DNA of 64,000 bases. It comes from Patescibacteria group bacterium (GTDB taxonomy: Bacteria; Patescibacteriota; Patescibacteriia; UBA9570). The translations under genes and the position numbers were made by a program. The notes beneath the pieces were generated by a model. The model saw only the letters and a list, made by a program, of their open reading frames with translations, had not been told where the DNA came from and did no database searches. Of the stretch, positions 1 to 64,000 are shown one piece after another (position 1 is the first letter of the stretch; each line of letters starts with the position of its first letter). The stretch covers positions 68,260 through 132,259 of the forward strand of contig JBAYIY010000003.1 of NCBI GenBank assembly GCA_041665365.1, in the 5' to 3' direction.

Positions 1-1649
1 CCTTTGGTTTGCTGATACTGCGTTTATGGAGTCGTTGGTTACAGCACGATGTAGGATTGAATCATTTTGATCCGCCGACGATCGCCATCATTGGATTTAT
101 GGCGTTAACAGTACTATTACTTTATCTGTCCATTATTTTGCCCATTGCTGGTTCAGTGCGTATGATCATTTTAGGTATATGTGTGACTTATTGGTTATAT
201 GATAGCCACTTTATCTACTTGCACGGTAAACAAGTCGCCGAGTATTTATGCGCTAAACAATGGTGGCTACACCTTGTTGTAATAGCAATACTAATCATTG
301 CGGCTTTTCAGTCATCTATTGGTCCTGATCATCCAGATGCCGGCCTATATTACGGGCAGACTGTGCGTTGGGAGCAGATTTATCCAACTGTGCTTGGATT
401 AGGCAACTTGTCAGGGAGATTAGCATTTAATTCTAGTTGGTTATTACCCCCAGCGTTAGTTGAAATTGAATTAAATGGAAATGAAATTTTTCATAGTCTT
501 AATGGATTATTTTTGATTTTATTTATTATTTATTGTCTCTATGCTATTGATGATTTATTATACAAAAAAACATCGTATGCAGCATTGGCTGCTGGCTTGT
601 TTTTGGTGTTAACCCCTTGGTTTGGTTTTTTTCATCCATATGATATTTCTTCACCATCGCAAGATCTGCCCCAAGCTATTCTATTATTTTTAGTCATTAT
701 TGCTCTATTGAAACTACCGGAAGATAGTAGTGAGCAAAGATCATATCACTTACTATATTTGGCAATGCTAATAGCGTTTGCCATCACGGTGAAGCTAACT
801 AATGCATCGTTGATTTTTTTATTTATTTGGTTGATTATAACAGAGTGGCGTAATAACCGTTATCATACAATGCTTTTTATACTATTACACAGTGTAATTT
901 TACTACCTTGGTTGATTAGAAACATTATCTTGTCTGGTTATTTAATCTATCCATTTCCAACATTAGATCTCTTCAACGTTGATTGGAAAATACCTATTGC
1001 AGAAGTTCAAAATATGAAACTACTAATTAAAACTTGGGCACTTGCACCAAATCAGCCCATGACAGAATTAGTAGGTCTTACACGTTGGGAATGGTTTGTA
1101 GCTGTTATACAGAAAATTTATAATCATCCTTACCTAGTCTATTTACTGTATCCCAGTGTGGGGGTTGTTATATGGTCGTTCAAATCAACTAAAATTTTTT
1201 TTCGGCAGTATATTTCCATCATTATACTCTTAGTTATTACTACTGGTTTATGGTTATTCAGTGCACCAGATTTATCACGCTTTGGTTTTGGAATTGTCGC
1301 AAGTTGGGCAGTAATTTTATGTTTGTCCTTCATTCAACAATTATGGTTAAAAATAAAGTCATTATTTTGGCATACAGTTTTAATTAGCACAGTTTTAATA
1401 AGTTGGTTGGCTTGGATTATTTCTGGACATATTTCATACACGGAATTGAGTAATGCAACGTTATTATTCAATACACCATATCCACAAGAAGGTATGATTA
1501 TACAACAATATGATGGCTTTAGTGCTGGTGTCAGTCAGAGTTGTTGGTTAGCAACTTTTCCTTGTGTGGCTGGTGATCAAATGTTAACTATTGAGTTGCG
1601 CGGTAAAGATTTAAAAGATGGTTTTCGCATAAGAGATTATTCCCAATAA
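1..1649 (+). CDS. Polytopic membrane protein, probably 5'-truncated by the window edge; possible GT-C-like glycosyltransferase or polymerase
   Basis: The frame is open from base 1, and the track start at 9 is a TTG. The product has more than 10 hydrophobic helices. It sits immediately upstream of GT2/GT4 genes in one operon. Confidence 0.4.
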   Translation, partial: FGLLILRLWSRWLQHDVGLNHFDPPTIAIIGFMALTVLLLYLSIILPIAGSVRMIILGICVTYWLYDSHFIYLHGKQVAEYLCAKQWWLHLVVIAILIIAAFQSSIGPDHPDAGLYYGQTVRWEQIYPTVLGLGNLSGRLAFNSSWLLPPALVEIELNGNEIFHSLNGLFLILFIIYCLYAIDDLLYKKTSYAALAAGLFLVLTPWFGFFHPYDISSPSQDLPQAILLFLVIIALLKLPEDSSEQRSYHLLYLAMLIAFAITVKLTNASLIFLFIWLIITEWRNNRYHTMLFILLHSVILLPWLIRNIILSGYLIYPFPTLDLFNVDWKIPIAEVQNMKLLIKTWALAPNQPMTELVGLTRWEWFVAVIQKIYNHPYLVYLLYPSVGVVIWSFKSTKIFFRQYISIIILLVITTGLWLFSAPDLSRFGFGIVASWAVILCLSFIQQLWLKIKSLFWHTVLISTVLISWLAWIISGHISYTELSNATLLFNTPYPQEGMIIQQYDGFSAGVSQSCWLATFPCVAGDQMLTIELRGKDLKDGFRIRDYSQ

Positions 1650-1650
1650 T

Positions 1651-2433
1651 ATGAAAGTTTCCATCATCACTCCATCATTTAATCAAGTTCAGTTTATTGA
1701 ACGCACTATTCAAAGCGTCTTAAATCAAACCGGCGATTTTGAGCTTGAGTACATCATCATTGATGGCGGCTCAACCGATGGCTCAGTTGATATTATTAAA
1801 CGTTATGCAGAGCAAGATACGCGCATCCAATGGGTGTCGGAGAAAGATTCAGGACAATCTAATGCCATCAACAAGGGTCTAAAAAAAGCAACGGGTGATA
1901 TTGTTGCTTATTTAAATTCTGATGATACCTATTTGCCGGATGCGATCAATGTCGTAATGGCATATTTTAGACAATATCCAAACAAACAGTGGGTAACTGG
2001 TCAATGTAAAATTATCAATGAACATGACCGTGAAATTAGAAAATTTATTACCTGGTACAAAAAATTATTACTAAAGCATTATAGTTATAAAAAATTATTG
2101 AGTGAAAATTTCATTTCTCAACCAGCTACATTTTGGCGGAAAAAATTACATGATGAAGTGGGTTATTTTAGTGAGCAGGAAAATTTCTGCATGGATTATG
2201 AATTTTGGTTAAGACTTGGTCAAAAATATCAAGCTGGCGTAATAAATAAATACATCGCAAATTTTAGATATTATCAGGGCAGTAAAAGCGGTAGTGTTAA
2301 TAAAAAACAATTTCAGGATGAACTACGTTTAGCAAGACTTTATGGAAAAAATCATCCTATTATTCTACTTTTACACCAATTTAATTATTTCAAAATCATA
2401 TTGGCTTATAAACTGATGGTGTTAATAAGATAA
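1651..2433 (+). CDS. Family 2 glycosyltransferase
   Basis: The N-terminus reads MKVSIITPSFNQ...IIIDGGSTDGS, and there are DxD-like motifs (NSDD). This is the classic GT2 signature. The start lies 2 nt after the upstream stop. Confidence 0.8.
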   Translation: MKVSIITPSFNQVQFIERTIQSVLNQTGDFELEYIIIDGGSTDGSVDIIKRYAEQDTRIQWVSEKDSGQSNAINKGLKKATGDIVAYLNSDDTYLPDAINVVMAYFRQYPNKQWVTGQCKIINEHDREIRKFITWYKKLLLKHYSYKKLLSENFISQPATFWRKKLHDEVGYFSEQENFCMDYEFWLRLGQKYQAGVINKYIANFRYYQGSKSGSVNKKQFQDELRLARLYGKNHPIILLLHQFNYFKIILAYKLMVLIR

Positions 2434-2445
2434 TGATAAAGTAGT

Positions 2446-3585
2446 GTGAAAAAAATTCTTTTTCTATTTCCACATTTTTTTCTACCGGGTGGTGCCGCTA
2501 ACTCAACAGTTCGATTTGCTCGCTATCTACAACACCACGGATATATTGTGGAAATTTTATGTGCCGGAGCCACGAGCGATTTTCTACAACAAAATAACGA
2601 TCTCAAATTCAAACTTGTTAAAATACCACCCAGTAATACATTACAGTACTGGGCACTATTATTAATCTGGCAATTTAAAATCAATCTGGTATTATCTTGT
2701 TATAAAGACTATATTTTTTTCCCGCAAGTGTTACCGTCAAATTGGTGGGCTTGGTTATACAAACTAAACCATAAAAATCAAAAAATTATTTGGAATTGTA
2801 ATGAACCAAGTGCCTTTATTCATTCAGTAGATTGGATTAATGCTATTAAGAATCCACTGATGCGGTTGGGAGCAAAGCTATTTCGTCCCATTTTAAAATT
2901 AATTGATGTCTATTTAGAAAAACAAAATGATCTGGTATTTGGTAATAGCCAGTTTGCCGCAGCTAGTTATAAGACATGTTATGGTAAAACTACTCAAGGC
3001 GTAATATATCCACCATCATATATCAAAGATGTTGCGCCAGCCTTAACGAAAGACAATTATTTTTTTACTGTCAGTCGGTTAACAAAATTTAAAAATGTTG
3101 ATTTACTCATCAATTCATTTACTAAAATAGCTCAGAGATATCCAAATTATAATCTCATCATAGCTGGCCAGGGTGAATATTTAAACACTTTAAAAAAGTT
3201 AACGCAGAATAATAAAATCGAAGATCGAGTGACCTTTTTAGGGTCAGTATCAGACGATCAATTAGCTAATTTATATATTAAGGCTAGAGCAACAGTGTTT
3301 TGTTCAAAAAATGAACCATTTGGGCTTGTTCCAATCGAATCAATGATGTATGGTACACCAGTGGTTGCTTATAATAACGGTGGTCCAAAGGAAACGATTA
3401 TTAATGGTAAAACCGGTTTTTTATTTGAGGCTGATGATATGTTAACCGGCTTCCTAGAAAGAATTATTAAGCTTGATGATAAATCTTATCAGGTTATGCA
3501 ACACGCTGCTCAGTTACAGGCTAAAAAGTTTGATATCTCGATTTCTGGTGTTCAATTAGAAAAAATGATTATTGCAGTAGAATGA
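2446..3585 (+). CDS. Family 4 (GT1-fold) glycosyltransferase
   Basis: The C-terminal motif EPFGLVPIESMMYGTPVVAYNNGGPKETI is typical of GT4 retaining transferases. Confidence 0.8.
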   Translation: MKKILFLFPHFFLPGGAANSTVRFARYLQHHGYIVEILCAGATSDFLQQNNDLKFKLVKIPPSNTLQYWALLLIWQFKINLVLSCYKDYIFFPQVLPSNWWAWLYKLNHKNQKIIWNCNEPSAFIHSVDWINAIKNPLMRLGAKLFRPILKLIDVYLEKQNDLVFGNSQFAAASYKTCYGKTTQGVIYPPSYIKDVAPALTKDNYFFTVSRLTKFKNVDLLINSFTKIAQRYPNYNLIIAGQGEYLNTLKKLTQNNKIEDRVTFLGSVSDDQLANLYIKARATVFCSKNEPFGLVPIESMMYGTPVVAYNNGGPKETIINGKTGFLFEADDMLTGFLERIIKLDDKSYQVMQHAAQLQAKKFDISISGVQLEKMIIAVE

Positions 3586-3598
3586 ATATATACCTATT

Positions 3599-5563
3599 AT
3601 GGGAGTACTAATCATAGCCACATACATTTTTGCAGTAGCCTTTGCCGGGTTACTACCTATAACATTAATAATACATCAATTCAAGATAGCACTTCGATAT
3701 TGTGTTCCAACATCATTGGCCATACACATAATAATAGGTTATATATTCTACTGTTTTAATATTGTAGAGTTGTTTTCGCTGTGGTACGTCACTGTCATGA
3801 TATCGATTAACTTATATTGTTTAGTGCGTTTATGGAGTGAGCGTACCTCCGTTATTTCTTCATTACGAGTTCGATTATGTTGGAGTAAGATAATTATTGG
3901 TTTCATAATATTTTTGCCCGTTATTTATACTCGTTTTTATGATGCTATATCAACAGCAGCACCTGGAAACAATGATACGTATAATCATGTAGTTTTCTTG
4001 CAAGACTTGTTTCAGGTAGGCGTATTAAATAGTACATACTACGCTCCAGGGTTTCACCTATTATTTTTTCCGTTACAGTATTTTGTAAACATTGTAGATA
4101 TTTATAGATTTGTTGGACCAATAATAGGGGTATTGTTTATTATTGTTTGTTATTGGCTCATACGTACTTATATACAACAACCGCTTGTTCGAGTGTTATT
4201 TATTTTATTGTGTACTTTGCCTGTAATGAATCAATTGACGTTACAGACGATTAGTTTTTTTCCATCAGCTTTAAGTTTTTTCTTTTTTATAGTTTTATTG
4301 GAACTACTGACACGTCCAAAAGATCTGACAACCTGGCAACGTTATAGTTTATTTTTCGTAAATGGGGTTGGATTAGCTTTAACTGTGCCTTATCTATATA
4401 TACAATTACTACCAATTATTGGTTTGGCGTGGGTAATGATGATGGTTATCAGAACGAATTTTGAATATAAACAAAGACGTTATGTTTTAATATGTGGGTG
4501 CTTGGCATTGCTCGCTTTTAGTGTAGGCATAGGACATGTATTTTTGCAAACAAAAATATTGAAACGTGGGGGTGGTTTTCCTGAAATACCGATTGTTCAA
4601 CAGCAAAATAATTCTTTTCAAGTGGTATCAAATTATGGTACAGATAATATTATGGAGGAGTATAATTTTAATGATAACAATAATTCAAACACAGATATAG
4701 GTAAAACGGATGTAGGTATAAAAAAACCTTATTTATTTGATAATGTATTGTCAAATTTACAAAATAGTGCTTTTTATCAAAACAACTTAAAGCCCATGGT
4801 ATCGTCTGCGATCGATATTTTAAACGTAAAAAACATTAGACAAATAAATAATATGTTAGCTGTCGGTGCATACTTATGGATTTTTATATCAGCTTTTATA
4901 CTATGGCACAGTATAAAAGCCCACAATTTATTTGGATTATTTATTGGAGTTAGTTCTTTTGTATTTGGTTTAGCTACGCAAACAGGCATTTTAGAAATGA
5001 GCTATTATCGAGGTAGGTGTGGATGGTATTTATTATTATTAGCCATCTTAGGGACAGTTTATTTGGCACAACAATTTTACAAACAGAATTATGTTTCATG
5101 GTTAATTGTTGGTTTAGTCATTTTATATGTGGGTAGTTTTACGAATCCACCAATTTTTTATAGGTCATATTTTGCCAGTATATTTGATCATACATATGAA
5201 CTGGTACAGCGCTCAAATTCATCACCTATTAGGTTTATTACGCAAATGAATCAATTGAATATATTTATTCCAAATAGTCAATTATTACCACAAGAATTGA
5301 CCAATGTGGCTTCTGATCCGGGTACTAGTGAGCAATACTTAATATTGGAAAAGAAGTATTTAGTGGTTGATCCAGTTTTGTCGCAACAGGCTATTTCCAG
5401 TGATAAAAACTATCAGCAATTTTATAAACAACAAGCTGTATTGAAAACCAATTTTGAAACCCGGCGGCAAAAAATATTAACTGATTCATTTTTTCAAACG
5501 CATTATCGCTTAGACTGGTCAGATGATAATGTGGAATTTTATCGCTATTACACTCCCTCATGA
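3599..5563 (+). CDS. Large polytopic membrane protein with an Asn-rich loop; possible GT-C-like transferase or polymerase
   Basis: There are many transmembrane helices and an Asn-rich low-complexity insertion (NFNDNNNSNTD). It lies between GT genes in the same operon. Confidence 0.4.
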   Translation: MGVLIIATYIFAVAFAGLLPITLIIHQFKIALRYCVPTSLAIHIIIGYIFYCFNIVELFSLWYVTVMISINLYCLVRLWSERTSVISSLRVRLCWSKIIIGFIIFLPVIYTRFYDAISTAAPGNNDTYNHVVFLQDLFQVGVLNSTYYAPGFHLLFFPLQYFVNIVDIYRFVGPIIGVLFIIVCYWLIRTYIQQPLVRVLFILLCTLPVMNQLTLQTISFFPSALSFFFFIVLLELLTRPKDLTTWQRYSLFFVNGVGLALTVPYLYIQLLPIIGLAWVMMMVIRTNFEYKQRRYVLICGCLALLAFSVGIGHVFLQTKILKRGGGFPEIPIVQQQNNSFQVVSNYGTDNIMEEYNFNDNNNSNTDIGKTDVGIKKPYLFDNVLSNLQNSAFYQNNLKPMVSSAIDILNVKNIRQINNMLAVGAYLWIFISAFILWHSIKAHNLFGLFIGVSSFVFGLATQTGILEMSYYRGRCGWYLLLLAILGTVYLAQQFYKQNYVSWLIVGLVILYVGSFTNPPIFYRSYFASIFDHTYELVQRSNSSPIRFITQMNQLNIFIPNSQLLPQELTNVASDPGTSEQYLILEKKYLVVDPVLSQQAISSDKNYQQFYKQQAVLKTNFETRRQKILTDSFFQTHYRLDWSDDNVEFYRYYTPS

Positions 5564-6357
5564 AACTTTCAATTATTACGCCGTCATATAATCAGGGTCA
5601 ATTTATTGGGAAAACATTTTCTAGTATCTTACAACAAACTTGTGTCGATGAGCTTGAATATATTATTGTTGATGCTGTTTCTACTGATGAAACAGCTCAA
5701 GTTATTCAAGAGTATTTACCAAAATTTGAACAACACAAGATTACAGTTAAAGTTATTTGTGAGTCAGATAAAGGTCAATCTGACGCTATTAATAAGGGTT
5801 GGAATTTGGCGACAGGTGACATTATAACTTATCTAAATTCAGATGATTACTATGAATCAAATGTTTTACAAGCAGTTTTAGATTATTTTACAAATCATTC
5901 TACAACCCAATGGGCATATGGCGGTTGGAATTTAGTGAATCGCTCTGGTAAAGTATACACTATCGTTAAACCAACCAATTTTGTGCGCCAGAATTTGTTA
6001 GACTATGATAATATTGGTCAGCCCAGCTGTTTCTTTAGAAAAACTTTATTAGATCAATGTGGTAGGTTGCGACAGGATTATCATCTAGCCATGGATTATG
6101 ATTTATGGTTGCGATTTTTGCAAAAATATGAACCAGCTATTATTCCAAAAGTTATTGCAAACATGCGCTATTATGCTGATGCAAAAAGTGCGCAACGCAC
6201 CAAACAACAAGTTTTAGAAATGTACCATATTGCTAGTCACTATACAAAACCATTGAGTTATCAAAGATTTCGCCAGTATTTTTTTGTGTGTACTGGCTGG
6301 TTGGTAAGTATATTACATCTAGATATTTCTCGTCGTATTGACCGTATGACTCAGTAG
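5560..6357 (+). CDS. Family 2 glycosyltransferase, paralog of 1651-2433
   Basis: The N-terminus MKLSIITPSYNQGQFIGKTFSSILQQT...EYIIVDAVSTDET and the motif YLNSDDYY are collinear with the upstream GT2. The start overlaps the preceding gene as ATGA. Confidence 0.8.
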   Translation: MKLSIITPSYNQGQFIGKTFSSILQQTCVDELEYIIVDAVSTDETAQVIQEYLPKFEQHKITVKVICESDKGQSDAINKGWNLATGDIITYLNSDDYYESNVLQAVLDYFTNHSTTQWAYGGWNLVNRSGKVYTIVKPTNFVRQNLLDYDNIGQPSCFFRKTLLDQCGRLRQDYHLAMDYDLWLRFLQKYEPAIIPKVIANMRYYADAKSAQRTKQQVLEMYHIASHYTKPLSYQRFRQYFFVCTGWLVSILHLDISRRIDRMTQ

Positions 6358-7379
6358 GTACCACCCAAGAAACGACGTTTAACTAAGTACAAGGTATATA
6401 ATCCCTTCAAGAAATAATTTTTAAATAGCAAATTAATTTGATATGATCGTTTAGCCTGAGCTGGTTCAGACATAAACTGTAAAATGAGTTGAGTTTGTTT
6501 TTTCCAATCCGTATATCCTTGAGTGGTAATTTGATGAACTTGAGTACCTAATGTTGATAGGTTGTCAAAAGACAATAGTTCAAGTTTTTTCCATAGTAGT
6601 CCATTCTTACTATGTTGAATATATTCATTCATTGTAGGATGATCCAGTGCTATTGGTACAAGCCCCATCGCCATGGCTTCCAAAAAACTCATACCAATAC
6701 CCTCATAACGGCGCGGGCAAATAAATACATTACATGATTGCAGTAACTTTAGATAAGAAGTTTTATCTGTAAAACCGGATTCAACAATTTGAATATGATA
6801 TTTTTTAATATCTTCAGCGGTTGGTCGACTAGCGGCAAACTGAGGATCAGGATTTAGCTTCACGATACATTTTTCAACAGGAGTATTTCCAATAATTTTC
6901 TTGACATGTTGAAAAGTAATATCGGTACGTTGCCAAAAAAATATCCGAATCGTACTGTAATCCGTTACTTGTGGTAACGTTTCTGGGTTAAACCAATATT
7001 GGACAAACAAACTATCTAATTGGTTGTTAAGTAAATGTCTATGTAAAGTACTGCTGAAGGTCAACATTTTAATGGGGATCGTGGATAATTCAAACCAGTA
7101 AGCTCGATTATGAATTGGTACCGAATCGTACATGGGTGCCCAAATAATCTTCGGTTTTATTTTTCTCAATTCACTAAAAGTTGGCAGCGATTGGAAAAAA
7201 AATACTACGTCTGCTTGGGTTTCATTGACAGCTTGAGCCGTTATACTTTTACCCTTTTTCCAACCATCGTCCCACAAATCTTGAACAATATATTGTTCGC
7301 TGAAAAGCTCACGTAAGAAGTCGCCGGAATGAGTGTTGCGATGAAAGGAATGATCAACAAAAGCTAATCTAGTCTTCAT
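6351..7379 (-). CDS. GT1/GT4-family glycosyltransferase
   Basis: It carries the motif GIGMSFLEAMAMGLVPIALDHP. The track start at 7412 is a TTG, and the first ATG (MKTRLAFVDHSF) is at 7377-7379. Confidence 0.6.
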   Translation of the reverse strand: MKTRLAFVDHSFHRNTHSGDFLRELFSEQYIVQDLWDDGWKKGKSITAQAVNETQADVVFFFQSLPTFSELRKIKPKIIWAPMYDSVPIHNRAYWFELSTIPIKMLTFSSTLHRHLLNNQLDSLFVQYWFNPETLPQVTDYSTIRIFFWQRTDITFQHVKKIIGNTPVEKCIVKLNPDPQFAASRPTAEDIKKYHIQIVESGFTDKTSYLKLLQSCNVFICPRRYEGIGMSFLEAMAMGLVPIALDHPTMNEYIQHSKNGLLWKKLELLSFDNLSTLGTQVHQITTQGYTDWKKQTQLILQFMSEPAQAKRSYQINLLFKNYFLKGLYTLYLVKRRFLGGTY

Positions 7380-8592
7380 GAGGCACAAGTAATGAGTTAT
7401 AGAATTGCTCAAACTGTTGATCTAGTTTAGATTCATCATAAATTGTTACAACGCGTTGTCTTGCAGCCGTACCCATAGCGTTTAACTTAACCGGAGATAG
7501 TTCGGAAAGTTTTGCTATATTTTCAGCTAGCATAGCTGAATTATTTGCTTCAACTAATTGGCCAGTAATATTATGTTGAATAATTTCTGGAATGCCGCCG
7601 ACTTGAGCAGCAATGACTGGTTTACCAGTACTCATGGCTTCAATGGCCGCCAAACTACCGCAAGCCCTGGCTCCTTGAGTTGGTGCCACTACTATTGAAG
7701 CAGCGGCATAAAATAAAGGCAATTCATCGAAGGGGATACAAGTTGTAAAAAAAACCCGTTTAAGATATTTTTCCGACAATTGTTGGACTGCTTTAGTTGC
7801 ATCACCAGATTCACCGGCAATAATATATTTTATAGATGGTTTGTTTAAGACCAGTTGATTAATAGCTTCCAATAGAGTTGATAAACCCATATCATGGCAG
7901 AGTCGACCAACAAAAAGAACCACCAAGTCAGTTGGGGTTAAGTTAAAACGTTTACGAATAATGTCTCCATTATTATCAGGTTTGAACATTTTAATATCTA
8001 CTCCATAAGGGATAACCGTAACATTTGGTTTTAACCCAATTTCGGAATAACTGTCTGCACAGTGTTTGCTCATAGCTAACAATTTTGTACTGCGCTCACA
8101 AACGTATTGAGTCAGGTTAGGATTTTTTTGAAAAAATGTCTTATGACTATAAAATTCACCGAAATTTGTCACAATCAACGGAATGTTATAAGCCTCACTC
8201 AAGTAGGCTCCGATAGGTGCGTAACTATACATATTAAAAGCACTAATGAGCTGAATGTTATGCTGTTCAATAATGTGACGTCCCATCTCAATGTAAGTGA
8301 TATAACGCAACCAATCGGGGCGTGCTACTTTTTTTAATTGTTGAAATACTGGGTGATTTGGTTGATGAAATAATTGACGAGTAAAACTAAAATAACGTTG
8401 CCATTGGGTAGGTTTGTAGACAGTTAGATCAGCTTGTTTCTTAATACCACTATTGCCACCAGATAATACGTGAATAGACCAATTTTGTTTTATAAGATGT
8501 GGCATGAGATATTCAAAATGACGCGGTACTCCGCCATAAGGCGGAGGGTAATTACCAATAAACAAAATATTTTTTTTCGAACTATTAGCCAT
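7369..8592 (-). CDS. Family 4 glycosyltransferase
   Basis: The N-terminus KNILFIGNYPPPYGGVPRH and the motif GSLAAIEAMSTGKPVIAAQVGGIPEII are GT4 hallmarks. Confidence 0.8.
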   Translation of the reverse strand: MANSSKKNILFIGNYPPPYGGVPRHFEYLMPHLIKQNWSIHVLSGGNSGIKKQADLTVYKPTQWQRYFSFTRQLFHQPNHPVFQQLKKVARPDWLRYITYIEMGRHIIEQHNIQLISAFNMYSYAPIGAYLSEAYNIPLIVTNFGEFYSHKTFFQKNPNLTQYVCERSTKLLAMSKHCADSYSEIGLKPNVTVIPYGVDIKMFKPDNNGDIIRKRFNLTPTDLVVLFVGRLCHDMGLSTLLEAINQLVLNKPSIKYIIAGESGDATKAVQQLSEKYLKRVFFTTCIPFDELPLFYAAASIVVAPTQGARACGSLAAIEAMSTGKPVIAAQVGGIPEIIQHNITGQLVEANNSAMLAENIAKLSELSPVKLNAMGTAARQRVVTIYDESKLDQQFEQFYNSLLVPHED

Positions 8593-9325
8593 GTGGTTTA
8601 TTTTTATACAATATGGCCAGCAAATTTTGGCTCACAATATATGGCACTTTTCCAGTTTCGGTGAAAAGCAGTAATTTATAAATTTTTTGAACGCCCCACC
8701 ACATGATTTGTCGCATGGTTTCTTGGATACCTCGACCTCTAGAAAATATTTGATAAACATCGACTTGAGCAAAACCATATTGTTGGCCAATCTGCATTAT
8801 GGTATTACGGGTAAAAGCCAATTCATGAGTGTAGTCACCATAGCGAACGCGGCCAAAAAAGGGTGATTCTCCATTTGGGACATGCACAATCAATTTTCCA
8901 TTTACGGCCAGAGCTTGTTGACAATATTGAAGTATGCGCACAACATCTGGCTTAGAAAAATGTTCTAATACGTCCCGTGCTATGATTAATTCAAATTGAG
9001 CAGTATTCTTTTCTAAGAAAGAAAATAGATCACCACAAACAATATTTTTTACTCCTAACTCTTCACCAATTTTAATTTGTTCCGGGCTAATATCAATACC
9101 ACTGGCTTCCGTATAACCTTTTTGTTGTAACCACCACACAATGCTACCATTACCACATCCAAGATCTAAGATTTTAGCAGTTTGATTTACGGGTAAAAAT
9201 CGACCCATTTCATGATTAAATGGATAAATCCGGTTTTGAAAATCAACCAACGAACCAGCCCCTTTTCGATGTGCCGTGTGGGTTGTGACGTAATTATTGT
9301 ACAGCTCTTTTTTATAATCAGACAT
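8585..9325 (-). CDS. Class I SAM-dependent methyltransferase
   Basis: Motif I reads ILDLGCGNGSI, with a downstream acidic motif IIARDVLEHF. Confidence 0.7.
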   Translation of the reverse strand: MSDYKKELYNNYVTTHTAHRKGAGSLVDFQNRIYPFNHEMGRFLPVNQTAKILDLGCGNGSIVWWLQQKGYTEASGIDISPEQIKIGEELGVKNIVCGDLFSFLEKNTAQFELIIARDVLEHFSKPDVVRILQYCQQALAVNGKLIVHVPNGESPFFGRVRYGDYTHELAFTRNTIMQIGQQYGFAQVDVYQIFSRGRGIQETMRQIMWWGVQKIYKLLLFTETGKVPYIVSQNLLAILYKNKPHG

Positions 9326-9399
9326 ATGTTATTAACCCGGGCGGTAAATAGTATCCATTAATTGTTCGGCTCGCACTATAGCAGTGTCTAATGATAAAA

Positions 9400-10827
9400 T
9401 CAAGCAGCCTGGTTAGGATGTATGATTTTTTTTAGTTCTTGAATAATCAGTCGTATGCTATTACGGTCTAACCAATATAGTATAATTAAATAGATAGAAC
9501 CATCAACCAGTAAACCACAAATTAGTCGGAACCAAAATAAACTTGGTATAAAATGAATAATTAGTAAAAAACCAAGACCAGCTAACACACTGGATCCGAA
9601 AGATGGCCATAAAGCAAGCATAATATCTTGCCAACGAATCGGCAGAAGCTTATGAATTAAAAAATACATTATAGTTAAACTAACGAGGTAGACAATTGTG
9701 ATCATCCAAGCTGCTCCCGATAGAGCAAAAAAATGAATTGCAATAGGTAAACTTATCGCAGTCGCTAAAGTAATTCCAATTGACCAATAAAGCAACCAAT
9801 TAAGTTTGTCAAACGCTTTGAATATTGGTCCTGCGGGAGATACTATCACTTGGACATAGGTTAATATTGAAAGGATTTGTAAAATTGGAATAGTTTTAAT
9901 CCATATATTACCCCAAACAGCCGGAACAATAATTGGGGCCGTTATGATAATAGTCATAAGAATAGGTGTAACAATTGTGTGGGTTACGCGAGTGGTTAAT
10001 AAATATGAGTTTACTACAGCTTTAAGATCAGTTTGAAGATTGGAAAATTTTGGAAATAAATATATACCAATTGCTCCAACAAACATAGTAATTGGTGTTA
10101 CGGTAAATTTGAATGCAAATGAATAAATTCCAAGAGTCACTGTACCAAGCATCAGGGAAATAAAAATTTTTTCTGTATTTTGTGCAAAAAATTTAATAAT
10201 GTTGAACACTAATAGACGCGAACTATAAGGCCACAATTCTTTTACGGCTACCATTGAAAATTCTTTCAGATTTGGTCTCCAATCAGAGACACCCCATAAT
10301 ACCAACGTATTTATGACTGAGAGGCAAACTGTCTGAATGACTAAACTCCAGACACCAAAACCAAATAACGCTAGGGTGATGCCGATGCCACCACTGATAA
10401 CAGTTGAAATAGTATCTCGAATTGCTAAAACACGAAAATGTAATTTTTTTTGAGCTAAAGCAATTTGAGTGAGAGACAATGTATTAATTATAAAACTGAG
10501 TGACAATATTTGAATTACTGGTTTTAAGAGTGGAGTCGAAAAATAATTTGCGGCAAAACCAGCGCTAACAATACCGATAATAGTAAGTATCATTCCTACT
10601 AGAACATTAACAACAAAAATAGAACTAAAATGACGGTTGGTGACATTTTGTCGTTGAATTAAAGCCGAACTGAAGCCGTTTTCAGTGAAAGAATCCAGAA
10701 AAGAGATCATTATCATGGCTGTGGCCAATACACCAAAATCCTTAGGGCTAAGTAACCAACTTAAAATCGCAAAAATTATAAAAGAAAGACCTTGTTTACT
10801 GATCACTTGCAGAATAGACCAAATCAT
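9400..10827 (-). CDS. Wzx-like oligosaccharide or polysaccharide flippase (MOP superfamily)
   Basis: The product is 475 aa with about 12-14 transmembrane helices, an architecture typical of Wzx/PST proteins. It sits in the glycan locus. Confidence 0.65.
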   Translation of the reverse strand: MIWSILQVISKQGLSFIIFAILSWLLSPKDFGVLATAMIMISFLDSFTENGFSSALIQRQNVTNRHFSSIFVVNVLVGMILTIIGIVSAGFAANYFSTPLLKPVIQILSLSFIINTLSLTQIALAQKKLHFRVLAIRDTISTVISGGIGITLALFGFGVWSLVIQTVCLSVINTLVLWGVSDWRPNLKEFSMVAVKELWPYSSRLLVFNIIKFFAQNTEKIFISLMLGTVTLGIYSFAFKFTVTPITMFVGAIGIYLFPKFSNLQTDLKAVVNSYLLTTRVTHTIVTPILMTIIITAPIIVPAVWGNIWIKTIPILQILSILTYVQVIVSPAGPIFKAFDKLNWLLYWSIGITLATAISLPIAIHFFALSGAAWMITIVYLVSLTIMYFLIHKLLPIRWQDIMLALWPSFGSSVLAGLGFLLIIHFIPSLFWFRLICGLLVDGSIYLIILYWLDRNSIRLIIQELKKIIHPNQAA

Positions 10828-10980
10828 GTGGCTAATGATAGCATTAGAATTTGGACTTGTCTTGATCGAAACCGCAGAAGTGTTATTGGACTAAGCACAA
10901 TATTCAGGAGTTGAATATTTTGACTAGCTGTGATATACCACATCACGTATTTATAGTTAATCAATTAGTTTGTTGTTTAC

Positions 10981-11808
10981 ATGAATATTTTAAAAAAATT
11001 TTATCGAGCTCTCGTGATATTGCACATTTGGACAATAAAACAATATCAAAAAAAAATTGTCACACCTTGTAAGCGTTTAAGGGCGTATTATAAATTTAGA
11101 TTTGTATTTCCTAAGCTTGGAAGCAGTCCCATAAAAGATTTAAATTTATATGAGGCAAAAGTATATTCTCAAAATGGAGAAGATGGAATAATCAAAGCAA
11201 TTTTTCAAAAAATCGGCACAACTAATAAATATGCGGTAGAAATTGGTGTTGAAGATGGCACTGAATGTAACACTCGTTATTTAATTCAAAAAGCTGGTTG
11301 GAAATCATTACAATTAGATGGTTCAGACAATAATTCACCCCAAATCAAACAGGAGTTTATTACAGCGGAAAACATTAATATTTTGTTAAAAAAATATGCT
11401 GTACCAACTGAGTTTGATTTACTATCAGTGGATATCGATTACAATACCTATTGGGTATGGAAGGCGATTGAGCAGTACTCACCTCGCGTTGTGATTGTAG
11501 AATATAACGCAGCCTTTCCACCAACCGAGAGTAAAGCAGTCGAATATGATCCAAATGGAGTGTGGGATAGTACTAATTATTTTGGGGCTAGTTTGTTAGC
11601 TTTTGTGAACCTTGGAAAATTAAAAAATTACACTTTAATTGCTTGTGATAATAGAGGAGTAAATGCTTTTTTTGTGCGCAATGATTTAGCCAATAATTTT
11701 GTTAGCAAAGACATTATTGAGATTTATAAAGCCCCCCAATATGGGCAAAAGGTTAAAGGTAAATATATTGGTAAGCCAGTCAGTAAAAAAAAGATGATGA
11801 CGGTATAA
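10981..11808 (+). CDS. Hypothetical protein, possibly methyltransferase-like
   Basis: It is soluble and lacks a clear motif. The stretch QNGEDGIIKAIFQKIG...EIGVEDG is only weakly reminiscent of FkbM-type methyltransferases. It heads the NeuB operon. Confidence 0.3.
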   Translation: MNILKKFYRALVILHIWTIKQYQKKIVTPCKRLRAYYKFRFVFPKLGSSPIKDLNLYEAKVYSQNGEDGIIKAIFQKIGTTNKYAVEIGVEDGTECNTRYLIQKAGWKSLQLDGSDNNSPQIKQEFITAENINILLKKYAVPTEFDLLSVDIDYNTYWVWKAIEQYSPRVVIVEYNAAFPPTESKAVEYDPNGVWDSTNYFGASLLAFVNLGKLKNYTLIACDNRGVNAFFVRNDLANNFVSKDIIEIYKAPQYGQKVKGKYIGKPVSKKKMMTV

Positions 11809-11843
11809 GTTGTTTTAATACTGTTAGGTGCTATAATGCGATC

Positions 11844-12887
11844 ATGAGAGAGCTACAAATCGGTCAAACAATCATTAATGATAACAGTGATTGTTTTGTT
11901 ATTGCTGAAATTGGGCATAATCATCAAGGTAATCTAGAAACCTGTAAGTCTATGTTTAAGGCCGCCAAAGAAGCAGGAGCAAGTGCTGTTAAAATTCAAA
12001 AGCGAGATAATAAATTTTTATACACAAAAGATTTTTATAACTCACCATATAATTCAGAAAATGCCTATGCTCCAACCTACGGTGAGCATCGTGATTTTTT
12101 AGAGTTTGGAGAAGCTGAATATCAAGAGCTAAAACGTTACGCCGCAGAATTGGATATTATTTTTTTCGCTACACCTTTTGATGTGCACAGTGTCGAGTTT
12201 ATGGAGAAGTTAGATACTCCGATGTATAAAACAGCCTCAGCCGAGCTAACCAATATTCCATTCTTAGAATATGTTGCCAAAAAAGGTAAGCCGATGATTA
12301 TTAGTACTGGAGCAGCTACGATGGAGGATGTTGAGCGCGCCTATAATGCTGTGACCGCGATAAATAAAAATGTTGCTTTATTACAATGCACGGCTACCTA
12401 CCCAACACCACCAGAAGTAATCAATTTACGTGTGTTAGAGACGTATCGGAAAAAATTTCCGGATGCAGTAGTTGGTTTATCAACTCATTTTAGTGGCATT
12501 GTCATGGGTCCGGTAATGTATACCTTAGGCGGTCGTATTATTGAACAACATTTCACCATTAACCGCGCCATGAAGGGGACGGATCAAGCTTTTTCATTGG
12601 AACCAGTCGGATTAAGCAAAATGATTCGTGATATGAAACGAACGCGCTTAGCCTTGGGTGATGGTAAAAAAGTATTATTGGATGCGGAAATTCCTGCTAG
12701 TATTAAGATGGCCAAAAAAATTGTGGCCGCTAAAAATTTACCGGCTGGTCATGTTCTAACTGAAGCTGATTTAGCTTTCAAATCTCCCGGTGATGGCTTA
12801 AAACCATACCATGCTCAAGAATTATATGGCAAGACTTTGAAAGTACCTTTGCAGGAAGATGAAGAATTGTCTCTCGATCATGTCTAA
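11844..12887 (+). CDS. neuB: NeuB-family nonulosonic acid synthase (sialic acid, pseudaminic/legionaminic acid or KDN-9-P synthase family)
   Basis: The N-terminus CFVIAEIGHNHQGNLETCKSMFKAAKEAGASAVKIQKR matches the NeuB TIM-barrel signature. A C-terminal SAF-like domain (LPAGHVLTEADLAFKSPGDGL) is present. Confidence 0.85.
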   Translation: MRELQIGQTIINDNSDCFVIAEIGHNHQGNLETCKSMFKAAKEAGASAVKIQKRDNKFLYTKDFYNSPYNSENAYAPTYGEHRDFLEFGEAEYQELKRYAAELDIIFFATPFDVHSVEFMEKLDTPMYKTASAELTNIPFLEYVAKKGKPMIISTGAATMEDVERAYNAVTAINKNVALLQCTATYPTPPEVINLRVLETYRKKFPDAVVGLSTHFSGIVMGPVMYTLGGRIIEQHFTINRAMKGTDQAFSLEPVGLSKMIRDMKRTRLALGDGKKVLLDAEIPASIKMAKKIVAAKNLPAGHVLTEADLAFKSPGDGLKPYHAQELYGKTLKVPLQEDEELSLDHV

Positions 12888-13383
12888 GGCATTACCACAG
12901 CTTGCAACTACTACCAAGACTAAATTAGTCGTGTTTGATTTCGACGGTGTGTTTACAGATAATACAGTTTGGACAGATCAACATGGCAATGAATCGGTGC
13001 GGTGCTGGCGCAGTGATGGGCTTGGCTTAGTAAAACTTAAAAATCTTGGAATAAAAATTTATGTTCTGTCCACCGAAGAAAATCCAGTTGTAGCAGCACG
13101 GTGCAAAAAATTGAAAATACCGTGTATACCTGGTGTGAATGATAAAAAAGCGGCTTTGCTTAAATTGATGACAGATCAGGGGGTATCATCTGACAATACA
13201 ATTTATGTTGGTAATGACATTAATGATGTCGAGTGTTTAACCTTAGTTGATTGCTCCATTGTCGTAGCTGATGCTTATCCGGCAGCACTTAAAGTGGCGA
13301 AATATCGAACCACTAAGCCAGGTGGTTATGGTGCAGTGAGAGAGATTTGTGATTGGATAAATAATAATTATGGAAAAAAATAA
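12880..13383 (+). CDS. KdsC-type HAD phosphatase (KDO-8-P or nonulosonate-9-P phosphatase family)
   Basis: HAD motif I (VVFDFDGVFTDN) and motif IV (GNDINDVE) are present. The 174-aa size is typical of KdsC or KDN-9-P phosphatase. The ATG at 12880 overlaps the NeuB stop. Confidence 0.7.
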   Translation: MSKALPQLATTTKTKLVVFDFDGVFTDNTVWTDQHGNESVRCWRSDGLGLVKLKNLGIKIYVLSTEENPVVAARCKKLKIPCIPGVNDKKAALLKLMTDQGVSSDNTIYVGNDINDVECLTLVDCSIVVADAYPAALKVAKYRTTKPGGYGAVREICDWINNNYGKK

Positions 13384-14119
13384 TATATTTTCATTAGTAG
13401 GTAAAGTGGCCGTTGTTACCGGAGCCAAAGGAAAATTAGGTCGAGTTTGGGTTGAAACTCTTAAGCAAGCCGGTGCTAAAGTGGCTGAGCTTGATTTACC
13501 TGAAGCTGATGTTACTAACAAAGCCTCCCTCGAGGTGGCTCGCCAAATGATTGAAGCCGATCTTGGTGTGGTAGATATTTTGATCAACAACGCTGGTATC
13601 GATCAACCACCTAACCAACCAACGAAAACATTTTTATTAGAAGATTTTTCTGGAGATATTTTTAAACAGGTGTTAGATGTTAACGTAGTAGGAGCATTTT
13701 ATTGTATGCAAGTTTTTGGTAAGAGTATGGTACAACAACAACATGGTTCCATTATTAATATTGGTTCTTTGTATGCTTCAGTTTCACCTGATGCGCGGTT
13801 TTATGATCACTTAAAAAATGATCCACCTTTTTTAAAGCCACCTGTCTATGGAGCGTCGAAAGCCGCTTTAGTTCAATTAACTAAATATTTTGCTACTCAT
13901 TGGGGTGATTACAATGTTCGGGTTAATACTTTGTCACCAGGTGGAATTGAGGGAGGGCAAGACAGTGAGTTTAAACGTAAATTTAATGAGCGTGTGCCGC
14001 TGGGTCGAATGGGTAGCACAACTGATCTGGTTGGACCGCTCCTTTTTCTTGCTTCAGATGCTTCTGGTTATATGACCGGCCAAGAATTGATTATCGACGG
14101 TGGCTTTACGGCTTGGTAG
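13370..14119 (+). CDS. SDR-family oxidoreductase
   Basis: The Rossmann motif VAVVTGAKGKLG and the catalytic Y...K motif (YGASKAAL) are present. Confidence 0.75.
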   Translation: MEKNNIFSLVGKVAVVTGAKGKLGRVWVETLKQAGAKVAELDLPEADVTNKASLEVARQMIEADLGVVDILINNAGIDQPPNQPTKTFLLEDFSGDIFKQVLDVNVVGAFYCMQVFGKSMVQQQHGSIINIGSLYASVSPDARFYDHLKNDPPFLKPPVYGASKAALVQLTKYFATHWGDYNVRVNTLSPGGIEGGQDSEFKRKFNERVPLGRMGSTTDLVGPLLFLASDASGYMTGQELIIDGGFTAW

Positions 14120-14142
14120 AAAATTGATACAGTAGAGCCCTT

Positions 14143-15582
14143 ATGGCGTACCCCAAGATGGTGCAACACTGGATCAATAACCAGATAGCTACCAGTACCA
14201 CTGGTCAATTTTATGATAAGTTAAATCCGGCCACAGGAGCATCATTAGCTCAGGTAACACGGGGTGGAGCCGTAGACGTAGCATTGGCCGTGCAGGCTGC
14301 TTTGGCAGCAACCAAACAGTGGCAGGAAACTAGTATTATGCAGCGCGCTGAGTTATTACGGGCGGTGGCTCAACTCATTCAACAGCGCAGTGCCGAAATT
14401 GCCGAGATTGTTAATTTGGAGACAGGTAAGTCGATAGTTGATGCGACCGGAGAAGCAAAAGCAGCTATGGAAATGGGGTTTTTTGTGGCCGGTGAAGGAC
14501 GCCGCTATTATGGTAAAACTACTACCAGTAGTATGCCGCACCGTACGGCTATGATTGTGCGCCAGCCAATTGGAGTATGTGGTTTAATTATTGCCGCCAA
14601 CACTCCATTGCCGAATGTGGCTTGGAAAGCATTTCCAGCCTTGCTGTGTGGTAACACTGTAGTACTAAAACCATCTGAGGATATTCCATATACAGCTATT
14701 TGGTTCGCTGAATTACTCAAAGAGGTAGGTATACCGGCTGGCGTGTTTAATGTGGTTCAAGGCTTTGGTACGGAAGTTGGCGTACCGCTTGTGGCAGATG
14801 AGCGTGTGAAATTAATTAGTTTCACTGGTTCGGTACCAGTTGGAAAACAAATCAACAAAATTGCCGGTGAACGCTTGGCAAAAGTTTGTTTAGAATTAGG
14901 CGGTAAAAACCCCTTTGTGGTTTGTGATGATGCCGATTTGGAAGCGGCGGCAGATTTTGCGGTGCAGTCAGCTTTTTCTAATGCTGGTCAACGGTGTGCC
15001 GCCGGTAGTCGTATTATCGTGTTTGCATCTGTTTATGATAAATTTAAAACTCTATTTCTCGAACAAGCTAAACGGTATAGCACTGGCCCAGTGATAAATG
15101 AGAAGCAGTTAAATAACATGGCGGCAGCGGTTGAACGGGCAGTAGAGGCTGGTGCTACGTTATTGTTGGGTGGGAAAAGATTAACCGATAGCGAACATGT
15201 TTCTGGATTTTATTATGCACCAACTATTTTAGAAGGAGCTAAACCAACTGATGCTATTTCTTGCGCAGAATTATTCGGACCGATTACTGTTTTATATCAA
15301 GTAAATAATTTTCAGGAAGCACTAGATTTAGCTAATAGCACTGAGTTTGCCTTAACGGCTGCCGTTCATACCAGCTCAATTCATCGCAGCCAAGAATTTC
15401 AAGATAAATGTGTGGCGGGTGTTATTTCAGTGAATGGGCCATCACATGGCAGCGAACCACATTTACCCTTTGGTGGAGAAAAGAATTCTGGCACTGGTTG
15501 GCGAGAAGCCGGTACTGAGGCGTTAGATGTCTATTCCGATTGGAAAACAGTTTATATTAAACATAATCCCAGTCATGTTTAG
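14143..15582 (+). CDS. NAD(P)-dependent aldehyde dehydrogenase family protein
   Basis: The Glu motif LELGGKNP and the Cys motif FSNAGQRCAAGSR are present. The 479-aa length fits the family. Confidence 0.8.
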   Translation: MAYPKMVQHWINNQIATSTTGQFYDKLNPATGASLAQVTRGGAVDVALAVQAALAATKQWQETSIMQRAELLRAVAQLIQQRSAEIAEIVNLETGKSIVDATGEAKAAMEMGFFVAGEGRRYYGKTTTSSMPHRTAMIVRQPIGVCGLIIAANTPLPNVAWKAFPALLCGNTVVLKPSEDIPYTAIWFAELLKEVGIPAGVFNVVQGFGTEVGVPLVADERVKLISFTGSVPVGKQINKIAGERLAKVCLELGGKNPFVVCDDADLEAAADFAVQSAFSNAGQRCAAGSRIIVFASVYDKFKTLFLEQAKRYSTGPVINEKQLNNMAAAVERAVEAGATLLLGGKRLTDSEHVSGFYYAPTILEGAKPTDAISCAELFGPITVLYQVNNFQEALDLANSTEFALTAAVHTSSIHRSQEFQDKCVAGVISVNGPSHGSEPHLPFGGEKNSGTGWREAGTEALDVYSDWKTVYIKHNPSHV

Positions 15583-16297
15583 TTGTGTTGCTCTCATTCC
15601 CGCTCGAGCTGGTTCAAAGCGCGTAGCAAATAAAAATGTTAAGTTGCTCAATGGACATCCTTTGTTGGCTTATACTATTGTTGCAGCTAAACAAGCTGGC
15701 ATATTTACTGATGTTATAGTGTCTACTGATAGTAAAGATATTGCAAAAATAGCAGAACAGTATGGGGCAACTGTATTTGGGCTACGTCCTGCTGAATTAG
15801 CAACGGATAACTCGCCTGATATAAAATGGGTGCAATATGTTTTAAAACAGTTAATGAAACCGACCGATGCTTTTGCCATACTACGTCCTACTAGCCCATT
15901 TCGGCAGGTCAATACCATTCAACGCGCTTGGCAAGAGTTTTCTACTAAACACGTTGATTCTATTCGAGCAGTAGAATTATGCAAACAACATCCCGCTAAA
16001 ATGTGGCGCGTAGTTGATGATCAGATGGAACCAATTATGAGTAATCCAGATTTAACCGCGACACCCTGGCATAGTTCACCCTATCAAACTTTGCCAAAAG
16101 TGTATGCGCAAAATGCCAGTTTAGAAATAGCTTGGTGTCGTATACCACTAGAACAAGGTACTATTTCTGGTAAGTTTATTGCACCATTTTTTACTACTGG
16201 TTATGATGGTTTTGATATTAATTTGCCAGAGGATTGGGTCGTGGCCGAGTATTTAATTAAACAACACTTAGTTACTTTACCAAATATAGTGCTATGA
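15575..16297 (+). CDS. neuA: NeuA/KdsB-family CMP-nonulosonate (acylneuraminate) cytidylyltransferase
   Basis: The motif VALIPARAGSKRVANKNVKLLNGHPLLAYTI is the cytidylyltransferase P-loop-like signature. The ATG at 15575 overlaps the aldehyde dehydrogenase stop by 8 nt. Confidence 0.8.
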   Translation: MFSCVALIPARAGSKRVANKNVKLLNGHPLLAYTIVAAKQAGIFTDVIVSTDSKDIAKIAEQYGATVFGLRPAELATDNSPDIKWVQYVLKQLMKPTDAFAILRPTSPFRQVNTIQRAWQEFSTKHVDSIRAVELCKQHPAKMWRVVDDQMEPIMSNPDLTATPWHSSPYQTLPKVYAQNASLEIAWCRIPLEQGTISGKFIAPFFTTGYDGFDINLPEDWVVAEYLIKQHLVTLPNIVL

Positions 16298-18135
16298 AAT
16301 TATCATTCGTGCCATTATCCGAAATTCAGCGTTTACGGCGAACTATTACTGACCCTGTAAAACAAGTTAGGGTGCTCGCTACAGTGTTTCGCATCAATAC
16401 ACTGTATATGATCGCCCAAGCTGGTTCTGGGCATATTGGTTCCAGTTTTAGTGCCATGGATATAGTAACGTGGTTGCATCTCAATGTGCTGGGAAAAGAC
16501 GATGTCTATTTTTCATCGAAAGGTCATGATGCTCCGGGGTTGTACTCTATTTTATTAGGTTTAGAAAAAATACCCTTCGAAAAAATTCATACCCTAAGAC
16601 GGTTAGGTGGTTTGCCCGGTCATCCTGATATTGTGAATACACCTTGTATAGTAACTAACACTGGTTCATTAGGTATGGGAATTGCCAAAGCCAGAGGTAT
16701 GGCTTTAGCTAGACGCTTAAACAAACGGCCAGGCAGATTTTTTGTGCTCACAGGGGATGGTGAATTACAAGAAGGACAGAATTGGGAATCTTTACAACCG
16801 ACTGCTAATGGGCATTATGGAGAAATTACCGTGATCGTGGATCATAATAAAATGCAATCGGATACTTGGGTAAAAAAAGTGAGTGATCTTGGTAATTTGG
16901 AAAAAAAGTTTGCGGCTTTTGGTTGGGAAGTAGCCAGAATTGATGGCCATAATTTGTTACAATTTTCTGAAACTTTAGAGCGATTTAATAATATCACTGA
17001 CAAACCTAAAGTTATTATTGCTGACACTATCAAGGGTAAAGGAGTAAGCTTCATGGAAGGCAACTCATTAGGCGAAGATGAACTGTATAAGTTTCATAGT
17101 GGTGCACCCAGTGCCGATAACTACGCTAAGGCTTTAACTGAATTACTAAAACAAGTGGAAGTGACAGATTTAGTTTTAGAACAACGTGAGGCTTTAGCAA
17201 AATATACCACCAGCTCTCAACCGCAGAAATTGATATCAGCCTATGGTGCTGAACTTAAAACTATTGGTGATGAACACGCAGAAGTTGTAGTGTTAGATGC
17301 AGATCTAATGTTAGACACCGGTTTGATTCCGTTTAAAGAAGCACATCCTGACCGTTTTGTTGAATGTGGCATTGCTGAACAAGATATGGTGTCTTTGGCC
17401 GGGGGCTTAGCTTTATCTGGCAAATTACCTATCGTGCATTCTTTTGCCTGTTTTTTATCAACTCGACCCAATGAACAGATTTATAATAATGCCACAGAAG
17501 AAACTAAAATTATTTACGCTGGTTCATTGGCTGGAATATTGCCAGCCGGACCAGGCCACTCGCACCAATCAGTGCGCGACATTTCTATATTAGGCTCCAT
17601 TCCCGGCTTAACATTAATTGCACCGAGTTGCGAACAAGAAGTGCGTTTAACTTTACGCTGGGCTGTAGAAAAAAATCCACTCAGTACTTATATTCGTTTA
17701 GAAAGTTTACCAATTGATTTACCATTTTCATTGCCGAAAAGTTATTCATTGCAAGTTGGCTTGGGTCAAACCATTTATTCCGGCCATGATATTGCCCTAG
17801 TAGGGTATGGTCCAACTCTGTTGAAACAAGCTTATTTAGCGGCTCAACAATTAGCCAAAGAAAATATTAGTGTGGCGGTATATGACTTTCCATGGCTAAA
17901 TAATATTAGTGATAAATTTATTACAGAGTTGTGTAAATATCAGACGGTGTTAACCTTGGATAATCATTATCTACAATTTAGCCAAGGTATGATGATTCGA
18001 GCGCATGTACCTCAAGCTGTTAGTCTTGGTCTGACTGACGTGCCGGTCTGTGGCCAAAATGATGAGGTGTTAACAAATTCTGGTTTAGACATCAGTAGTA
18101 TAATAAATGTCGTTAAAACACATAGTAAAAAATAA
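16294..18135 (+). CDS. Fused transketolase-family enzyme (thiamine-diphosphate binding N-half plus pyrimidine-binding C-half)
   Basis: The N-half shows SGHIGSSFSAMDIV and GDGELQEGQNWE, the thiamine-diphosphate GDG box. The C-half shows ECGIAEQDMVSLAGGLALSGKLP. The start overlaps as ATGA. Confidence 0.8.
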   Translation: MKLSFVPLSEIQRLRRTITDPVKQVRVLATVFRINTLYMIAQAGSGHIGSSFSAMDIVTWLHLNVLGKDDVYFSSKGHDAPGLYSILLGLEKIPFEKIHTLRRLGGLPGHPDIVNTPCIVTNTGSLGMGIAKARGMALARRLNKRPGRFFVLTGDGELQEGQNWESLQPTANGHYGEITVIVDHNKMQSDTWVKKVSDLGNLEKKFAAFGWEVARIDGHNLLQFSETLERFNNITDKPKVIIADTIKGKGVSFMEGNSLGEDELYKFHSGAPSADNYAKALTELLKQVEVTDLVLEQREALAKYTTSSQPQKLISAYGAELKTIGDEHAEVVVLDADLMLDTGLIPFKEAHPDRFVECGIAEQDMVSLAGGLALSGKLPIVHSFACFLSTRPNEQIYNNATEETKIIYAGSLAGILPAGPGHSHQSVRDISILGSIPGLTLIAPSCEQEVRLTLRWAVEKNPLSTYIRLESLPIDLPFSLPKSYSLQVGLGQTIYSGHDIALVGYGPTLLKQAYLAAQQLAKENISVAVYDFPWLNNISDKFITELCKYQTVLTLDNHYLQFSQGMMIRAHVPQAVSLGLTDVPVCGQNDEVLTNSGLDISSIINVVKTHSKK

Positions 18136-18137
18136 AT

Positions 18138-19796
18138 ATGCCATTATGGCGCCACATTTTAAGAGGTGGGATATTAGATAACATTTATAATTGGCGTCAT
18201 TTGAGTGCCGCTTTACAACAGTCATCTGCACAGGCTCAGACCAATCACTCTCCGCGGATATTACTAGCACCCAACGTGTACTGGGAACAGTTTATCAACA
18301 TGTATACATTATTGGCTGCGGCTTTGCGCTTGCGTGGTGCCCAAGTTGATGTGTTTTACGATGATATTCTTCCCGCCTGTGAAAAATGTACATACCATAA
18401 CAATGTGCATCATTTGGGGAGACATAAATTTGACCCAATTCGAATGCGTTGGATATGGAAACCGCTGGGCGTTAAATTATTACCTATTAGTCAGTTTTTA
18501 GATCAGGCGCAAATTAAGCAAGCAAAAAAACTTTCTAACGAAATACCTTTTTCGGAAATCGCAACAGTACAATTAGATAAAGTTAAAATCGGTGAGCATG
18601 CTTATGCTGGAGCGTTGCGGTATTTTGCGACAGGAACCTTAGATGGTCAGCCCAAGGCTGAACATGTTTTACGTCAATACTTATTAAGTGCCCTGTTAAT
18701 GAAATTTGCCACAGAGCGGTTGTTTAGTGAAAAACAGTACGATGTTGCCTGTTTTCATCATGGTATTTATGTACCCCAAGGTATTCTTGGAGAAGTGGCG
18801 CGTGCCAAGAAAATACGCGTAGTTAATTGGAATGTAGCCTATCGAGAAAAATGCTTTATTTTTTCTCATAATGATACCTATCACCATACATTATTAGATG
18901 AACCCACTAGTTGTTGGGAAAATATTTCTTGGACTGAAACTTTAGACAATAAAATTACGCAATATTTGGACAGTCGTCATACTGGCAGTAAAGATTGGAT
19001 TAGTTTCAATCGCTCACCGATAGAAAATACTAAAATAATTATTGATCAATTAAAAATTGATCCAAATAAACCAATCATTGTTTTATTAACCAATGTCATT
19101 TGGGATGCCCAGTTGCATTATAAAACCAACATTTATCCTAATATGATTGCTTGGGTTAATGATACCATTACATATTTTTCGAAACGGCCTGATTTACAAT
19201 TAGTTATTAGAATTCATCCGGCTGAAAAAAAGGGAACAATTCCATCACGGCAACCAATGTTAGCTGAAATAAACAAGGTTTTTCCTGTTCTACCAAAAAA
19301 TGTTGTGGTCATACCGCCAGATAGTTCGATTAGTACTTATGTAATTAGTAATTTGTGTAATGCTGCTATTATTTATGGTACTAAAACTGGCGTAGAGTTG
19401 GTGAGTAGCGGTATTCCAACCATTGTGGCTGGTGAGGCTTGGATTAAGCAAAAAGGTTTAACCATGGATCCGACAAGTGTTGCCGAGTATCATACGTTAT
19501 TAGATACATTACCCCTGTCCGGTAAACTTGACGTTGCTACAATAAAACGTGCGAAACAATATGCTTATCATTTTTTCTACCGGCGCATGATTCCAATTAA
19601 GTGTATTCAGTCTGGTAAGTTGATATTCTTTAAATTACATATCAACAGTTTGGGTGATTTGTTACCCGGAGCCGACCCTGGTTTAGATGTTATTTGTCGG
19701 GGGATTCTTACAGGAGATCCATTTATATATCCTGATGAAGAGATTAATGCTACAGCATCAGAAGGTCAGTCCACAGCCTGGCTAGACATGCGTTAA
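18138..19796 (+). CDS. Hypothetical protein; possibly a KpsC/KpsS- or TagF-like capsule/glycan transferase
   Basis: A C-terminal R-I-H-P motif is followed by a GT-B-like stretch (AIIYGTKTGVELVSSGIPTIVAG), which recalls CDP-glycerol or beta-Kdo transferase families. The match is weak. It sits last in the NeuB-NeuA operon. Confidence 0.3.
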   Translation: MPLWRHILRGGILDNIYNWRHLSAALQQSSAQAQTNHSPRILLAPNVYWEQFINMYTLLAAALRLRGAQVDVFYDDILPACEKCTYHNNVHHLGRHKFDPIRMRWIWKPLGVKLLPISQFLDQAQIKQAKKLSNEIPFSEIATVQLDKVKIGEHAYAGALRYFATGTLDGQPKAEHVLRQYLLSALLMKFATERLFSEKQYDVACFHHGIYVPQGILGEVARAKKIRVVNWNVAYREKCFIFSHNDTYHHTLLDEPTSCWENISWTETLDNKITQYLDSRHTGSKDWISFNRSPIENTKIIIDQLKIDPNKPIIVLLTNVIWDAQLHYKTNIYPNMIAWVNDTITYFSKRPDLQLVIRIHPAEKKGTIPSRQPMLAEINKVFPVLPKNVVVIPPDSSISTYVISNLCNAAIIYGTKTGVELVSSGIPTIVAGEAWIKQKGLTMDPTSVAEYHTLLDTLPLSGKLDVATIKRAKQYAYHFFYRRMIPIKCIQSGKLIFFKLHINSLGDLLPGADPGLDVICRGILTGDPFIYPDEEINATASEGQSTAWLDMR

Positions 19797-19822
19797 ATAA
19801 ACCTGTAATGTACTAAATTATT

Positions 19823-20638
19823 ATGAATAAAATCTATAAATTACTTTACCTCTTACGCGGTCGAAAACCATGGACATTAGGCTATGTACCATATAAAGAG
19901 GAAAAAATTGCCACTGCCTTGGCCGATGTAACTTTACTGGACAGGTTTGTTAATAGACAACCTTTACCGCCTGAGTTTGCTCAAAGATTGGATGAGCGTT
20001 TAGTCGAGTTTCCTTGGTTGATGTCTAGTTTGCCAAAAGAATCAGGAAAATTATTGGATGCCGGATCAACTATTAATCATTCGTACATTATCAACCAAAC
20101 AGTTTTGCAGAACAAAGATATAACAATAATGACATTAGCACCTGAAGATAAGAGTTTCTGGCAGAAACGAATTTCATATATCTACGGTGATTTACGCAAT
20201 GCTCCATTACGTGACAATTGGTTTGATAGTGTTACTTGTATTTCAACACTAGAACATGTTGGTATGGATAATTCCATTTACACGGCTGATAAACAATATC
20301 ATCAATCCGACACCACTTCTCATTTGAAAGTGATTGCTGAATTACAGCGCATGCTTAAGCCAGGAGGTAGATTATATTTAACTGTACCGTATGGTCTGTT
20401 TAAAGTAATGGGTTTTCAGCAAGTGTTTAATGCCGAAATGGTACAGAACGTTATCAAACAATTTGGTGGCAAAGTTATTGAGGAGACTTATTTTAAATAT
20501 ACAGTTGATGGTTGGCAATTAGCTCAAGCTGCAGACTGTGCTTCAATGGATTATTTTGATATCCATGTTACTAAACAATATGATGCCGATTATGCCGCCG
20601 CCGCTCGCGCCGTGGCTTGTTTAATCTTGGAAAAATAA
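19823..20638 (+). CDS. Putative SAM-dependent methyltransferase-like protein
   Basis: LLDAGSTIN resembles motif I, and ISTLEHVGMD and LKPGGRLYLTVP also resemble methyltransferase motifs. The match is weak. Confidence 0.4.
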   Translation: MNKIYKLLYLLRGRKPWTLGYVPYKEEKIATALADVTLLDRFVNRQPLPPEFAQRLDERLVEFPWLMSSLPKESGKLLDAGSTINHSYIINQTVLQNKDITIMTLAPEDKSFWQKRISYIYGDLRNAPLRDNWFDSVTCISTLEHVGMDNSIYTADKQYHQSDTTSHLKVIAELQRMLKPGGRLYLTVPYGLFKVMGFQQVFNAEMVQNVIKQFGGKVIEETYFKYTVDGWQLAQAADCASMDYFDIHVTKQYDADYAAAARAVACLILEK

Positions 20639-20749
20639 TGAAATTTATACAAACCTACTTATTTGGTCATCATTAAAAACGATCACATAATCACTAATAC
20701 TTGGCAGTTTGGTTTAAATAATTCGATTATTACTAAGAAGTAAAATAAA

Positions 20750-22744
20750 TTATTTTTCTGACTGAGTGATAATAAGCAATGCAACAGAAGCAGAATATAA
20801 TGCTGGATATATTAGAAGACGCGACCATGATACACTAATCATAGTTGATATATTTGGTTCTGTGCTGAATAAATAAGTTAGACTCATTCCGAAAATATAT
20901 ATTATTATGGGTATAATAATATATGTATGAGCCAACATACCCTTAATCCCAAATGGTTTTTTGTACATCAGTACAATTGGCATACTTAGCATTAATAACC
21001 AACCAGCCCGATCTTCATAACTTATGAAAGAAATATTTCGTAGTACTATATTATAGTAGAGCTCGAAGTGAATAATGATTTGATACAGATTAATTGGAGC
21101 ATACACCACACTGTGAACTCCTAAATAGTTTTTTTGTATTAGCCAAATTGCATATGGGATAGCTGCCAATCCAATGCTTAGAAACAATTTTTTTAAGGGT
21201 AATAGTTTTTTTTCAGCAAAGGTTAAAAGTAGAAATGGTGCAAAAAATAATACAATTAACAACAAGCCTTCTTGTTTTGAAATCAATATAATGCTTACCA
21301 ACATACTGAATAAATACCAAAAAATATTATGTTGTGTTTTATACCACAATATGCCGAGAATCATCAGTAATCCAAATAACGGCCAAAGTATTGTATCTGC
21401 CGCACTGGGTGTACCATGAACCGAAGGAATTATACTATAGAGTAGCCATATGGCAATTAGCCACCACAAACGATTAGGTGTCAAGGCTTTAATGGCTAAA
21501 GCCACGCTACTAACAAATATGATCTGTAAAAAAACACTAAATATTGCATAACTAGTCAAAAGTTGAGTTGTGTCTATTCCAGGGAAATACATTTGATCCT
21601 TTGAAATATGAAATACCCATAACCACAAGCTCAAGAAAATTGAAGGTCCAGGTGGATAATGTGTCAGTAAAGCAGTTTGCCCAATTTGTTTTGCAACTAA
21701 ATCCACTGGCCAGTAACCATAATTATATACAAACATTGATCCATAGATATAGCGTAAATTATCACCCATTGTTAAAAGTGAATTCAGATATCGTGGTAAA
21801 AAGGTAAGGATAACAGTTCCTAGAATTAATCCAGTTGTAATTACGTGTGATATTAACTTTTGAAAGTTAATATAAGTAATGGTAAATCTTTTTACATGTC
21901 TAATGCTAAATAAATATAGACTGATTGATAATATCCATAGAAACACAGGCAACCAAGAAAATATATCTATAAGTATTACACTAAATAAAACAGTAATAGG
22001 TAAAATAATCAGAAATGAAAGATATCCAGAAATAATAGTCACACATAAGCGCCAGTATTTAGTTAGGTTTGAAGTAATGTGCCAGGCTAACAAACTGCCG
22101 TTAACGATTATTCCAAATAGTATAGCTAAACGTAACCAGATTATTATATCAGGAAATTTTCTAGGCTCAGTGGCAATGTAATAGGAAAAAAAATTTGCAA
22201 ATGTGATTGGATTTACACTTTGAGCAGAATTTCCAATTCGATATTTAATACTTTCCCATATTTCATCACTTTCCACGAGAACAGTGCTAGATTGTAATTG
22301 TTGCAATAATTTAGTTTTTGTTGCAGTATCAACTAGTTCCCATGGAATCGTATCATTATCAAGACATCTTGATAATGTATCATTAATTTGTCTGCATGAC
22401 GATATATAAAAAAAATTACCATCTTCATCAACAGCATAGAACCTGCCAACTCCACTATTACTATCAATAGATATTTTGGCATTTTCCTTTAATATAAACC
22501 AAATATTATTATCTTCAGGATAGCTTGATGGAATATAACTAGTGATGTCCCATGGAATACTATAACTATTTTCAGATGTAATAAAAGTATAATTTTGTCC
22601 CAAACTAGGGTGGGGGTTAATTATAGACGGCATTATATCTTTCCATGATGATGGCGATTGTAAAGTTACTAAAACACAAACAGCAAAGGCCAAAAAAAGT
22701 GGAGCAATTATTAACCAAAAAACTAGATGAACAATCTTTATCAT
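20750..22744 (-). CDS. Large polytopic membrane protein with an extracytoplasmic N-terminal domain (glycan polymerase- or transferase-like?)
   Basis: The 664-aa product has a signal or anchor, then a ~170-aa soluble domain, then more than 12 transmembrane helices. Confidence 0.4.
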   Translation of the reverse strand: MIKIVHLVFWLIIAPLFLAFAVCVLVTLQSPSSWKDIMPSIINPHPSLGQNYTFITSENSYSIPWDITSYIPSSYPEDNNIWFILKENAKISIDSNSGVGRFYAVDEDGNFFYISSCRQINDTLSRCLDNDTIPWELVDTATKTKLLQQLQSSTVLVESDEIWESIKYRIGNSAQSVNPITFANFFSYYIATEPRKFPDIIIWLRLAILFGIIVNGSLLAWHITSNLTKYWRLCVTIISGYLSFLIILPITVLFSVILIDIFSWLPVFLWILSISLYLFSIRHVKRFTITYINFQKLISHVITTGLILGTVILTFLPRYLNSLLTMGDNLRYIYGSMFVYNYGYWPVDLVAKQIGQTALLTHYPPGPSIFLSLWLWVFHISKDQMYFPGIDTTQLLTSYAIFSVFLQIIFVSSVALAIKALTPNRLWWLIAIWLLYSIIPSVHGTPSAADTILWPLFGLLMILGILWYKTQHNIFWYLFSMLVSIILISKQEGLLLIVLFFAPFLLLTFAEKKLLPLKKLFLSIGLAAIPYAIWLIQKNYLGVHSVVYAPINLYQIIIHFELYYNIVLRNISFISYEDRAGWLLMLSMPIVLMYKKPFGIKGMLAHTYIIIPIIIYIFGMSLTYLFSTEPNISTMISVSWSRLLIYPALYSASVALLIITQSEK

Positions 22745-22841
22745 AATTTAGGCGTAGCATAACCTAACATTAGTAACCTTGTAAATAGCTGAAAAATTTT
22801 ACTAATATTATAATATAGTATATATTCTAGTGGAATGAAGT

Positions 22842-23813
22842 ATGGTAAATAGAATTGCATTAATAACAGGAGTCCTCGGGCAAGATGGTAGTTATCTAGC
22901 ACAGTTGTTGTTGCATAAAGGCTATCAGTTGATTGGTACGAAACGAACTACGAGTGATTTATCTAATCACAACTATTTAGGTATTACTAAACAAGTTGAA
23001 TATGTTGATTGTGATTTACAGAACGAGACTGCTATTCAAGATGTAATCTCACATTACAAACCAGATGAGTTATATCACTTGGGTGGTTTATCAGCTCCCG
23101 GGCAATCCTGGTCGGATCCTAAAGCCTACACTGAAACTAATGCTCTCGGTATGTTATATTTATTAAATGCCATCAAGATGCATTCACCCAAAACAAAACT
23201 GGTCAATGCAGCCACTAGTGAAATGTTTGGTGCCCAACATCAAGGTGGTTTACAGACCGAAGAAACTCCCTTTCAACCAACTAACCCATATGCTGTGACA
23301 AAAATTTACGCGTATTGGATGGGTCAAATATACAAAAAAAGTTACAATTTATTCGTGGCTAATGCTATTTTATTTAGTCATGAATCACCGTTACGTGGCC
23401 CACAATTTGTGACACGTAAAATTTCTATGGGTGTGGCGAAGATAAAATTAGGTTTAACTGATCATATTGTCTTAGGAAATATTGAAAGTAAGCGTGATTG
23501 GGGGTTTGCCGGTGATTATGTAGAAGCCATGTGGCGCATTGCCCAACAAACCGAACCAGATGATTTTGTGCTATCAACAGGTGCGGTACATACAATTAGA
23601 GAATATTTAGACATTGCTTTTCAGTATATTGGTATTCAAGATTGGACATCATATGTTCAAACCGATCCAACATTGTATCGCCCAATTGATTTGCCTAACT
23701 TGTCTGGCGCTTCCGAAAAAGCGCAACGAGTTCTGGGTTGGAAGCCGCAAGTTGATTTTAAAGCGTTGGTTGAGTTGATGGTACAAGCTGATTTGGGCAG
23801 ACTATCTGGTTGA
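22842..23813 (+). CDS. gmd: GDP-mannose 4,6-dehydratase
   Basis: The N-terminus ALITGVLGQDGSYLAQLLLHKGYQLIGTKRTTS is nearly the canonical Gmd sequence. The catalytic YAVTKIYAYW motif is present. Confidence 0.85.
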   Translation: MVNRIALITGVLGQDGSYLAQLLLHKGYQLIGTKRTTSDLSNHNYLGITKQVEYVDCDLQNETAIQDVISHYKPDELYHLGGLSAPGQSWSDPKAYTETNALGMLYLLNAIKMHSPKTKLVNAATSEMFGAQHQGGLQTEETPFQPTNPYAVTKIYAYWMGQIYKKSYNLFVANAILFSHESPLRGPQFVTRKISMGVAKIKLGLTDHIVLGNIESKRDWGFAGDYVEAMWRIAQQTEPDDFVLSTGAVHTIREYLDIAFQYIGIQDWTSYVQTDPTLYRPIDLPNLSGASEKAQRVLGWKPQVDFKALVELMVQADLGRLSG

Positions 23814-23846
23814 CAACTAAAGATCATTAGGTGTACAAGCACTAGT

Positions 23847-24128
23847 ATGACTTCAAAACGTATAGTAACTATCATTTTAATCTGCTATGTACTCGTATCG
23901 GCTGGATACATTAGTTATCGTCTCTGGCAAGATTTTGTTGATCATTACTCAACTCAAGCCTTTGCTCAAGGTAAAGCTGCCACCATCCAAGCTGTTATTG
24001 AACAAGCCAGTCCCACAACCTGTAAATCATTTACGGTTTATGACGTTGATCAACAAGTGCAATTGATTAATACCGCCTGTTTAACTAATCAAGCAGCTGA
24101 TCCATCAGCTCCAACCACTGGCCAATAA
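23847..24128 (+). CDS. Small secreted or membrane-anchored hypothetical protein
   Basis: The 93-aa product has an N-terminal hydrophobic helix. It lies immediately upstream of the 744-aa fibre-like protein. Confidence 0.3.
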   Translation: MTSKRIVTIILICYVLVSAGYISYRLWQDFVDHYSTQAFAQGKAATIQAVIEQASPTTCKSFTVYDVDQQVQLINTACLTNQAADPSAPTTGQ

Positions 24129-24132
24129 CCTT

Positions 24133-26367
24133 ATGAAAACATTTTTATCAAGCGTCATGATACTTTCTCTGGTTATGTTGCCTAGTTTAACTTTAGCCAT
24201 AACGGCGAGTGATGTGGTGTGTGTGGGTTGTATTGGTCCAATTGATTTAGCCGATGGCGGTGTAACCAGTGCCAAGTTAACAAATAATGCTGTCACTGGT
24301 ATAAAAATTAGCGATGGTACGATTTTAAATATTGATATCAATTCAGCGGCCGCTATTGACCCTAAGAAAATTTTTGGCACCGCCTGGACAGCCGCTAACG
24401 ATGGTGTCAGTTCTGGTCTAGATGCAGATTATTTTGATGGATTAACGAGTAGTCAGTTTTTAAGGAGCGATATGTCTAGCCAAATTAATGGTACTTTTAA
24501 TATTGTCGGATCTCTCGGTATTGGCACAACCAGTGCTCCTGTAAAACCATTAACTATTGCTGCTGGCAGTAATGACGCAATGTATATTACCAGTGACGCC
24601 AGTGATGATTGGTATGTTGGTCCTAATGTAGTCACATCTGGTTTTGGAATTTATGATGTTACAAAATCAGCTTCGCGTTTTCATATTACTACCGATGGTA
24701 ATGTTGGTATTGGTACAGCCACACCATCAGAAAAATTAGATGTGCAGGGGAATATTCTTGCTTCTGGAATAATTTCAGGATCGGCAGCTGGATTATCTGG
24801 TAGTACTAGTGAAACAACTTTAGCTCTAAGTAATACTGGGACAGGTGGCAAAGATTGGTTAATTCGTTCTACCAATGACGCCTCTGGTCATGGTGGTGGT
24901 AAATTAGTCTTCGATATTGGCGGAGTCGGTAAAACCACCATCACAGCTGATGGCAACGTTGGTATTGGTACAACTTCACCATCAGAAAAATTAGATGTGC
25001 AGGGGAATATTCTTGCTTCTGGAACCATTTGCAATAGTACTGGTGCCTGTGTGGGGGATACTAGTAGTAGTTCCTCGGGTGTTAGTGGCTCAGGAACAGT
25101 AAATAGTCTATCAAAATGGACATCTTTAGGTGGTGGTGGCAGTAGTGGCAGCAGTAGTGCCAGTTTGGGTAATTCTTTATTTAACGATGACGGTTCTACC
25201 GCTGCGGTTAGTACAGCAGCGGAAGTGACTAGTCCAAGTGCTTCATCATTAACCCTTGGGTCAGTGGATACAACTAATGAAGGTGGAGAAATACGATTGG
25301 AAGGAGCGGCTTCGTATAAATATTCTTACATTGATAATTATCAGGGTCAAACTAGAATTATTTCAAAGGATACTTCTGGAGAACATACAGCTTTGACAAT
25401 TGATGGAAATGGCTATGTTGGAATTGGTGACACTACGCCAGAAGATTTATTGAAAGTGAGTTTAACTGACTCCGCAACTAATGCCATCAATGGATCAAAT
25501 TGGGCAACCACGGGAAATGCCGTAGGTATCTTTGGTTTAACCGATTCTACTAGTACTGGTAGCGGTAGTGCTGTTGGTGTTCAAGGTTTAGCAGATAACT
25601 CCGGTGAAGGAGGTGATGCGCTTGGTGTCTTTGGTCGTACCTTAACGCAAGGGGGTCACGATTCTAGTCATAGTGATGCAACAGTTGGTGTGTATGGTGA
25701 TGCTACTGCTACATCAGGTTCAAACTATGGTGTGTGGGGTGATACCTACACTACAGATCATAATTCTGCTGGCGTGCGCGGTGTTTCTCTTGGTAAGAGT
25801 GGTACAGCTGATGGTGTACAAGGTGAAACAAAATCTGGTGATGCTGGAGCCTATGGAGTTTATTCTGCTGGGTCGACGGCAGCAACGGGTACTAAGTCAG
25901 CTGTGGTTTATACAGATTCACAAGGGCCAACTGAATTATACGTTGAAGAATCAGCCGGCATATGGTTCTCCGATTATGGTGAAGGTCAGCTTATTAATGG
26001 GAAAGCGCACATCACGATAGATCCACTTTTTGCTCAAACTATTACAGTTGATGATCAACATACAATGGAAGTATTTCTCCAGCCGTACGATTATGTTGGT
26101 TCAAATCAGTTAACTATTCAGCGTGGTTCTAATTCATTTGATGTCATAGAATCAAACAACGGTCAAAGTAATGCCCAATTTGCTTACAAAATTCTAGCCA
26201 AAAGAAAATATTACGCTGATCGTCGTTTAATGGCTACACCAGTCACCATTGATCAGTTCATGCGACCTGATCTTACAGAACAACAGAGGGCAGATTTGAA
26301 TAACAAATGGAATATTGCTCAGCCTGTACAAAGTCATTCAAGAGAGACACCTATCATTGAGCCATAA
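24133..26367 (+). CDS. Secreted Gly/Ser-rich fibre-like repeat protein (tail-fibre-like DGNVGIGT...KLDVQGNI repeats)
   Basis: It has a signal peptide. The motif DGNVGIGT(A/T)(T/S)PSEKLDVQGNILASG is repeated about 85 aa apart, and Gly/Ser/Thr-rich tracts follow. Confidence 0.5.
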   Translation: MKTFLSSVMILSLVMLPSLTLAITASDVVCVGCIGPIDLADGGVTSAKLTNNAVTGIKISDGTILNIDINSAAAIDPKKIFGTAWTAANDGVSSGLDADYFDGLTSSQFLRSDMSSQINGTFNIVGSLGIGTTSAPVKPLTIAAGSNDAMYITSDASDDWYVGPNVVTSGFGIYDVTKSASRFHITTDGNVGIGTATPSEKLDVQGNILASGIISGSAAGLSGSTSETTLALSNTGTGGKDWLIRSTNDASGHGGGKLVFDIGGVGKTTITADGNVGIGTTSPSEKLDVQGNILASGTICNSTGACVGDTSSSSSGVSGSGTVNSLSKWTSLGGGGSSGSSSASLGNSLFNDDGSTAAVSTAAEVTSPSASSLTLGSVDTTNEGGEIRLEGAASYKYSYIDNYQGQTRIISKDTSGEHTALTIDGNGYVGIGDTTPEDLLKVSLTDSATNAINGSNWATTGNAVGIFGLTDSTSTGSGSAVGVQGLADNSGEGGDALGVFGRTLTQGGHDSSHSDATVGVYGDATATSGSNYGVWGDTYTTDHNSAGVRGVSLGKSGTADGVQGETKSGDAGAYGVYSAGSTAATGTKSAVVYTDSQGPTELYVEESAGIWFSDYGEGQLINGKAHITIDPLFAQTITVDDQHTMEVFLQPYDYVGSNQLTIQRGSNSFDVIESNNGQSNAQFAYKILAKRKYYADRRLMATPVTIDQFMRPDLTEQQRADLNNKWNIAQPVQSHSRETPIIEP

Positions 26368-26372
26368 CAGTA

Positions 26373-26401
26373 TTGACACCCACTAACCCCTTTGCTATTC
26401 T
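26373..26401 (+). promoter_or_regulatory. Candidate sigma-70 promoter for the rpsF-ssb-rpsR operon
   Basis: TTGACA at 26373-26378, a 17-nt spacer and TATTCT at 26396-26401 lie about 90 nt upstream of the rpsF ATG. Confidence 0.4.
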
Positions 26402-26491
26402 ACTCCCACTAATTAAGTGTCCCACTCTTTATCCATATTATGCTCCCGCACATAGGGTTTAGCATAATGAGTGAGACCTAACCAATATTTC

Positions 26492-27043
26492 ATGACCCAA
26501 CATTACGAAATAATGTATATCCTACCTGGTTCGATTGAATTAGGTCAGGTACCCGCCAGTAAGGTAAAAGTTACCGAGCTGGTACAAGCGGCTGGTGCTG
26601 CCATTACCAGTGAGTTTGATATGGAGCGTCGTCGCTTAGCTTATCCAATTAATAAGGAAGGCTACGGTTACTATCATGTCATGCAGTTTGATGCCGAACC
26701 CAGTGTGATTAAAGCACTCGATGCTAAGATTCGTTTAGAAAACTTAGTATTGCGTTTTATTATCACCAAGTGCAAACCAATGACAGCTGAACAAATTAAA
26801 ACCATGGTAGCGGGGGAACAGTATAAAAAGCAACGCCCACAACCGGAAGTGGTTGTAGCGGCTGTGAAATCTGAACAAACCAGTGCTACTGCCTTGAGTG
26901 AGGCCGAGATGGAATTTGCCAAATCCACTTCCAGTAAGCATGTTGAAGAAGTTGAGGCCATCGATCAAAAAGTTTCCATCGAAGAATTGGATAAAAAACT
27001 CGATGCCATTCTGGAAGATACTGACTTAGATAAAAAACTCTAA
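26492..27043 (+). CDS. rpsF: 30S ribosomal protein S6 with an acidic C-terminal extension
   Basis: [13 protein letters not shown] matches the S6 N-terminus (MRHYEI...). It shows the conserved rpsF-ssb-rpsR synteny. The ATG at 26492 is preferred over the upstream track start. Confidence 0.85.
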
Positions 27044-27054
27044 CCTATAACTTT

Positions 27055-27549
27055 ATGGATCTCAACAAAGTTATGTTAATCGGTCGCGTCACCAAAGACC
27101 CAGAGGTACGCACCATCCAATCTGGTCAAATGGTGGCCAGCTTTTCCATGGCCACAAATCGGCAATGGAAAGATGCTCAAGGTAACCGCCAGGAAAAGGG
27201 TGAATTTCACAACATCGTGGCTTGGAGAAAATTAGCCGAGATTATTCAAACCTATGTTAAAAAAGGTATGAAGATCTACATCGAAGGTCGTTTAGAAACG
27301 CGCTCCTGGGATGACCCACAAGGCGTTAAAAAATATCGTACCGAAATCGTGTTAGACAATATGATTATGCTTGACGGCAAGAACTCATCAACTCCAACAA
27401 CTCGAACAACTCCAACATCTCCCTCATCTCCCTCATCTCCCGCATCTCCCGCATCTCCCTCATCTCCCGCGCCTGTGGCAGGAGACGTTCCTGCGCCAAC
27501 CGTTAATAATTCAGACGAAGAAATTCGTATTGAGGATATTCCTTTTTAA
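27055..27549 (+). CDS. ssb: Single-stranded DNA-binding protein
   Basis: The OB-fold N-terminus reads [16 protein letters not shown]...[13 protein letters not shown] disordered PSSPAS-repeat linker follows. The C-terminal acidic tip ends in DIPF. Confidence 0.85.
27415..27470 (+). repeat. 9-nt tandem repeat (catctccc[t/g]) encoding the PSSPAS-repeat linker of SSB
   Basis: There are six consecutive near-identical 9-mers inside ssb. Confidence 0.8.
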
Positions 27550-27557
27550 TAATACTT

Positions 27558-27821
27558 ATGAAACCAACCAATAAATCACATTCCAGACAACCACAACCTC
27601 GTACCGGTAAACGCAATCGGTTCTATGTTAAAGCCTTAGAATCGCTAAACTACGATGAGATCGATTATAAAAATGTTGAGATGCTCCGTTTAGTGATGTC
27701 GAATTACTTCCGGATTTTGGCCGGTAATCGGACCGGAGCGCATGCTCGGATGCAACGTAAATTAGCCACAGCGATAAAACGATCGCGCACCATGGCCCTC
27801 TTACCATTTACCCGTCTCTAG
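27558..27821 (+). CDS. rpsR: 30S ribosomal protein S18
   Basis: RFYVKALESLNYDEIDYKNVEMLRLVMSNYFRILAGNRTGAHARMQRKLATAIKRSRTMALLPF is canonical S18. Confidence 0.85.
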   Translation: MKPTNKSHSRQPQPRTGKRNRFYVKALESLNYDEIDYKNVEMLRLVMSNYFRILAGNRTGAHARMQRKLATAIKRSRTMALLPFTRL

Positions 27822-27822
27822 T

Positions 27823-28386
27823 ATGTTGACGATGAATGATCTAAAAGTCGGTGTTATGATTAACCTTGATAATACGCCTTATCAAGTAGTCTGGTCAGAT
27901 TTCATGCGTACGGCGCAACGTAAGCCAGTGATGCGCACTAAATTACGTCATTTGATTACCGGTCAAGTATTAGAAAAAACTTTCAAGCCCGGTGATAAAA
28001 TTGCCGAGGCCGACATGCGGCGTGGTCGCGCTCAATTCATGTATCGTGAAGGTGATAATTTCAATTTCATGGATAATGATAATTACGAACAATTTGCTTT
28101 TACCAAAGAGCAAGTGGGTGATATCGGTAATTATGTTAAAGAAGGTGAAGATCTTGATGTGATGAATTTCAACGATAAACCAGTGACCATTTCTTTACCA
28201 CCGAAAGTAAATTTGCGTGTCGTCGAAGCTCCGCCTGGAGTGAAAGGTGATACCGCTGGTAATATCACAAAAAAAGTGAAATTAGAAACCGGCTATGAAG
28301 TGGCCGTACCAATGTTCATTAAAGAAGGTGAAGTGATTCGCATCAATACCGAAACCGGGGAATACATGGAACGGGTGAATGAGTAG
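27823..28386 (+). CDS. efp: Elongation factor P
   Basis: The 187-aa product begins MNDLKVGVMINLDNTPYQVV...KPGDKIAEADM and has the three-domain EF-P layout. Confidence 0.9.
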   Translation: MLTMNDLKVGVMINLDNTPYQVVWSDFMRTAQRKPVMRTKLRHLITGQVLEKTFKPGDKIAEADMRRGRAQFMYREGDNFNFMDNDNYEQFAFTKEQVGDIGNYVKEGEDLDVMNFNDKPVTISLPPKVNLRVVEAPPGVKGDTAGNITKKVKLETGYEVAVPMFIKEGEVIRINTETGEYMERVNE

Positions 28387-28410
28387 AAGAGGCTCCATAT
28401 CCCCCAATGT

Positions 28411-28453
28411 AAAAACAGTAGAGACATGCCATGGCATGTCTCTACTGTTTTTA
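28411..28453. terminator. Rho-independent (bidirectional) terminator after efp
   Basis: A perfect ~15-bp palindrome (cagtagagacatgccatggcatgtctctactg) is flanked by an A-run upstream and a T-run downstream. Confidence 0.6.
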
Positions 28454-28469
28454 TTGTTAATCGTATATA

Positions 28470-29906
28470 ATGATGTCTATGAAACGAACCAAAATTGTTT
28501 GCACCATTGGCCCGGCCTCGGAGAGCAAACCAGTCTTAATTAAAATGCTGCAAGCGGGCATGGATGTCGCGCGGCTGAATTTTTCGCATGGCACGTATGA
28601 TAGTCATAAAGTTTTAATTGCCAACATTCGTGCGGCAGCTAAACAAGTGGGTAAAACCATTGCTATCATGCAAGATCTGCAAGGTCCGCGTATTCGGGTA
28701 GGGGAAGTGCACCGTGATGGCATTGAATTAACGCGCGGTGAACCAGTGGTGTTTATTCCGCAATCATTTATCAATTACAAATTACTAATAACTGGTAAAG
28801 AAAAAATCATCCCATTAGGTTATGAACAATTATATAAATTTACTAAACCGGGTAAACATATATTAATCAACGATGGTTTAATTGATATTCAAGTTAAACA
28901 TATTAAAGACAAATTTATTTACGGGACAGTAGTGAAACCCGGTTTTATTTTTTCGCATAAAGGGATTAATTTGCCCGGTGTTAGCATTGAAGCTGATGTC
29001 ATTACCGATAAAGATCGGGAAGATCTGAAGTTTGGTTTATCACAAGACGTTGATTATGTCGCTCTGTCCTTTGTAAAAGACGCCAGTAATGTCCGGGCGC
29101 TACGAAAATTAATTGGTAAACATCCGGTGCGGATTATTTCTAAAATAGAACGCAAAGAAGCCTTAGATAATTTTAAGGAAATATTAAACGAATCTGATGG
29201 TATTATGGTAGCACGTGGTGATTTGGGTATTGAAATTCGTCCAGCCGACGTACCGTTAGCCCAAAAAAGTATCATTCAACAATGTATGTTGGTCGGCAAG
29301 CCAGTGATTGTCGCCACCCAAATGTTGGAATCAATGATTTTAAACCCACGCCCAACGCGTGCCGAAGTATCCGATGTCGCCAATGCGGTAATCGATCACA
29401 CTGATGCCGTGATGTTGTCCGGTGAATCGGCTTTTGGTAAATATCCAGTCGAAGCGGTGGCCATGATGTCAGATATTATTAGTGAAACCGAGCGGTCGAA
29501 ATATGACGATGTACCGTTACACTTTTTAGCGCTACATGACCAAACTGTAGAAGATGCTATTTCGGTTGTAGCCGATGATTTAGCTGAACAACCACGCGTG
29601 CGTGCTATTGTGGTGCATTCGTTATCTGGTCACGCCGCCCGCATGATCGCGCGCCATCGCCCTGCCAAACAAGTGATTACATTAACCAATAATGCTGCCA
29701 CCAAGCACCAGTTAGCCTTAAGTTGGGGAGTGGATACAATATTAATTCCAACCTGCCATAGTTTAGATCAATTGATTAAACTCACCACCACAGCGTTGAA
29801 AAAAGCCAAAGTAGTCAAAACCGGTGATTTTATCGTGTTGGTAACCGGTCAACCCGTGGCCAAATCCGGCGGTTTGAATTTGGTCAAATTGCACCAGGTG
29901 AAATAA
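28470..29906 (+). CDS. pyk: Pyruvate kinase
   Basis: KIVCTIGPAS...MDVARLNFSHG plus a full PK barrel and C-terminal domain. The true start may be the ATG at 28479 (MKRTKIV). Confidence 0.9.
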   Translation: MMSMKRTKIVCTIGPASESKPVLIKMLQAGMDVARLNFSHGTYDSHKVLIANIRAAAKQVGKTIAIMQDLQGPRIRVGEVHRDGIELTRGEPVVFIPQSFINYKLLITGKEKIIPLGYEQLYKFTKPGKHILINDGLIDIQVKHIKDKFIYGTVVKPGFIFSHKGINLPGVSIEADVITDKDREDLKFGLSQDVDYVALSFVKDASNVRALRKLIGKHPVRIISKIERKEALDNFKEILNESDGIMVARGDLGIEIRPADVPLAQKSIIQQCMLVGKPVIVATQMLESMILNPRPTRAEVSDVANAVIDHTDAVMLSGESAFGKYPVEAVAMMSDIISETERSKYDDVPLHFLALHDQTVEDAISVVADDLAEQPRVRAIVVHSLSGHAARMIARHRPAKQVITLTNNAATKHQLALSWGVDTILIPTCHSLDQLIKLTTTALKKAKVVKTGDFIVLVTGQPVAKSGGLNLVKLHQVK

Positions 29907-29909
29907 CTT

Positions 29910-29999
29910 TACCCCCTCTGTCCCCTTTGCAGGGGGATAAGATAAAAAGGTTAGAAAAAAATCTTTTCTTAGCCCCCTGCAAGGGGGTTAGGGGGGTAA
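29910..29999. repeat. GC-rich composite palindromic element (two inverted hairpins, cccctttgcaggggg and ccccctgcaaggggg) between pyk and ppsA
   Basis: The two hairpin cores are reverse complements of each other and flank an A/T-rich centre. It probably acts as a terminator, but its GC-rich stems are unusual in an AT-rich genome. Confidence 0.5.
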
Positions 30000-30057
30000 A
30001 CATCGATGATTAATATTCATGTTGCCCTTTTTACGGCAACCCTGTACAATACGCGCC

Positions 30058-32475
30058 ATGAAACTTATCCTTTGGTTCAAAGAACTAACTATCCAAGACG
30101 TTCCCGTGGTCGGAGGCAAGAATGCTTCGCTCGGTGAAATGTATCAAAAATTAGCCAGTCAAGGGGTGCGGGTGCCTAATGGGTATGCCATTACGGCCGA
30201 AGCCTACGAGTATTTTGTTGAAAAATCTGGCGTGAAGAAAAAAATTTATGATATTCTACAAACTCTCAATACTCATGATTTAAAAAATCTGCAAGATCAT
30301 GGTCACCGTGTGCGTGAAACAATCATGGCTGCCGAATTACCAGAAGATTTAAAAACTGAGATTGAAACTAGTTACATTGAATTGTGCCGCTTAGAAAATA
30401 ACGGTGCTGAGATGGATGTAGCGGTGCGCAGTTCAGCCACAGCGGAAGATCTGCCGGATGCCTCGTTTGCCGGACAGCAAGAAACTTTTTTGAATATTCG
30501 TGGCGCGCATGATGTCATCGATGCCACCAAACGGTGTATGGCCTCATTGTTTACCAATCGGGCTATTTCTTATCGGGCGGATAAAGGCTATGATCATTTT
30601 AATGTCTCGTTGTCAGTGGGTGTGCAAAAAATGGTGCGCTCGGATGAAGCTGGTTCTGGTGTGATGTTCTCGATCGATACTGAATCTGGTTTTAAAAATG
30701 CCGTTTTGATCAACGCCGCTTATGGTTTAGGTGAAATGGTCGTGCAAGGTAAAGTTGAACCGGATGAGTACTATGTGTTTAAACCCACCTTACTCGATGG
30801 TGTTAAAGTCTCCGGTGAACAAATCACTTTCAAATATCGTCCGATTGTTGGTAAATCACGTGGGCACAAGGAAGATAAGATGATTTATAGTGTGGAAGGC
30901 AATTCACCGGTGCGTGAAGTGCCAGTATCTGAAGAAGATCGCAAAAAGTTCGTGTTAACCGATGATGAAGTTTTACAGTTGGCTTATTGGGCATGTTTGA
31001 TTGAGCAACATTACCAAAAACCGATGGACATGGAATGGGCTAAAGACGGTATCAACGGCAAGTTGTATATCGTGCAAGCTCGCCCTGAAACTGTACACTC
31101 GCAAGGTGATGTAAAAATTCTCGAAGAATATTTGATGAAAGGTAAGGGTAAGACTTTAGTGGAAGGGGTGTCAGTCGGTTCCAAAATTGGTCAAGGGAGC
31201 GTACGGGTTTTGAAGGATACCAGTCACATTCACGATTTCAAAGCCGGCGAAGTATTAGTGACAGAAATCACCGATCCAGATTGGGAGCCGATTATGAAGA
31301 TTGCCTCGGCTATTGTGACCAACTCCGGTGGTCGCACGTCACATGCGGCGATTGTATCACGTGAATTAGGTATTCCTTGCGTCGTTGGTACCAAAAAAGC
31401 TACTACTACATTAACTACTGGGCAAGCCGTGACCGTGTCTTGTGCGGAAGGCGAACGTGGTTATGTCTATGAGGGCTTAGTACCATTTGAGGTTAAGCGC
31501 ACTGATCTTGGTGTGATTACTCCACCCAAAACTGACATTATGCAAATTGTGGGCGATCCATCACGCGCCTTTGATTTTTGTATGATCCCAAATCGAGGGG
31601 TTGGCTTAGCCCGGTTAGAAATGATTATTTTAAATGCCATTAAAGTTCATCCTTTAGCTTTATTACATTTTGATGAACTAAAAGATGAAACCGTTAAAAC
31701 TGAAATTGCCGAATTAACACGGTTATACAAAGTGAAATCAGATTTCTTTGTGGATCTTTTAGCTACCGGGGTTGGTCGCATTGCTGCAGCTTACTATCCA
31801 AATCAAGTGATTGTTCGTTTATCTGATTTTAAGTCGAACGAGTATGCCAACTTAGTAGGTGGTAAACAATTCGAACCGCACGAAGAAAATCCCATGATCG
31901 GTTGGCGCGGCGCATCACGTTATTACTCGGCTGAGTATAAAGATGCTTTTGCCTTAGAATGTCAAGCTATGAAACGCGTGCGCAATGAGATGGGTTTAAC
32001 CAATATGAAGTTAATGATCCCATTCTGCCGTACACCAGAAGAAGGTCGTAAAGTAATTAAAGTAATGGAAGAGAATGGACTAAAACAAGGGGAGAATGGT
32101 TTAGAAGTTTATATGATGTGTGAGATTCCATCTAATGTGATTTTAGCTGATGAATTCATTAAAATTTTTGATGGCTTCTCCATTGGCTCAAATGATCTTA
32201 CTCAACTCACATTAGGATTAGATCGAGATTCTGGCTATGTGTCTCATATTTATGATGAGCGTAATCCAGCTGTGAAAATACTGTTGGGTCAGGCGATTAA
32301 ATCTGTTCATGCCGCTGGTAAAAAAATTGGTATCTGTGGTCAAGCCCCATCAGATTTTCCTGAGATTGCAGAATTTTTAGTCGAACAAGGTATTGATACC
32401 ATTTCGGTTACACCGGATACTGGTCTAAAAACCTGGACAAACATTTCCGCCTTCGAAAAGAAAATTGGGAGATAG
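30058..32475 (+). CDS. ppsA: Phosphoenolpyruvate synthase (pyruvate, water dikinase)
   Basis: The N-terminus ILWFKELTIQDVPVVGGKNASLGEM matches PpsA. The phospho-His domain (GGRTSHAAIVSRELGIPCVVG) and the C-terminal PEP-utilising domain are present. The ATG at 30058 is preferred. Confidence 0.85.
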   Translation: MKLILWFKELTIQDVPVVGGKNASLGEMYQKLASQGVRVPNGYAITAEAYEYFVEKSGVKKKIYDILQTLNTHDLKNLQDHGHRVRETIMAAELPEDLKTEIETSYIELCRLENNGAEMDVAVRSSATAEDLPDASFAGQQETFLNIRGAHDVIDATKRCMASLFTNRAISYRADKGYDHFNVSLSVGVQKMVRSDEAGSGVMFSIDTESGFKNAVLINAAYGLGEMVVQGKVEPDEYYVFKPTLLDGVKVSGEQITFKYRPIVGKSRGHKEDKMIYSVEGNSPVREVPVSEEDRKKFVLTDDEVLQLAYWACLIEQHYQKPMDMEWAKDGINGKLYIVQARPETVHSQGDVKILEEYLMKGKGKTLVEGVSVGSKIGQGSVRVLKDTSHIHDFKAGEVLVTEITDPDWEPIMKIASAIVTNSGGRTSHAAIVSRELGIPCVVGTKKATTTLTTGQAVTVSCAEGERGYVYEGLVPFEVKRTDLGVITPPKTDIMQIVGDPSRAFDFCMIPNRGVGLARLEMIILNAIKVHPLALLHFDELKDETVKTEIAELTRLYKVKSDFFVDLLATGVGRIAAAYYPNQVIVRLSDFKSNEYANLVGGKQFEPHEENPMIGWRGASRYYSAEYKDAFALECQAMKRVRNEMGLTNMKLMIPFCRTPEEGRKVIKVMEENGLKQGENGLEVYMMCEIPSNVILADEFIKIFDGFSIGSNDLTQLTLGLDRDSGYVSHIYDERNPAVKILLGQAIKSVHAAGKKIGICGQAPSDFPEIAEFLVEQGIDTISVTPDTGLKTWTNISAFEKKIGR

Positions 32476-32535
32476 ATTCTCTGATATATTTTCATAATGA
32501 AGTTATGAGCATGATTATATGCTATACTGCTCATT

Positions 32536-33342
32536 ATGCAACAACGCAAAACAATTGGATTAGCCTTAGGCGGTGGCGGAGTTCGTGGTATGGCACACGT
32601 TGGAGTATTACAAGTTTTGTTAGAAAACAATATTCCCATAGATTATATTGCCGGTACCAGCGTTGGTTCATTTATGGCCTCTCATTTTGCTATCCATCAA
32701 GATGTGGCGGCACTGGAGAAATTATCTTTGGGTTATAGAAGAGATAAATTCTTTTCGCTGCTTGAACCAACCTGGCGAGGAGGTTTTGTGAAAGGGGTAA
32801 AAGTGGAACGATTTCTAAAAAAATGGTTGGGAGTAGAGGAGTTTGCTGATGCCAGTATACCATTAGCGGTGGTGGCCACAGATTTGTTAACGGGTGATCC
32901 GGTGATATTTAAGTCCGGGCTGTTAATTCCAGCCGTGCGCGCTAGTATTTCTATTCCATTATTTTTACAACCCTTTCACTTCGATGGCCGTTGGCTAGTC
33001 GATGGTTGGTTAAGTTATCCGATACCCGATCGGGTGGTCAGAGAGATGGGGGCTGATATTGTGATCAGTGTTGATCTAGAAGATTATAAAATGTCACCAC
33101 AGGTGGAACACTATAAGCCAACTTGGCGCGATACCGCTTGGCGCAGTATGATTATAATTAGAAAAAATTTATCTGTTTGTACTACTACTCATACGGATGT
33201 TTTGATCCAACCGCAAATTGCTGAGATTGGCCATGTGGCTTGGAAAAAATATTTCACTAATCATCCTGTGCGCGATATGATTGAGAGTGGTCGAGCCGCG
33301 GCTGAGAAAAAACTACCAGAGATTCGTAAGCTTCTTGCATAG
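32536..33342 (+). CDS. Patatin-like phospholipase
   Basis: The oxyanion motif GLALGGGGVRGMAHVGVL and the lipase motif GTSVGS (GxSxG) are present. Confidence 0.8.
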   Translation: MQQRKTIGLALGGGGVRGMAHVGVLQVLLENNIPIDYIAGTSVGSFMASHFAIHQDVAALEKLSLGYRRDKFFSLLEPTWRGGFVKGVKVERFLKKWLGVEEFADASIPLAVVATDLLTGDPVIFKSGLLIPAVRASISIPLFLQPFHFDGRWLVDGWLSYPIPDRVVREMGADIVISVDLEDYKMSPQVEHYKPTWRDTAWRSMIIIRKNLSVCTTTHTDVLIQPQIAEIGHVAWKKYFTNHPVRDMIESGRAAAEKKLPEIRKLLA

Positions 33343-33428
33343 ATACACATCAGCGATCCTCTATTTGACCTTTTCTCCCACTTCTATTACAGTACCACTA
33401 TTCTTAATTCTTAATTCTCGTTATTTTT

Positions 33429-33818
33429 ATGGATCAAACTCCAACCAACTTGCAACCAAACCCAACCACGAACACAGTAGAACAACCCGAGGTAAAACCA
33501 GAAGTTAAAACCGGTGCTGTCATTAATGAAGCGACTGCCACTACCACCGGCGAATTATCCGGCGGGAGTCAAGCGGCGATTGGTGTAGGAATTGGGGTTG
33601 GTAATATTTGTTGCGGGCAAGTTTGTTATGCCTGTCCAACTTTATTATCATCAGCCATTGGTATTATTTTATACGCTGTGTGGCATAAAGAGAAACCAAA
33701 AACTGCCAAGAATATCCTCATAGTGACACTCGTCACCGGTGCCATTGGTTTTGCTATTTTTGCCTTACTTTTGGCTTTTGGTATGATCGGTTCAATGATG
33801 AGCAATTTTAACTATTAG
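33429..33818 (+). CDS. Small membrane protein with a disordered N-terminus
   Basis: The 129-aa product has a Thr/Pro-rich N-terminus followed by two or three hydrophobic helices. Confidence 0.3.
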   Translation: MDQTPTNLQPNPTTNTVEQPEVKPEVKTGAVINEATATTTGELSGGSQAAIGVGIGVGNICCGQVCYACPTLLSSAIGIILYAVWHKEKPKTAKNILIVTLVTGAIGFAIFALLLAFGMIGSMMSNFNY

Positions 33819-33825
33819 TTTTGGA

Positions 33826-34170
33826 GTGTTACAGTATTTTTGGCATTGTCATCGGTTACAGAACAGATCATTTTTCTATAAAGGTAAACAATTTCCGGTC
33901 TGTGCGCGCTGCACCGGTGTCTGGCTTGGGTACCTATTTGGTCTTCTGGTAATTATTATTTTTACTTTACCGTGGTGGGTTGGGTTGATTTTATTAATCC
34001 CAGCACTGCTGGATGGTGGTACGCAATTACTTAATCTTAGAACCAGTACTAACGATTTACGGTTCACCACTGGTTTGATACTGGGTGTAGGAGAGATGAT
34101 TCTATTCGGTGTAGCGGCGCGTTGGACGATAACATTAGGCTACTGGCTCGGCCAAAATTTCTTTCAATAA
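33826..34170 (+). CDS. DUF2085-like membrane protein
   Basis: The motif CHRLQNRSFFYKGKQFPVCARCTGVWLGY is characteristic of the DUF2085 family. The start is a GTG. Confidence 0.45.
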   Translation: MLQYFWHCHRLQNRSFFYKGKQFPVCARCTGVWLGYLFGLLVIIIFTLPWWVGLILLIPALLDGGTQLLNLRTSTNDLRFTTGLILGVGEMILFGVAARWTITLGYWLGQNFFQ

Positions 34171-34722
34171 ATCATTCACTCCAGTTTTAGTTTTTGATGA
34201 GTAAGGAATAATTAAATGACCCGGTAACTGTGCGCGCAGGTTGGCCATTTGTTGGGCAAAATCAGGTTGTCTAATTTTATCAATTTTGTTCGCGATCACA
34301 ACCACATCTTTATCATGTTCGTCTAAGCGGGCCAGCATTTCCAAATCTAAATCAGTCGGCCCAAGGTAGGCGTCAATAATTAAGACCACTTTTTTTTGAA
34401 TGTATGGGCCTTTGAACAAATGCCAGTTAATTAATTTCTGTAACCAGACCTGATCTTTTTTTGACACTTTGGCATAGCCATAACCAGGTAAATCTAAAAA
34501 GTAAATCTTTTTATTGATCAAAAATAAATTAATTTCTTGAGTTCTGCCCGGTGTTCGGCTAACACGCGCTAATTTTTTATTATGGGTTAAAGAGTTAATA
34601 ATAGTAGATTTACCAGCATTAGATCGGCCAATGAAAGCCACTTGCGGCACAGCATCATCCAATATTTCAGTAGTGCCGACAATTCCTTGAATGAATTTAG
34701 CAGAGGTAATAGGCATAGGCAT
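34135..34722 (-). CDS. engB: Ribosome biogenesis GTPase YsxC/EngB
   Basis: G1 is AFIGRSNAGKSTIINSL, G3 is DLPGYG and G4 is NKIDK. Confidence 0.85.
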   Translation of the reverse strand: MPMPITSAKFIQGIVGTTEILDDAVPQVAFIGRSNAGKSTIINSLTHNKKLARVSRTPGRTQEINLFLINKKIYFLDLPGYGYAKVSKKDQVWLQKLINWHLFKGPYIQKKVVLIIDAYLGPTDLDLEMLARLDEHDKDVVVIANKIDKIRQPDFAQQMANLRAQLPGHLIIPYSSKTKTGVNDLLKEILAEPVA

Positions 34723-34762
34723 TGAGTATACACTTTAACGGTGAACGAGTATACTGGTCTGC

Positions 34763-35257
34763 ATGTATTTATTATTACTCATAATTGGTGAGGGCGTAGT
34801 CTACCTGGGGTTGGTTTATGGTTTTTCTATTTTTTTCGAAAAAGCCAAACGGCATAATATTAAAACCAAGCTGTCTTCTATACTGATAATAATGGCCAGC
34901 AGTAGTACTGCAATTATCATCAGCAATTTAATTCCAAATGAAGCACTGGGTAATCGTTTTCAACATTCCATTGGGGGTGGGTTTATCGGTCTGTTGATTT
35001 GTTTTTTGGCCGCGAAAGATTCCGCGGTGAAAATTAACCGTTTACAGTTTGCCGTGTTTAGTTTTTTAATCACCATCACATTAGGAACATTTAACGAAAA
35101 CGCTGAGTTTTATTTGCAAAATTATTGGTACGAAACTTTATATCTAGTTTTTTCCAGAACGGTGAATGATACGTGGTTAGATCTGGTTAGTAACGCCGTT
35201 GGTGCAATATTAGGAGTGATTTGTTTTGTACCATTTTTTCCTGAACGGAAAAAGTAA
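34763..35257 (+). CDS. Hypothetical membrane protein
   Basis: The 164-aa product has 4-5 hydrophobic helices. Confidence 0.3.
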   Translation: MYLLLLIIGEGVVYLGLVYGFSIFFEKAKRHNIKTKLSSILIIMASSSTAIIISNLIPNEALGNRFQHSIGGGFIGLLICFLAAKDSAVKINRLQFAVFSFLITITLGTFNENAEFYLQNYWYETLYLVFSRTVNDTWLDLVSNAVGAILGVICFVPFFPERKK

Positions 35258-35305
35258 TAGGTTTTACTCACATGCTTTACCATGTTATAATAATATTATA
35301 TTTAT

Positions 35306-35875
35306 ATGGTAAAGAAAAAAATAATAAAACAAGTTTTATTCACAAGTATTTTGTTGTTGACCATTGTACCGACAATTACACAAGCAAAGAATTTATTGCA
35401 TAATGGTAACTTTAAATCAATGAGATATTGGGTGATTTCTGGAAAATGTCAAAGAAATCCTGATACTTGTATTCGCGAAAGAATTCCGACAGACTTAAAT
35501 AAGTACAGAGCAGTTTCGCATTATTTCCGCTTTGGTCATGTTAATACAACCGATTCAATTTCTCAAATTGTTAAACTTAGTAAACACAAACTGAAATTAA
35601 AATTTAAATTAAAATTCTTCAATACGTCTGGGAAACACTATAAAAGTGATTTATTTAGCATTATTGTAACCGGTAAAGGGATTGATCGTAGTTGGCGGAA
35701 AGATATTGCATACAATCCCAAAAAACATGGTTGGCAGCAACTAGATTACAATTTGCATAAAATTGCTAAAATAAATCAAGGTGAAGATATTGTTGTTAGT
35801 TTTTTTGTGAAAAATAATAATAGGGGCTTAAGTAAAGCACAAATTACAAATGTTAGATTAATACAGAGTAATTAA
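35306..35875 (+). CDS. Secreted hypothetical protein
   Basis: It has a signal peptide (MVKKKIIKQVLFTSILLLTIVPTITQA) and is Lys-rich. Confidence 0.35.
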   Translation: MVKKKIIKQVLFTSILLLTIVPTITQAKNLLHNGNFKSMRYWVISGKCQRNPDTCIRERIPTDLNKYRAVSHYFRFGHVNTTDSISQIVKLSKHKLKLKFKLKFFNTSGKHYKSDLFSIIVTGKGIDRSWRKDIAYNPKKHGWQQLDYNLHKIAKINQGEDIVVSFFVKNNNRGLSKAQITNVRLIQSN

Positions 35876-35901
35876 TTGATGCAAAGCTTGTTAGAGGCCA
35901 T

Positions 35902-38900
35902 TTAGAAAGTACCAGTCATAATGTAGGTAATATCAGTGGTGTAGGTGCCGGGTTCGGTGGTGGAAGCAATGTTGGCTAGATAGTAAGCGCTGATGGTTTC
36001 TGTTGTGGTAGTACCAAGCTCACTAAAGAACGGAGTAGTTGCTCCAGCGACGAATTTATATTCAGGTGCACCACCCGTAGCATTATAATCGGCAACGATA
36101 GAACCATCACCATTCGTAGTGATACCAAAGGCAAACTGTTCACTGTTCGGTGAACCATCCGTATCATTTGTAACCGTGGCAGCACTAATGGTGTCTAAAT
36201 CGGTATTGGTGAGTGTAGTGCCAAGATATGTTATAACATACCCACTGGCGGCACTACTAAAGATGGTGAAAGTATGAGCAACGGTTGGGGTAGTGTCAAA
36301 ACCGACTAAATCTCCAGTGGCAAACCGGGCGTTGGACGTGGTCAGATCGCCAAAACCAACCGTAGTGTCGCTGATGGCGAATGTAAGAGATTCAAAATTC
36401 CAACAGGTGTTTCCTGTAGAATTAAGATTAGAAACAGCCGTACCATCTATGTTGGGTGCTTGTCCACAAGCATCAGAATCTTTGACATCAGTATTATATA
36501 TTGAACGAGTACCAACAACGTTTAGGTTCCAATCTGTCGCGGCGATAGAGCTACGTAAGGCTACGCGGGTAGTAATGGTCTGTCCGTTGAAAGAGACGTT
36601 TTGGAATGTGTATGTTCCCCCAGCTAGAAAACGAAGTTTAGTACTGGCCGTCGTTGCCGTGAAGTTACCGGCTGTAGTGGCCGAGGCAGAAAAAATGACA
36701 GATGGTGATACGTCTGGATCAGTGCCTGATGTATTGGTGATGGTTAGATTATTAAAATCAGAGCTACCAGTCATTGTACCATCGAGAGTTTGTTGTGAAC
36801 CTCCAGCTAGGGTGACTGTACTAGAGTTATCGGTGAAGGTTCCAGAATTTGTGTAATTTCCATTGATATTCAACTGGTTTGTACTGTTCGCGGATAGGGT
36901 GGTGCCAGCTCCTATGGTGAGCGCACCGGCAATGGTGGTAGTAGGATCACTAACGTTAAGTTCTAAAGTTTCCGTACCAGCTCCGGAGCGAGAGAGATCA
37001 AGGGTAGATGAAAAGTTCAGTGTCCCTGCAGCCGCGGTTACCGCCCGAGCGACTCCGCTACTGTTATAAATTTCTACTGCACCACCGTATGTTCGAGCAC
37101 CCATAGCTTGGCTATTATTGACTGAATCAAAACGTAACACAGCGGAGATGGTGCCAGTGGTAGGGAAGTTGGTTGGGCTTTGATACGTCAGTTTCCCAGC
37201 CCCAGAAATGGTACCATTCAAGATTAATGTTGCACCACTGTGCGTAAGTACAACACCTGAACTTAAGGCCAACGAATCACCTGTATCGACGTTCAGCGTG
37301 TTTGTCACAGAAGTACTATTTGATAGAGTTGTGGCAGCAGAACTAGCAGTACCAATGATTAAGTTATAAAAATTCAGAGTTGGTGTAGTCCCGCCGCCAA
37401 TCGAACCTGTTCCGGTCATGGTCACAGTAGGTGTACCGGCAGATTTTGTGACGATAGCCGACGTTCCAGCTGTTGTAATATCTCCACCGGTTACAGCAGT
37501 GTCTGCATCAATGTTAAGCGTGGCACCGCCATCCACCAAAAGATCTCCGGCAATGGTATTTGTTGCGGTATCTAGATAAGCCGTAGCATTATCATCCACA
37601 TGCATATTTGCACTAGTAGTAGTAACCGTGCCACCCGGATCATATGATTTACTATCTTTAATATGTAATTCCATGCCGGAATCAACAGCTATATTGCTTC
37701 CAGTCATCCCATAAAGAATACCAGCGTCACCATTATCGGCGGTGATTAAGTTCGCATTAGTGATGGGTCCAGCGCTTTCGTGTGTCAGCACAACTCGGTC
37801 GCGGTAAATATCCAAATTACTAATAGCAGATCCATCAGCTGCCAGTGTAATGGTTGTGCCATCGGGCGTTTCTCCGCTATCAATAAATACGACAACTGGT
37901 TGCCCGGCTGCTGGTGTAGTAGCTGTTACCGTATATGCACCAGTATCTGCAGAACAGCTGCCATCTGCATTAGCTCCGCCGTTTACTGATACATGAATAG
38001 TTAATGGATCGGCGTTACAATCGTAGACTGTGGATTCGTTTGTGCCGCGGATAAATCCTGTAATGGCAACTCCCGCGGTACAGGTCCAATTCGTGTTACC
38101 AGAATCGCAATAGTTTGTCCCATTAGTCGCGTCAATCACTGCTCCGGAAAGGGTTGCGTTAGAATCCTTGACATTGGTATTGGAAACAGACCGTGTGCCA
38201 GTGGCCGCAAGCAGCCAAGCTGATCCGGTGGAAGAAGAGCGTAGAAATACTCTGGATGAGATGTCCAACCCATCAAACATAATATTGGTCAGTGTATAGG
38301 TGGAGGTAGCATTGAAACGAATTTTTACATTCGCTTCGGTTGCGGTAAAGGTACCGGCCGTGGTGGCCGCAGTAGAAAAAATAACAGAAGGAGAAGCATC
38401 AGGGTCAATACCAGAATTATTCGTAATAGTCAAAGCATTAAAATCAGAGGTGCCAGTCATAGTCCCGGCCATAGTTTGTTGGCTACCACCAACCAGAGAT
38501 ACAGTTCCAGAATTGTCCGTGAAAGTTCCATTATTGGTGTAATTCCCGCTAAGATTCAATGTGGCCGGAGCGCTAAACACAGTTGTTGCACCTATCGTCA
38601 GGTCGCTAGCAACTGCCGTAGTTCCGGTCGCTGCACTTAAATCAGTCGTTACCTCTCCGGCTCCACCGGCGGCAGTTGTAAGCGTTGAGGAAAAGATATA
38701 ATTCCCAGCCGCGGCTGTGATGGATTTGGCTGCTCCATTATTAGCGTAGAGTTCAACTGCCCCGCCGTATGTTCGTGCATCAAAGGTAGTATTAGCTATG
38801 CTGGCGGTACTAGCATCGTATCTCACCACAGATGACAAGGTACCAACCGCTCCAGGACCACTTGAGGTATTAAGGATGCGCAATGTGCCGGTACCAGAAA

Positions 38901-41900
38901 TTGTCCCATTCAAAGTCAGTGTAACTCCGCTGTGTGTCAGCATGACCGTGGTGATGGTAAGAATGTCGCTGGTATCAACATTAATAGTACCGGCAGCTGT
39001 ACAATTATCTGTTTGCATAGTCCAGGTGCCACTACCATCGCTGCCAATAAAGGTCACACTACTAAATGAAGAGGTTCCGCACTCTATCGTGTTATCAGTA
39101 TCGGCCGCATCAAAAATGACAGTTCCACTGGAATGCGTAAACGTCGCATTGTTATCCCAGTTACCACCTACATTAAATGTTCCAGTACCAGATGCAATCA
39201 GAGTGGCAGCGGCTGAAATAGTGATATTACCATTCACATCAAAGGTTGGATCATTTGTGTCTAAATTAAAAATACCGGCCGTGGCACTATCACCGACCAC
39301 CAAATTACCCAATACTGAAAACGTTCCACCACCGTTGGCATGAAAAGTGACCGCGCCGCTCGGCCGTACGCTCAAATTCCAATAGGATTCAAGTTGAATA
39401 TCCGTGGCTGCGTTACCAATGAAATCCACAGTTGAGTTTGTTCCCTCGTTTAAGGTGCCGGAGACAATAAATGGACGAGAAGCACCTTGCCCAGAACCAG
39501 TCAGGGTAAGGGTATAGCCAGATGATCCTAGTGCTAATGTGTCACCCGTTGTGACATCAACCTTCGTTGCTCGAGCATTCCCTGTTAATGTCACTGTTGA
39601 TGGTGCACCATTGATGGAAACTAAGCCAATATCTTGCCCAGATGAAGCATCAGACCAATTAGCTGCTCCGCCGTCAAATGTCCAGGTAGCGGTTCCGTTA
39701 TCGGCTTTAGTGACCAAGCCACTGGCGCCGATAGTTACGTTACCGGTCGTAGTTACATTCGGGTCGAGCACGGCCAAATCCAAGTCACCGTCCGTGATGG
39801 TAAAAGTACCGTTCACATCCAGATTGCCATCAACGTTCAGATCATCTGTTGCACCAGCACTGCCGGTGTTATTAAGTGTAATATCTTGGTAGGTCTCAGC
39901 GCCCGTCGTAAATGTTTGAGCGGCCGACGTGCTGTTGAATGTAATAATACCGCCGGTGGTAGCAGTGTATGCCGCGGAACCCGCCACAATAAAATCTCCG
40001 GACACGGTGATGCTGTTGTTATTTGCAGTCCAATTGCCAACGCCAGTCGTCGCAGTATCGCCGATTTCGATGTGAGTGGAAGTCACATCACCGCCGCCAG
40101 CAGAAGCCGGTTGGAAGGTATCGCCATCATCAATGTATAATTCTTCCTGACTAGATTGTGCTTCCGCATCCACCGTTAGATCGTTATCGACACTGACATC
40201 CCAAAACACATCGTCATCGCCGATAGCAACTGAATTGTCATAGACACCAACATCGCCATTGGTGATAGTTTGACCATCGACACTACCAATAGTGAGGTGT
40301 TCCTTAAACAAAGGGATGTTCGTCATGTCACCACTGCCATCGTATTTCGCCACTGCCCCGGATCGATCGGACATACTAGCAGCCGCATCAACCCATACCG
40401 TTACGATTTGACCGGTGGTAACTGTGACACCAGTGACTTCCCATGTACCAGCAATCACAGTATCTTCTTGCGCTTGCACACTGCCATCCACTGCTACTTT
40501 AATTGTACCGATATCTGTACAGTCAGTAGATTGGTCGAACGCATCACATGTTCCTGAAACGGTGACGGTGGGTGCTACTAATGTAGTAGCTCCTGAAATT
40601 TCTCGATCGTAAGCTGGGCCGATGCCTCCAGTGGATACTGCTACATCCGTTGATGGGGTGGTAATTTCTAATTCAACGGTTTCACCAGCCGAGGCCCCAG
40701 ATGTGATATCTAGCACTACATAGACACACATGGTAGAGGTCGGTGTGATTGCGACAGAACCAGTGAAGGTTGATGTGCCATCAGCACTACTGAACCCATC
40801 GGTATCAGTAGAGCCGTATTGCGTTTCTGTACCGGCAAATGATTCACTCGAACAATTATAAGGAGCGCTGGTGTCCGGCTCGTAATAGAGTTTGATGTTA
40901 TCCAAATCAGCTTGAGCATCCACCGTGCCATACTCAGTAATCATGATACTGGTAATGTTGGCAGTGGCAAGTGACTCGTTGATGGAGAAGGCTCCACCCA
41001 TGGAATTACCCGTTGTGTTAATAGTGACAGAAGAGGTTTGTGTACCTAACACGTTGACATTGGCGGTGTTAGAAGCCCGAAAGGCAAAGTCATATGGCTT
41101 GGTCGGCAATGATGTGGTAAGCGTCGCACCGGTAGACAAATCTGCTTCCCAAGCTCCCATGGTGGCTGTTTGGGTTAACCAAGTGCCGGTGGAAGCACCA
41201 TTCCACAGTTGGGATTCAGGTACTAAATCCAGTGTAAGGTCTTCCGCATTGAGCATGATTTTGTCTGATGATGGATCTGGAGAAAGATCAATACCCGACG
41301 GAACGTCAGCCCAAACCCCCAAACCTGAACACGGCCCATTCGAATCTTCTGCCGCTGATAAGTTGGTGACTTGTTCAGTGGTACCGGCTCCGCCTTCAGT
41401 TAACAAACAGAGTGAAGCATCGTCTATGGTCTGGAATTGCCCGGCCGACACATCAAATACCATCCAACGTAGTGCTGTTTCAGATGTAGTCCCGTCACGC
41501 CAAGCAAACAAGGCTCGATCCCCACCACCTTGCTCCCATTCCACATCTATCCCCTGGGCAAAGCCATTACTGTTAATGTCAACGTCCATGGTGGTAGGCT
41601 GTGTAATGGTTGTCCAATCTGAACCGTTCCACATGTCCACATTCATGTCAGCCGTATTGGTAGAGGCAGTGTCCTGCACAATCACGGCAATATAGTCGTT
41701 ATTTGGGCTGTCCGCGATCCGTAACCACTGCACAGCAGCCCCAGGATCTGTCATGCCAGTAGTGTCCGACCAACCGCTGCCCACGGTGTAGGTTGAAGCG
41801 TCAATAAACGGCGCTGCAGTGACATCGCCATACACAATCATACCCTCACCAGAGGAACCTTCCCAAGCAACGTCAAAATCTTGGCGTGTGGAGAGGCCAT

Positions 41901-44178
41901 TTTCCGCATTGATCTGAGCGATGTCCTGCCAGGCTGACCCATCCCAGCGTGCGCCATACACACCAAGATTGGTCCCTTCCCGCCAGCCGCACAAAATATT
42001 ATCTGTCCCAGGATCTGATTCGCACTCCACCCAGCGCGCAACATCATTACCTTGGTCGACACCGGAATAGTCAATTGAAGATTCACCAGACCAACTAGCG
42101 CCATCCCAAGTTTGATATTTAAGTGCCCCGTCACCTGTGGAACTATTTTCGTAAACTACAATGGCATCACCCGTATCACTTTCATAAGCAATATCAAAGC
42201 CGCGGTAAACATCATTCGTGGTGCCAATACCAGTTTCAAAATCTCCGTTGGTCGGTGCGTTAGTGCCATTAATCCACGCCGAAGTCGGACCATTATAGAT
42301 CTGGACATCTAAATGACCAGAGGCATTCAGCCGCCCCATCGTATATTCATTTCGATTTGGTGCTGATTCAATAATAGTGTGATTCGTATCATCACTCGCG
42401 GTTTCGTCGTCTTGTAGTTGACTTTCAGCGCTTAAATCCGTTGTGCTCCAGGTGCGATAGTGAGGAGTGGTATTATTGGCACCATCTTCGTCATACACTA
42501 ATATGCCTGTACCATCAGGCGTATCCGATGCAATTTGCCATGCTCTATCCTCTTCCCACACAGTGTTGTCTGTGACTAACAATACTAATGGGCCAAGTAA
42601 ATAGAGTTCTGGACTGATGTCAGGGGCGTCAAAGGTATAGCTTAGCTCGTAGGTTTCACCTGCTGTCCAATTCACATCCCAGGTGATGGTTCCACGACTC
42701 ATGGCACCGTCACCTTGATTAGAGATGACAAAATCCTCTGGAAAAGATTCCTGGACGGTACCGACAAAATTCGCTCTGGGTGTTACGCTAAACTCCATAG
42801 TGTAGGGTGCCATTGGCCAAATTCTAGTTGGACCAACTCGTTCAACTTCAAACTCTGGAGCCTTTTCGACATCATAATAATCACTAATCTCGTATTCGCC
42901 ATTGGCGGTGGTGGCCGTTAATTGCAGTTCAAACCGCCCAGTTTCGGAACCGTTATCAAAATAGGTATAATAATCTGGCAGTTCTACCACCGTGTCGCCG
43001 GCACATTCACTGCTGTAGGTAATACTGCCATCATTGGTAGATAGAGTGGTAGCTGTTCCAAGCGGAGAAGTGATAATTAAGTCCAGTTCGGCATCACATA
43101 ATGTGTGACCAGTTTCGTCCAACACTCCCATTTGAATAAAGGCTTGATCATCGGGGGCGAAGGTTCCTTGATTAACGTTGATGGTTAATACTCCCCAACT
43201 AAAGTCACGGGTGATAGTGGTTGTTTTTCCATTTTCATCGACAGTGATTGAAAAAGTATATTTTCCTGGTTTAGTAAAGTTATTTGTTCTGAGTTTATAC
43301 TCGGCATTTGAGTAACCATCCTTGGTTGTATTCTGTAAGTCATATTCAGGAGTTATAGTCTGACCATCCGGATCAATCAGTTCAATTTGTTCAACTGTGC
43401 GTTGCTCAGTAGTAAAACCTAGTTTTCCCCAAAAATCCTCATCTTTAATACCCGCTACAGTAACACTAGGTGTTTGGCCTTGTTCAAAATCGGGAGCGGG
43501 TAGTGTGATTGCTTCGTCAAGTGATGGTTTTTCAGGACGTTGAAACTCTAACTGTACTGCCACACCATCCAGCAACGCTTGTGTGGATTGGTCTGTGGGC
43601 ACCGCATCATATGCAACTTTGATTTTTAGTTGAGACAACGTGGTTTGAATATTATTTGCATCTAGGGTTAAGGGATATGTCCAATACCCACCATGTTTCG
43701 CATTATCATTATCCTCAACGAAGGCGAAAGAATCCAATGGTAGCCAAGTGTTGTCAGTTGTTTGGACAAATAATGAGACAACGTCTTCATTGTCCGTATA
43801 TCCATCAAGCGCGAGAGAAAAAATAACCTCAACTTTATCCAGTGTTTGTCCATCAGGAATGTTACTAGGCCAAACAAAGTCAGAACACACAATACTTGGA
43901 TTGGCTGTAGTTATCTGTTCCGCTGGTTGATTATAAAAGACAGCCGAGTTTTGTTCAGAAAATTGTTTTTTTCCGTCACTGCCTAATAAATCAATCGTGG
44001 TAGCCTGAGCCGCATGTTCCCAACCGACGCAATTAGTCGGTTGAACAGTTAAGGTTAGGCTGTTATTTTTCTCGGCCTTAACTGAAGGTATTGTTTTCCA
44101 ACCAATCAACAAGATAATAAAAAAGATCACTAAACTAAAGGTGCTAGGTAAGTTACGTTGATGTCTAAGTGCAGCCAT
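35902..44178 (-). CDS. Giant (~2,760 aa) secreted Thr/Gly/Ser-rich surface protein (putative adhesin) with internal ~340-aa duplications and a conserved ~165-aa C-terminal domain
   Basis: It is a single uninterrupted ORF. The preferred start is the ATG (MAALRHQ...) just after the upstream stop, followed by a hydrophobic signal or anchor. Two ~340-aa segments are about 70% identical. The last ~165 aa are homologous to the C-terminus of ORF 45616-46677. Confidence 0.7.
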   Translation of the reverse strand: MAALRHQRNLPSTFSLVIFFIILLIGWKTIPSVKAEKNNSLTLTVQPTNCVGWEHAAQATTIDLLGSDGKKQFSEQNSAVFYNQPAEQITTANPSIVCSDFVWPSNIPDGQTLDKVEVIFSLALDGYTDNEDVVSLFVQTTDNTWLPLDSFAFVEDNDNAKHGGYWTYPLTLDANNIQTTLSQLKIKVAYDAVPTDQSTQALLDGVAVQLEFQRPEKPSLDEAITLPAPDFEQGQTPSVTVAGIKDEDFWGKLGFTTEQRTVEQIELIDPDGQTITPEYDLQNTTKDGYSNAEYKLRTNNFTKPGKYTFSITVDENGKTTTITRDFSWGVLTINVNQGTFAPDDQAFIQMGVLDETGHTLCDAELDLIITSPLGTATTLSTNDGSITYSSECAGDTVVELPDYYTYFDNGSETGRFELQLTATTANGEYEISDYYDVEKAPEFEVERVGPTRIWPMAPYTMEFSVTPRANFVGTVQESFPEDFVISNQGDGAMSRGTITWDVNWTAGETYELSYTFDAPDISPELYLLGPLVLLVTDNTVWEEDRAWQIASDTPDGTGILVYDEDGANNTTPHYRTWSTTDLSAESQLQDDETASDDTNHTIIESAPNRNEYTMGRLNASGHLDVQIYNGPTSAWINGTNAPTNGDFETGIGTTNDVYRGFDIAYESDTGDAIVVYENSSTGDGALKYQTWDGASWSGESSIDYSGVDQGNDVARWVECESDPGTDNILCGWREGTNLGVYGARWDGSAWQDIAQINAENGLSTRQDFDVAWEGSSGEGMIVYGDVTAAPFIDASTYTVGSGWSDTTGMTDPGAAVQWLRIADSPNNDYIAVIVQDTASTNTADMNVDMWNGSDWTTITQPTTMDVDINSNGFAQGIDVEWEQGGGDRALFAWRDGTTSETALRWMVFDVSAGQFQTIDDASLCLLTEGGAGTTEQVTNLSAAEDSNGPCSGLGVWADVPSGIDLSPDPSSDKIMLNAEDLTLDLVPESQLWNGASTGTWLTQTATMGAWEADLSTGATLTTSLPTKPYDFAFRASNTANVNVLGTQTSSVTINTTGNSMGGAFSINESLATANITSIMITEYGTVDAQADLDNIKLYYEPDTSAPYNCSSESFAGTETQYGSTDTDGFSSADGTSTFTGSVAITPTSTMCVYVVLDITSGASAGETVELEITTPSTDVAVSTGGIGPAYDREISGATTLVAPTVTVSGTCDAFDQSTDCTDIGTIKVAVDGSVQAQEDTVIAGTWEVTGVTVTTGQIVTVWVDAAASMSDRSGAVAKYDGSGDMTNIPLFKEHLTIGSVDGQTITNGDVGVYDNSVAIGDDDVFWDVSVDNDLTVDAEAQSSQEELYIDDGDTFQPASAGGGDVTSTHIEIGDTATTGVGNWTANNNSITVSGDFIVAGSAAYTATTGGIITFNSTSAAQTFTTGAETYQDITLNNTGSAGATDDLNVDGNLDVNGTFTITDGDLDLAVLDPNVTTTGNVTIGASGLVTKADNGTATWTFDGGAANWSDASSGQDIGLVSINGAPSTVTLTGNARATKVDVTTGDTLALGSSGYTLTLTGSGQGASRPFIVSGTLNEGTNSTVDFIGNAATDIQLESYWNLSVRPSGAVTFHANGGGTFSVLGNLVVGDSATAGIFNLDTNDPTFDVNGNITISAAATLIASGTGTFNVGGNWDNNATFTHSSGTVIFDAADTDNTIECGTSSFSSVTFIGSDGSGTWTMQTDNCTAAGTINVDTSDILTITTVMLTHSGVTLTLNGTISGTGTLRILNTSSGPGAVGTLSSVVRYDASTASIANTTFDARTYGGAVELYANNGAAKSITAAAGNYIFSSTLTTAAGGAGEVTTDLSAATGTTAVASDLTIGATTVFSAPATLNLSGNYTNNGTFTDNSGTVSLVGGSQQTMAGTMTGTSDFNALTITNNSGIDPDASPSVIFSTAATTAGTFTATEANVKIRFNATSTYTLTNIMFDGLDISSRVFLRSSSTGSAWLLAATGTRSVSNTNVKDSNATLSGAVIDATNGTNYCDSGNTNWTCTAGVAITGFIRGTNESTVYDCNADPLTIHVSVNGGANADGSCSADTGAYTVTATTPAAGQPVVVFIDSGETPDGTTITLAADGSAISNLDIYRDRVVLTHESAGPITNANLITADNGDAGILYGMTGSNIAVDSGMELHIKDSKSYDPGGTVTTTSANMHVDDNATAYLDTATNTIAGDLLVDGGATLNIDADTAVTGGDITTAGTSAIVTKSAGTPTVTMTGTGSIGGGTTPTLNFYNLIIGTASSAATTLSNSTSVTNTLNVDTGDSLALSSGVVLTHSGATLILNGTISGAGKLTYQSPTNFPTTGTISAVLRFDSVNNSQAMGARTYGGAVEIYNSSGVARAVTAAAGTLNFSSTLDLSRSGAGTETLELNVSDPTTTIAGALTIGAGTTLSANSTNQLNINGNYTNSGTFTDNSSTVTLAGGSQQTLDGTMTGSSDFNNLTITNTSGTDPDVSPSVIFSASATTAGNFTATTASTKLRFLAGGTYTFQNVSFNGQTITTRVALRSSIAATDWNLNVVGTRSIYNTDVKDSDACGQAPNIDGTAVSNLNSTGNTCWNFESLTFAISDTTVGFGDLTTSNARFATGDLVGFDTTPTVAHTFTIFSSAASGYVITYLGTTLTNTDLDTISAATVTNDTDGSPNSEQFAFGITTNGDGSIVADYNATGGAPEYKFVAGATTPFFSELGTTTTETISAYYLANIASTTEPGTYTTDITYIMTGTF

Positions 44179-44179
44179 C

Positions 44180-45523
44180 TTATTTAGTATGTGTTTTGGT
44201 ATTTTTATGATTGTGCAGATGTACCGACCGTCTTTTATGAATGAACCCAAAGATCCAGAGATACACCAACACAATGATGAGTAGTATGAACAAAACAATC
44301 GCTAACCAATAATATGTAATAAAAATTATTCCAAGATAAAAGCCAACCCCTGGCCATTGTTCAACAATTGTTATAGTTGTTTTGGCGTCAGTAACATTTC
44401 CAGCTTTGTCTAAAGCCAAAACAGTAATGGTATGCTCACCATACGATTGTTCATCTAAGGTTATATTAGTCAGTTTGGCTGGTGTAATCTTGGCAAATAT
44501 TACTTGGCTATCAACTAGCACTGTATAAAAATCTATACCTGAAGTCTCATCTGCTGTGTAAAAATTAAAAGTTGGTCGACGATTTTTTGTAATAGAATCC
44601 GCATTTAAATTAATTGTAAATACTTTTGGAGGAGTATTATCTATCATTATCGTATAGTGGCGAGTTTCGCCCCAACTGGTGTCATTGCCTGATTTCACAT
44701 GAAAATACCAAATGCCATCCTGGCTGTTTGGCAACTCGGCAACGTTGTTGGTTCCTTCCACAGTATCATCTGGAACAGTATCCAGTTTATCATCATAGCT
44801 CCAACTAAAACGGGTCGCCCCAACAATTGGATCGAAACTAATTGTACCGTCATCATTGTTATACCACTGCTTTTGCTCAGATTGTATGCCATTAATAGTA
44901 ATTGGCATGGGTGATGGCAAGGTCTTCTCAGCTGTCGTTTTTTCCTCTTCTGTTAGTGTTTCTTCTGGCTTAATATATTTGGCCTTGTTTTCAACTGATA
45001 CTGGCGGTGGTAATGTTTGTGCTGCGATATTGTAAGTGGCTCCAGCAGCCCCGCCATATATATTCGTTCCTAACCCATCATTGGCCAAAATTTTTCCACC
45101 AACAACACTGAGTACAGCTGATCCATTAGCCCTGGCTTTAAAGGTGATACTAATAATAGTGCCATGCCCGCTATAACCAGGTGAGGCAACTCCACCGGAA
45201 AAGGAAATGGTGCTACTGGAATAAGATGGTTCTGACGTCCAGAGGGTAAAAATACCACCCTTACTAACACTAACAACTTCTAATTTGTCACCCGGATAAG
45301 TAACGGTAGCTTGAGCTGCATTTATTGCCACACCACCTGTATTGATAGCCACGGCAACAGTTTTGGTCTCGCCAATTTTCATGGTTCCCGTGGCAGGTGA
45401 TAATCCCAATGTGGCCATTGCCCAGGCGGATGAAGGAATTAACCAAACTAGTAACCCAACGATCAAGGTGAAAGTGAAAACAGTACTGTTTTTACTAAAC
45501 GTCATATTAAGAGATACTAACAA
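44180..45523 (-). CDS. Cohesin-domain cell-surface protein with a C-terminal transmembrane anchor
   Basis: It has a signal peptide. The cohesin-like block reads AAQATVTYPGDKLEVVSVSKGG...GTIISITFKARANGSAVL. The C-terminal hydrophobic anchor is LAIVLFILLIIVLVYLWIF, followed by a basic tail. Confidence 0.7.
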   Translation of the reverse strand: MLVSLNMTFSKNSTVFTFTLIVGLLVWLIPSSAWAMATLGLSPATGTMKIGETKTVAVAINTGGVAINAAQATVTYPGDKLEVVSVSKGGIFTLWTSEPSYSSSTISFSGGVASPGYSGHGTIISITFKARANGSAVLSVVGGKILANDGLGTNIYGGAAGATYNIAAQTLPPPVSVENKAKYIKPEETLTEEEKTTAEKTLPSPMPITINGIQSEQKQWYNNDDGTISFDPIVGATRFSWSYDDKLDTVPDDTVEGTNNVAELPNSQDGIWYFHVKSGNDTSWGETRHYTIMIDNTPPKVFTINLNADSITKNRRPTFNFYTADETSGIDFYTVLVDSQVIFAKITPAKLTNITLDEQSYGEHTITVLALDKAGNVTDAKTTITIVEQWPGVGFYLGIIFITYYWLAIVLFILLIIVLVYLWIFGFIHKRRSVHLHNHKNTKTHTK

Positions 45524-45615
45524 AATTTTTTATGATTGGCTACAGGTTTATGTGAGGGGTTGATCTCGATTGTATTGTGTGCTATAATAATCCCATTATA
45601 ATAATAATAAAAATT

Positions 45616-46677
45616 ATGAAAAGAAGAATGCAAATATTTGGAAGTGTGATTGTTCTGGTGATGGTATTAGGCTTTTTATTGCCATTACGTCAGGTTCAAG
45701 CCGCTTCATTGACCAATACAAAAGACGTAATGAGTACTGAAACTGCTACAGCCAATGCAAACCACACCATCTCATTTATCTCACCGTCCGCCATTACAAA
45801 TGGATCAACCATTACATTGACATTCCCGGCCGGGTTCGATTTAACTGGTATTATTGAAGATGATATTGACATTGCTGGTTCAACGGAAGGGGAATTAACG
45901 ACCGCGGCTGACTGTACGGGTTCAGAAAAAGCCGGTATTGCTAGCCCTGGTGCCCAAGTTATTACTATTAATTTGTGTGCTGCTGACGGAGGAGATTTTA
46001 CTGGCTCAGAAACTGTTACAATTGAGATCGGTACGAACGCAGCCTCTTCTGGTACAGGAGCTAACCGAATTGATAACCCAGGAGTAGGTGCTTATAAGAT
46101 AGCCATTGGAGGCACTATGACAGACGCTGGGTCTTACGCTGTATCTATTATTGCCGATGATAGTGTTAATATCACGTCTACTGTTAATCCTACACTTACC
46201 TTTGCGATCAGTGATACCGCAATTGGTTTTGGCACATTGACCACGGCTAACGCCAGGTTTGCTACAGGGGATTTAGTTGGTGCTGATACTACTCCAACCA
46301 TTGCTCATACCTTTAGCATTGCTACTAATGCCACTACTGGTTACTCAATCACTTATAATGGAACCACACTGACCAATGCTGATGCTGACACAATTGATGT
46401 TGCCACTATTGCTAGTGATGATGACGGCACACCAAATTCGGAACAATTTGCTTTTGGTGTTACCACTAACGGAGATGGTACTATTGTCCCTGCTTATGAT
46501 GCCAATAGTTCAGCTGAATATAAGTTCATTGCTGGAGCAACTACTCCATTCTTTAGCGAGCTTGGTGCCACTGCTACTGAAACTATTAGTGCATACTACA
46601 TTGCCAATATTGCCGCCACCACTGAGGCCGGTACCTACACTACCGACATTACTTACATTGCAACAGGAACTTTTTAA
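45616..46677 (+). CDS. Secreted protein sharing the ~165-aa C-terminal domain of the giant protein (possible surface-structure subunit)
   Basis: It has a signal peptide after the ATG at 45616. The C-terminus TFAISDTAIGFGTLTTANARFATGDLVGADTTPT...TYTTDITYIATGTF is about 75% identical to the giant protein's C-terminus. Confidence 0.55.
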   Translation: MKRRMQIFGSVIVLVMVLGFLLPLRQVQAASLTNTKDVMSTETATANANHTISFISPSAITNGSTITLTFPAGFDLTGIIEDDIDIAGSTEGELTTAADCTGSEKAGIASPGAQVITINLCAADGGDFTGSETVTIEIGTNAASSGTGANRIDNPGVGAYKIAIGGTMTDAGSYAVSIIADDSVNITSTVNPTLTFAISDTAIGFGTLTTANARFATGDLVGADTTPTIAHTFSIATNATTGYSITYNGTTLTNADADTIDVATIASDDDGTPNSEQFAFGVTTNGDGTIVPAYDANSSAEYKFIAGATTPFFSELGATATETISAYYIANIAATTEAGTYTTDITYIATGTF

Positions 46678-46703
46678 AACTTTTTTCTTAGAAATTTGAA
46701 ACG

Positions 46704-47714
46704 ATGAAAAAATCATTGTTAAAGAGATACAATGTGATAATGATGGTCGTTTTAGTTGGGTTTGGCTTTTTATTCTGCACATCACCGGCTCAGGCACTCA
46801 CTATCATTCCACCCTCCATGGAAATCGATCTCACTCCAGGTGTACCTTATAATGATCAGATTAAACTGTTTAATGAAACAGACTATCCTGTTACACTTTA
46901 TACTGAAATAACGAACTTTACGGCATCCGATGACGGAACAAAACCACAGTATGAATTTGGATTGGAATTAACTGATGTCGCAACTTGGATCCAAGTTGAA
47001 CCAGGTCCCTTTGTGCTGCAACCAAAAGAACGAAGAAGTGTTCCGTTTATTATTAACCCACCAGCAGAGGCTGATCCAGGTGGGCATTATGCGATTATAT
47101 TTTTCTCTAATAACCCACCCCAAATCAAAGAACCAGGTAAGGTCAAAATTGGTTCTAAATTAGGTACACTCATCTTATCTAATGTAGCCGGAGACATTAC
47201 AGAGGCAGGCAGCATTGATAGTTTTTTAACCGTCGATAAGTCTGTTTATTTTAATTATTTGCCAGTGCAACTACAACTGACATTCAATAATACTGGTAAT
47301 GTACACATTCGGCCTTCTGGTACTATTACCATCCAAAATATTTTTGGAAAAACCGTTAAAACACTCGATATCAATACGGTTGGTTCAGCTACTTTGCCTA
47401 AGACTGCCAGAAGTTACCAAACGGTTTGGGAAAAAGCACCAGTTTTGCATACAACGAATAATTGGTTAGGACAATTTTGGGAGGAGTTAAAAAATGAAAA
47501 AGATAATTTTGCTTTTGGAAAATATACTGCCTCCGCTTCACTAGTGGCGGGACAAGATAATCAAATTACAAAACAAGCAGTGGTTAGTTTTTGGGTAATT
47601 CCCTGGAGGCTTCTGATAATATTTTGTGTTGGTGCTATAATTATTTTGTTAGGTTTAATTAGAATGATTAAAGGCTACAATCGTTGGATCATTCGACATG
47701 GACAGAGTAAATAA
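46704..47714 (+). CDS. Secreted protein with a C-terminal transmembrane anchor, function unknown
   Basis: It has an N-terminal signal peptide and a beta-rich ectodomain. The C-terminal helix is WRLLIIFCVGAIIILLGLIRMI, followed by basic residues. Confidence 0.45.
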   Translation: MKKSLLKRYNVIMMVVLVGFGFLFCTSPAQALTIIPPSMEIDLTPGVPYNDQIKLFNETDYPVTLYTEITNFTASDDGTKPQYEFGLELTDVATWIQVEPGPFVLQPKERRSVPFIINPPAEADPGGHYAIIFFSNNPPQIKEPGKVKIGSKLGTLILSNVAGDITEAGSIDSFLTVDKSVYFNYLPVQLQLTFNNTGNVHIRPSGTITIQNIFGKTVKTLDINTVGSATLPKTARSYQTVWEKAPVLHTTNNWLGQFWEELKNEKDNFAFGKYTASASLVAGQDNQITKQAVVSFWVIPWRLLIIFCVGAIIILLGLIRMIKGYNRWIIRHGQSK

Positions 47715-48603
47715 ATTTTCATTTGCAGTGAAGGAAGTGACTAAACAACAAATTCGTTTTCTTCTGACTGTATTATGTGTTAGTTCAAGTTTTTTTATTT
47801 CGCAGCCACTTTTAACTCAGGCCATTGGTGTTAGTTTGACTGCTACAGTGACTGGATCCTCACCAGAAGAGCCAATTACAACCGTCATTATTGAGGGGTT
47901 TGCTTATCCAACAACTAATGTTTCTATCCGAGAAAATGGAAAAATAATAGCGATTACTCCAGCTGACTCCCAAGGATGGTTCACTGTGACCATTAACAAC
48001 ATTAATCCAGGTATTTATACTTTCTCTGTCCACGGGGAAGACATAAAAGGACGAAAAGGCCCAGATATAAATGTTACTGTGGCTATAAGCAAAGGAGTGA
48101 CCATTACCATCTCTGGTATTTATTTAGGGCCAACCATTGCAATTACTCGTAATAATATTTTTTTAGATGAAATAACTACAATACTTGGCACTAGTGTTTC
48201 AGATAGTCGCGTCAACATATTTATTAAGGCAGAAAATAATCAGCAGACAATTTTTAATAAACAGGCTAATCATAACGGGTTTTACTCAAAATCCATCTTA
48301 GGTAGTACTGTAGGCGAGGGTAGATACACAACTTATAGTCGTGTCGTTGCGTCAGACGGAACAATTTCTGATCCTAGTAAAACACTTGTCTTTACTGTTT
48401 CGAATGAAGCAAACACCTCAACTTGCGCCAACTCTTTAGATAGTGATATTAATTGTGATGGGGAAGTAGATTTGATAGATTTTAGCGTCTTGTTGTATTG
48501 GTGGAATCAGGCTAATCCGAGTAATGCCCGGGCCGATATCAATGGCAATGGGTTAGTTGATGTGGTGGATTTTAGTATCATGTTATATTATTGGACCGGA
48601 TGA
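47698..48603 (+). CDS. Secreted Ig-like protein with a C-terminal type-I dockerin domain
   Basis: It has a signal peptide. The C-terminus DSDINCDGEVDLIDFSVLLYWW...DINGNGLVDVVDFSIMLYYW is the canonical duplicated calcium-binding dockerin repeat. Confidence 0.7.
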   Translation: MDRVNKFSFAVKEVTKQQIRFLLTVLCVSSSFFISQPLLTQAIGVSLTATVTGSSPEEPITTVIIEGFAYPTTNVSIRENGKIIAITPADSQGWFTVTINNINPGIYTFSVHGEDIKGRKGPDINVTVAISKGVTITISGIYLGPTIAITRNNIFLDEITTILGTSVSDSRVNIFIKAENNQQTIFNKQANHNGFYSKSILGSTVGEGRYTTYSRVVASDGTISDPSKTLVFTVSNEANTSTCANSLDSDINCDGEVDLIDFSVLLYWWNQANPSNARADINGNGLVDVVDFSIMLYYWTG

Positions 48604-48613
48604 ACTCATACCT

Positions 48614-49753
48614 ATGAAACGTTTTTTCGTGAATAGTTTTATTTATACTCTAAGTTGTAGCTTGTTACTTTTGTTAAATACTACGGCGGCCTCCGCAGCT
48701 AGCTTGTACTTTGAACCGAACACGGCTGTTTGGTCAGTAGGGTCAAACCAAATGATTAATCTTCATATTAGTAGTGATGGGGAGGTAGTGAACTTGGTGC
48801 AAGCGACTATTCAATATCCGCCAGATGTTGTGGAAGTTATTGCCGTGTATCACGGTGGATCATCGTTGACATTATGGCCAGAGGAACCAAGCATCAATGC
48901 TGCTGCTGGCAGCATCACTTTTGCAGCTGGTATACCGAATGGTAGTTTGATCGATACCGGGCAAGTATTAACTCTGGAAGTTCGTCCTAAACAGGCTGGT
49001 ACTGTGCAATTTAGCTTTAATCCAAATCAAACGGCTGTGTACTTGAATGATGGTCTGGCTACGCAGACTACTGTGTCATTCAAAGAGCCGGTTTACGATA
49101 TCATATCAGCCGCTCCTGTTAGTTTGATAGTGACTTCAGCAACGCATCCAGATGAAAATAAATGGTATCAACTTAATGAGTTTAGTGCACAGTGGGAGAA
49201 AAAACCCGATGCGTTATATAGCTTTCATGTCACATCTGATTTAGAACAACTACCTGATGACATTGCAGATGATACCCCACAAGTTGTGACCGGGGAATAT
49301 ACTATCTCCAATTTGTCTGATGGAGTGCATTATTTTATGATTAAAGAATGGTTATCCAATGAAGCTGGCTGGGCAGAACCAGTGATTCGAAAAATTATGG
49401 TGGACAGTACACCACCGACTTCATTTATCCCGCTCGTAAGTCAAACAGAACATGAATTTAACGGTCAGCCATTTCTTGTTTTCGATACCAGTGATTCCGT
49501 TTCTGGTATTGATCATTATGAAATAGTTAAAGGGGGAACAACCACTATTATAACGAAAGGACCTTACCAGTTGGAACAAAAAGATATTACGCAACCAATA
49601 CTGATTCGAGCAGTAGATGCAGCAAACAATAGTACGACCGTATATACTGGAGAGAACGCCACTAATATTAGGCGCAATTATTTTTGGCCAATAACGGCAT
49701 TGGTGGCATTTTTGGCGTTACTACTAGTATATTTGAAAACTCGATTATCCTAA
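48614..49753 (+). CDS. Cohesin-domain cell-surface protein with a C-terminal transmembrane anchor (paralog of 44180-45523)
   Basis: The cohesin-like block is VQATIQYPPDVVEVIAVYHGG...GQVLTLEVRPKQAGTVQF. The conserved middle domain contains SGIDHYEIV. The C-terminal anchor is WPITALVAFLALLLVYL. The ATG at 48614 is preferred. Confidence 0.7.
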   Translation: MKRFFVNSFIYTLSCSLLLLLNTTAASAASLYFEPNTAVWSVGSNQMINLHISSDGEVVNLVQATIQYPPDVVEVIAVYHGGSSLTLWPEEPSINAAAGSITFAAGIPNGSLIDTGQVLTLEVRPKQAGTVQFSFNPNQTAVYLNDGLATQTTVSFKEPVYDIISAAPVSLIVTSATHPDENKWYQLNEFSAQWEKKPDALYSFHVTSDLEQLPDDIADDTPQVVTGEYTISNLSDGVHYFMIKEWLSNEAGWAEPVIRKIMVDSTPPTSFIPLVSQTEHEFNGQPFLVFDTSDSVSGIDHYEIVKGGTTTIITKGPYQLEQKDITQPILIRAVDAANNSTTVYTGENATNIRRNYFWPITALVAFLALLLVYLKTRLS

Positions 49754-49904
49754 CTATTGTATTTGGGATTATTATAATTCACGGACAGTAACATCTTTTA
49801 GATAAGGTTTTGTACTAACTGTATAATTTCTCTAACTCTTCTTAAACAACTTTGATTTTTTCCAGTAGGTGACTTTATATCAATAAATCAGTATAATATG
49901 CCGT

Positions 49905-52900
49905 ATGGTTTGGCAACGTCATAACATGAATTTCAGCGTTTTTCCAGTATTTGTTAGTGTTGTTGTTTTTGGATTGTTATCAGCGCACTCCGCGTTAGCA
50001 GCCACCTACACCGTCAGTAAAACTGCGGATACCAATGATGGCACTTGTGATGCAGATTGTTCGTTACGTGAAGCGATTACAACAGCCAATGGTGCTTCCG
50101 GCAATAGCATTGAGTTTAATATCAATGGCGGCACGGATGCTGGCTGTACCGGTGCCGGTGGGGTTTGTACGATTACTCCTGCCAGTGCCTTACCAGATAT
50201 TACCGGCGCCTCAATGACAATCAATGGGTATACTCAAACTGGAGCAGTCGCTAATACTACAGCCAATGGCAGTGTTGTGACTGGTATCAATGGATTAAAT
50301 ACAACTTTACGAATCGTGCTGGATGGTACCTCAGCCGGTGGAGCAGCTAATGGACTAAAAATCAATGGGGTAGCTAATGTAGTAATTAAGGGCTTAGACA
50401 TAATGCGCTTTGGTAGCAATGGTGTGTTGGCTACGGGAGCAGGAGCGACTAACTTGAAAGTGCAGGGTTGTTTTATTGGAACAGATGTTACCGGAACACT
50501 GGATCAGGGAAATTCTGGCAATGGAGTAGCGGCTGTCACTGGCGCTACAGTTATCGTGGGTACCGATGGTGATGGTGTGACTGACGTAGCGGAACGTAAC
50601 TTGATCTCTGGCAATAGTACTTATGGCATTAACATTGCCGGTGGCACAGGTAGTAAAGTTTCAGCGAATATAATTGGCCTAGCTAGTGATGCCAGCACTG
50701 ATCTGGGTAACTTAGGTAACGGTGTTTATGCAACAGTCTCATCAACCATCATCGGCACCAATGGTGATGGCACCAGCGATACGATTGAAGGCAATATTGT
50801 GTCAGGGAATGATCAAAGTGGGATTAACATTAATGGTGGTGGTTCAGATACTATTACTGGTAATATTGTCGGTCTGAATGGTGTTGGCACCACTACTGTC
50901 CGCAATACTTTGAATGGTATCTTGTTGTTTGGCACCGGTTCGAATCGAGTGGGCACCAATGGCGATGGTGTCAGTGATACCTATGAAAGAAATGTTTCAT
51001 CCGGTCATTCTGGTAATTTTTATTATGGCTTAGAGGTGATTAGTCCAAGTAATACTGTGGCGGGAAATTATTTTGGCACGGATATTACCGGTACAGTCCT
51101 GCATGGAAATTTACGTAATGTACTTGTATCCGGCAATAATAATATTATTGGCACAAACGGCGATGGTAATGGAGATACCGTAGAAGGCAATGTCATAGCT
51201 GGTGGTACTGGCGCCGATGGTCTGTATATCAGTACCGTGGCAACTATCACAGTTGCGGGCAATAAGATTGGTACAGATTATTCAGGCACAGCCGCGCTGG
51301 GCAATACCCATGGTATTCGGATTGATGGAACAGATTCAGGCATTGTAATTGGTACCAATGCCGATGGTGTGTCCGATAGTGCCGAGCGCAACATTATTTC
51401 CGGTAATCAGGTGGGTATTTTCATGGAACAAGGGTCTTCCAATACTGTGATTGCCGGTAATTATATTGGTTTGAATACTGCTGGTACGGGCACAGTTGGT
51501 GGCTCATATGGTGGTAATCGCTATGGTATTAGTATTGGTCGAATATGGCCTGGGGCGGGTACATCCAGTGACAATCGTATCGGTACGAATGGCGATGGGG
51601 TGAATGATGCCGCTGAGGCTAATGTTATTTCTGGTAATTATACTTATGGAGTGGTCATGGCCACCGGCAATAGTAATACGATCGCTGGCAACTATATTGG
51701 CACCGGTCCAGATGGAGTGACAGAGTTTGCTAATGGTGAAGCAGGCATTGCGTGGTACGATGGTGCTCCTGACGTTTCCAATAGTTCAAGTAACACTATT
51801 GGTGGTGATACTATAGCTGAAGGCAATGTTATTGCGTCTAACGGTTCTTATGGTATTGAACTAAGCGGGGTATCCAGCGATGGCAATTTAATTAGCCATA
51901 ATAAGATGTTTTCTAATCTACTTGAAGGTATTTTTCTTCCCGGTGATGGCTCAAATAATGATATGAGTGCCCCAGTCATTACTAGTTGGGCACCAAGTGG
52001 ATCAGATTTAACTATTTCCGGAACCGCTCCGGCCAGTGCGGTAGTTGAATTATTTGATGCCTCCACCGATGAAGGAGAAACCTATCTTAATGCCGCCACT
52101 GCGAATGGGTCTGGTAATTGGTCAACTACGATCAGTGCCCCCTATACAGCGGCTAATAATACTTTGGTCGCAACCGCCCGAGATGGCAGCAATGATACAT
52201 CCATGTTTAGTGCTGTGTATACTATCACGGATATAGCGCCGACTACACCAACCGATCTGCAAACCTCCAGTCTGTTTGGGGGTTGTGGATCAGATAGTAC
52301 TCCAGAGTTTTCTTTTACGTTAACAGATAGTGATGTCGTAGATACGGTTGGTTATCACATTCAGATAGATAATGATGCAGATTTTTCATCACCCGTGGTT
52401 GATTACAACTCAGGGTTAGCTGCTCAAGGCACAGCCTCATTTGTAGTTGGCCAAGCCGTTGGCTCTGGTGTATATACCACTGGTTCTGCTGGACAAACGT
52501 TAACAGACGGAAGTTATTCTATGCGGGTGCAAACCATTGATTTTCTTAGTCAAACATCAGCTTATGTCACACAAACATTTGGAGTTGATAATGGTGTCAC
52601 AGTTAGTACACCCGCATCAGCCACCACATCCGAATTAGGTGATACAACTACTTTCACAGTGGTGTTAGCTTGTCTGCCACAAAATGACGTGACTATACCT
52701 GTAGTCAGTTCAGATACCACTGAAGGTAGTGTTTCCACGGCGGCACTCACTTTTACTACTGGAAACTGGAATGTGGCACAAACTATTACAGTGACAGGAG
52801 TAGATGATTCTAGTTCAGATGGTAACATTAATTATTCAATCCAATTAGGTCCAACCACTTCGAGTGATACGGCTTATAGTGGGGTCACCATAGCTGATGT

Positions 52901-55673
52901 GTCACTGACTAATATTGATGAAGATTTACCACCACAGTTTTCTGGTACCATTCCGGATCAAACTTGGGATGAAGATACTACTTTAACTAATGTCTTTAAT
53001 TTGGATGATTATTTTACTGATCCCACCACAGAGGGGCTTAGTTACAGTGTGGCCGGGGCTGACAATATTACAGTGACAATTGGGAGTGATGGACAGGTAA
53101 CGCTTGTTCCTGATGCGGATTGGCATGGTACGGATACAATGAAATTTGTGGCGCAAAATTCTATTGGGCAAACTAAGTCTAATCAGGTAACTCTGACAGT
53201 AGAAAGTATTAATGATGCACCAGAAGCGCCCACCATTTTTTCGCCGTGTTGTCAGGATGTGACAGCTTCATTGTCGCCGACTATTTCCTGGCAAGCAGCC
53301 TCTGATCCGGATCATACTACAAGTGAATTGTCGTATGAGATACGGTTCGGTTCGGATGCTGATCCGCAAAATAATTATCATTTTACAGCTAGTACTTCTG
53401 CCGGTAGTAAATCTGTAAAAATTTCTCCAGATTTAACTGATGAGAAGACCTATTACTATGTGGTACGAACCATTGATCCACTGGATGCTAAGTCAAATTG
53501 GTCTGAGATACAAAGCTTTTCCACCAATGTCAGTTATAGTCCTGACCTACAGTTAGCCAAAACGGTAGAATTACCGGCCGAACAGATTGCTTGGTTTGGC
53601 ATCAACTTTGCTGCCTTATTCTTGATCCAACCAGCTCAGGCCAGTGGGTTTGCGATTATTAGTCCAGACCAAATCGCTGACCAATCGTTCATGGTGTTAA
53701 TCGGATCACTGACGATATTACTCTCCGCCGCGCTGGTTATATTAGGATTGGCTCGTCATCCGAAAAATTTCGTGACAGCCTTACTACACGATGTGCCAGT
53801 GGCATTTAAGCGGATTCATAAATCGGGTCATGGCACTATCACCACTTCGTATACGAGTTTCAGACGTCGGTTAGTAACCGCTCGTAGTATTATCTATCTG
53901 GCAGCGCTTGTGTTTGTTCCTGCCCTCGTCATTAATGGATTACATGCCGAAGTGAGTAACTGGTTACAGCGGGTACAAACGGTCAGTACCACTATACAAC
54001 CAGGTGAAACTATGACTATATCACTCAGTTATAGCAATACAGGTGATGGTGACGCTACCAGTGTGGTGTTGTCTGATACGATCCCTGGCGAAACAACTTT
54101 GCTCAGCAGTTCGATACCGGCCACACAACAGGCCGACCAGATCAGTTTTGACCTGGGCACCATCCCGGTAGGTGGCACAGGCACAGTCAGCTATCAGTTG
54201 GGTGTAGCCGAACCTTATGATCATGATTCAATAGTACTTGATCCGGCAGAATTAATCGCTAACGAAATAACGGCCTCGGTGTTGTCGGATAGTGTGGTAG
54301 TCCCTGTAGTATCCGGCACTATCTCTGGCCAAGTAACTGATGGCGCTGGTGTTGGAATCACCAACGTGTTGATCACATTACAATGGGGCGATCAACAAAC
54401 CTTCTCAACACTCACCGATGCTAATGGGTATTATGTATTGAGTGGCTTAGCGAGTGGGGATTATGTAGTGACGGCCTACACACAACAAAAAACGACTAGC
54501 TTGACCCGTGGTGGTAGTGCCACTGTTAATTTCAGTTTTGTCAGTAGTAGCATCCGTCAAGACAACACGAATACAAACACTGACACCACTACTGACACCA
54601 CTACTGACACCACGACGGATGTCAAAACTCCAAAACCTATCAAGTTAACGCCAGAGCAGCAAGAGTTGGTGGATAATTTTGTGGTCACAGATTTAAATAA
54701 TGAAGTATTACCAGAGAATCAAGCGGTGATATATCTGACCGATGATCCAAGCTCAGTTCCAACGGGTGCATTAGCCTTGCCGACCGCAACCGAAACATTA
54801 ACCTTTCGTGGCACCACTGTACCGAATAGTACCATTACGATCCAAATTTGTTATACCATTTTAACGACTACTAGTGATGAAACCGGCGCCTGGATTATGG
54901 TAGTGCCGCGCGACTTATTACTCCAAGGTGATAATGTGATTACCGCCAGTGTCACACAAGGTAATGTGGAAGTAGACCAAATTGTGGTAGCACACGTCAA
55001 TGTAGATAATGCACCTACGGCTCAGTCGACCAATTATTGGATAAATTTTATTGCCATCGCTTTATTACTACAGTTGAATATAGCCGCCTGGATAGTGTTA
55101 CGCGTTCGGCACAGTAGTACGACGCTGTCTAGCAAATTGATTTTACTTCACCTGGTGACCGTGGTGGTAGTGGTCATCTTTTTGTTTGTGCCGGTGCCGC
55201 AAAGTCGGCAGGTGCAAGCGCGTGGGCATTTACGCCAAACCAATATCATGGCTAGATTGGTGAATAACCAACCATTGACTGATCAGTATATCACTTTTCA
55301 GGACACGCAAGCCTTAGAATTAGTGGGTTCAGCTTCAGCCGACCAACAGTATAGTGTCTCGATTTGTCCCAATCAACCATTCCGTTATGTGACCACCAAT
55401 CATGCTGGTCAGTGGAGTTTGATTCTACCGGTGAGTGTACTGCCCAACTTCGATGTGACAGTAGCGATGCGATCAGCGACCGATACGACTCAAACTGAAG
55501 AGCAGTTAGTGGATCTCAATGTGCAAGAAAAATATGATACGGTGACGCTATGGCGTTGGATAGTATTAGCCTTGATTGCCAGTGGGGCGTTTATTACAGT
55601 GGGGAATTGGTTCATCGTGTATCGGACAGTGCACAAACCAAAAAGTAAAGAAGTAAAGGAGAATATGGCTTAG
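49905..55673 (+). CDS. Giant (1,922 aa) parallel-beta-helix repeat surface protein with FN3/Ig-like, DUF11-like and CarboxypepD_reg-like domains and several predicted transmembrane segments
   Basis: The signal peptide is followed by more than 15 repeats of the N-x-I-S-G-N beta-helix type (IGTNGDG...NxISGN). Other domains present include DAPEAP (cadherin/FN3-like), GTISGQVTDGAGVGITN...YYVLSGL (CarboxypepD_reg) and a (TDTT)n repeat. Hydrophobic helices occur around aa 1235-1300 and 1700-1900. An alternative start is at 49926. Confidence 0.7.
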   Translation: MVWQRHNMNFSVFPVFVSVVVFGLLSAHSALAATYTVSKTADTNDGTCDADCSLREAITTANGASGNSIEFNINGGTDAGCTGAGGVCTITPASALPDITGASMTINGYTQTGAVANTTANGSVVTGINGLNTTLRIVLDGTSAGGAANGLKINGVANVVIKGLDIMRFGSNGVLATGAGATNLKVQGCFIGTDVTGTLDQGNSGNGVAAVTGATVIVGTDGDGVTDVAERNLISGNSTYGINIAGGTGSKVSANIIGLASDASTDLGNLGNGVYATVSSTIIGTNGDGTSDTIEGNIVSGNDQSGININGGGSDTITGNIVGLNGVGTTTVRNTLNGILLFGTGSNRVGTNGDGVSDTYERNVSSGHSGNFYYGLEVISPSNTVAGNYFGTDITGTVLHGNLRNVLVSGNNNIIGTNGDGNGDTVEGNVIAGGTGADGLYISTVATITVAGNKIGTDYSGTAALGNTHGIRIDGTDSGIVIGTNADGVSDSAERNIISGNQVGIFMEQGSSNTVIAGNYIGLNTAGTGTVGGSYGGNRYGISIGRIWPGAGTSSDNRIGTNGDGVNDAAEANVISGNYTYGVVMATGNSNTIAGNYIGTGPDGVTEFANGEAGIAWYDGAPDVSNSSSNTIGGDTIAEGNVIASNGSYGIELSGVSSDGNLISHNKMFSNLLEGIFLPGDGSNNDMSAPVITSWAPSGSDLTISGTAPASAVVELFDASTDEGETYLNAATANGSGNWSTTISAPYTAANNTLVATARDGSNDTSMFSAVYTITDIAPTTPTDLQTSSLFGGCGSDSTPEFSFTLTDSDVVDTVGYHIQIDNDADFSSPVVDYNSGLAAQGTASFVVGQAVGSGVYTTGSAGQTLTDGSYSMRVQTIDFLSQTSAYVTQTFGVDNGVTVSTPASATTSELGDTTTFTVVLACLPQNDVTIPVVSSDTTEGSVSTAALTFTTGNWNVAQTITVTGVDDSSSDGNINYSIQLGPTTSSDTAYSGVTIADVSLTNIDEDLPPQFSGTIPDQTWDEDTTLTNVFNLDDYFTDPTTEGLSYSVAGADNITVTIGSDGQVTLVPDADWHGTDTMKFVAQNSIGQTKSNQVTLTVESINDAPEAPTIFSPCCQDVTASLSPTISWQAASDPDHTTSELSYEIRFGSDADPQNNYHFTASTSAGSKSVKISPDLTDEKTYYYVVRTIDPLDAKSNWSEIQSFSTNVSYSPDLQLAKTVELPAEQIAWFGINFAALFLIQPAQASGFAIISPDQIADQSFMVLIGSLTILLSAALVILGLARHPKNFVTALLHDVPVAFKRIHKSGHGTITTSYTSFRRRLVTARSIIYLAALVFVPALVINGLHAEVSNWLQRVQTVSTTIQPGETMTISLSYSNTGDGDATSVVLSDTIPGETTLLSSSIPATQQADQISFDLGTIPVGGTGTVSYQLGVAEPYDHDSIVLDPAELIANEITASVLSDSVVVPVVSGTISGQVTDGAGVGITNVLITLQWGDQQTFSTLTDANGYYVLSGLASGDYVVTAYTQQKTTSLTRGGSATVNFSFVSSSIRQDNTNTNTDTTTDTTTDTTTDVKTPKPIKLTPEQQELVDNFVVTDLNNEVLPENQAVIYLTDDPSSVPTGALALPTATETLTFRGTTVPNSTITIQICYTILTTTSDETGAWIMVVPRDLLLQGDNVITASVTQGNVEVDQIVVAHVNVDNAPTAQSTNYWINFIAIALLLQLNIAAWIVLRVRHSSTTLSSKLILLHLVTVVVVVIFLFVPVPQSRQVQARGHLRQTNIMARLVNNQPLTDQYITFQDTQALELVGSASADQQYSVSICPNQPFRYVTTNHAGQWSLILPVSVLPNFDVTVAMRSATDTTQTEEQLVDLNVQEKYDTVTLWRWIVLALIASGAFITVGNWFIVYRTVHKPKSKEVKENMA

Positions 55674-55811
55674 TAGCCAACGATTCTCCAGTCTGATGTT
55701 CCTTTAATCTTCGATTGAGATCATTCGTTGAACCAACATAAACCCAATTCTTTTTTACTTGGCTTTTAAGAAAATAGACATACCACATAACGAATATTAT
55801 TTATTAAGCAC

Positions 55812-55913
55812 TTCTGGCCTGCCAGACTGCACTAAGTTTCGTCTGGCCTGCCAGACTGCACTAAGTTTCGTCTGGCCTGCCAGACTGCACTAAGTTTCGT
55901 CTGGCCTGCCAAA
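55812..55913. repeat. 29-bp tandem repeat (tctggcctgccagactgcactaagtttcg), about 3.5 copies
   Basis: Three perfect copies (55812-55840, 55841-55869, 55870-55898) are followed by a degenerate partial copy. It lies about 30 nt from the 3' end of tRNA-Ser. Confidence 0.85.
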
Positions 55914-55944
55914 CGAAGTCCTGAAGTTGCTGAAGGACGTAGTT

Positions 55945-56033
55945 TGGCGGAGAGAGAGGGATTCGAACCCTCGATACCTTGCGGTATACACGCTTTCCAA
56001 GCGTGCGCACTAGACCAACTATGCGATCTCTCC
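55945..56033 (-). tRNA. tRNA-Ser (anticodon GGA), class II with a long variable arm; 3' CCA is encoded
   Basis: On the minus strand the sequence reads GGAGAGA..TCTCTCC-G-CCA for the acceptor stem. The anticodon stem CACGC/GCGTG carries the loop TTGGAAA. The variable arm is long. The T-arm reads GAGGG-TTCGAAT-CCCTC. Confidence 0.8.
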
Positions 56034-56087
56034 TTACCTAAGGTTTTTAGCACTTTATTGGGATTTTGTACACTCTTTAGATTATTA

Positions 56088-56381
56088 TTAGAGTTGTTTT
56101 ATTTTTGGGTAGTTATGAATTTTTTCCAAAGTTGAAATAGTTAAAGCTACGGACGGATTGGTAGTATTTTTTAGAGATAATTTTTTGCCAAATTTTTTGT
56201 ATAACGGAGTAATGAACTCATCGCCCCAAGACGGTGAAAATGAAATGACCTCTGAAAAATCTAAGATCACTGCTTCTGTTTTATTAATTTCAGATAAAAT
56301 TGGCAAAAAAGCGGCATAAGCTTCTTTGCCAGCCTGGCGTGAGGCTAGCACAGTACCAAATTTTTTTAAAAATATATTCAT
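56088..56381 (-). CDS. DUF4325-like (STAS-like) small protein
   Basis: The ~97-aa product carries the S-W motif (FSPSWGDEF) characteristic of DUF4325. It lies immediately downstream of a GHKL ATPase gene. Confidence 0.5.
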   Translation of the reverse strand: MNIFLKKFGTVLASRQAGKEAYAAFLPILSEINKTEAVILDFSEVISFSPSWGDEFITPLYKKFGKKLSLKNTTNPSVALTISTLEKIHNYPKIKQL

Positions 56382-56392
56382 AGTTATTTTAA

Positions 56393-57127
56393 TTAAAATT
56401 TTAACAATGATAAACAACCATGTACAGTTGTGGCAGCAGACAAAATTTTAAAATCGGTTTTATCTGGAGAGATCGTCAAGATGGCATCACCAGTCTGAAA
56501 GCTTAAATTGGCTCGAGCCTTTTCAATGGCCGCTTTAACATATTTTAAACCATTGCCGCGATGTTCTGATTTTCTGCTACTCAGCACTTCAGTAAAGGCA
56601 ACATTTAGTGCTTCTGCATCGTTTTTTAAGTCGTGTTTAATACGGCGCAACGTTGTTAAAATACCAACACCACGGTCAGCTAATACTACCATACGTTTAC
56701 CGATATCGTAGGCAAAAAATGTTCCTGTAATATCTGGCCAGTTACCGATGTTGTGATCATATGAATTATTTCCAATTTCACCAGCCGCCGAAGAAATGAG
56801 TGAAGCAATATTTTGCACAGACTTTGTATTAGTTAATTCATAAGCCAAATGTTCGAGCCGAGCTTTAAATATATCACTAGTTGGACAATAAAACTCTTTA
56901 GCCAATGCTGGGGGAGTAATGGCACTAGCCCAATCTTGACCTAAACGAAAAATGCCTTTTGTCTTCTTACCCAAATCAGCCAGCGAATAATACCGATGTC
57001 CACCAGGTGAAATAAATGTTGAGCTAAAAGAACCATTTTTATCCCAGCGGCGCAAGGTTGTTTCAGTAATCCCTAAGTATTCTGCTGCTTGGCTAATAGT
57101 AAGGAATTGTTCAGTAAAATTGTACAT
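56393..57127 (-). CDS. Xis/MerR-type HTH protein fused to a GHKL-family (HATPase_c-like) ATPase domain
   Basis: The N-terminus LTISQAAEYLGITETTLRRWDKNG...GGHRYY is an excisionase-family HTH. The C-terminus has an N-box (EIGNNSYDH), G1 (LADRGVGI) and G2 (RGNGLKYV). Confidence 0.55.
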   Translation of the reverse strand: MYNFTEQFLTISQAAEYLGITETTLRRWDKNGSFSSTFISPGGHRYYSLADLGKKTKGIFRLGQDWASAITPPALAKEFYCPTSDIFKARLEHLAYELTNTKSVQNIASLISSAAGEIGNNSYDHNIGNWPDITGTFFAYDIGKRMVVLADRGVGILTTLRRIKHDLKNDAEALNVAFTEVLSSRKSEHRGNGLKYVKAAIEKARANLSFQTGDAILTISPDKTDFKILSAATTVHGCLSLLKF

Positions 57128-57247
57128 ATATTCATATATTATACAAAACTATACATTTTTGTCAAATCTATACAAATCTATACATTATTTAAAGTTGACT
57201 TATTGATCAATAACTGATATTAAGGTACCCCAAATACGGAGAGAGAC

Positions 57248-57940
57248 GTGTTCAATAAGTTCTTTCATGTGTTTTGTCCGGTTTTTTTCGTGATTTTTGG
57301 CCTGGTTGGGTGTGACAAGCACACCACCCCGGGCGGAGGGGGCACCGCTACTGCACTCTGGTACGAGTTTTGTGGAGGGGAGGTCGACGCGGACTGTGAC
57401 GGGTATCTCGAACCCGCCGACTGCGACGATGCTGACTCGGCCGTGAGCCCGTACGCTGTCGAGGTCTGCGACGAGATCGACAACGACTGCAACGGGGAGG
57501 TCGACGAAGACCTTCCAATGTTGGAGTGGTATCCCGACGACGATGGCGACAGCTACGGAGAAGATGGGTCAGAACCCATCCTCGACTGTCGCGAACCACG
57601 CGGGCGGTATACCTGGCGCGACGGCGACTGCGATGATAGTAACATCTCAGTCAATCCGGCCGTGCCCGAGCACTGCAACAGCATCGACGACAACTGCGAC
57701 GGCATCGTCGACATCGATGCCTGGGATACCCATGAGTGGTATCCCGACGTCGATGGTGACGGCTACGGCGACGAACTCGCCGAACCCGTCTCAGCCTGTT
57801 ACCAGCCGCCCGGCTACAGCGACTGGCCGGCCGACTGTGACGACACCAACGCGGAGATCTATCCGCGGGTGGCGGAGGTCTGCAATAACGTCGATGATGA
57901 CTGCGACGGGTGGGTCGACGATGGGTTGACCTGCGAGTAG
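57248..57940 (+). CDS. Lipoprotein with four MopE-like putative metal-binding repeats (DCDD...P.A.E.CD.IDNDCDG.VDE); GC-rich, probably foreign
   Basis: A signal peptide with lipobox LVGC is followed by repeats such as ADCDDADSAVSPYAVEVCDEIDNDCNGEVDED and GDCDDSNISVNPAVPEHCNSIDDNCDGIVDID. Codon usage is GC3-rich and local GC is about 60-65%. Confidence 0.65.
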   Translation: MFNKFFHVFCPVFFVIFGLVGCDKHTTPGGGGTATALWYEFCGGEVDADCDGYLEPADCDDADSAVSPYAVEVCDEIDNDCNGEVDEDLPMLEWYPDDDGDSYGEDGSEPILDCREPRGRYTWRDGDCDDSNISVNPAVPEHCNSIDDNCDGIVDIDAWDTHEWYPDVDGDGYGDELAEPVSACYQPPGYSDWPADCDDTNAEIYPRVAEVCNNVDDDCDGWVDDGLTCE

Positions 57941-57989
57941 TCGCAATAAGTTAGGGGGAACAAGCTCGAGGTTGATGGTCACACTGATC

Positions 57990-58601
57990 TCATCTCGGGC
58001 TTTTTCTGTTTTTTCCAGCCAAACGCCAATGGTTAACCACTAGGATGGTTGCCATAATGGCCGAGCCAACGGTGTTATACGTGATATCTAATAAAGTATT
58101 AGTGTAATCACCCACTTGTTTTCCGATATTAAAAATCAACACCGCAATAAACTCAATTAATTCATTCACAGCACCTAAACCCATGCCAACTAGTACTAAC
58201 AATAAAATAAAATAACCGCGTCTCCGTTCAAAGGTGATATTAAGCACGGGAAAAAGCAAGGCATGAGCCAGCATCACCATAATGGCACTACCTACCATAT
58301 GAACAAAATTATCATACCGAAACAAACCTGGTATTAAATAGAAATCATATAATCTAATATCACCTAAATAAGCATTGCTGCCGAGCAAATGCAGTAACCC
58401 AAGCAGAGATAATGAGGTGAGTAGAATCGGGTAAAAATGCAGTCGGCGATTAATATAAACAATCAATCCAATCGACAAAACAATTAGTGCCGTATCATAA
58501 ATAAATTCAACATTGCCTTTGAGCAGAGAGTGCAACGAAAAGATCGAGACATAAACGAAGGTGAAATAGACAATGAATTTTTCAAATTGGTTTTGTGTCA
58601 T
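57990..58601 (-). CDS. Hypothetical polytopic membrane protein
   Basis: The 203-aa product has about six transmembrane helices. It is translationally coupled (ATGA overlap) with the upstream gene. Confidence 0.35.
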   Translation of the reverse strand: MTQNQFEKFIVYFTFVYVSIFSLHSLLKGNVEFIYDTALIVLSIGLIVYINRRLHFYPILLTSLSLLGLLHLLGSNAYLGDIRLYDFYLIPGLFRYDNFVHMVGSAIMVMLAHALLFPVLNITFERRRGYFILLLVLVGMGLGAVNELIEFIAVLIFNIGKQVGDYTNTLLDITYNTVGSAIMATILVVNHWRLAGKNRKSPR

Positions 58602-59371
58602 ATAGGTTTAACAATAATAATGGCTTTTTGACCAGTGGGAACATTGCCATCATTCCAATCGTGAATGGCATCATAAAACTTATCATAGTCATAGGTATAG
58701 TCGGCACCCTTTCTGGTACCGGGGTCATTGGTAATAACATAATCAGGTGTGTAACCTTTAATTACTAACATGTGGTAAAGCGGTCCGGGGGCGGTAAAAT
58801 TTGGATTACCCAATTCACGTCCGGCGGCGGGCACCAGTACTGGGTAACCTTGGCTGATAGCTTGTTTAATATCATCCCACGTAAAATCATAGATCACCTC
58901 ACTTGTCAGATCATCATAAATGTAATTTAACACTTCAGAAGTTTGGGCAGCAGTCAGACTGGGGCCATAACCAAAATCCGTTTCTTCAGTATCGATAATA
59001 TCCAAGATGGCTTGTTCGGCATCGTTTTTATCTACAATACCTCGATTCTCTAAAAACCTAGCCGCCATTAACATAGACGCTTCTTCACAGGCTTCTTCAT
59101 GAGTGGCATCCCAGTTCGTGGATGGTGCTTGAGATGTAAAAGGGATCGATAAATTAAATTCATCGGGTGGTGTGATTGGAACAACCGGTTGTTCCGGTAG
59201 AGACGTTGCATGCAACGTCTCTACCGGAACCGGAATTTCTTCACGGGTTACCGCCACCGGCACAACCGGTTTTGGTATTAACCAATCTTTAATGGTGACG
59301 CGTTTCAGCCATACCACCATACCAAGACTAGCTAGTAATAAAACAATAATAATGATTATAATCTTTTTCAT
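58598..59371 (-). CDS. Membrane-anchored C39-like peptidase-domain protein
   Basis: An N-terminal anchor is followed by a Pro-rich linker, then the domain IPFTSQAPSTNWDATHEEACEEASMLMAARFL (Q...NW...CE.AS pattern of Peptidase_C39_2). The start overlaps murJ. Confidence 0.5.
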   Translation of the reverse strand: MKKIIIIIIVLLLASLGMVVWLKRVTIKDWLIPKPVVPVAVTREEIPVPVETLHATSLPEQPVVPITPPDEFNLSIPFTSQAPSTNWDATHEEACEEASMLMAARFLENRGIVDKNDAEQAILDIIDTEETDFGYGPSLTAAQTSEVLNYIYDDLTSEVIYDFTWDDIKQAISQGYPVLVPAAGRELGNPNFTAPGPLYHMLVIKGYTPDYVITNDPGTRKGADYTYDYDKFYDAIHDWNDGNVPTGQKAIIIVKPI

Positions 59372-60864
59372 GATGATTTTCTTAAATGAACTTGTTTTAA
59401 AATGATTGATAATTCTTGGTTTTTTAATAAATACATAACAATATTATATGTGATGATGCCAGTTCCGGCCATACCAATCAGTAGGGGTAATTCATGAATT
59501 ACCCCTACTGATTTAATTGCCCCTACCAAAATTGCCATTACCAAACAGCCGACCACATTTTGGGCACCATTTTTTATAATACTATAATCAATGATGTGGG
59601 GTAATTTCCAGACGAATAAAATATCTATGATTAATGTCATAATCACAAAACCCACCGCTAAACCTGTCACACCCCAGAAACTAGTTGCCACGACACATCC
59701 GATCACATTTACGACAGCACCGATAATTGTAATAACGGCGGGAGTTTTGGTATCGTGCTTAGCGTAAAAGGCGCGCGCTAAAATATGTTGGAGACTTTCT
59801 AAGGGGATTAGTAAAGAAAAAACGATTAAAGTGATCGCGGTTGTCTGAATCGCGGCGGCATCAAAGGCGCCGCCACCAAGAAAAACTGTAATGAGTGGTT
59901 GGCTAACAAACATCATACCCACCATCGCTGGTAACGTGAGAAAAAAAATCATGCGTAATGCTTTACGTGTGTTATTCATTAATTCTGACGAGTCACTAGC
60001 CAGTACAGGAAAAATAACTGTGGCCAAAGCAATGCCTATAAAGCTCACTGGTAAACTTTGAAAATTACGTGCGAAATTAAAAATCGCGACGCTGCCCGGT
60101 TGTAAAGTAGAACCAATCGCATTAAATGTCCATAAACTAGCTTGGATCGCCAGTAAACCAATGACGCGTGGACCCATTAATAACAAAGTTTGTTTAACCG
60201 CCGGATGTTTGAATGATTGTTGGATAAACTCGGGTGTATAACCGAGGCGGAGTGTAGCTACCAACCTAATAATAAGATGTAACATGGCGCCAAGCACTAC
60301 ACCAAACACCACGCCGCGAATACCAAATGGTTTGGCGAAAAATATTATCCCGATCACGATACCTAAATTATACAACATGGGTGACAGCGCGTAGGCCAAG
60401 AACCGGTGTTGGCCTTGCAGAATGGCGCCAAACAAAGTACTGATACCAAACAACAAAGGTGATAACAATAATATTCGTGTCAGTGTAGTAAGTTGAGCCA
60501 ATTCAGTTGCAGAAAAACCTGGTGCCACCAAAGGTGTGATCCAAGGCATAATCATAAAAGCCACCACATCTACCAGACATAAAGCTACAGCCACAACCGT
60601 GAGAATGGCGTTACTGGCTTGGTAAGCAGGTGCCTTACCCTGTTTTAGTAGTTGAGCAAATACAGGAATAAAGGCCGTGGTTAGAGCCGCCGCAAACAGG
60701 TTCATGATTAAATCAGGCAACAAGAAGGCGGAATTAAATAAATCCACATCGCGGCTGGCGCCAAAGGTTTGCGCCAAGAGACGATCACGCGCTAGACCTA
60801 ATATATAACTACCGGCCGAGGTACCGGCCAAAAGCATGGCATTGCGGCCGACGCTACGATTCAT
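59368..60864 (-). CDS. murJ: Lipid II flippase MurJ (MviN)
   Basis: The N-terminus SVGRNAMLLAGTSAGSYILGLARDRLLAQTFGASRDVDLFNSAF is the MurJ signature. The 498-aa product has 14 transmembrane helices. Confidence 0.85.
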   Translation of the reverse strand: MNRSVGRNAMLLAGTSAGSYILGLARDRLLAQTFGASRDVDLFNSAFLLPDLIMNLFAAALTTAFIPVFAQLLKQGKAPAYQASNAILTVVAVALCLVDVVAFMIMPWITPLVAPGFSATELAQLTTLTRILLLSPLLFGISTLFGAILQGQHRFLAYALSPMLYNLGIVIGIIFFAKPFGIRGVVFGVVLGAMLHLIIRLVATLRLGYTPEFIQQSFKHPAVKQTLLLMGPRVIGLLAIQASLWTFNAIGSTLQPGSVAIFNFARNFQSLPVSFIGIALATVIFPVLASDSSELMNNTRKALRMIFFLTLPAMVGMMFVSQPLITVFLGGGAFDAAAIQTTAITLIVFSLLIPLESLQHILARAFYAKHDTKTPAVITIIGAVVNVIGCVVATSFWGVTGLAVGFVIMTLIIDILFVWKLPHIIDYSIIKNGAQNVVGCLVMAILVGAIKSVGVIHELPLLIGMAGTGIITYNIVMYLLKNQELSIILKQVHLRKSS

Positions 60865-60909
60865 AGGGGTGATTGTATCAACCCTTGAAGTAAACGGGAA
60901 GATAGGCTA

Positions 60910-62631
60910 ATGTACACACCCATGGCTGATGTAATTATCGAACAAATTAAGCAGCGTCTTGATATAATTGAGTTGTTATCGGAGTATTTAAAATTGCAAA
61001 AAGCCGGCAGTAATTGGCGCGCCATTTGCCCCTTTCATCATGAAAACAGTCCCTCTTTCATGGTGAGTAGTGAGAAACAAATTTGGCACTGTTTTGGTTG
61101 TGCTAAGGGCGGCGATATTTTTACTTTTATTCAAGAGATAGAGGGGATAGATTTTGTTGAGGCTCTGAAATTATTAGCCGATAAAGCCCATGTCACATTG
61201 CCGCAGTATAATCCCACACAACAGGATCATAAACAAAAATTATTGCACATTATTAGTCTGGCGCAACAATTTTATAGTTCAGCTCTGCAAGAATCCAAAG
61301 AAGGTGAGATTGCCCGACAATATATTAAGCAACGTGGCTTGTCAGCTGACAGTGTGGCAGCGTTTGGTTTAGGCTATAGTTATTTAGAGTGGGGGAGGCT
61401 ACACGATTTTTTAAAACAACAGGGTATCAGTGAGGCCGATCAAACCGCCGCCGGCTTGTTAATAAACGGGCACGATCGGTTTCGTGGACGCTTGATGATT
61501 CCATTACATGATGGGCACGGTACCGTAGTTGGTTTTACGGCGCGAACATTACAGGCGGATGAAACTGGTGGTAAATATATCAACTCACCGCAGTCGGACA
61601 TTTATGATAAATCAAATGTCGTGTTCGGGTTGTTCCGAGCGAAGACTGCTATAAAAAAATTACACGCCACTTTAGTGGTTGAGGGCAATCTGGATGTGAT
61701 CACGGCGCAACAGCATGGTTTTACCAATACTGTGGCCACTTCCGGCACGGCTTTTACCGAGCAACAAATTCTGCAACTCAAACGGTATTCACCTAATTTG
61801 TTGTTAGCCTTTGATTTAGATTTAGCCGGGCAAGCTGCCGCTGAACGGGGGATTGATTTAGCCATGCGCCATGGTATGAACATTAAAATTGTGCGCTGGC
61901 CAGAACAATATAAAGATCCCGATGATTGTATTCGTGCTAATGCCAGTTTATTTAAAAAGGCTATTCATGATGCCATTGGATTGGTTGATTATTGGTTTAT
62001 CCATGCCGGTAGTGATTTGCAATTAACCCGGGTTGAACATAAAAAAGTGTTAGTGCAACGGCTCTTACCTAAATTGGCTAAACTAACCGACCCGGTTGAA
62101 CAAGCACATTACCTACAACAACTGGCTGATGTCGTACATGTGGATGTTAGGATCTTACAAGAGAAGATCGCTAAGGGTATGAAGTCGAACGGTAATGTGG
62201 TACGTGTGACACAAACTAATCAGCCCAAAACAAAACCAGTCCTCGATCGCTCGACCCGTTTAGCTGAGTATGTCTTTGGAATTACCTTATTGCTACCGGA
62301 GCAGTTTGGTTATGTGCGCGATTATCTTGATCCTGAGTTTGTAACCGATCCAGCCTTGCATGACCTTTACATAAGAATGCTAGATCAGTATAATAAGTCG
62401 GGTCAGTTTGAGTGTCCGGCTGATACAGATTGGCTGAATCGGCTGCGTTTACAGGTAAATGTTGAACCAACAGCAGACGCTCTAATTCAAGGAATTCGAG
62501 AATTGCATAAGCGTTACATTCAACAACGCTTGCGTGATATTGAAATCGAGTTAAAAGACACCACCACAGGGGACGCATTATTAGAAGAGGCTAATTTACT
62601 TACACAACAATTGACCGAACTATCCCGTTAA
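60910..62631 (+). CDS. dnaG: DNA primase
   Basis: The CHC2 zinc finger reads [41 protein letters not shown] domain ([14 protein letters not shown]) is present. It shows the dnaG-rpoD synteny. Confidence 0.9.
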
Positions 62632-62636
62632 TATCT

Positions 62637-63875
62637 ATGCCCAAACGATCGGCCAAACCAGTCAAGTCAAAACCAGCGGCCAAACCAAAAACCAAACCGA
62701 AACCTCGGTTGGTTAAGAAAGTAGCCCGTAAAATAAAAAAACCCACTGCTCCTCGTACGGCAGCCGTTATTTTAGCTGAGGCGGTACCGTTTCCGATTGA
62801 AGGCGCTGAGCTGTTATTAAAAAAAGGGCGCACCCGAAACTTTCTCACCGAGACAGAAATTTTATATACCTTCAACAATTTAGAAGATTACGTATCAGAC
62901 TTTGAACAGTGGTTGGGACAATTAGAAAAATCTAGTATTCAATTAATTGAAACCGACGGTAATGTGCTTGGATTAGATGCGAAGAAAGTTGGCCTGGTTG
63001 ATGCTAATCGTGAAAAAGCCGGTAAAGCGGCGATGGATTTATCCGACATTTCTGGCGATTCTATTCAGATGTATCTGCGAGAAATTGGTAAAGTGCCGTT
63101 GTTATCAACTGAAGAAGAAATTCGTCTGGCAAAATTAAAAGAAGCGGGCGATCTTGAGGCCAAACGAAAATTATTAGAAGCCAACTTACGGTTAGTGGTG
63201 AGTATTGCGAAAAAATTTACCGGGCGATCATTATCATTGTTAGATTTAATTCAAGAAGGTAACATCGGTTTACATCGGGCCGTTGAGAAATTTGATTATC
63301 GCAAAGGTTATAAATTTTCCACCTACGCCACCTGGTGGATTCGCCAGGCCATTACGCGGAGCCTGGCCGATCAATCACGCACTATTCGTATCCCTGTGCA
63401 CATGGTGGAGACAATCAATAAATTCCAACAGATTGAACGCGGTCTCATCCAGATTTTAGGGCGCGAACCATTGCCGGAAGAAATTGCTGCCGAAATGGGT
63501 GAGGTAATTGAGAAGGTTCATACGATTATTAAGATTTCTCAAGAAACCGTCTCGTTAGAAACTTCCGTCGGCGATGATGAATCCGAAGATTCTACGTTAG
63601 GTGATTTTATTGAGGATCAAAAAACCATGTCGCCCGATCGCTCCGCCTCGTTGCAGTTATTAAAAGACCACGTCTATGACATCATTAAAGATTTACCACC
63701 GCGCGAACAAAAGATATTAGAGATGCGTTTTGGTTTAGTGGATGGTGTGTCACACACTTTAGAAGAAGTCGGCCAAGAATTTGGTGTCACCCGCGAACGG
63801 ATTCGGCAAATTGAAGCCAAAGCCCTCGACAAGATTCAGCAGCACGTGGGTATGCGTAAATTAAGAGATTATTAA
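62637..63875 (+). CDS. rpoD: RNA polymerase primary sigma factor (sigma-70)
   Basis: Region 2 reads [57 protein letters not shown]. Region 4 reads [23 protein letters not shown]. Confidence 0.9.
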
Positions 63876-63886
63876 GACCTCTCCCC

Positions 63887-64000
63887 ATGCCACGTAATGT
63901 TTATGCCATTAGTGGGTTAGCCTTTCCGCCGGAAGCTAGTGCGTATGGTTTAGCGCGGTATAGTCGATCCGCTAAGCCGGCTAAAGAAACATTTACGGCC
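63887..64000 (+). CDS. 5' end of an unidentified gene, truncated by the window edge
   Basis: The ATG at 63887 opens a frame (MPRNVYAISGLAFPPEASAYGLARYSRSAKP...) that runs to the end of the window. No family was recognised. Confidence 0.25.
   Translation, partial: MPRNVYAISGLAFPPEASAYGLARYSRSAKPAKETFTA

Follow-up and report, generated by a model that had tools for sequence, protein, structure and literature searches.

We identified in the window, the whole 64,000-nucleotide stretch of DNA analysed here, a gene for a giant protein that is probably (about 0.6) adhesin-like, exported by Sec to the cell surface and fixed in the cytoplasmic membrane by a conserved, modular anchor of several passes. 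The source organism is a Patescibacteria (CPR) bacterium; proteins encoded nearby are catalogued as Patescibacteria. These bacteria live on host cells, with a single membrane and a small proteome, and little has been explained so far of the way in which they hold their hosts and build their surface. Its five membrane crossings (TM1 to TM5) would amount to two hairpins and a terminal anchor, with two membrane-proximal ectodomains tethered at both ends. The gene would thereby define a conserved modular form of anchoring, in which transmembrane (TM) hairpins stand between extracellular domains and an Ig+TM unit is duplicated.

A single gene and its relatives

The open reading frame lies on the + strand at 49905-55673, starts with ATG and encodes 1,922 aa in one frame, as the preliminary description had proposed. 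No competing ORF longer than 88 aa was found to overlap these positions. The identical 1,922-aa protein is present on two further assemblies, an ENA MEGAHIT contig and a Logan contig, and the DNA across the ORF is 100% identical between the window and these assemblies. An orthologue on L003 stays in one frame across the five helices, with about 65% identity over the C-terminal region; the L003 protein and relative P0133 are about 63-65% identical to the window protein. Synonymous sites are saturated: pS is 0.53-0.88 in all sub-regions other than TM2, which has 19 codons and a pS of 0.36, and pN (0.12-0.41) is lower than pS in each sub-region, helices and loops included; in loop 1, for example, pN is 0.215 versus a pS of 0.64. 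By these substitution patterns the 1,922-aa protein is under purifying selection. The ORF is one genuine gene.

It had been a concern that an assembly join or a missed frameshift fused two or three genes of the type signal peptide - ectodomain - TM anchor. At the junctions the sequence does look like the anchor tail at the end of one protein running into the signal peptide at the start of the next, and a relative in a Kerfeldbacteria MAG is annotated as three partial CDSs. However, the ORF is identical in three assemblies from different assemblers, the single-frame architecture is shared by L003, P0133 and at least 10 more distant relatives, and pN is well below pS over both junctions. The junctions contain neither the relic of a stop codon nor a start codon or a Shine-Dalgarno signal, and fusion by a lost stop codon or a frameshift was rejected because no such relic is present there. 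The concern is thus cleared, and an artefact is effectively refuted.

A full HMMER scan yielded at least 14 relatives that are collinear with the window protein. Wherever a taxon name is given, it is Patescibacteria or Ca. Kerfeldbacteria; three other members bear only the label 'bacterium'. The shared cassette has the order Big_9 - FN3-like - TM1 - basic loop of about 45 aa - TM2 - DUF11 - CarboxypepD_reg - low-complexity linker - Ig - TM3, in some members continued by loop - TM4 - Ig - TM5. Single-stretch HMMER alignments span the cassette to P0133, P0163, P0167, P0170, P0202 and P0209, and the sequences, TM maps and Pfam domain order concur on its collinearity. The family includes forms with three and with five TM helices, forms without the first hairpin (TM1-TM2) and forms with differing N-terminal passengers; P0258 is without the middle block, and P0044, P0276, P0267 and P0211 stop after TM3. 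This variety shows that hairpins are gained and lost as modules across the family. The cassette is a recognisable handle for host-interaction proteins in CPR genomes. When the C-terminal 708 aa were used in a word-indexed homologue search, CarboxypepD_reg repeat proteins alone came back, and the 11-sequence family alignment gave nothing in the same search; the word index evidently misses the family, because family members are present in that collection. Scans of metagenome contigs found no relatives.

Three neighbouring genes encode proteins with a signal peptide, an ectodomain and a C-terminal TM helix. A conserved operon context was not found, as the neighbours differ among the window, L003 and L004, and since the genomic context varies among relatives it gives no functional clue. 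On L003, an LPSTG protein gene and a sortase-like gene adjoin the orthologue.

Domains and membrane helices

Table 1. Features of the 1,922-aa protein and its gene, with nucleotide positions in the window; orientations of the helices and loops are predicted
Feature	Nucleotides	Residues (aa)	Strand	Basis
Sec-type signal peptide (...SAHSALA↓AT)	49905..50000	1-32	+	hydrophobic peak aa 15-33
CSLREA N-terminal domain	50007..50090	35-62	+	NCBIfam TIGR04214 (CSLREA_Nterm), 32.2 bits vs cut-off 25
Right-handed parallel beta-helix, ~66-aa super-repeat	50091..52004	about 63-700	+	NosD, motifs, homologues
Acidic stalk: beta-rich region, then Big_9, then Ig_Rha78A_N	52005..53528	701-1208	+	Pfam/NCBIfam
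Big_9/cadherin-like domain		1019-1098	+	Pfam/NCBIfam match
FN3-like Ig_Rha78A_N domain		1123-1208	+	Pfam/NCBIfam match
Conserved pre-TM1 motif, hydrophobic stretch then P-A-x-A	53577..53645	1225-1247	+	family alignment
TM1, stop-transfer, out to in	53688..53753	1262-1283	+	Kyte-Doolittle 2.65
Cytoplasmic loop 1 (44 aa)	53754..53885	1284-1327	+	charge counts, conserved motif
TM2, re-insertion helix, signal-peptide-like (n-h-c, then LHA↓E)	53886..53942	1328-1346	+	Kyte-Doolittle 2.21
Ectodomain 2a: DUF11 + CarboxypepD_reg	53979..54536		+	Pfam
DUF11		1359-1436	+	Pfam 27.8 bits, over cut-off
CarboxypepD_reg/transthyretin-like domain		1472-1544	+	Pfam 40.8 bits, over cut-off
T/D/N-rich low-complexity linker with (TDTT)3	54549..54620		+	motif + DNA repeat
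Ig-like beta-sandwich A	54795..55004	1631-1700	+	AlphaFold2, Foldseek
TM3, out to in	55038..55100	1712-1732	+	Kyte-Doolittle 2.13; helix in AlphaFold2 model
Cytoplasmic loop 2 (12 aa, RVRHSSTTLSSK)	55101..55136	1733-1744	+	3 K/R, 0 D/E
TM4, in to out	55137..55199	1745-1765	+	Kyte-Doolittle 3.05; helix in model
Ectodomain 3, Ig-like beta-sandwich B	55203..55532	1767-1876	+	AlphaFold2 pLDDT 84-94
TM5, terminal stop-transfer anchor	55557..55619	1885-1905	+	Kyte-Doolittle 2.02; helix in model
Basic cytoplasmic tail (YRTVHKPKSKEVKENMA) and stop codon	55620..55673		+	5 K/R, 2 D/E

The cleavage site of the N-terminal signal peptide was placed by the AxA rule, and the relatives share the N-terminal pattern A↓ATYTV. 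The region that follows has both the TIGR04214 domain and the repeats of CSLREA beta-helix proteins. Pfam NosD (PF05048) matches aa 331-534 with 24.9 bits against a cut-off of 23.6, and the match to Beta_helix (PF13229) is weak (12.8 bits, cut-off 25.9). A GTNGDG-type motif recurs about every 66 aa, six times in all (aa 219-560), and N.ISGN occurs five times. The homologues of this beta-helix number thousands, at 30-50% identity; a PDB sequence search found no homologue. A beta-helix of about 1,200 aa had been described earlier. It is present but covers only about aa 60-700, and aa 700-1215 are Ig/cadherin/FN3-like. The order of domains in this stalk is the same in the relatives.

Between the helices, Pfam matches bear out the DUF11 and CarboxypepD_reg domains that had been proposed. 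The proposed (TDTT)n linker is present as (TDTT)3 at aa 1559-1570, which corresponds to a 12-nt DNA repeat at 54579-54613. At the same place the relatives have linkers that differ in length and are acidic or rich in N/T. AlphaFold2 with the 11-sequence alignment gave a model of mean pLDDT 78, in which most 10-residue blocks of Ig-A have means of 80-92; a model of aa 1217-1922 from a 2-sequence alignment (mean pLDDT 43.5) was used for secondary structure alone. Comparison of Ig-A+TM3 with Ig-B+TM5 by hhalign gave a probability of 98.5% (E = 2e-15), and the terminal Ig+TM unit is an internal duplication of the former. In Foldseek, the Ig domains match Ig domains of the giant adhesins MpIBP, SiiE and Bap. 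The adhesin-like character of the protein rests on this resemblance together with the domain matches.

TM helices were called from 19-aa windows with a mean Kyte-Doolittle value of at least 2.0. Such windows occur at aa 15 (the signal peptide), 1262, 1328, 1713, 1746 and 1886. Composition-preserving shuffles reached six segments in the whole protein once in 5,000 trials and five segments in aa 1215-1922 in none of 5,000. Both the orthologue and the wider family conserve TM1. The five TM helices are real, as judged by the Kyte-Doolittle peaks, the shuffle test and AlphaFold2 helices at matching positions. Of the hydrophobic helices in the preliminary description, five conserved TM segments stand, the three further C-terminal ones being TM3, TM4 and TM5 (Kyte-Doolittle, AlphaFold2 helices). 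The stretch FAALFLIQPAQASGF does not: it was rejected as a membrane span because it is below the Kyte-Doolittle threshold of 1.6, and it is a conserved motif just before TM1; this motif would sit outside the cell. The picture of a giant adhesin-like beta-helix/Ig protein with several TM segments is thus supported by its domains and conserved helices. So is the view that its architecture is unusual, with several conserved TM segments between large folded domains.

Topology and possible processing

The charge distribution is consistent among the window protein and its 14 relatives. Each long segment is strongly acidic, whereas loop 1 has 5-11 K/R versus 0-3 D/E in the 15 proteins, with the exception of P0163 (a 7-aa loop, 2 versus 0); in the window protein, the 47-residue gap between the Kyte-Doolittle windows holds 9 K/R and 1 D/E. 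Eleven proteins have a loop 2, which is basic without exception; of the 15 C-terminal tails, 11 are basic, 2 close to neutral and 2 acidic. The pattern in the 15 proteins follows the positive-inside rule, with the long segments outside. Because the short loops are rich in K/R and the long segments acidic, we infer an N-out/C-in topology, in which all of the folded domains would be extracellular and about 75 residues cytoplasmic. This asymmetry places all the large domains on one side of the membrane, outside the cell. In P0194, which is without the first hairpin, the FN3-like domain joins DUF11 directly, and this junction fits a location of both flanks in one compartment. It had been suggested that large domains flank the TM segments on both sides of the membrane. 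They do so in the order of the sequence, but the charge pattern in the 15 proteins does not put them on opposite sides. Nor is the idea of an envelope-spanning protein or a conduit supported, in view of the charge pattern and of P0194 without its first hairpin; to our knowledge, Patescibacteria have no outer membrane.

Biogenesis of the protein would proceed as follows. The signal peptide would be removed and about 1,230 acidic residues, comprising the CSLREA beta-helix and the Ig/cadherin/FN3-like stalk, would be translocated until TM1 halts transfer. The conserved 44-aa basic loop would remain in the cytoplasm, and TM2 would re-start export of a 365-aa ectodomain (DUF11, the transthyretin-like domain, the T/D linker and an Ig domain). 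TM3 would halt transfer again before the 12-aa basic loop, TM4 would re-export the second Ig domain, and TM5 with the basic tail would finish the protein inside the cell. The function is presumably attachment to a host or substrate surface. The extra helices would anchor the protein at several points so that it can bear load, and might also pack against one another or mediate oligomerisation, in a cell that lacks an outer membrane and has no sortase signal at this locus.

Some features suggest that the membrane part may be more than a passive anchor. Loop 1 carries the pattern R-HPK..LL..P...F..I....S[FY]..F[KR].[KR]L, which is conserved among members less than 35% identical. An Asn lies inside the TM3 span in nearly all members (Asp in P0133), although in one aligned column in only 6 of 11 sequences, and TM3 is about 76% identical between orthologues, above many ectodomain segments. 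Asn and Asp in membrane spans typically drive helix-helix association. The five-helix part might even be a functional device, either an outside-in mechanosensor acting through loop 1 or an oligomeric pore or conduit at the host interface, and this recurrent polar residue and loop motif speak for it. However, it is very improbable that it is such a device. The cytoplasmic portion amounts to about 75 residues, and no signalling, ATPase or transport domain was found with Pfam and NCBIfam. The helices are otherwise plainly hydrophobic without an amphipathic pore-lining pattern, and the cell lacks a second membrane that such a conduit could cross. Since the helix number varies (three or five) and the first hairpin is sometimes absent, a fixed channel architecture is hard to reconcile with the family.

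It is also conceivable that TM2, and possibly TM4, act as internal signal peptides and that signal peptidase I cuts them at the outer side of the cytoplasmic membrane. The single ORF would in that case supply two or three surface proteins in fixed 1:1(:1) stoichiometry, each with an anchor of its own: the beta-helix stalk on the TM1-TM2 hairpin, DUF11/CarboxypepD_reg/Ig on TM3(-TM4) and a small Ig on TM5. The helices do alternate between stop-transfer and signal-like types, and the protein resembles three units of the kind encoded by the neighbouring genes placed end to end. TM2 is preceded by a basic n-region, FRRRLVTAR, and has an uninterrupted hydrophobic run of 11 residues (IIYLAALVFV-P-ALVI with the Pro counted), followed by N-G and then L-H-A↓E; this end is kept in orthologues as LHS↓Q and LHA↓R. 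In the family, the mean core length of TM2 (15.2) is near that of the N-terminal signal peptides (16.7), against 22.2 for TM1, 19.0 for TM4 and 18.5 for TM5. This n-h-c layout with a short core means that the mature product may not be one polypeptide. Past TM2, a small-x-small motif follows shortly in most members, and past TM4, VQA↓R is conserved in close orthologues. The sequence conforms to the (-3,-1) rule, but the rule was rejected as evidence of cleavage, for which it speaks only weakly, because a motif within 10 residues has an estimated chance expectation of about 80% in these A/S/T-rich segments. P0189 has Pro at +1 of the best candidate site, and TM4 has a core of about 20 residues, with no cleavage motif that is consistent across the family.

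Independent products would leave the upkeep of the fusion and of the loop-1 motif across deep divergence unaccounted for, and P0194, which omits the hairpin entirely, is hard to explain if the protein is processed. Bacterial internal-signal-peptide processing of this kind was not found in a limited literature search. A bacterial polyprotein cleaved by signal peptidase is the cytochrome b/c1 precursor FbcH of Bradyrhizobium. The flavivirus structural polyprotein has stop-transfer helices alternating with signal-like helices, an order also predicted here, and is cut by signal peptidase. We consider processing of the window protein unlikely. If it did occur, a flavivirus-like topogenesis would be conserved across a Patescibacteria protein family.

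Comparison with known surface proteins

In our search of the literature on CPR giant multi-TM adhesins, CSLREA and internal-signal-peptide polyproteins, this architecture was not found described. CSLREA/NosD-like beta-helix proteins (TIGR04214, PF05048, PF13229), which are widespread in Planctomycetota, Patescibacteria and others, match the N-terminal 700 aa including the CSLREA motif and the GTNGDG...N.ISGN super-repeat. Among the 120 homologues listed, only P0044 and P0083 have an internal hairpin, and the alignments reach at most 57% coverage of the query. The PamC, PamD and PamR proteins of the CPR Pam pilus have a single C-terminal TM helix (bioRxiv 10.64898/2026.03.03.709456). They come from the same organism group and share Sec export and direct anchoring in the sole membrane, but use one anchor helix, whereas the window protein has five, with hairpins and doubly tethered ectodomains.

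The 'Archaeovorins' of Omnitrophota, which are ultra-small episymbionts or predators, are giant, mostly extracellular proteins of attachment/carbohydrate type that are interrupted by numerous predicted TM helices; their length is above 30,000 aa, they have SecA-DEAD domains, and their TM predictions were called ambiguous (bioRxiv 10.1101/2023.11.21.568195). As a class, Omnitrophota giants of the Archaeovorin or Dockerin type are marked by sizes of more than 10,000-30,000 aa, SecA-DEAD/preprotein-binding domains and many TM helices. The window protein, from another phylum, has 1,922 aa and no SecA domain by Pfam, and its helices are few, positionally conserved and topologically coherent, so that only the idea of a TM-interrupted extracellular giant is shared. 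The window protein is also a caution that a giant multi-TM ORF in a metagenome is not necessarily a mis-assembly, nor a protein with domains on either side of the membrane. The archaea Methanobrevibacter and Methanosphaera have adhesin-like proteins that combine a right-handed beta-helix, Ig-like repeats and a TM anchor (PMC11532034). The likeness is one of architecture, in a cell without an outer membrane, but these proteins have a single TM helix, placed at one terminus or at both, and no internal hairpins. In PmoB/AmoB of particulate methane/ammonia monooxygenase, two beta-sandwich domains on the outer side are joined by a two-helix TM hairpin, as is predicted here; the Foldseek matches are weak and insignificant (probability 0.25-0.41, ranks 22 and 34), and this is an analogy of topology between proteins of unrelated biology.

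No LP.TG, NP.TG or similar sortase motif occurs anywhere in it, exosortase/archaeosortase signals are absent (no NCBIfam match, no PEP or PGF motif), and Pfam gave no HemolysinCabind or autotransporter match of the kind found with T1SS RTX adhesins or autotransporters. RTX/BIg giant adhesins (SiiE, MpIBP/LapA-type, Bap) lack TM helices; a T1SS exports them, or the cell wall or outer membrane holds them. Their Ig-like stalk domains are the best structural matches to the two membrane-proximal Ig domains, and the adhesive role is presumed to be the same.

Reading frame and domain layout

The giant gene is one ORF with an ATG start encoding 1,922 aa, and the other frames contained no overlapping ORF longer than 88 aa. 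The GTNGDG-type motif occurs six times with a period of ~66 residues and is followed by five N.ISGN motifs. These motifs, DUF11, CarboxypepD_reg and the (TDTT)n linker, all named in the preliminary description, were recovered by motif counting and by Pfam or NCBIfam. The beta-helix is also present, but it extends over ~aa 60-700 rather than the ~1,200 aa originally proposed. Matches in Pfam and NCBIfam, together with the homologues, place the N-terminal part in the CSLREA/NosD-like beta-helix class. Searches with Pfam, NCBIfam and motifs did not place the protein among LPXTG, PEP-CTERM, RTX or autotransporter proteins.

Kyte-Doolittle analysis in 19-residue windows gave six peaks (scores 2.0-3.05), namely the signal peptide and five predicted membrane helices, TM1-TM5. 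Six peaks across the whole protein were matched in 1 of 5,000 shuffles, and five within aa 1215-1922 in none of 5,000, which bears out the expectation of several membrane helices in the C-terminal part. However, 'FAALFLIQPAQASGF', once read as a membrane helix, is a conserved motif preceding TM1, as judged from hydropathy and the family alignment.

An artefact of assembly or frameshift, a concern raised earlier, is effectively excluded. The identical protein is encoded on L001 (ENA MEGAHIT contig, 180 kb) and L002 (Logan contig), both 100% identical to the window over the ORF; L001 departs from the window solely in having two fewer units of an intergenic repeat of 29 nt. A scan of genome collections found an orthologue on contig L003 (~65% identity over the C-terminal region), which lost its 5' end at the contig boundary and carries five helices and both short loops within a single frame. 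In the codon comparison, pS per sub-region was 0.53-0.88, hence saturated, save in the 19-codon TM2 (0.36), and pN was 0.12-0.41. Since pN was below pS in all sub-regions, every helix and loop included, while synonymous change was saturated, the frame is under purifying selection across the junctions. At the junctions, neither the relic of a stop codon nor a start codon or ribosome-binding signal was visible.

Coordinates of the features of the giant protein and its surroundings
Feature	Nucleotides (strand)	aa	Basis or remark
Giant ORF	49905-55673 (+)		
Signal peptide (peak)		15	Kyte-Doolittle
CSLREA N-terminal domain		35-62	NCBIfam
GTNGDG-type motifs		219-560	motif count
NosD		331-534	Pfam
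Big_9		1019-1098	Pfam
Ig_Rha78A_N		1123-1208	Pfam
Pre-TM1 motif	53577-53645	1225-1247	family alignment
TM1, TM2 (peaks)		1262, 1328	Kyte-Doolittle
DUF11		1359-1436	Pfam
CarboxypepD_reg		1472-1544	Pfam
(TDTT)3 linker		1559-1570	
TM3 (span; aa of peak)	55038-55100	1713	Kyte-Doolittle
TM4, TM5 (peaks)		1746, 1886	Kyte-Doolittle
Second giant ORF	35902-44298 (-)		2,798 aa
Three upstream proteins, including a cohesin-domain and a dockerin-domain protein	44180-45523 (-), 47698-48603 (+), 48557-49753 (+)		
366-aa and 336-aa proteins	45577-47714		
29-nt tandem repeat	55813-55911		unit TCTGGCCTGCCAGACTGCACTAAGTTTCG, 3.4 copies
tRNA-Ser	55945-56033 (-)		
MopE-type protein	57248-57940 (+)		E = 2.5e-30
Peptidase_C39_2 protein	58598-59371 (-)		
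LPSTG-protein locus	L003 3157-5461		protein of 559 aa

A modular anchor family

A full HMMER scan of aa 1215-1922 against 1.84 billion representatives retrieved collinear relatives. P0133 (1,859 aa, 63% identity) is a full-length orthologue. Nine others (P0163, P0167, P0170, P0189, P0194, P0202, P0209, P0213, P0258) have the second hairpin (TM3, loop 2, TM4), the duplicated Ig domain and the anchor at the C-terminus; in seven of the nine, hairpin 1 (TM1, loop 1, TM2) is present as well, which completes the five-TM layout. Hairpin 1 is present in P0083, and four sequences (P0044, P0276, P0267, P0211) end after TM3. Where a member has a taxon name, it is assigned to Patescibacteria or Ca. Kerfeldbacteria, and one MAG supplies three paralogues.

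The anchor cassette has a modular build. In P0194, hairpin 1 is missing and the FN3-like domain is joined directly to DUF11; in P0258 the beta-helix is fused straight to the Ig-TM3-TM4-Ig-TM5 block, and P0202, P0209 and P0213 have an N-terminal passenger of another type. Profile-profile comparison showed that Ig-A (the Ig-like beta-sandwich before TM3) with TM3 and Ig-B (between TM4 and TM5) with TM5 are duplicates (probability 98.5%, E = 2e-15). Duplication of one 'Ig + anchor' unit therefore turned the three-TM form into the five-TM form, TM4 serving as connector. We came across no account of such a hairpin cassette in Patescibacteria in the literature that could be searched.

A word-indexed protein search matched only the beta-helix or CarboxypepD_reg domain, not the collinear family. 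It missed members present in its own collection, even one 63% identical, and the exhaustive HMMER scan alone revealed the family; low-complexity and TM words probably saturated its candidate list. In one public MAG, a Ca. Kerfeldbacteria member of the P0163 cluster is annotated as three partial CDSs (HBY73473-75; 679, 108 and 823 aa). A 1,606-aa version of identical length exists elsewhere, and the split is probably a frameshift or annotation fragmentation. On L003, the protein adjoining the orthologue has DUF11-like repeats, a TTEED linker, an LPSTG motif, then a TM helix and basic tail; a small sortase-like gene, hisG and hisD follow. The MAG containing L003 is labelled 'uncultured Gammaproteobacteria', and the contig looks mis-binned.

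Membrane topology and anchoring

The short loops and the C-terminal tail are basic: the 47-residue gap separating the TM1 and TM2 windows contains 9 K/R versus 1 D/E, the 12-aa TM3-TM4 loop 3 versus 0, and the tail 5 versus 2. The long segments are acidic; the first 1,228 residues, for example, contain 31 K/R versus 124 D/E. For the loops and long segments, this asymmetry was the same in all 15 proteins analysed. Under the positive-inside rule basic loops are cytoplasmic, and the charge pattern therefore puts the signal peptide out, TM1, TM3 and TM5 out-to-in, and TM2 and TM4 in-to-out. From the sequence, all folded domains would be extracellular and the cytoplasmic part only ~75 residues, a predicted topology that is strongly over-determined. 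Given 11 family sequences, AlphaFold2 modelled aa 1618-1922 (mean pLDDT 78, pTM 0.62) as a beta-sandwich, two helices, a second beta-sandwich and a last helix, at positions agreeing with the hydropathy prediction. The modelled beta-sandwiches resemble Ig domains of giant adhesins and an S-layer protein in structure comparison.

The evidence best supports an adhesin-like surface protein in which a giant stalk would be fixed to the sole membrane by a multi-point anchor, with two membrane-proximal ectodomains held at both ends. We infer the adhesive role from the kinds of domain present and from the fact that the phylum lives episymbiotically. Mechanically, an anchor of several helices with basic cytoplasmic loops should be harder to pull out than a single helix. 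The preliminary description rightly considered the protein multi-spanning and unusual, but its placement of large folded domains on both membrane sides conflicts with the charge asymmetry, which puts every one outside. Its suggestion of a conduit, or more generally a helix bundle acting as a signalling or pore device, finds little support: helix number varies among relatives, very little of the protein is cytoplasmic, and the cell has no second membrane that it could bridge. Nothing marks the protein as a conduit.

The main alternative, a Sec-processed polyprotein analogous to flavivirus structural polyproteins, with TM2 acting as an internal signal peptide that can be cleaved, is unlikely. 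In TM2 the n-region is indeed basic and the hydrophobic core short, with helix breakers and L-H-A↓E, and its mean core length in the family (15.2) is closer to that of the N-terminal signal peptides (16.7) than to that of TM1 (22.2). However, the (-3,-1) rule is satisfied too easily to serve as evidence of cleavage, the best candidate site has Pro at +1 in one member, and TM4 resembles a true TM helix.

The multi-point anchor has several parallels. The plan of beta-helix, Ig stalk and TM anchor resembles that of archaeal adhesin-like proteins (PMC11532034), and single-TM-anchored CPR surface proteins share its general outline; CPR pilus components were recently described as C-terminally TM-anchored, with the lack of an outer membrane in these cells given explicitly as the reason (bioRxiv 10.64898/2026.03.03.709456). 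Omnitrophota are reported to encode giant extracellular proteins broken up by many TM helices (bioRxiv 10.1101/2023.11.21.568195), but these exceed 30,000 aa and have SecA domains and ambiguous TM predictions. PmoB/AmoB, with two same-side beta-sandwich domains linked by a TM hairpin, has the same topology, although fold matches are weak.

Three features suggest a role beyond passive anchoring. The loop 1 pattern R-HPK..LL..P...F..I....S[FY]..F[KR].[KR]L is kept among members <35% identical. TM3 has an intramembrane Asn or Asp (Asp in P0133) in nearly all members, three-TM forms included, which hints at helix-helix association or oligomerisation; the residue falls in one aligned column for only 6 of 11 sequences. 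A conserved extracellular hydrophobic stretch with P-A-x-A/G lies 15-25 residues before TM1 family-wide. It is too short for a membrane span; it may form an interfacial helix or mark a site of processing or sorting.

Genomic surroundings

The neighbours DnaG, sigma-70, PEP synthase and transketolase have catalogue entries under 'Patescibacteria group bacterium'. The local cluster around the giant gene is devoted to the cell surface, and three of its genes encode, in this order, a signal peptide, an ectodomain, a C-terminal TM helix and a basic tail. Just upstream are three proteins, among them one with a cohesin and one with a dockerin domain; two of the three have a C-terminal TM anchor, which suggests a cohesin-dockerin surface assembly in a Patescibacterium. 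Between them are a secreted T/A-rich beta protein (366 aa) and a 336-aa protein that combines a signal peptide with a C-terminal TM helix, neither with a Pfam match; by analogy with the CPR Pam pilus, they could be a pilin and its membrane-anchored chaperone. In the second giant ORF the sole hydrophobic segment is N-terminal, and Pfam gave no significant domain.

The 29-nt repeat, which follows the giant gene and precedes tRNA-Ser, is a perfect tandem array with an internal palindrome and has two fewer units in L001. Further downstream, one gene encodes a secreted protein that has three putative metal-binding motifs of the MopE type, and another a membrane-anchored Peptidase_C39_2 protein adjoining MurJ.

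Follow-up and report, generated by a model that had tools for sequence, protein, structure and literature searches.

PF11617 ('Cu-binding_MopE') spans only a small region of MopE and CorA, and does so without specificity (PMC6189053), while its core resembles the cysteine-rich core of teneurins (PMC3278476). In MopE*, the Cu(I) site consists of kynurenine-130 (formed from Trp130), His132 and His203, and the segment that matches the PF11617 motif is disordered or cleaved in crystals and lies outside that site (PMC3423442). Horizontal gene transfer (HGT) into Patescibacteria is documented as well; most transfers took place within Patescibacteria and are not recent, and recent cross-phylum ones are rare (PMC12455944).

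The window studied here (the whole 64-kb stretch of DNA that was analysed) carries a PF11617 gene inside a sharply bounded rise in GC content. Our preferred reading, to which we assign a probability of roughly 0.78, is that an intact gene was gained horizontally by a Kerfeldbacteria-related Patescibacterium from a bacterium of ~60-65% GC, its product probably acting at the cell surface.

A predicted lipoprotein of three PF11617 units

The gene and the parts of its product are as follows.

57188..57247, plus strand: unique AT-rich 5' region of the lipoprotein gene, with no match in the fetched loci
57248..57940, plus strand: open reading frame of the PF11617-repeat lipoprotein, 230 aa, GTG start, TAG stop
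57248..57313, plus strand: predicted signal peptide MFNKFFHVFCPVFFVIFGLVGC, ending in the lipobox LVGC, as seen in the sequence itself
57302-57313, plus strand: lipobox L19-V20-G21-C22, likewise read from the sequence
57386..57508, plus strand: repeat unit 1, acidic loop D47-A-D-C-D-G-Y-L-E55, then PF11617 residues ~58-87; DNA repeat family D1
57524..57712, plus strand: repeat unit 2, EWYPDDDGDSYGE loop (residues 93-105), Cys114 and PF11617 residues 127-155; DNA repeat families D1 and D4
57734..57919, plus strand: repeat unit 3, EWYPDVDGDGYGD loop (residues 163-175), Cys184 and PF11617 residues 196-224

The protein is recorded at NCBI as MFA6475043.1, 'putative metal-binding motif-containing protein [Patescibacteria group bacterium]'. 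The Pfam profile search proposed in the first-pass annotation returned PF11617 at 104.8 bits (cut-off 27; E=2.5e-30), with three matching stretches when E<=0.01 is required and four when E<=10 is allowed, and no NCBIfam model matched. That annotation had counted four Cys/Asp-rich repeats; pattern matching finds three complete PF11617 motifs (residues 58-86, 127-155 and 196-224) and three DxDxD[GS]xx[DE] loops (residues 47-55, 97-105 and 167-175), and the supposed fourth repeat, 'DADCDGY' (residues 47-53), is the loop that precedes the first motif. The protein thus consists of three ~70-aa units, each a DxDxDG-type acidic loop followed by a PF11617 motif, which appear in the DNA as repeats (D1, D4) with a period of 207-210 nt and 65-73% identity. 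All 22 of the 22 Asp, Cys, Gly, Pro and Glu columns that are invariant in the family are kept, as judged against 31 homologues. The AlphaFold model has a mean pLDDT of 86.8, exceeding 90 from residue ~50 on; a phmmer search of the PDB gave no match at E<=1, and no solved structure resembled the protein.

The lipobox LVGC that had been claimed is present at 57302-57313, where it follows a positively charged n-region, M-F-N-K, and the hydrophobic h-region FFHVFCPVFFVIFG, the latter with seven Phe and no Ala, in the layout of a lipoprotein precursor cleaved by SPase II. The signal peptide as a whole is Phe-rich and AT-rich (GC 39%, GC3 0.50 over 22 codons). Upstream, a Shine-Dalgarno-like GGAGAG lies at 57238-57243; a promoter candidate, TTGACT-17-TATTAA, was rejected as weak, failing the -10 criterion of the promoter scan.

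DxDxDG-type loops are linked to calcium binding. The lipoprotein would be exported and lipid-anchored through its LVGC lipobox, and its mature part may be a short rod built from three modules of ~70 aa, each appearing to combine a DxDxD[GS]xx[DE] calcium-type loop with the four-cysteine, aspartate-rich PF11617 motif. Given this combination, disulfide bridges, together with Ca2+ or a different bound divalent metal, probably hold the modules together. A surface structural or adhesive protein, rather than a MopE-type copper chaperone, is the most likely role, a function read here from motifs only. The earlier label 'MopE-like metal-binding' captures the ~40-aa motif that is indeed shared, but overstates the case, in that this motif lies outside the Cu(I) site.

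Composition of the GC-rich island

At 62% GC, against a window mean of 40%, positions 57299-57940 form the peak of the 64 kb. Sliding 200-bp GC runs at 59-65% along 57300-57999 and at 27-44% in the ~1 kb on each side, and the 650-bp interval starting at 57301 is, at 62.0%, the maximum of the 64 kb (mean 40.4%, sd 5.3%, z=4.2). The abrupt GC-rich island described in the first-pass annotation is therefore real, although the neighbouring genes, put there at ~35% GC, measure 37-43%. Maximum-likelihood two-state segmentation delimits a segment of foreign composition at 57299-57989 (61.5% GC). Its left boundary has a change point at 57299 (support interval 57289-57308), coinciding with the lipobox, and its right boundary is poorly resolved (57934-58083).

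The excess is a matter of codons more than of amino acids. Over the whole lipoprotein reading frame GC is 60% and GC3 0.745, rising to 62.5% and 0.77 past codon 22, while the 42 other open reading frames of at least 150 aa in the window have a GC3 of 0.32±0.05 and a maximum of 0.41, a distance of ~8 sd. Recoding the mature part by host codon usage would lower it to 47% GC and a GC3 of 0.32, compared with the 62.5% and 0.77 observed, so that amino-acid content accounts for only ~7 of the ~22 excess GC points. As had been claimed, codons ending in G or C dominate (GAC 32 vs GAT 11; TGC 9 vs TGT 5; GTC in 11 of 14 Val codons), and this usage is atypical for the host beyond what amino-acid content explains, the compositional mark of HGT. 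The start of the gene, for which ~45 nt of host-like AT-rich sequence had been proposed, is AT-rich over ~51 nt, but its GC3 of 0.50 is intermediate rather than host-like.

The locus and its relatives

The gene sits in a block bounded by a tRNA gene and a conserved backbone.

55945..56033, minus strand: tRNA-Ser(GGA), left edge of the insertion
56088..56417, minus strand: DUF4325 (STAS-like) gene, partner in the MerR-like cassette
56393..57127, minus strand: MerR-type HTH protein, 244 aa, of a Patescibacteria-wide family, within the inserted block and host-like in its AT-rich composition
57136..57187, minus strand: promoter/operator conserved with the MerR-like cassette, having TGTATAG boxes and a perfect TTGACA-16-TATAAT
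57990..58601, minus strand: right edge of the insertion, formed by the gene of a DUF2238 membrane protein, which converges on the lipoprotein gene

DUF2238 is the first gene of a conserved DUF2238-C39-MurJ-DnaG backbone, whose order is kept in seven Kerfeldbacteria-like metagenome-assembled genomes (MAGs; L004-L008, L025 and L026). An alignment-based metagenome rescan with the DUF2238 protein yielded two loci where a first scan had yielded none. From DUF2238 to tRNA-Ser(GGA) the spacing is 20 bp in L007 and about 40 bp in L004, and the L006 contig ends in a matching pre-tRNA motif. Because the tRNA directly adjoins DUF2238 in these relatives, 56034 marks the left edge of the insertion, and the inserted block, 56034-57989 (1956 bp, 1.96 kb), comprises the MerR-like/DUF4325 cassette and the GC-rich gene. 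L026 has a different 388-aa gene between DUF2238 and tRNA-Ser, which makes this a variable slot. No orthologue of the lipoprotein was found there in the relatives that reach past DUF2238 (L004, L007 and L026); these relatives are distant (MurJ 47-63% identical), and thus the absence from the syntenic position, itself a sign of HGT, does not date the event.

Pfam and NCBIfam match only the N-terminal HTH of the 244-aa MerR-like protein, the C-terminal part of which, in our own reading, may be ATPase-like. The cassette edge that faces the GC-rich gene is its promoter/operator. Since this promoter stops at ~57187 and the genes next to the cassette differ in every other genome, we rejected the idea that the 5' end of the lipoprotein gene belongs to the cassette and place it outside. 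Integrase or other mobility genes and att-type repeats were absent from 55500-58300. In 2.8 kb about 4 matches of 10 nt to the tRNA ends are expected by chance, and those observed stayed at that level; the flank of tRNA-Ser that bears the insert is the 5' one. Scanned viral contigs contained no relatives of either the lipoprotein or the MerR-like protein. An integrative mobile element or classical tRNA-associated genomic island was accordingly discarded (no integrase, no att repeats, no viral relatives), as was a viral vector for the gene, on the strength of the empty viral scans.

Relatives of the protein and possible donor

The best non-self matches to the lipoprotein reach 43-52% identity, and the named ones are mostly Myxococcota or 'Deltaproteobacteria' MAGs; looking up the clusters of ten matches sourced from NCBI added no further organism names. 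The first-pass annotation had called the motif typical of Myxococcota and Planctomycetota; Myxococcota are indeed among the named matches, but Planctomycetota are absent from the named top matches. The protein search that it recommended for finding the donor thus points to a group of relatives at 43-52% identity, but to no close donor sequence.

Five PF11617 genes elsewhere lie within 8 GC points of their own flanks, among them a Falkowbacteria gene of host-like composition (44% GC, GC3 0.42). Since such genes track the GC of their own genomes, the family does not force high GC, and these five homologues rule out that explanation. At a different locus, the sister MAG L004 carries two GC-rich PF11617 genes with GC3 values of 0.82 and 0.83 within a background of 45.5%, and tRNA-Asn lies 186 bp from one of these genes; their products are only 34-36% identical to the window lipoprotein, and genes of this type were not found in the syntenic interval of L005.

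Origin of the gene

Three lines of evidence support horizontal transfer, as the first-pass annotation had supposed in one of its readings: codon-level composition, absence from the DUF2238-tRNA-Ser junction in relatives, and PF11617 genes that elsewhere follow the GC of their genomes. The transfer would have been recent enough for no amelioration, from a donor of perhaps ~60-65% GC, and would have put the gene into the variable slot flanked by tRNA-Ser(GGA) and the DUF2238 gene. The neighbouring MerR-like/DUF4325 cassette, Patescibacteria-typical, was probably acquired separately. Low GC marks the 5' untranslated region and the opening ~17 codons, both of which may have been locally supplied and would then make the gene a compositional mosaic.

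That possibility can be taken further, in that the gene may be foreign only from the lipobox on, with promoter, ribosome-binding site and signal core drawn from low-GC DNA. We consider such a fusion plausible at somewhat less than even odds, and hold equally tentatively its route, either recombination with the 5' end of a native lipoprotein gene or recruitment of T-rich intergenic sequence; it refines our preferred explanation and does not exclude it. Specifically, composition changes at the lipobox (57299, support interval 57289-57308), residues 1-22 are 39% GC compared with 62.5% afterwards, and the h-region FFHVFCPVFFVIFG is Phe-rich where the signals of GC-rich homologues are Ala/Leu-rich (for example, MRRLLLVAALLLTAC). 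In addition, the signal peptide of the GC-rich L004 gene is still encoded by donor-type codons (GC3 0.71). A signal peptide so distinct in composition makes 5' replacement or fusion possible. The GC3 of its 22 codons, however, is 0.50 where 0.29 would be expected of the host, in a small sample, and Phe codons by themselves make the segment T-rich. Further, the family's normal layout is a lipoprotein signal, ~20 residues and then DADGDGY...DCDD, so that transfer of the whole gene fits as well. No paralogous signal peptide or 5' region turned up in the window or the fetched loci, as blastn-short and tblastn against the window and 24 loci recovered only the query itself. The fusion onto a native signal peptide suggested in the first-pass annotation therefore retains the change point and the Phe-rich h-region in its favour, but meets an intermediate GC3 and a 5' end with no source found.

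A broader scenario, which we regard as unlikely, is that Kerfeldbacteria-like episymbionts repeatedly capture genes of Cys/Asp-rich PF11617 surface lipoproteins from high-GC bacteria, re-equip them and use the products for attachment to, or mimicry of, the donor surface. The donors could be the episymbionts' own hosts or neighbours in a prey community, such as Myxococcota; the captured genes might be lodged in variable slots located 5' of tRNA genes and be given expression and export signals of the host type. Repeated capture is compatible with the mosaic 5' end and with the GC-rich insertions of the window and of L004, which are independent of one another.

Very unlikely, in our view, is a native Patescibacteria family that owes its high GC to codon selection or to GC-biased gene conversion among the repeats. 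Sister MAG L004 does have GC-rich PF11617 genes, and the internal repeats, though just 65-73% identical, could recombine. However, the L004 genes stand at another locus and, at 34-36% identity, rank below the Myxococcota-type matches; L004, L007 and L026 have no orthologue in the syntenic slot; the Falkowbacteria homologue is host-like (GC3 0.42); and a 45-point GC3 shift in one gene has no known native mechanism.

The chance of a chimeric assembly or contamination, with reads of another, high-GC organism built into the contig of a Patescibacterium, is minimal. Composition does break abruptly, 110 bp upstream lies an element of 39-51 nt (57136-57187) that is 88-100% identical in several Patescibacteria, and both Logan contigs end inside this shared element, at 57147, where such repeats can cause misjoins; but the AT-to-GC junction at 57299 and the DUF2238/C39 junction are spanned identically in at least two separate sequencing runs, and the open reading frame crosses the former in frame to give a complete lipoprotein precursor. 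An ENA contig of 180 kb and two Logan contigs, from runs SRR6484324 and SRR18595301, match the gene and both its junctions at 100% identity, and a JGI contig of 138 kb is listed with the identical protein, so that long contigs from other assemblers agree (ENA at the DNA level, JGI at the protein level). This identity in three other assemblies makes a chimera unlikely. Moreover, tRNA-Ser on the far flank and DUF2238 on the near flank adjoin in sister genomes, which assigns both flanks to one genome. The chimeric assembly raised in the first-pass annotation thus finds no support, in view of the identical junctions in independent contigs and of the flanks that adjoin in sister genomes.

Significance and comparison with known systems

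Horizontal acquisition, our preferred reading, provides a clean and checkable instance of recent cross-phylum gene gain in a streamlined Candidate Phyla Radiation (CPR) bacterium. The predicted product is surface-exposed, the class of protein most likely to matter for the cell contacts of an episymbiont, and donor composition might for that reason hint at the organism with which the Patescibacterium lives. There is also a practical warning, namely that a PF11617 match does not imply a MopE-type copper protein. Otherwise, this is ordinary HGT: one foreign gene, from a large, known but poorly understood motif family.

Among known systems, the lipoprotein is most like the PF11617 proteins of Myxococcota/'Deltaproteobacteria', with their unit WYxDxDGDGYG...C...DCDDxxxxxxPxAxExCxxxDxDCDGxxDE. 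It keeps the invariant Cys and Asp and has the N-terminal lipoprotein signal common in the family, but it holds three units where such proteins typically have four to six, and it is at most 52% identical to any known member. Unlike those relatives, its gene lies in a 40%-GC Patescibacteria genome and joins donor-type codons to a Phe-rich, low-GC signal. With MopE* of Methylococcus capsulatus it shares one motif copy, the family profile aligning to residues 5-44 (2VOV chain, E=2.2e-5); neither the MopE* core nor its Cu(I) site shows any similarity to the lipoprotein. CorA of Methylomicrobium album, which with MopE offers the comparison for surface copper binding, is alike in the same single motif copy. 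The DxDxD[GS]xx[DE] in each unit recalls the DxDxDG calcium loops of EF-hand-like, FG-GAP and thrombospondin type-3 proteins, a likeness of pattern only, as none of the TSP3, TSP3_bac, FG-GAP and EF-hand Pfam profiles was significant (EF-hand_7, E=2.9, 8.7 bits). Finally, the locus resembles the islands reported from Patescibacteria (PMC12455944) in being a single foreign gene within a variable region of a streamlined CPR genome, and it differs from most of the transfers described there in that its donor was compositionally very distant and the gene is un-ameliorated.

Composition and codon usage

Our results point to a foreign gene lying intact in a variable slot of this Patescibacteria genome. 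Direct inspection of positions 57248-57990 bore out the first-pass annotation, which had described an abrupt GC-rich island there. Specifically, GC content measured in 200-bp windows is 27-31% at 57000-57299, climbs to 59-65% over 57300-57999 and falls to 35-38% past 58000, against a mean of 40.4% for the full 64-kb window, and the 650-bp window from 57301 (62.0% GC) is the global maximum, 4.2 sd over the mean of all such windows. Maximum-likelihood segmentation places the left boundary of the GC-rich segment at 57299 (support 57289-57308), at the lipobox codons, while the right boundary is loose (57934-58083). The island contains a single long ORF, which begins with GTG and encodes 230 aa (MFA6475043.1). 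The local gene order is as follows.

Features of the locus, in window coordinates
35902-44298, minus: giant ORF, 2798 aa
49905-55673, plus: giant ORF, 1922 aa, with a signal peptide and Gly/Thr/Asn-rich repeats; first in the local order, before tRNA-Ser
55945-56033, minus: tRNA-Ser(GGA)
56088-56417, minus: DUF4325 gene
56393-57127, minus: MerR-HTH gene
57248-57940, plus: GC-rich gene, between the MerR-HTH gene and DUF2238
57990-58601, minus: DUF2238 gene
Past DUF2238, in this order: C39-like peptidase, MurJ, DnaG, RpoD

GC at third codon positions (GC3) is 0.745 in the GC-rich gene, and 0.77 past codon 22, compared with 0.32±0.05 (maximum 0.41) in the other 42 ORFs with a length of 150 aa or more. 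Where the host favours GAT, TGT, GGT and AAT, the gene uses GAC (32:11), TGC (9:5), GGC/GGG and AAC (7:2). When recoded with host codon preferences, the mature part would reach 47% GC and a GC3 of 0.32, as opposed to the observed 62.5% and 0.77; given this and the GC3 outlier, the GC signal exceeds what amino-acid content alone would produce. The two giant ORFs are the GC runners-up in the window (45-47%, locally about 50%), and at least the 1922-aa product looks like a surface protein. Overlapping the 3' end of its gene is a 58-aa ORF (55612-55788, minus) with a GIY-YIG-like N-terminus and a weak, sub-threshold match to a group I intron endonuclease family, which is probably a remnant.

Insertion slot and the neighbouring cassette

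A MurJ scan of species-representative genomes showed that the DnaG-MurJ-C39-DUF2238 order is kept in Candidatus Kerfeldbacteria and related MAGs, whose MurJ is 58-63% identical and whose GC is 45-48%. In one of these loci (L007), tRNA-Ser(GGA) starts 20 bp past DUF2238; the contig of a Kerfeldbacteria-like sister MAG (L004) ends within tRNA-Ser, about 40 bp past DUF2238, the first 28 nt of this tRNA being the same as the window's when compared by eye; and another contig (L006) terminates in the same pre-tRNA motif. Since DUF2238 lies next to tRNA-Ser in these relatives, this adjacency is ancestral; the slot is variable. In L026, a relative of lower GC found in a JGI metagenome, one unrelated 388-aa gene (4099-5265) lies between the two, which makes the slot a recurrent site of gene gain. 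Three independent contigs of related genomes, L004 (end 12980), L006 (9221) and L025 (6619), stop 35-105 bp past DUF2238, at or inside tRNA-Ser, which suggests strain variation or assembly-breaking repeats at this hotspot.

In the window lineage, the slot holds 1,956 bp composed of two parts of different origin, the GC-rich gene and a MerR-like/DUF4325 pair that is AT-rich, as is its host. The pair occurs in very many Patescibacteria at 55-65% identity, with a constant 244-aa length and in unrelated neighbourhoods. The C-terminal part of the MerR-HTH protein had no Pfam or NCBIfam match and, on reading, looks ATPase-like; the cassette as a whole (56088-57127), with its STAS-like DUF4325 protein, resembles a mobile module of a regulatory or defence-like kind. 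In several Patescibacteria (L020 3520-3558; L022 5942-5992; L024 2188-2217), 30-51 nt of its 5' region (57136-57187, minus) agree at 88-100% identity, although the proteins of cassettes sharing it are only about 62% identical. A perfect TTGACA-16-TATAAT promoter lies within this region, together with repeated TGTATAG boxes, and the region looks like a conserved operator/promoter travelling with the cassette. The -10 element ends about 10 nt ahead of the ATG, which suggests a near-leaderless mRNA.

Protein modules and the MopE question

The N-terminus, MFNKFFHVFCPVFFVIFGLVGC, comprises a basic n-region and a hydrophobic core, followed by the lipobox L-V-G-C22. The mature part (20.7% Asp, 14 Cys) consists of three units at a spacing of 207-210 nt, each with an acidic loop, DxDxD[GS]xx[DE] (residues 47-55, 97-105 and 167-175), and a motif, DCDDx(10)ExCxxxDxxCxGxxD (residues 58-86, 127-155 and 196-224). 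A Pfam search upheld the assignment to PF11617 (Cu-binding_MopE, "putative metal-binding motif"; E=2.5e-30, 104.8 bits), and an NCBIfam search returned no model. Only three PF11617 motifs were found; what had been counted as a fourth repeat is the first acidic loop. Aligned with 31 homologues, the protein keeps every one of the 22 invariant Asp, Cys, Gly, Pro and Glu columns. The AlphaFold2 model built from this alignment is confident (mean pLDDT 86.8; >90 from about residue 50), non-globular and nearly without regular secondary structure, as expected if the units were small knots held together by disulfides and metal ions. Foldseek found no similar solved structure in the PDB (best E 3.2), and phmmer found no match there.

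The earlier label "MopE-like metal-binding" goes too far. The family profile matches MopE*, the form in structure 2VOV, at residues 5-44 only (E=2.2e-5). In crystals of MopE*, residues 1-46 are either cleaved off or not visible, and its Cu(I) site is formed by kynurenine-130, His132 and His203 (PMC3423442). Because the likeness is confined to this segment, apart from the Cu(I)-site residues, the sequence places the protein in the PF11617 motif family and not in the MopE/CorA copper-protein family. A copper function is unsupported by any test that we ran.

Origin of the gene

Among 2,898 PF11617-type matches there was no close relative, the best after the protein itself being 43-52% identical. 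The named best matches are mostly Myxococcales, Myxococcota and Deltaproteobacteria MAGs, plus one entry each from Oligoflexia, Alphaproteobacteria and Falkowbacteria.

One alternative is a native GC-rich family inherited across sister genomes. The first-pass annotation had named comparable GC in sister-genome homologues as a sign of a native gene, and formally it does occur in the sister MAG, which provides the only other mismatch between gene and background that we found: against a background of 45.5%, it carries a 225-aa lipoprotein gene (3128-3805; 64% GC, GC3 0.82), 186 bp from tRNA-Asn, and a gene for a 461-aa protein (92-1477; 60% GC, GC3 0.83), the two genes lying on either side of tRNA-Asn (2870-2942) and a DUF6602/SEC-C gene. 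These genes lie at a different locus, beyond RpoD-ThyX, and are missing from the syntenic interval of L005, and their proteins share only 34-36% identity with the window protein, below the Myxococcota-type matches. Their sequences and positions thus point to independent acquisitions, so that their GC content does not support nativeness. Within a 46%-GC Patescibacteria contig, an unrelated hypothetical gene (L020 9555-10298; 247 aa, about 60% GC) is apparently another foreign GC-rich gene in this group.

The first-pass annotation had also raised a chimeric assembly, in which high-GC sequence was misjoined into a Patescibacteria contig. The identical protein is recorded at NCBI (Patescibacteria group bacterium), on a JGI 138-kb contig, on an ENA 180-kb contig and in two Logan assemblies. 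Over 16.8 kb the ENA contig and the window show 100% identity except in a 29-bp tandem repeat, where a difference in copy number amounts to 58 bp; the ENA contig is therefore a separate assembly. The Logan contigs from SRR6484324 (2,074 bp) and SRR18595301 (920 bp) match the window at 100% identity over the gene and the AT-to-GC junction, the longer of them running on into DUF2238 and then the C39-like gene; both end at 57147, inside the promoter element of 39-51 nt common to several other Patescibacteria at 88-100% identity, a natural de Bruijn graph breakpoint. As the separate assemblies agree, the 230-aa ORF stays in frame through the junction, and the flanks of the insert adjoin in related genomes, a chimera is very unlikely. 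The tandem repeat, with unit TCTGGCCTGCCAGACTGCACTAAGTTTCG and a short palindrome, lies immediately 3' of tRNA-Ser (55813-55914); the window exceeds the ENA contig by two units near 55.85 kb, so copy number differs between assemblies or populations.

That the PF11617 family itself forces high GC was rejected, since all five homologues inspected match their surroundings.

GC content of PF11617 homologues and their flanks
P0081 (Falkowbacteria): gene 44% (GC3 0.42), flank 36%
P0006: gene 53%, flank 54%
P0004: gene 69%, flank 74%
P0045: gene 67%, flank 70%
P0002: gene 54.5%, flank 53.6%

The compositional break falls inside the ORF, at the lipobox. The 22 signal-peptide codons have 39% GC; their GC3 of 0.50 is intermediate, the host expectation being 0.29 and the remainder of the gene having 0.77. 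The h-region is Phe-rich and without Ala, unlike the Ala/Leu-rich signals of homologues from GC-rich genomes. In the sister-MAG lipoprotein, the signal retains GC-type codons (CTG, TGC). As a rule, family members run from the lipobox through about 20 residues to DADGDGY and then DCDD, so the donor gene probably already encoded a lipoprotein. Either low-GC DNA has taken the place of its original leader, or a stretch of 22 codons is too short to judge by. Neither the window nor the loci compared contained a source for the leader or for the unique 60-bp 5' region (57188-57247). A Shine-Dalgarno-like GGAGAG lies 4 nt ahead of the GTG, and a consensus scan passed no promoter or terminator for the gene.

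Proposed role and comparison with known systems

The analysis shows a gene that is intact and foreign in composition, placed in a variable slot, with a lipobox, three conserved Cys/Asp modules and a confident, non-globular model. We propose that the product would be exported and lipid-anchored, with two disulfides per module and with the DxDxDG loops and acidic motifs giving Ca2+-type coordination. These loops presumably correspond to the calcium-loop consensus; the EF-hand profile match was not significant. The protein might serve in adhesion or surface structure, as a surface module that is short, rigid and strongly acidic.

The case is of modest interest for its extreme, un-ameliorated composition and possible mosaic 5' end, and for the second, independent GC-rich PF11617 pair in a sister genome, one gene of which adjoins a tRNA gene. 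With horizontal transfer into Patescibacteria documented (PMC12455944) and PF11617 repeat proteins numbering in the thousands, this foreign gene adds to known kinds.
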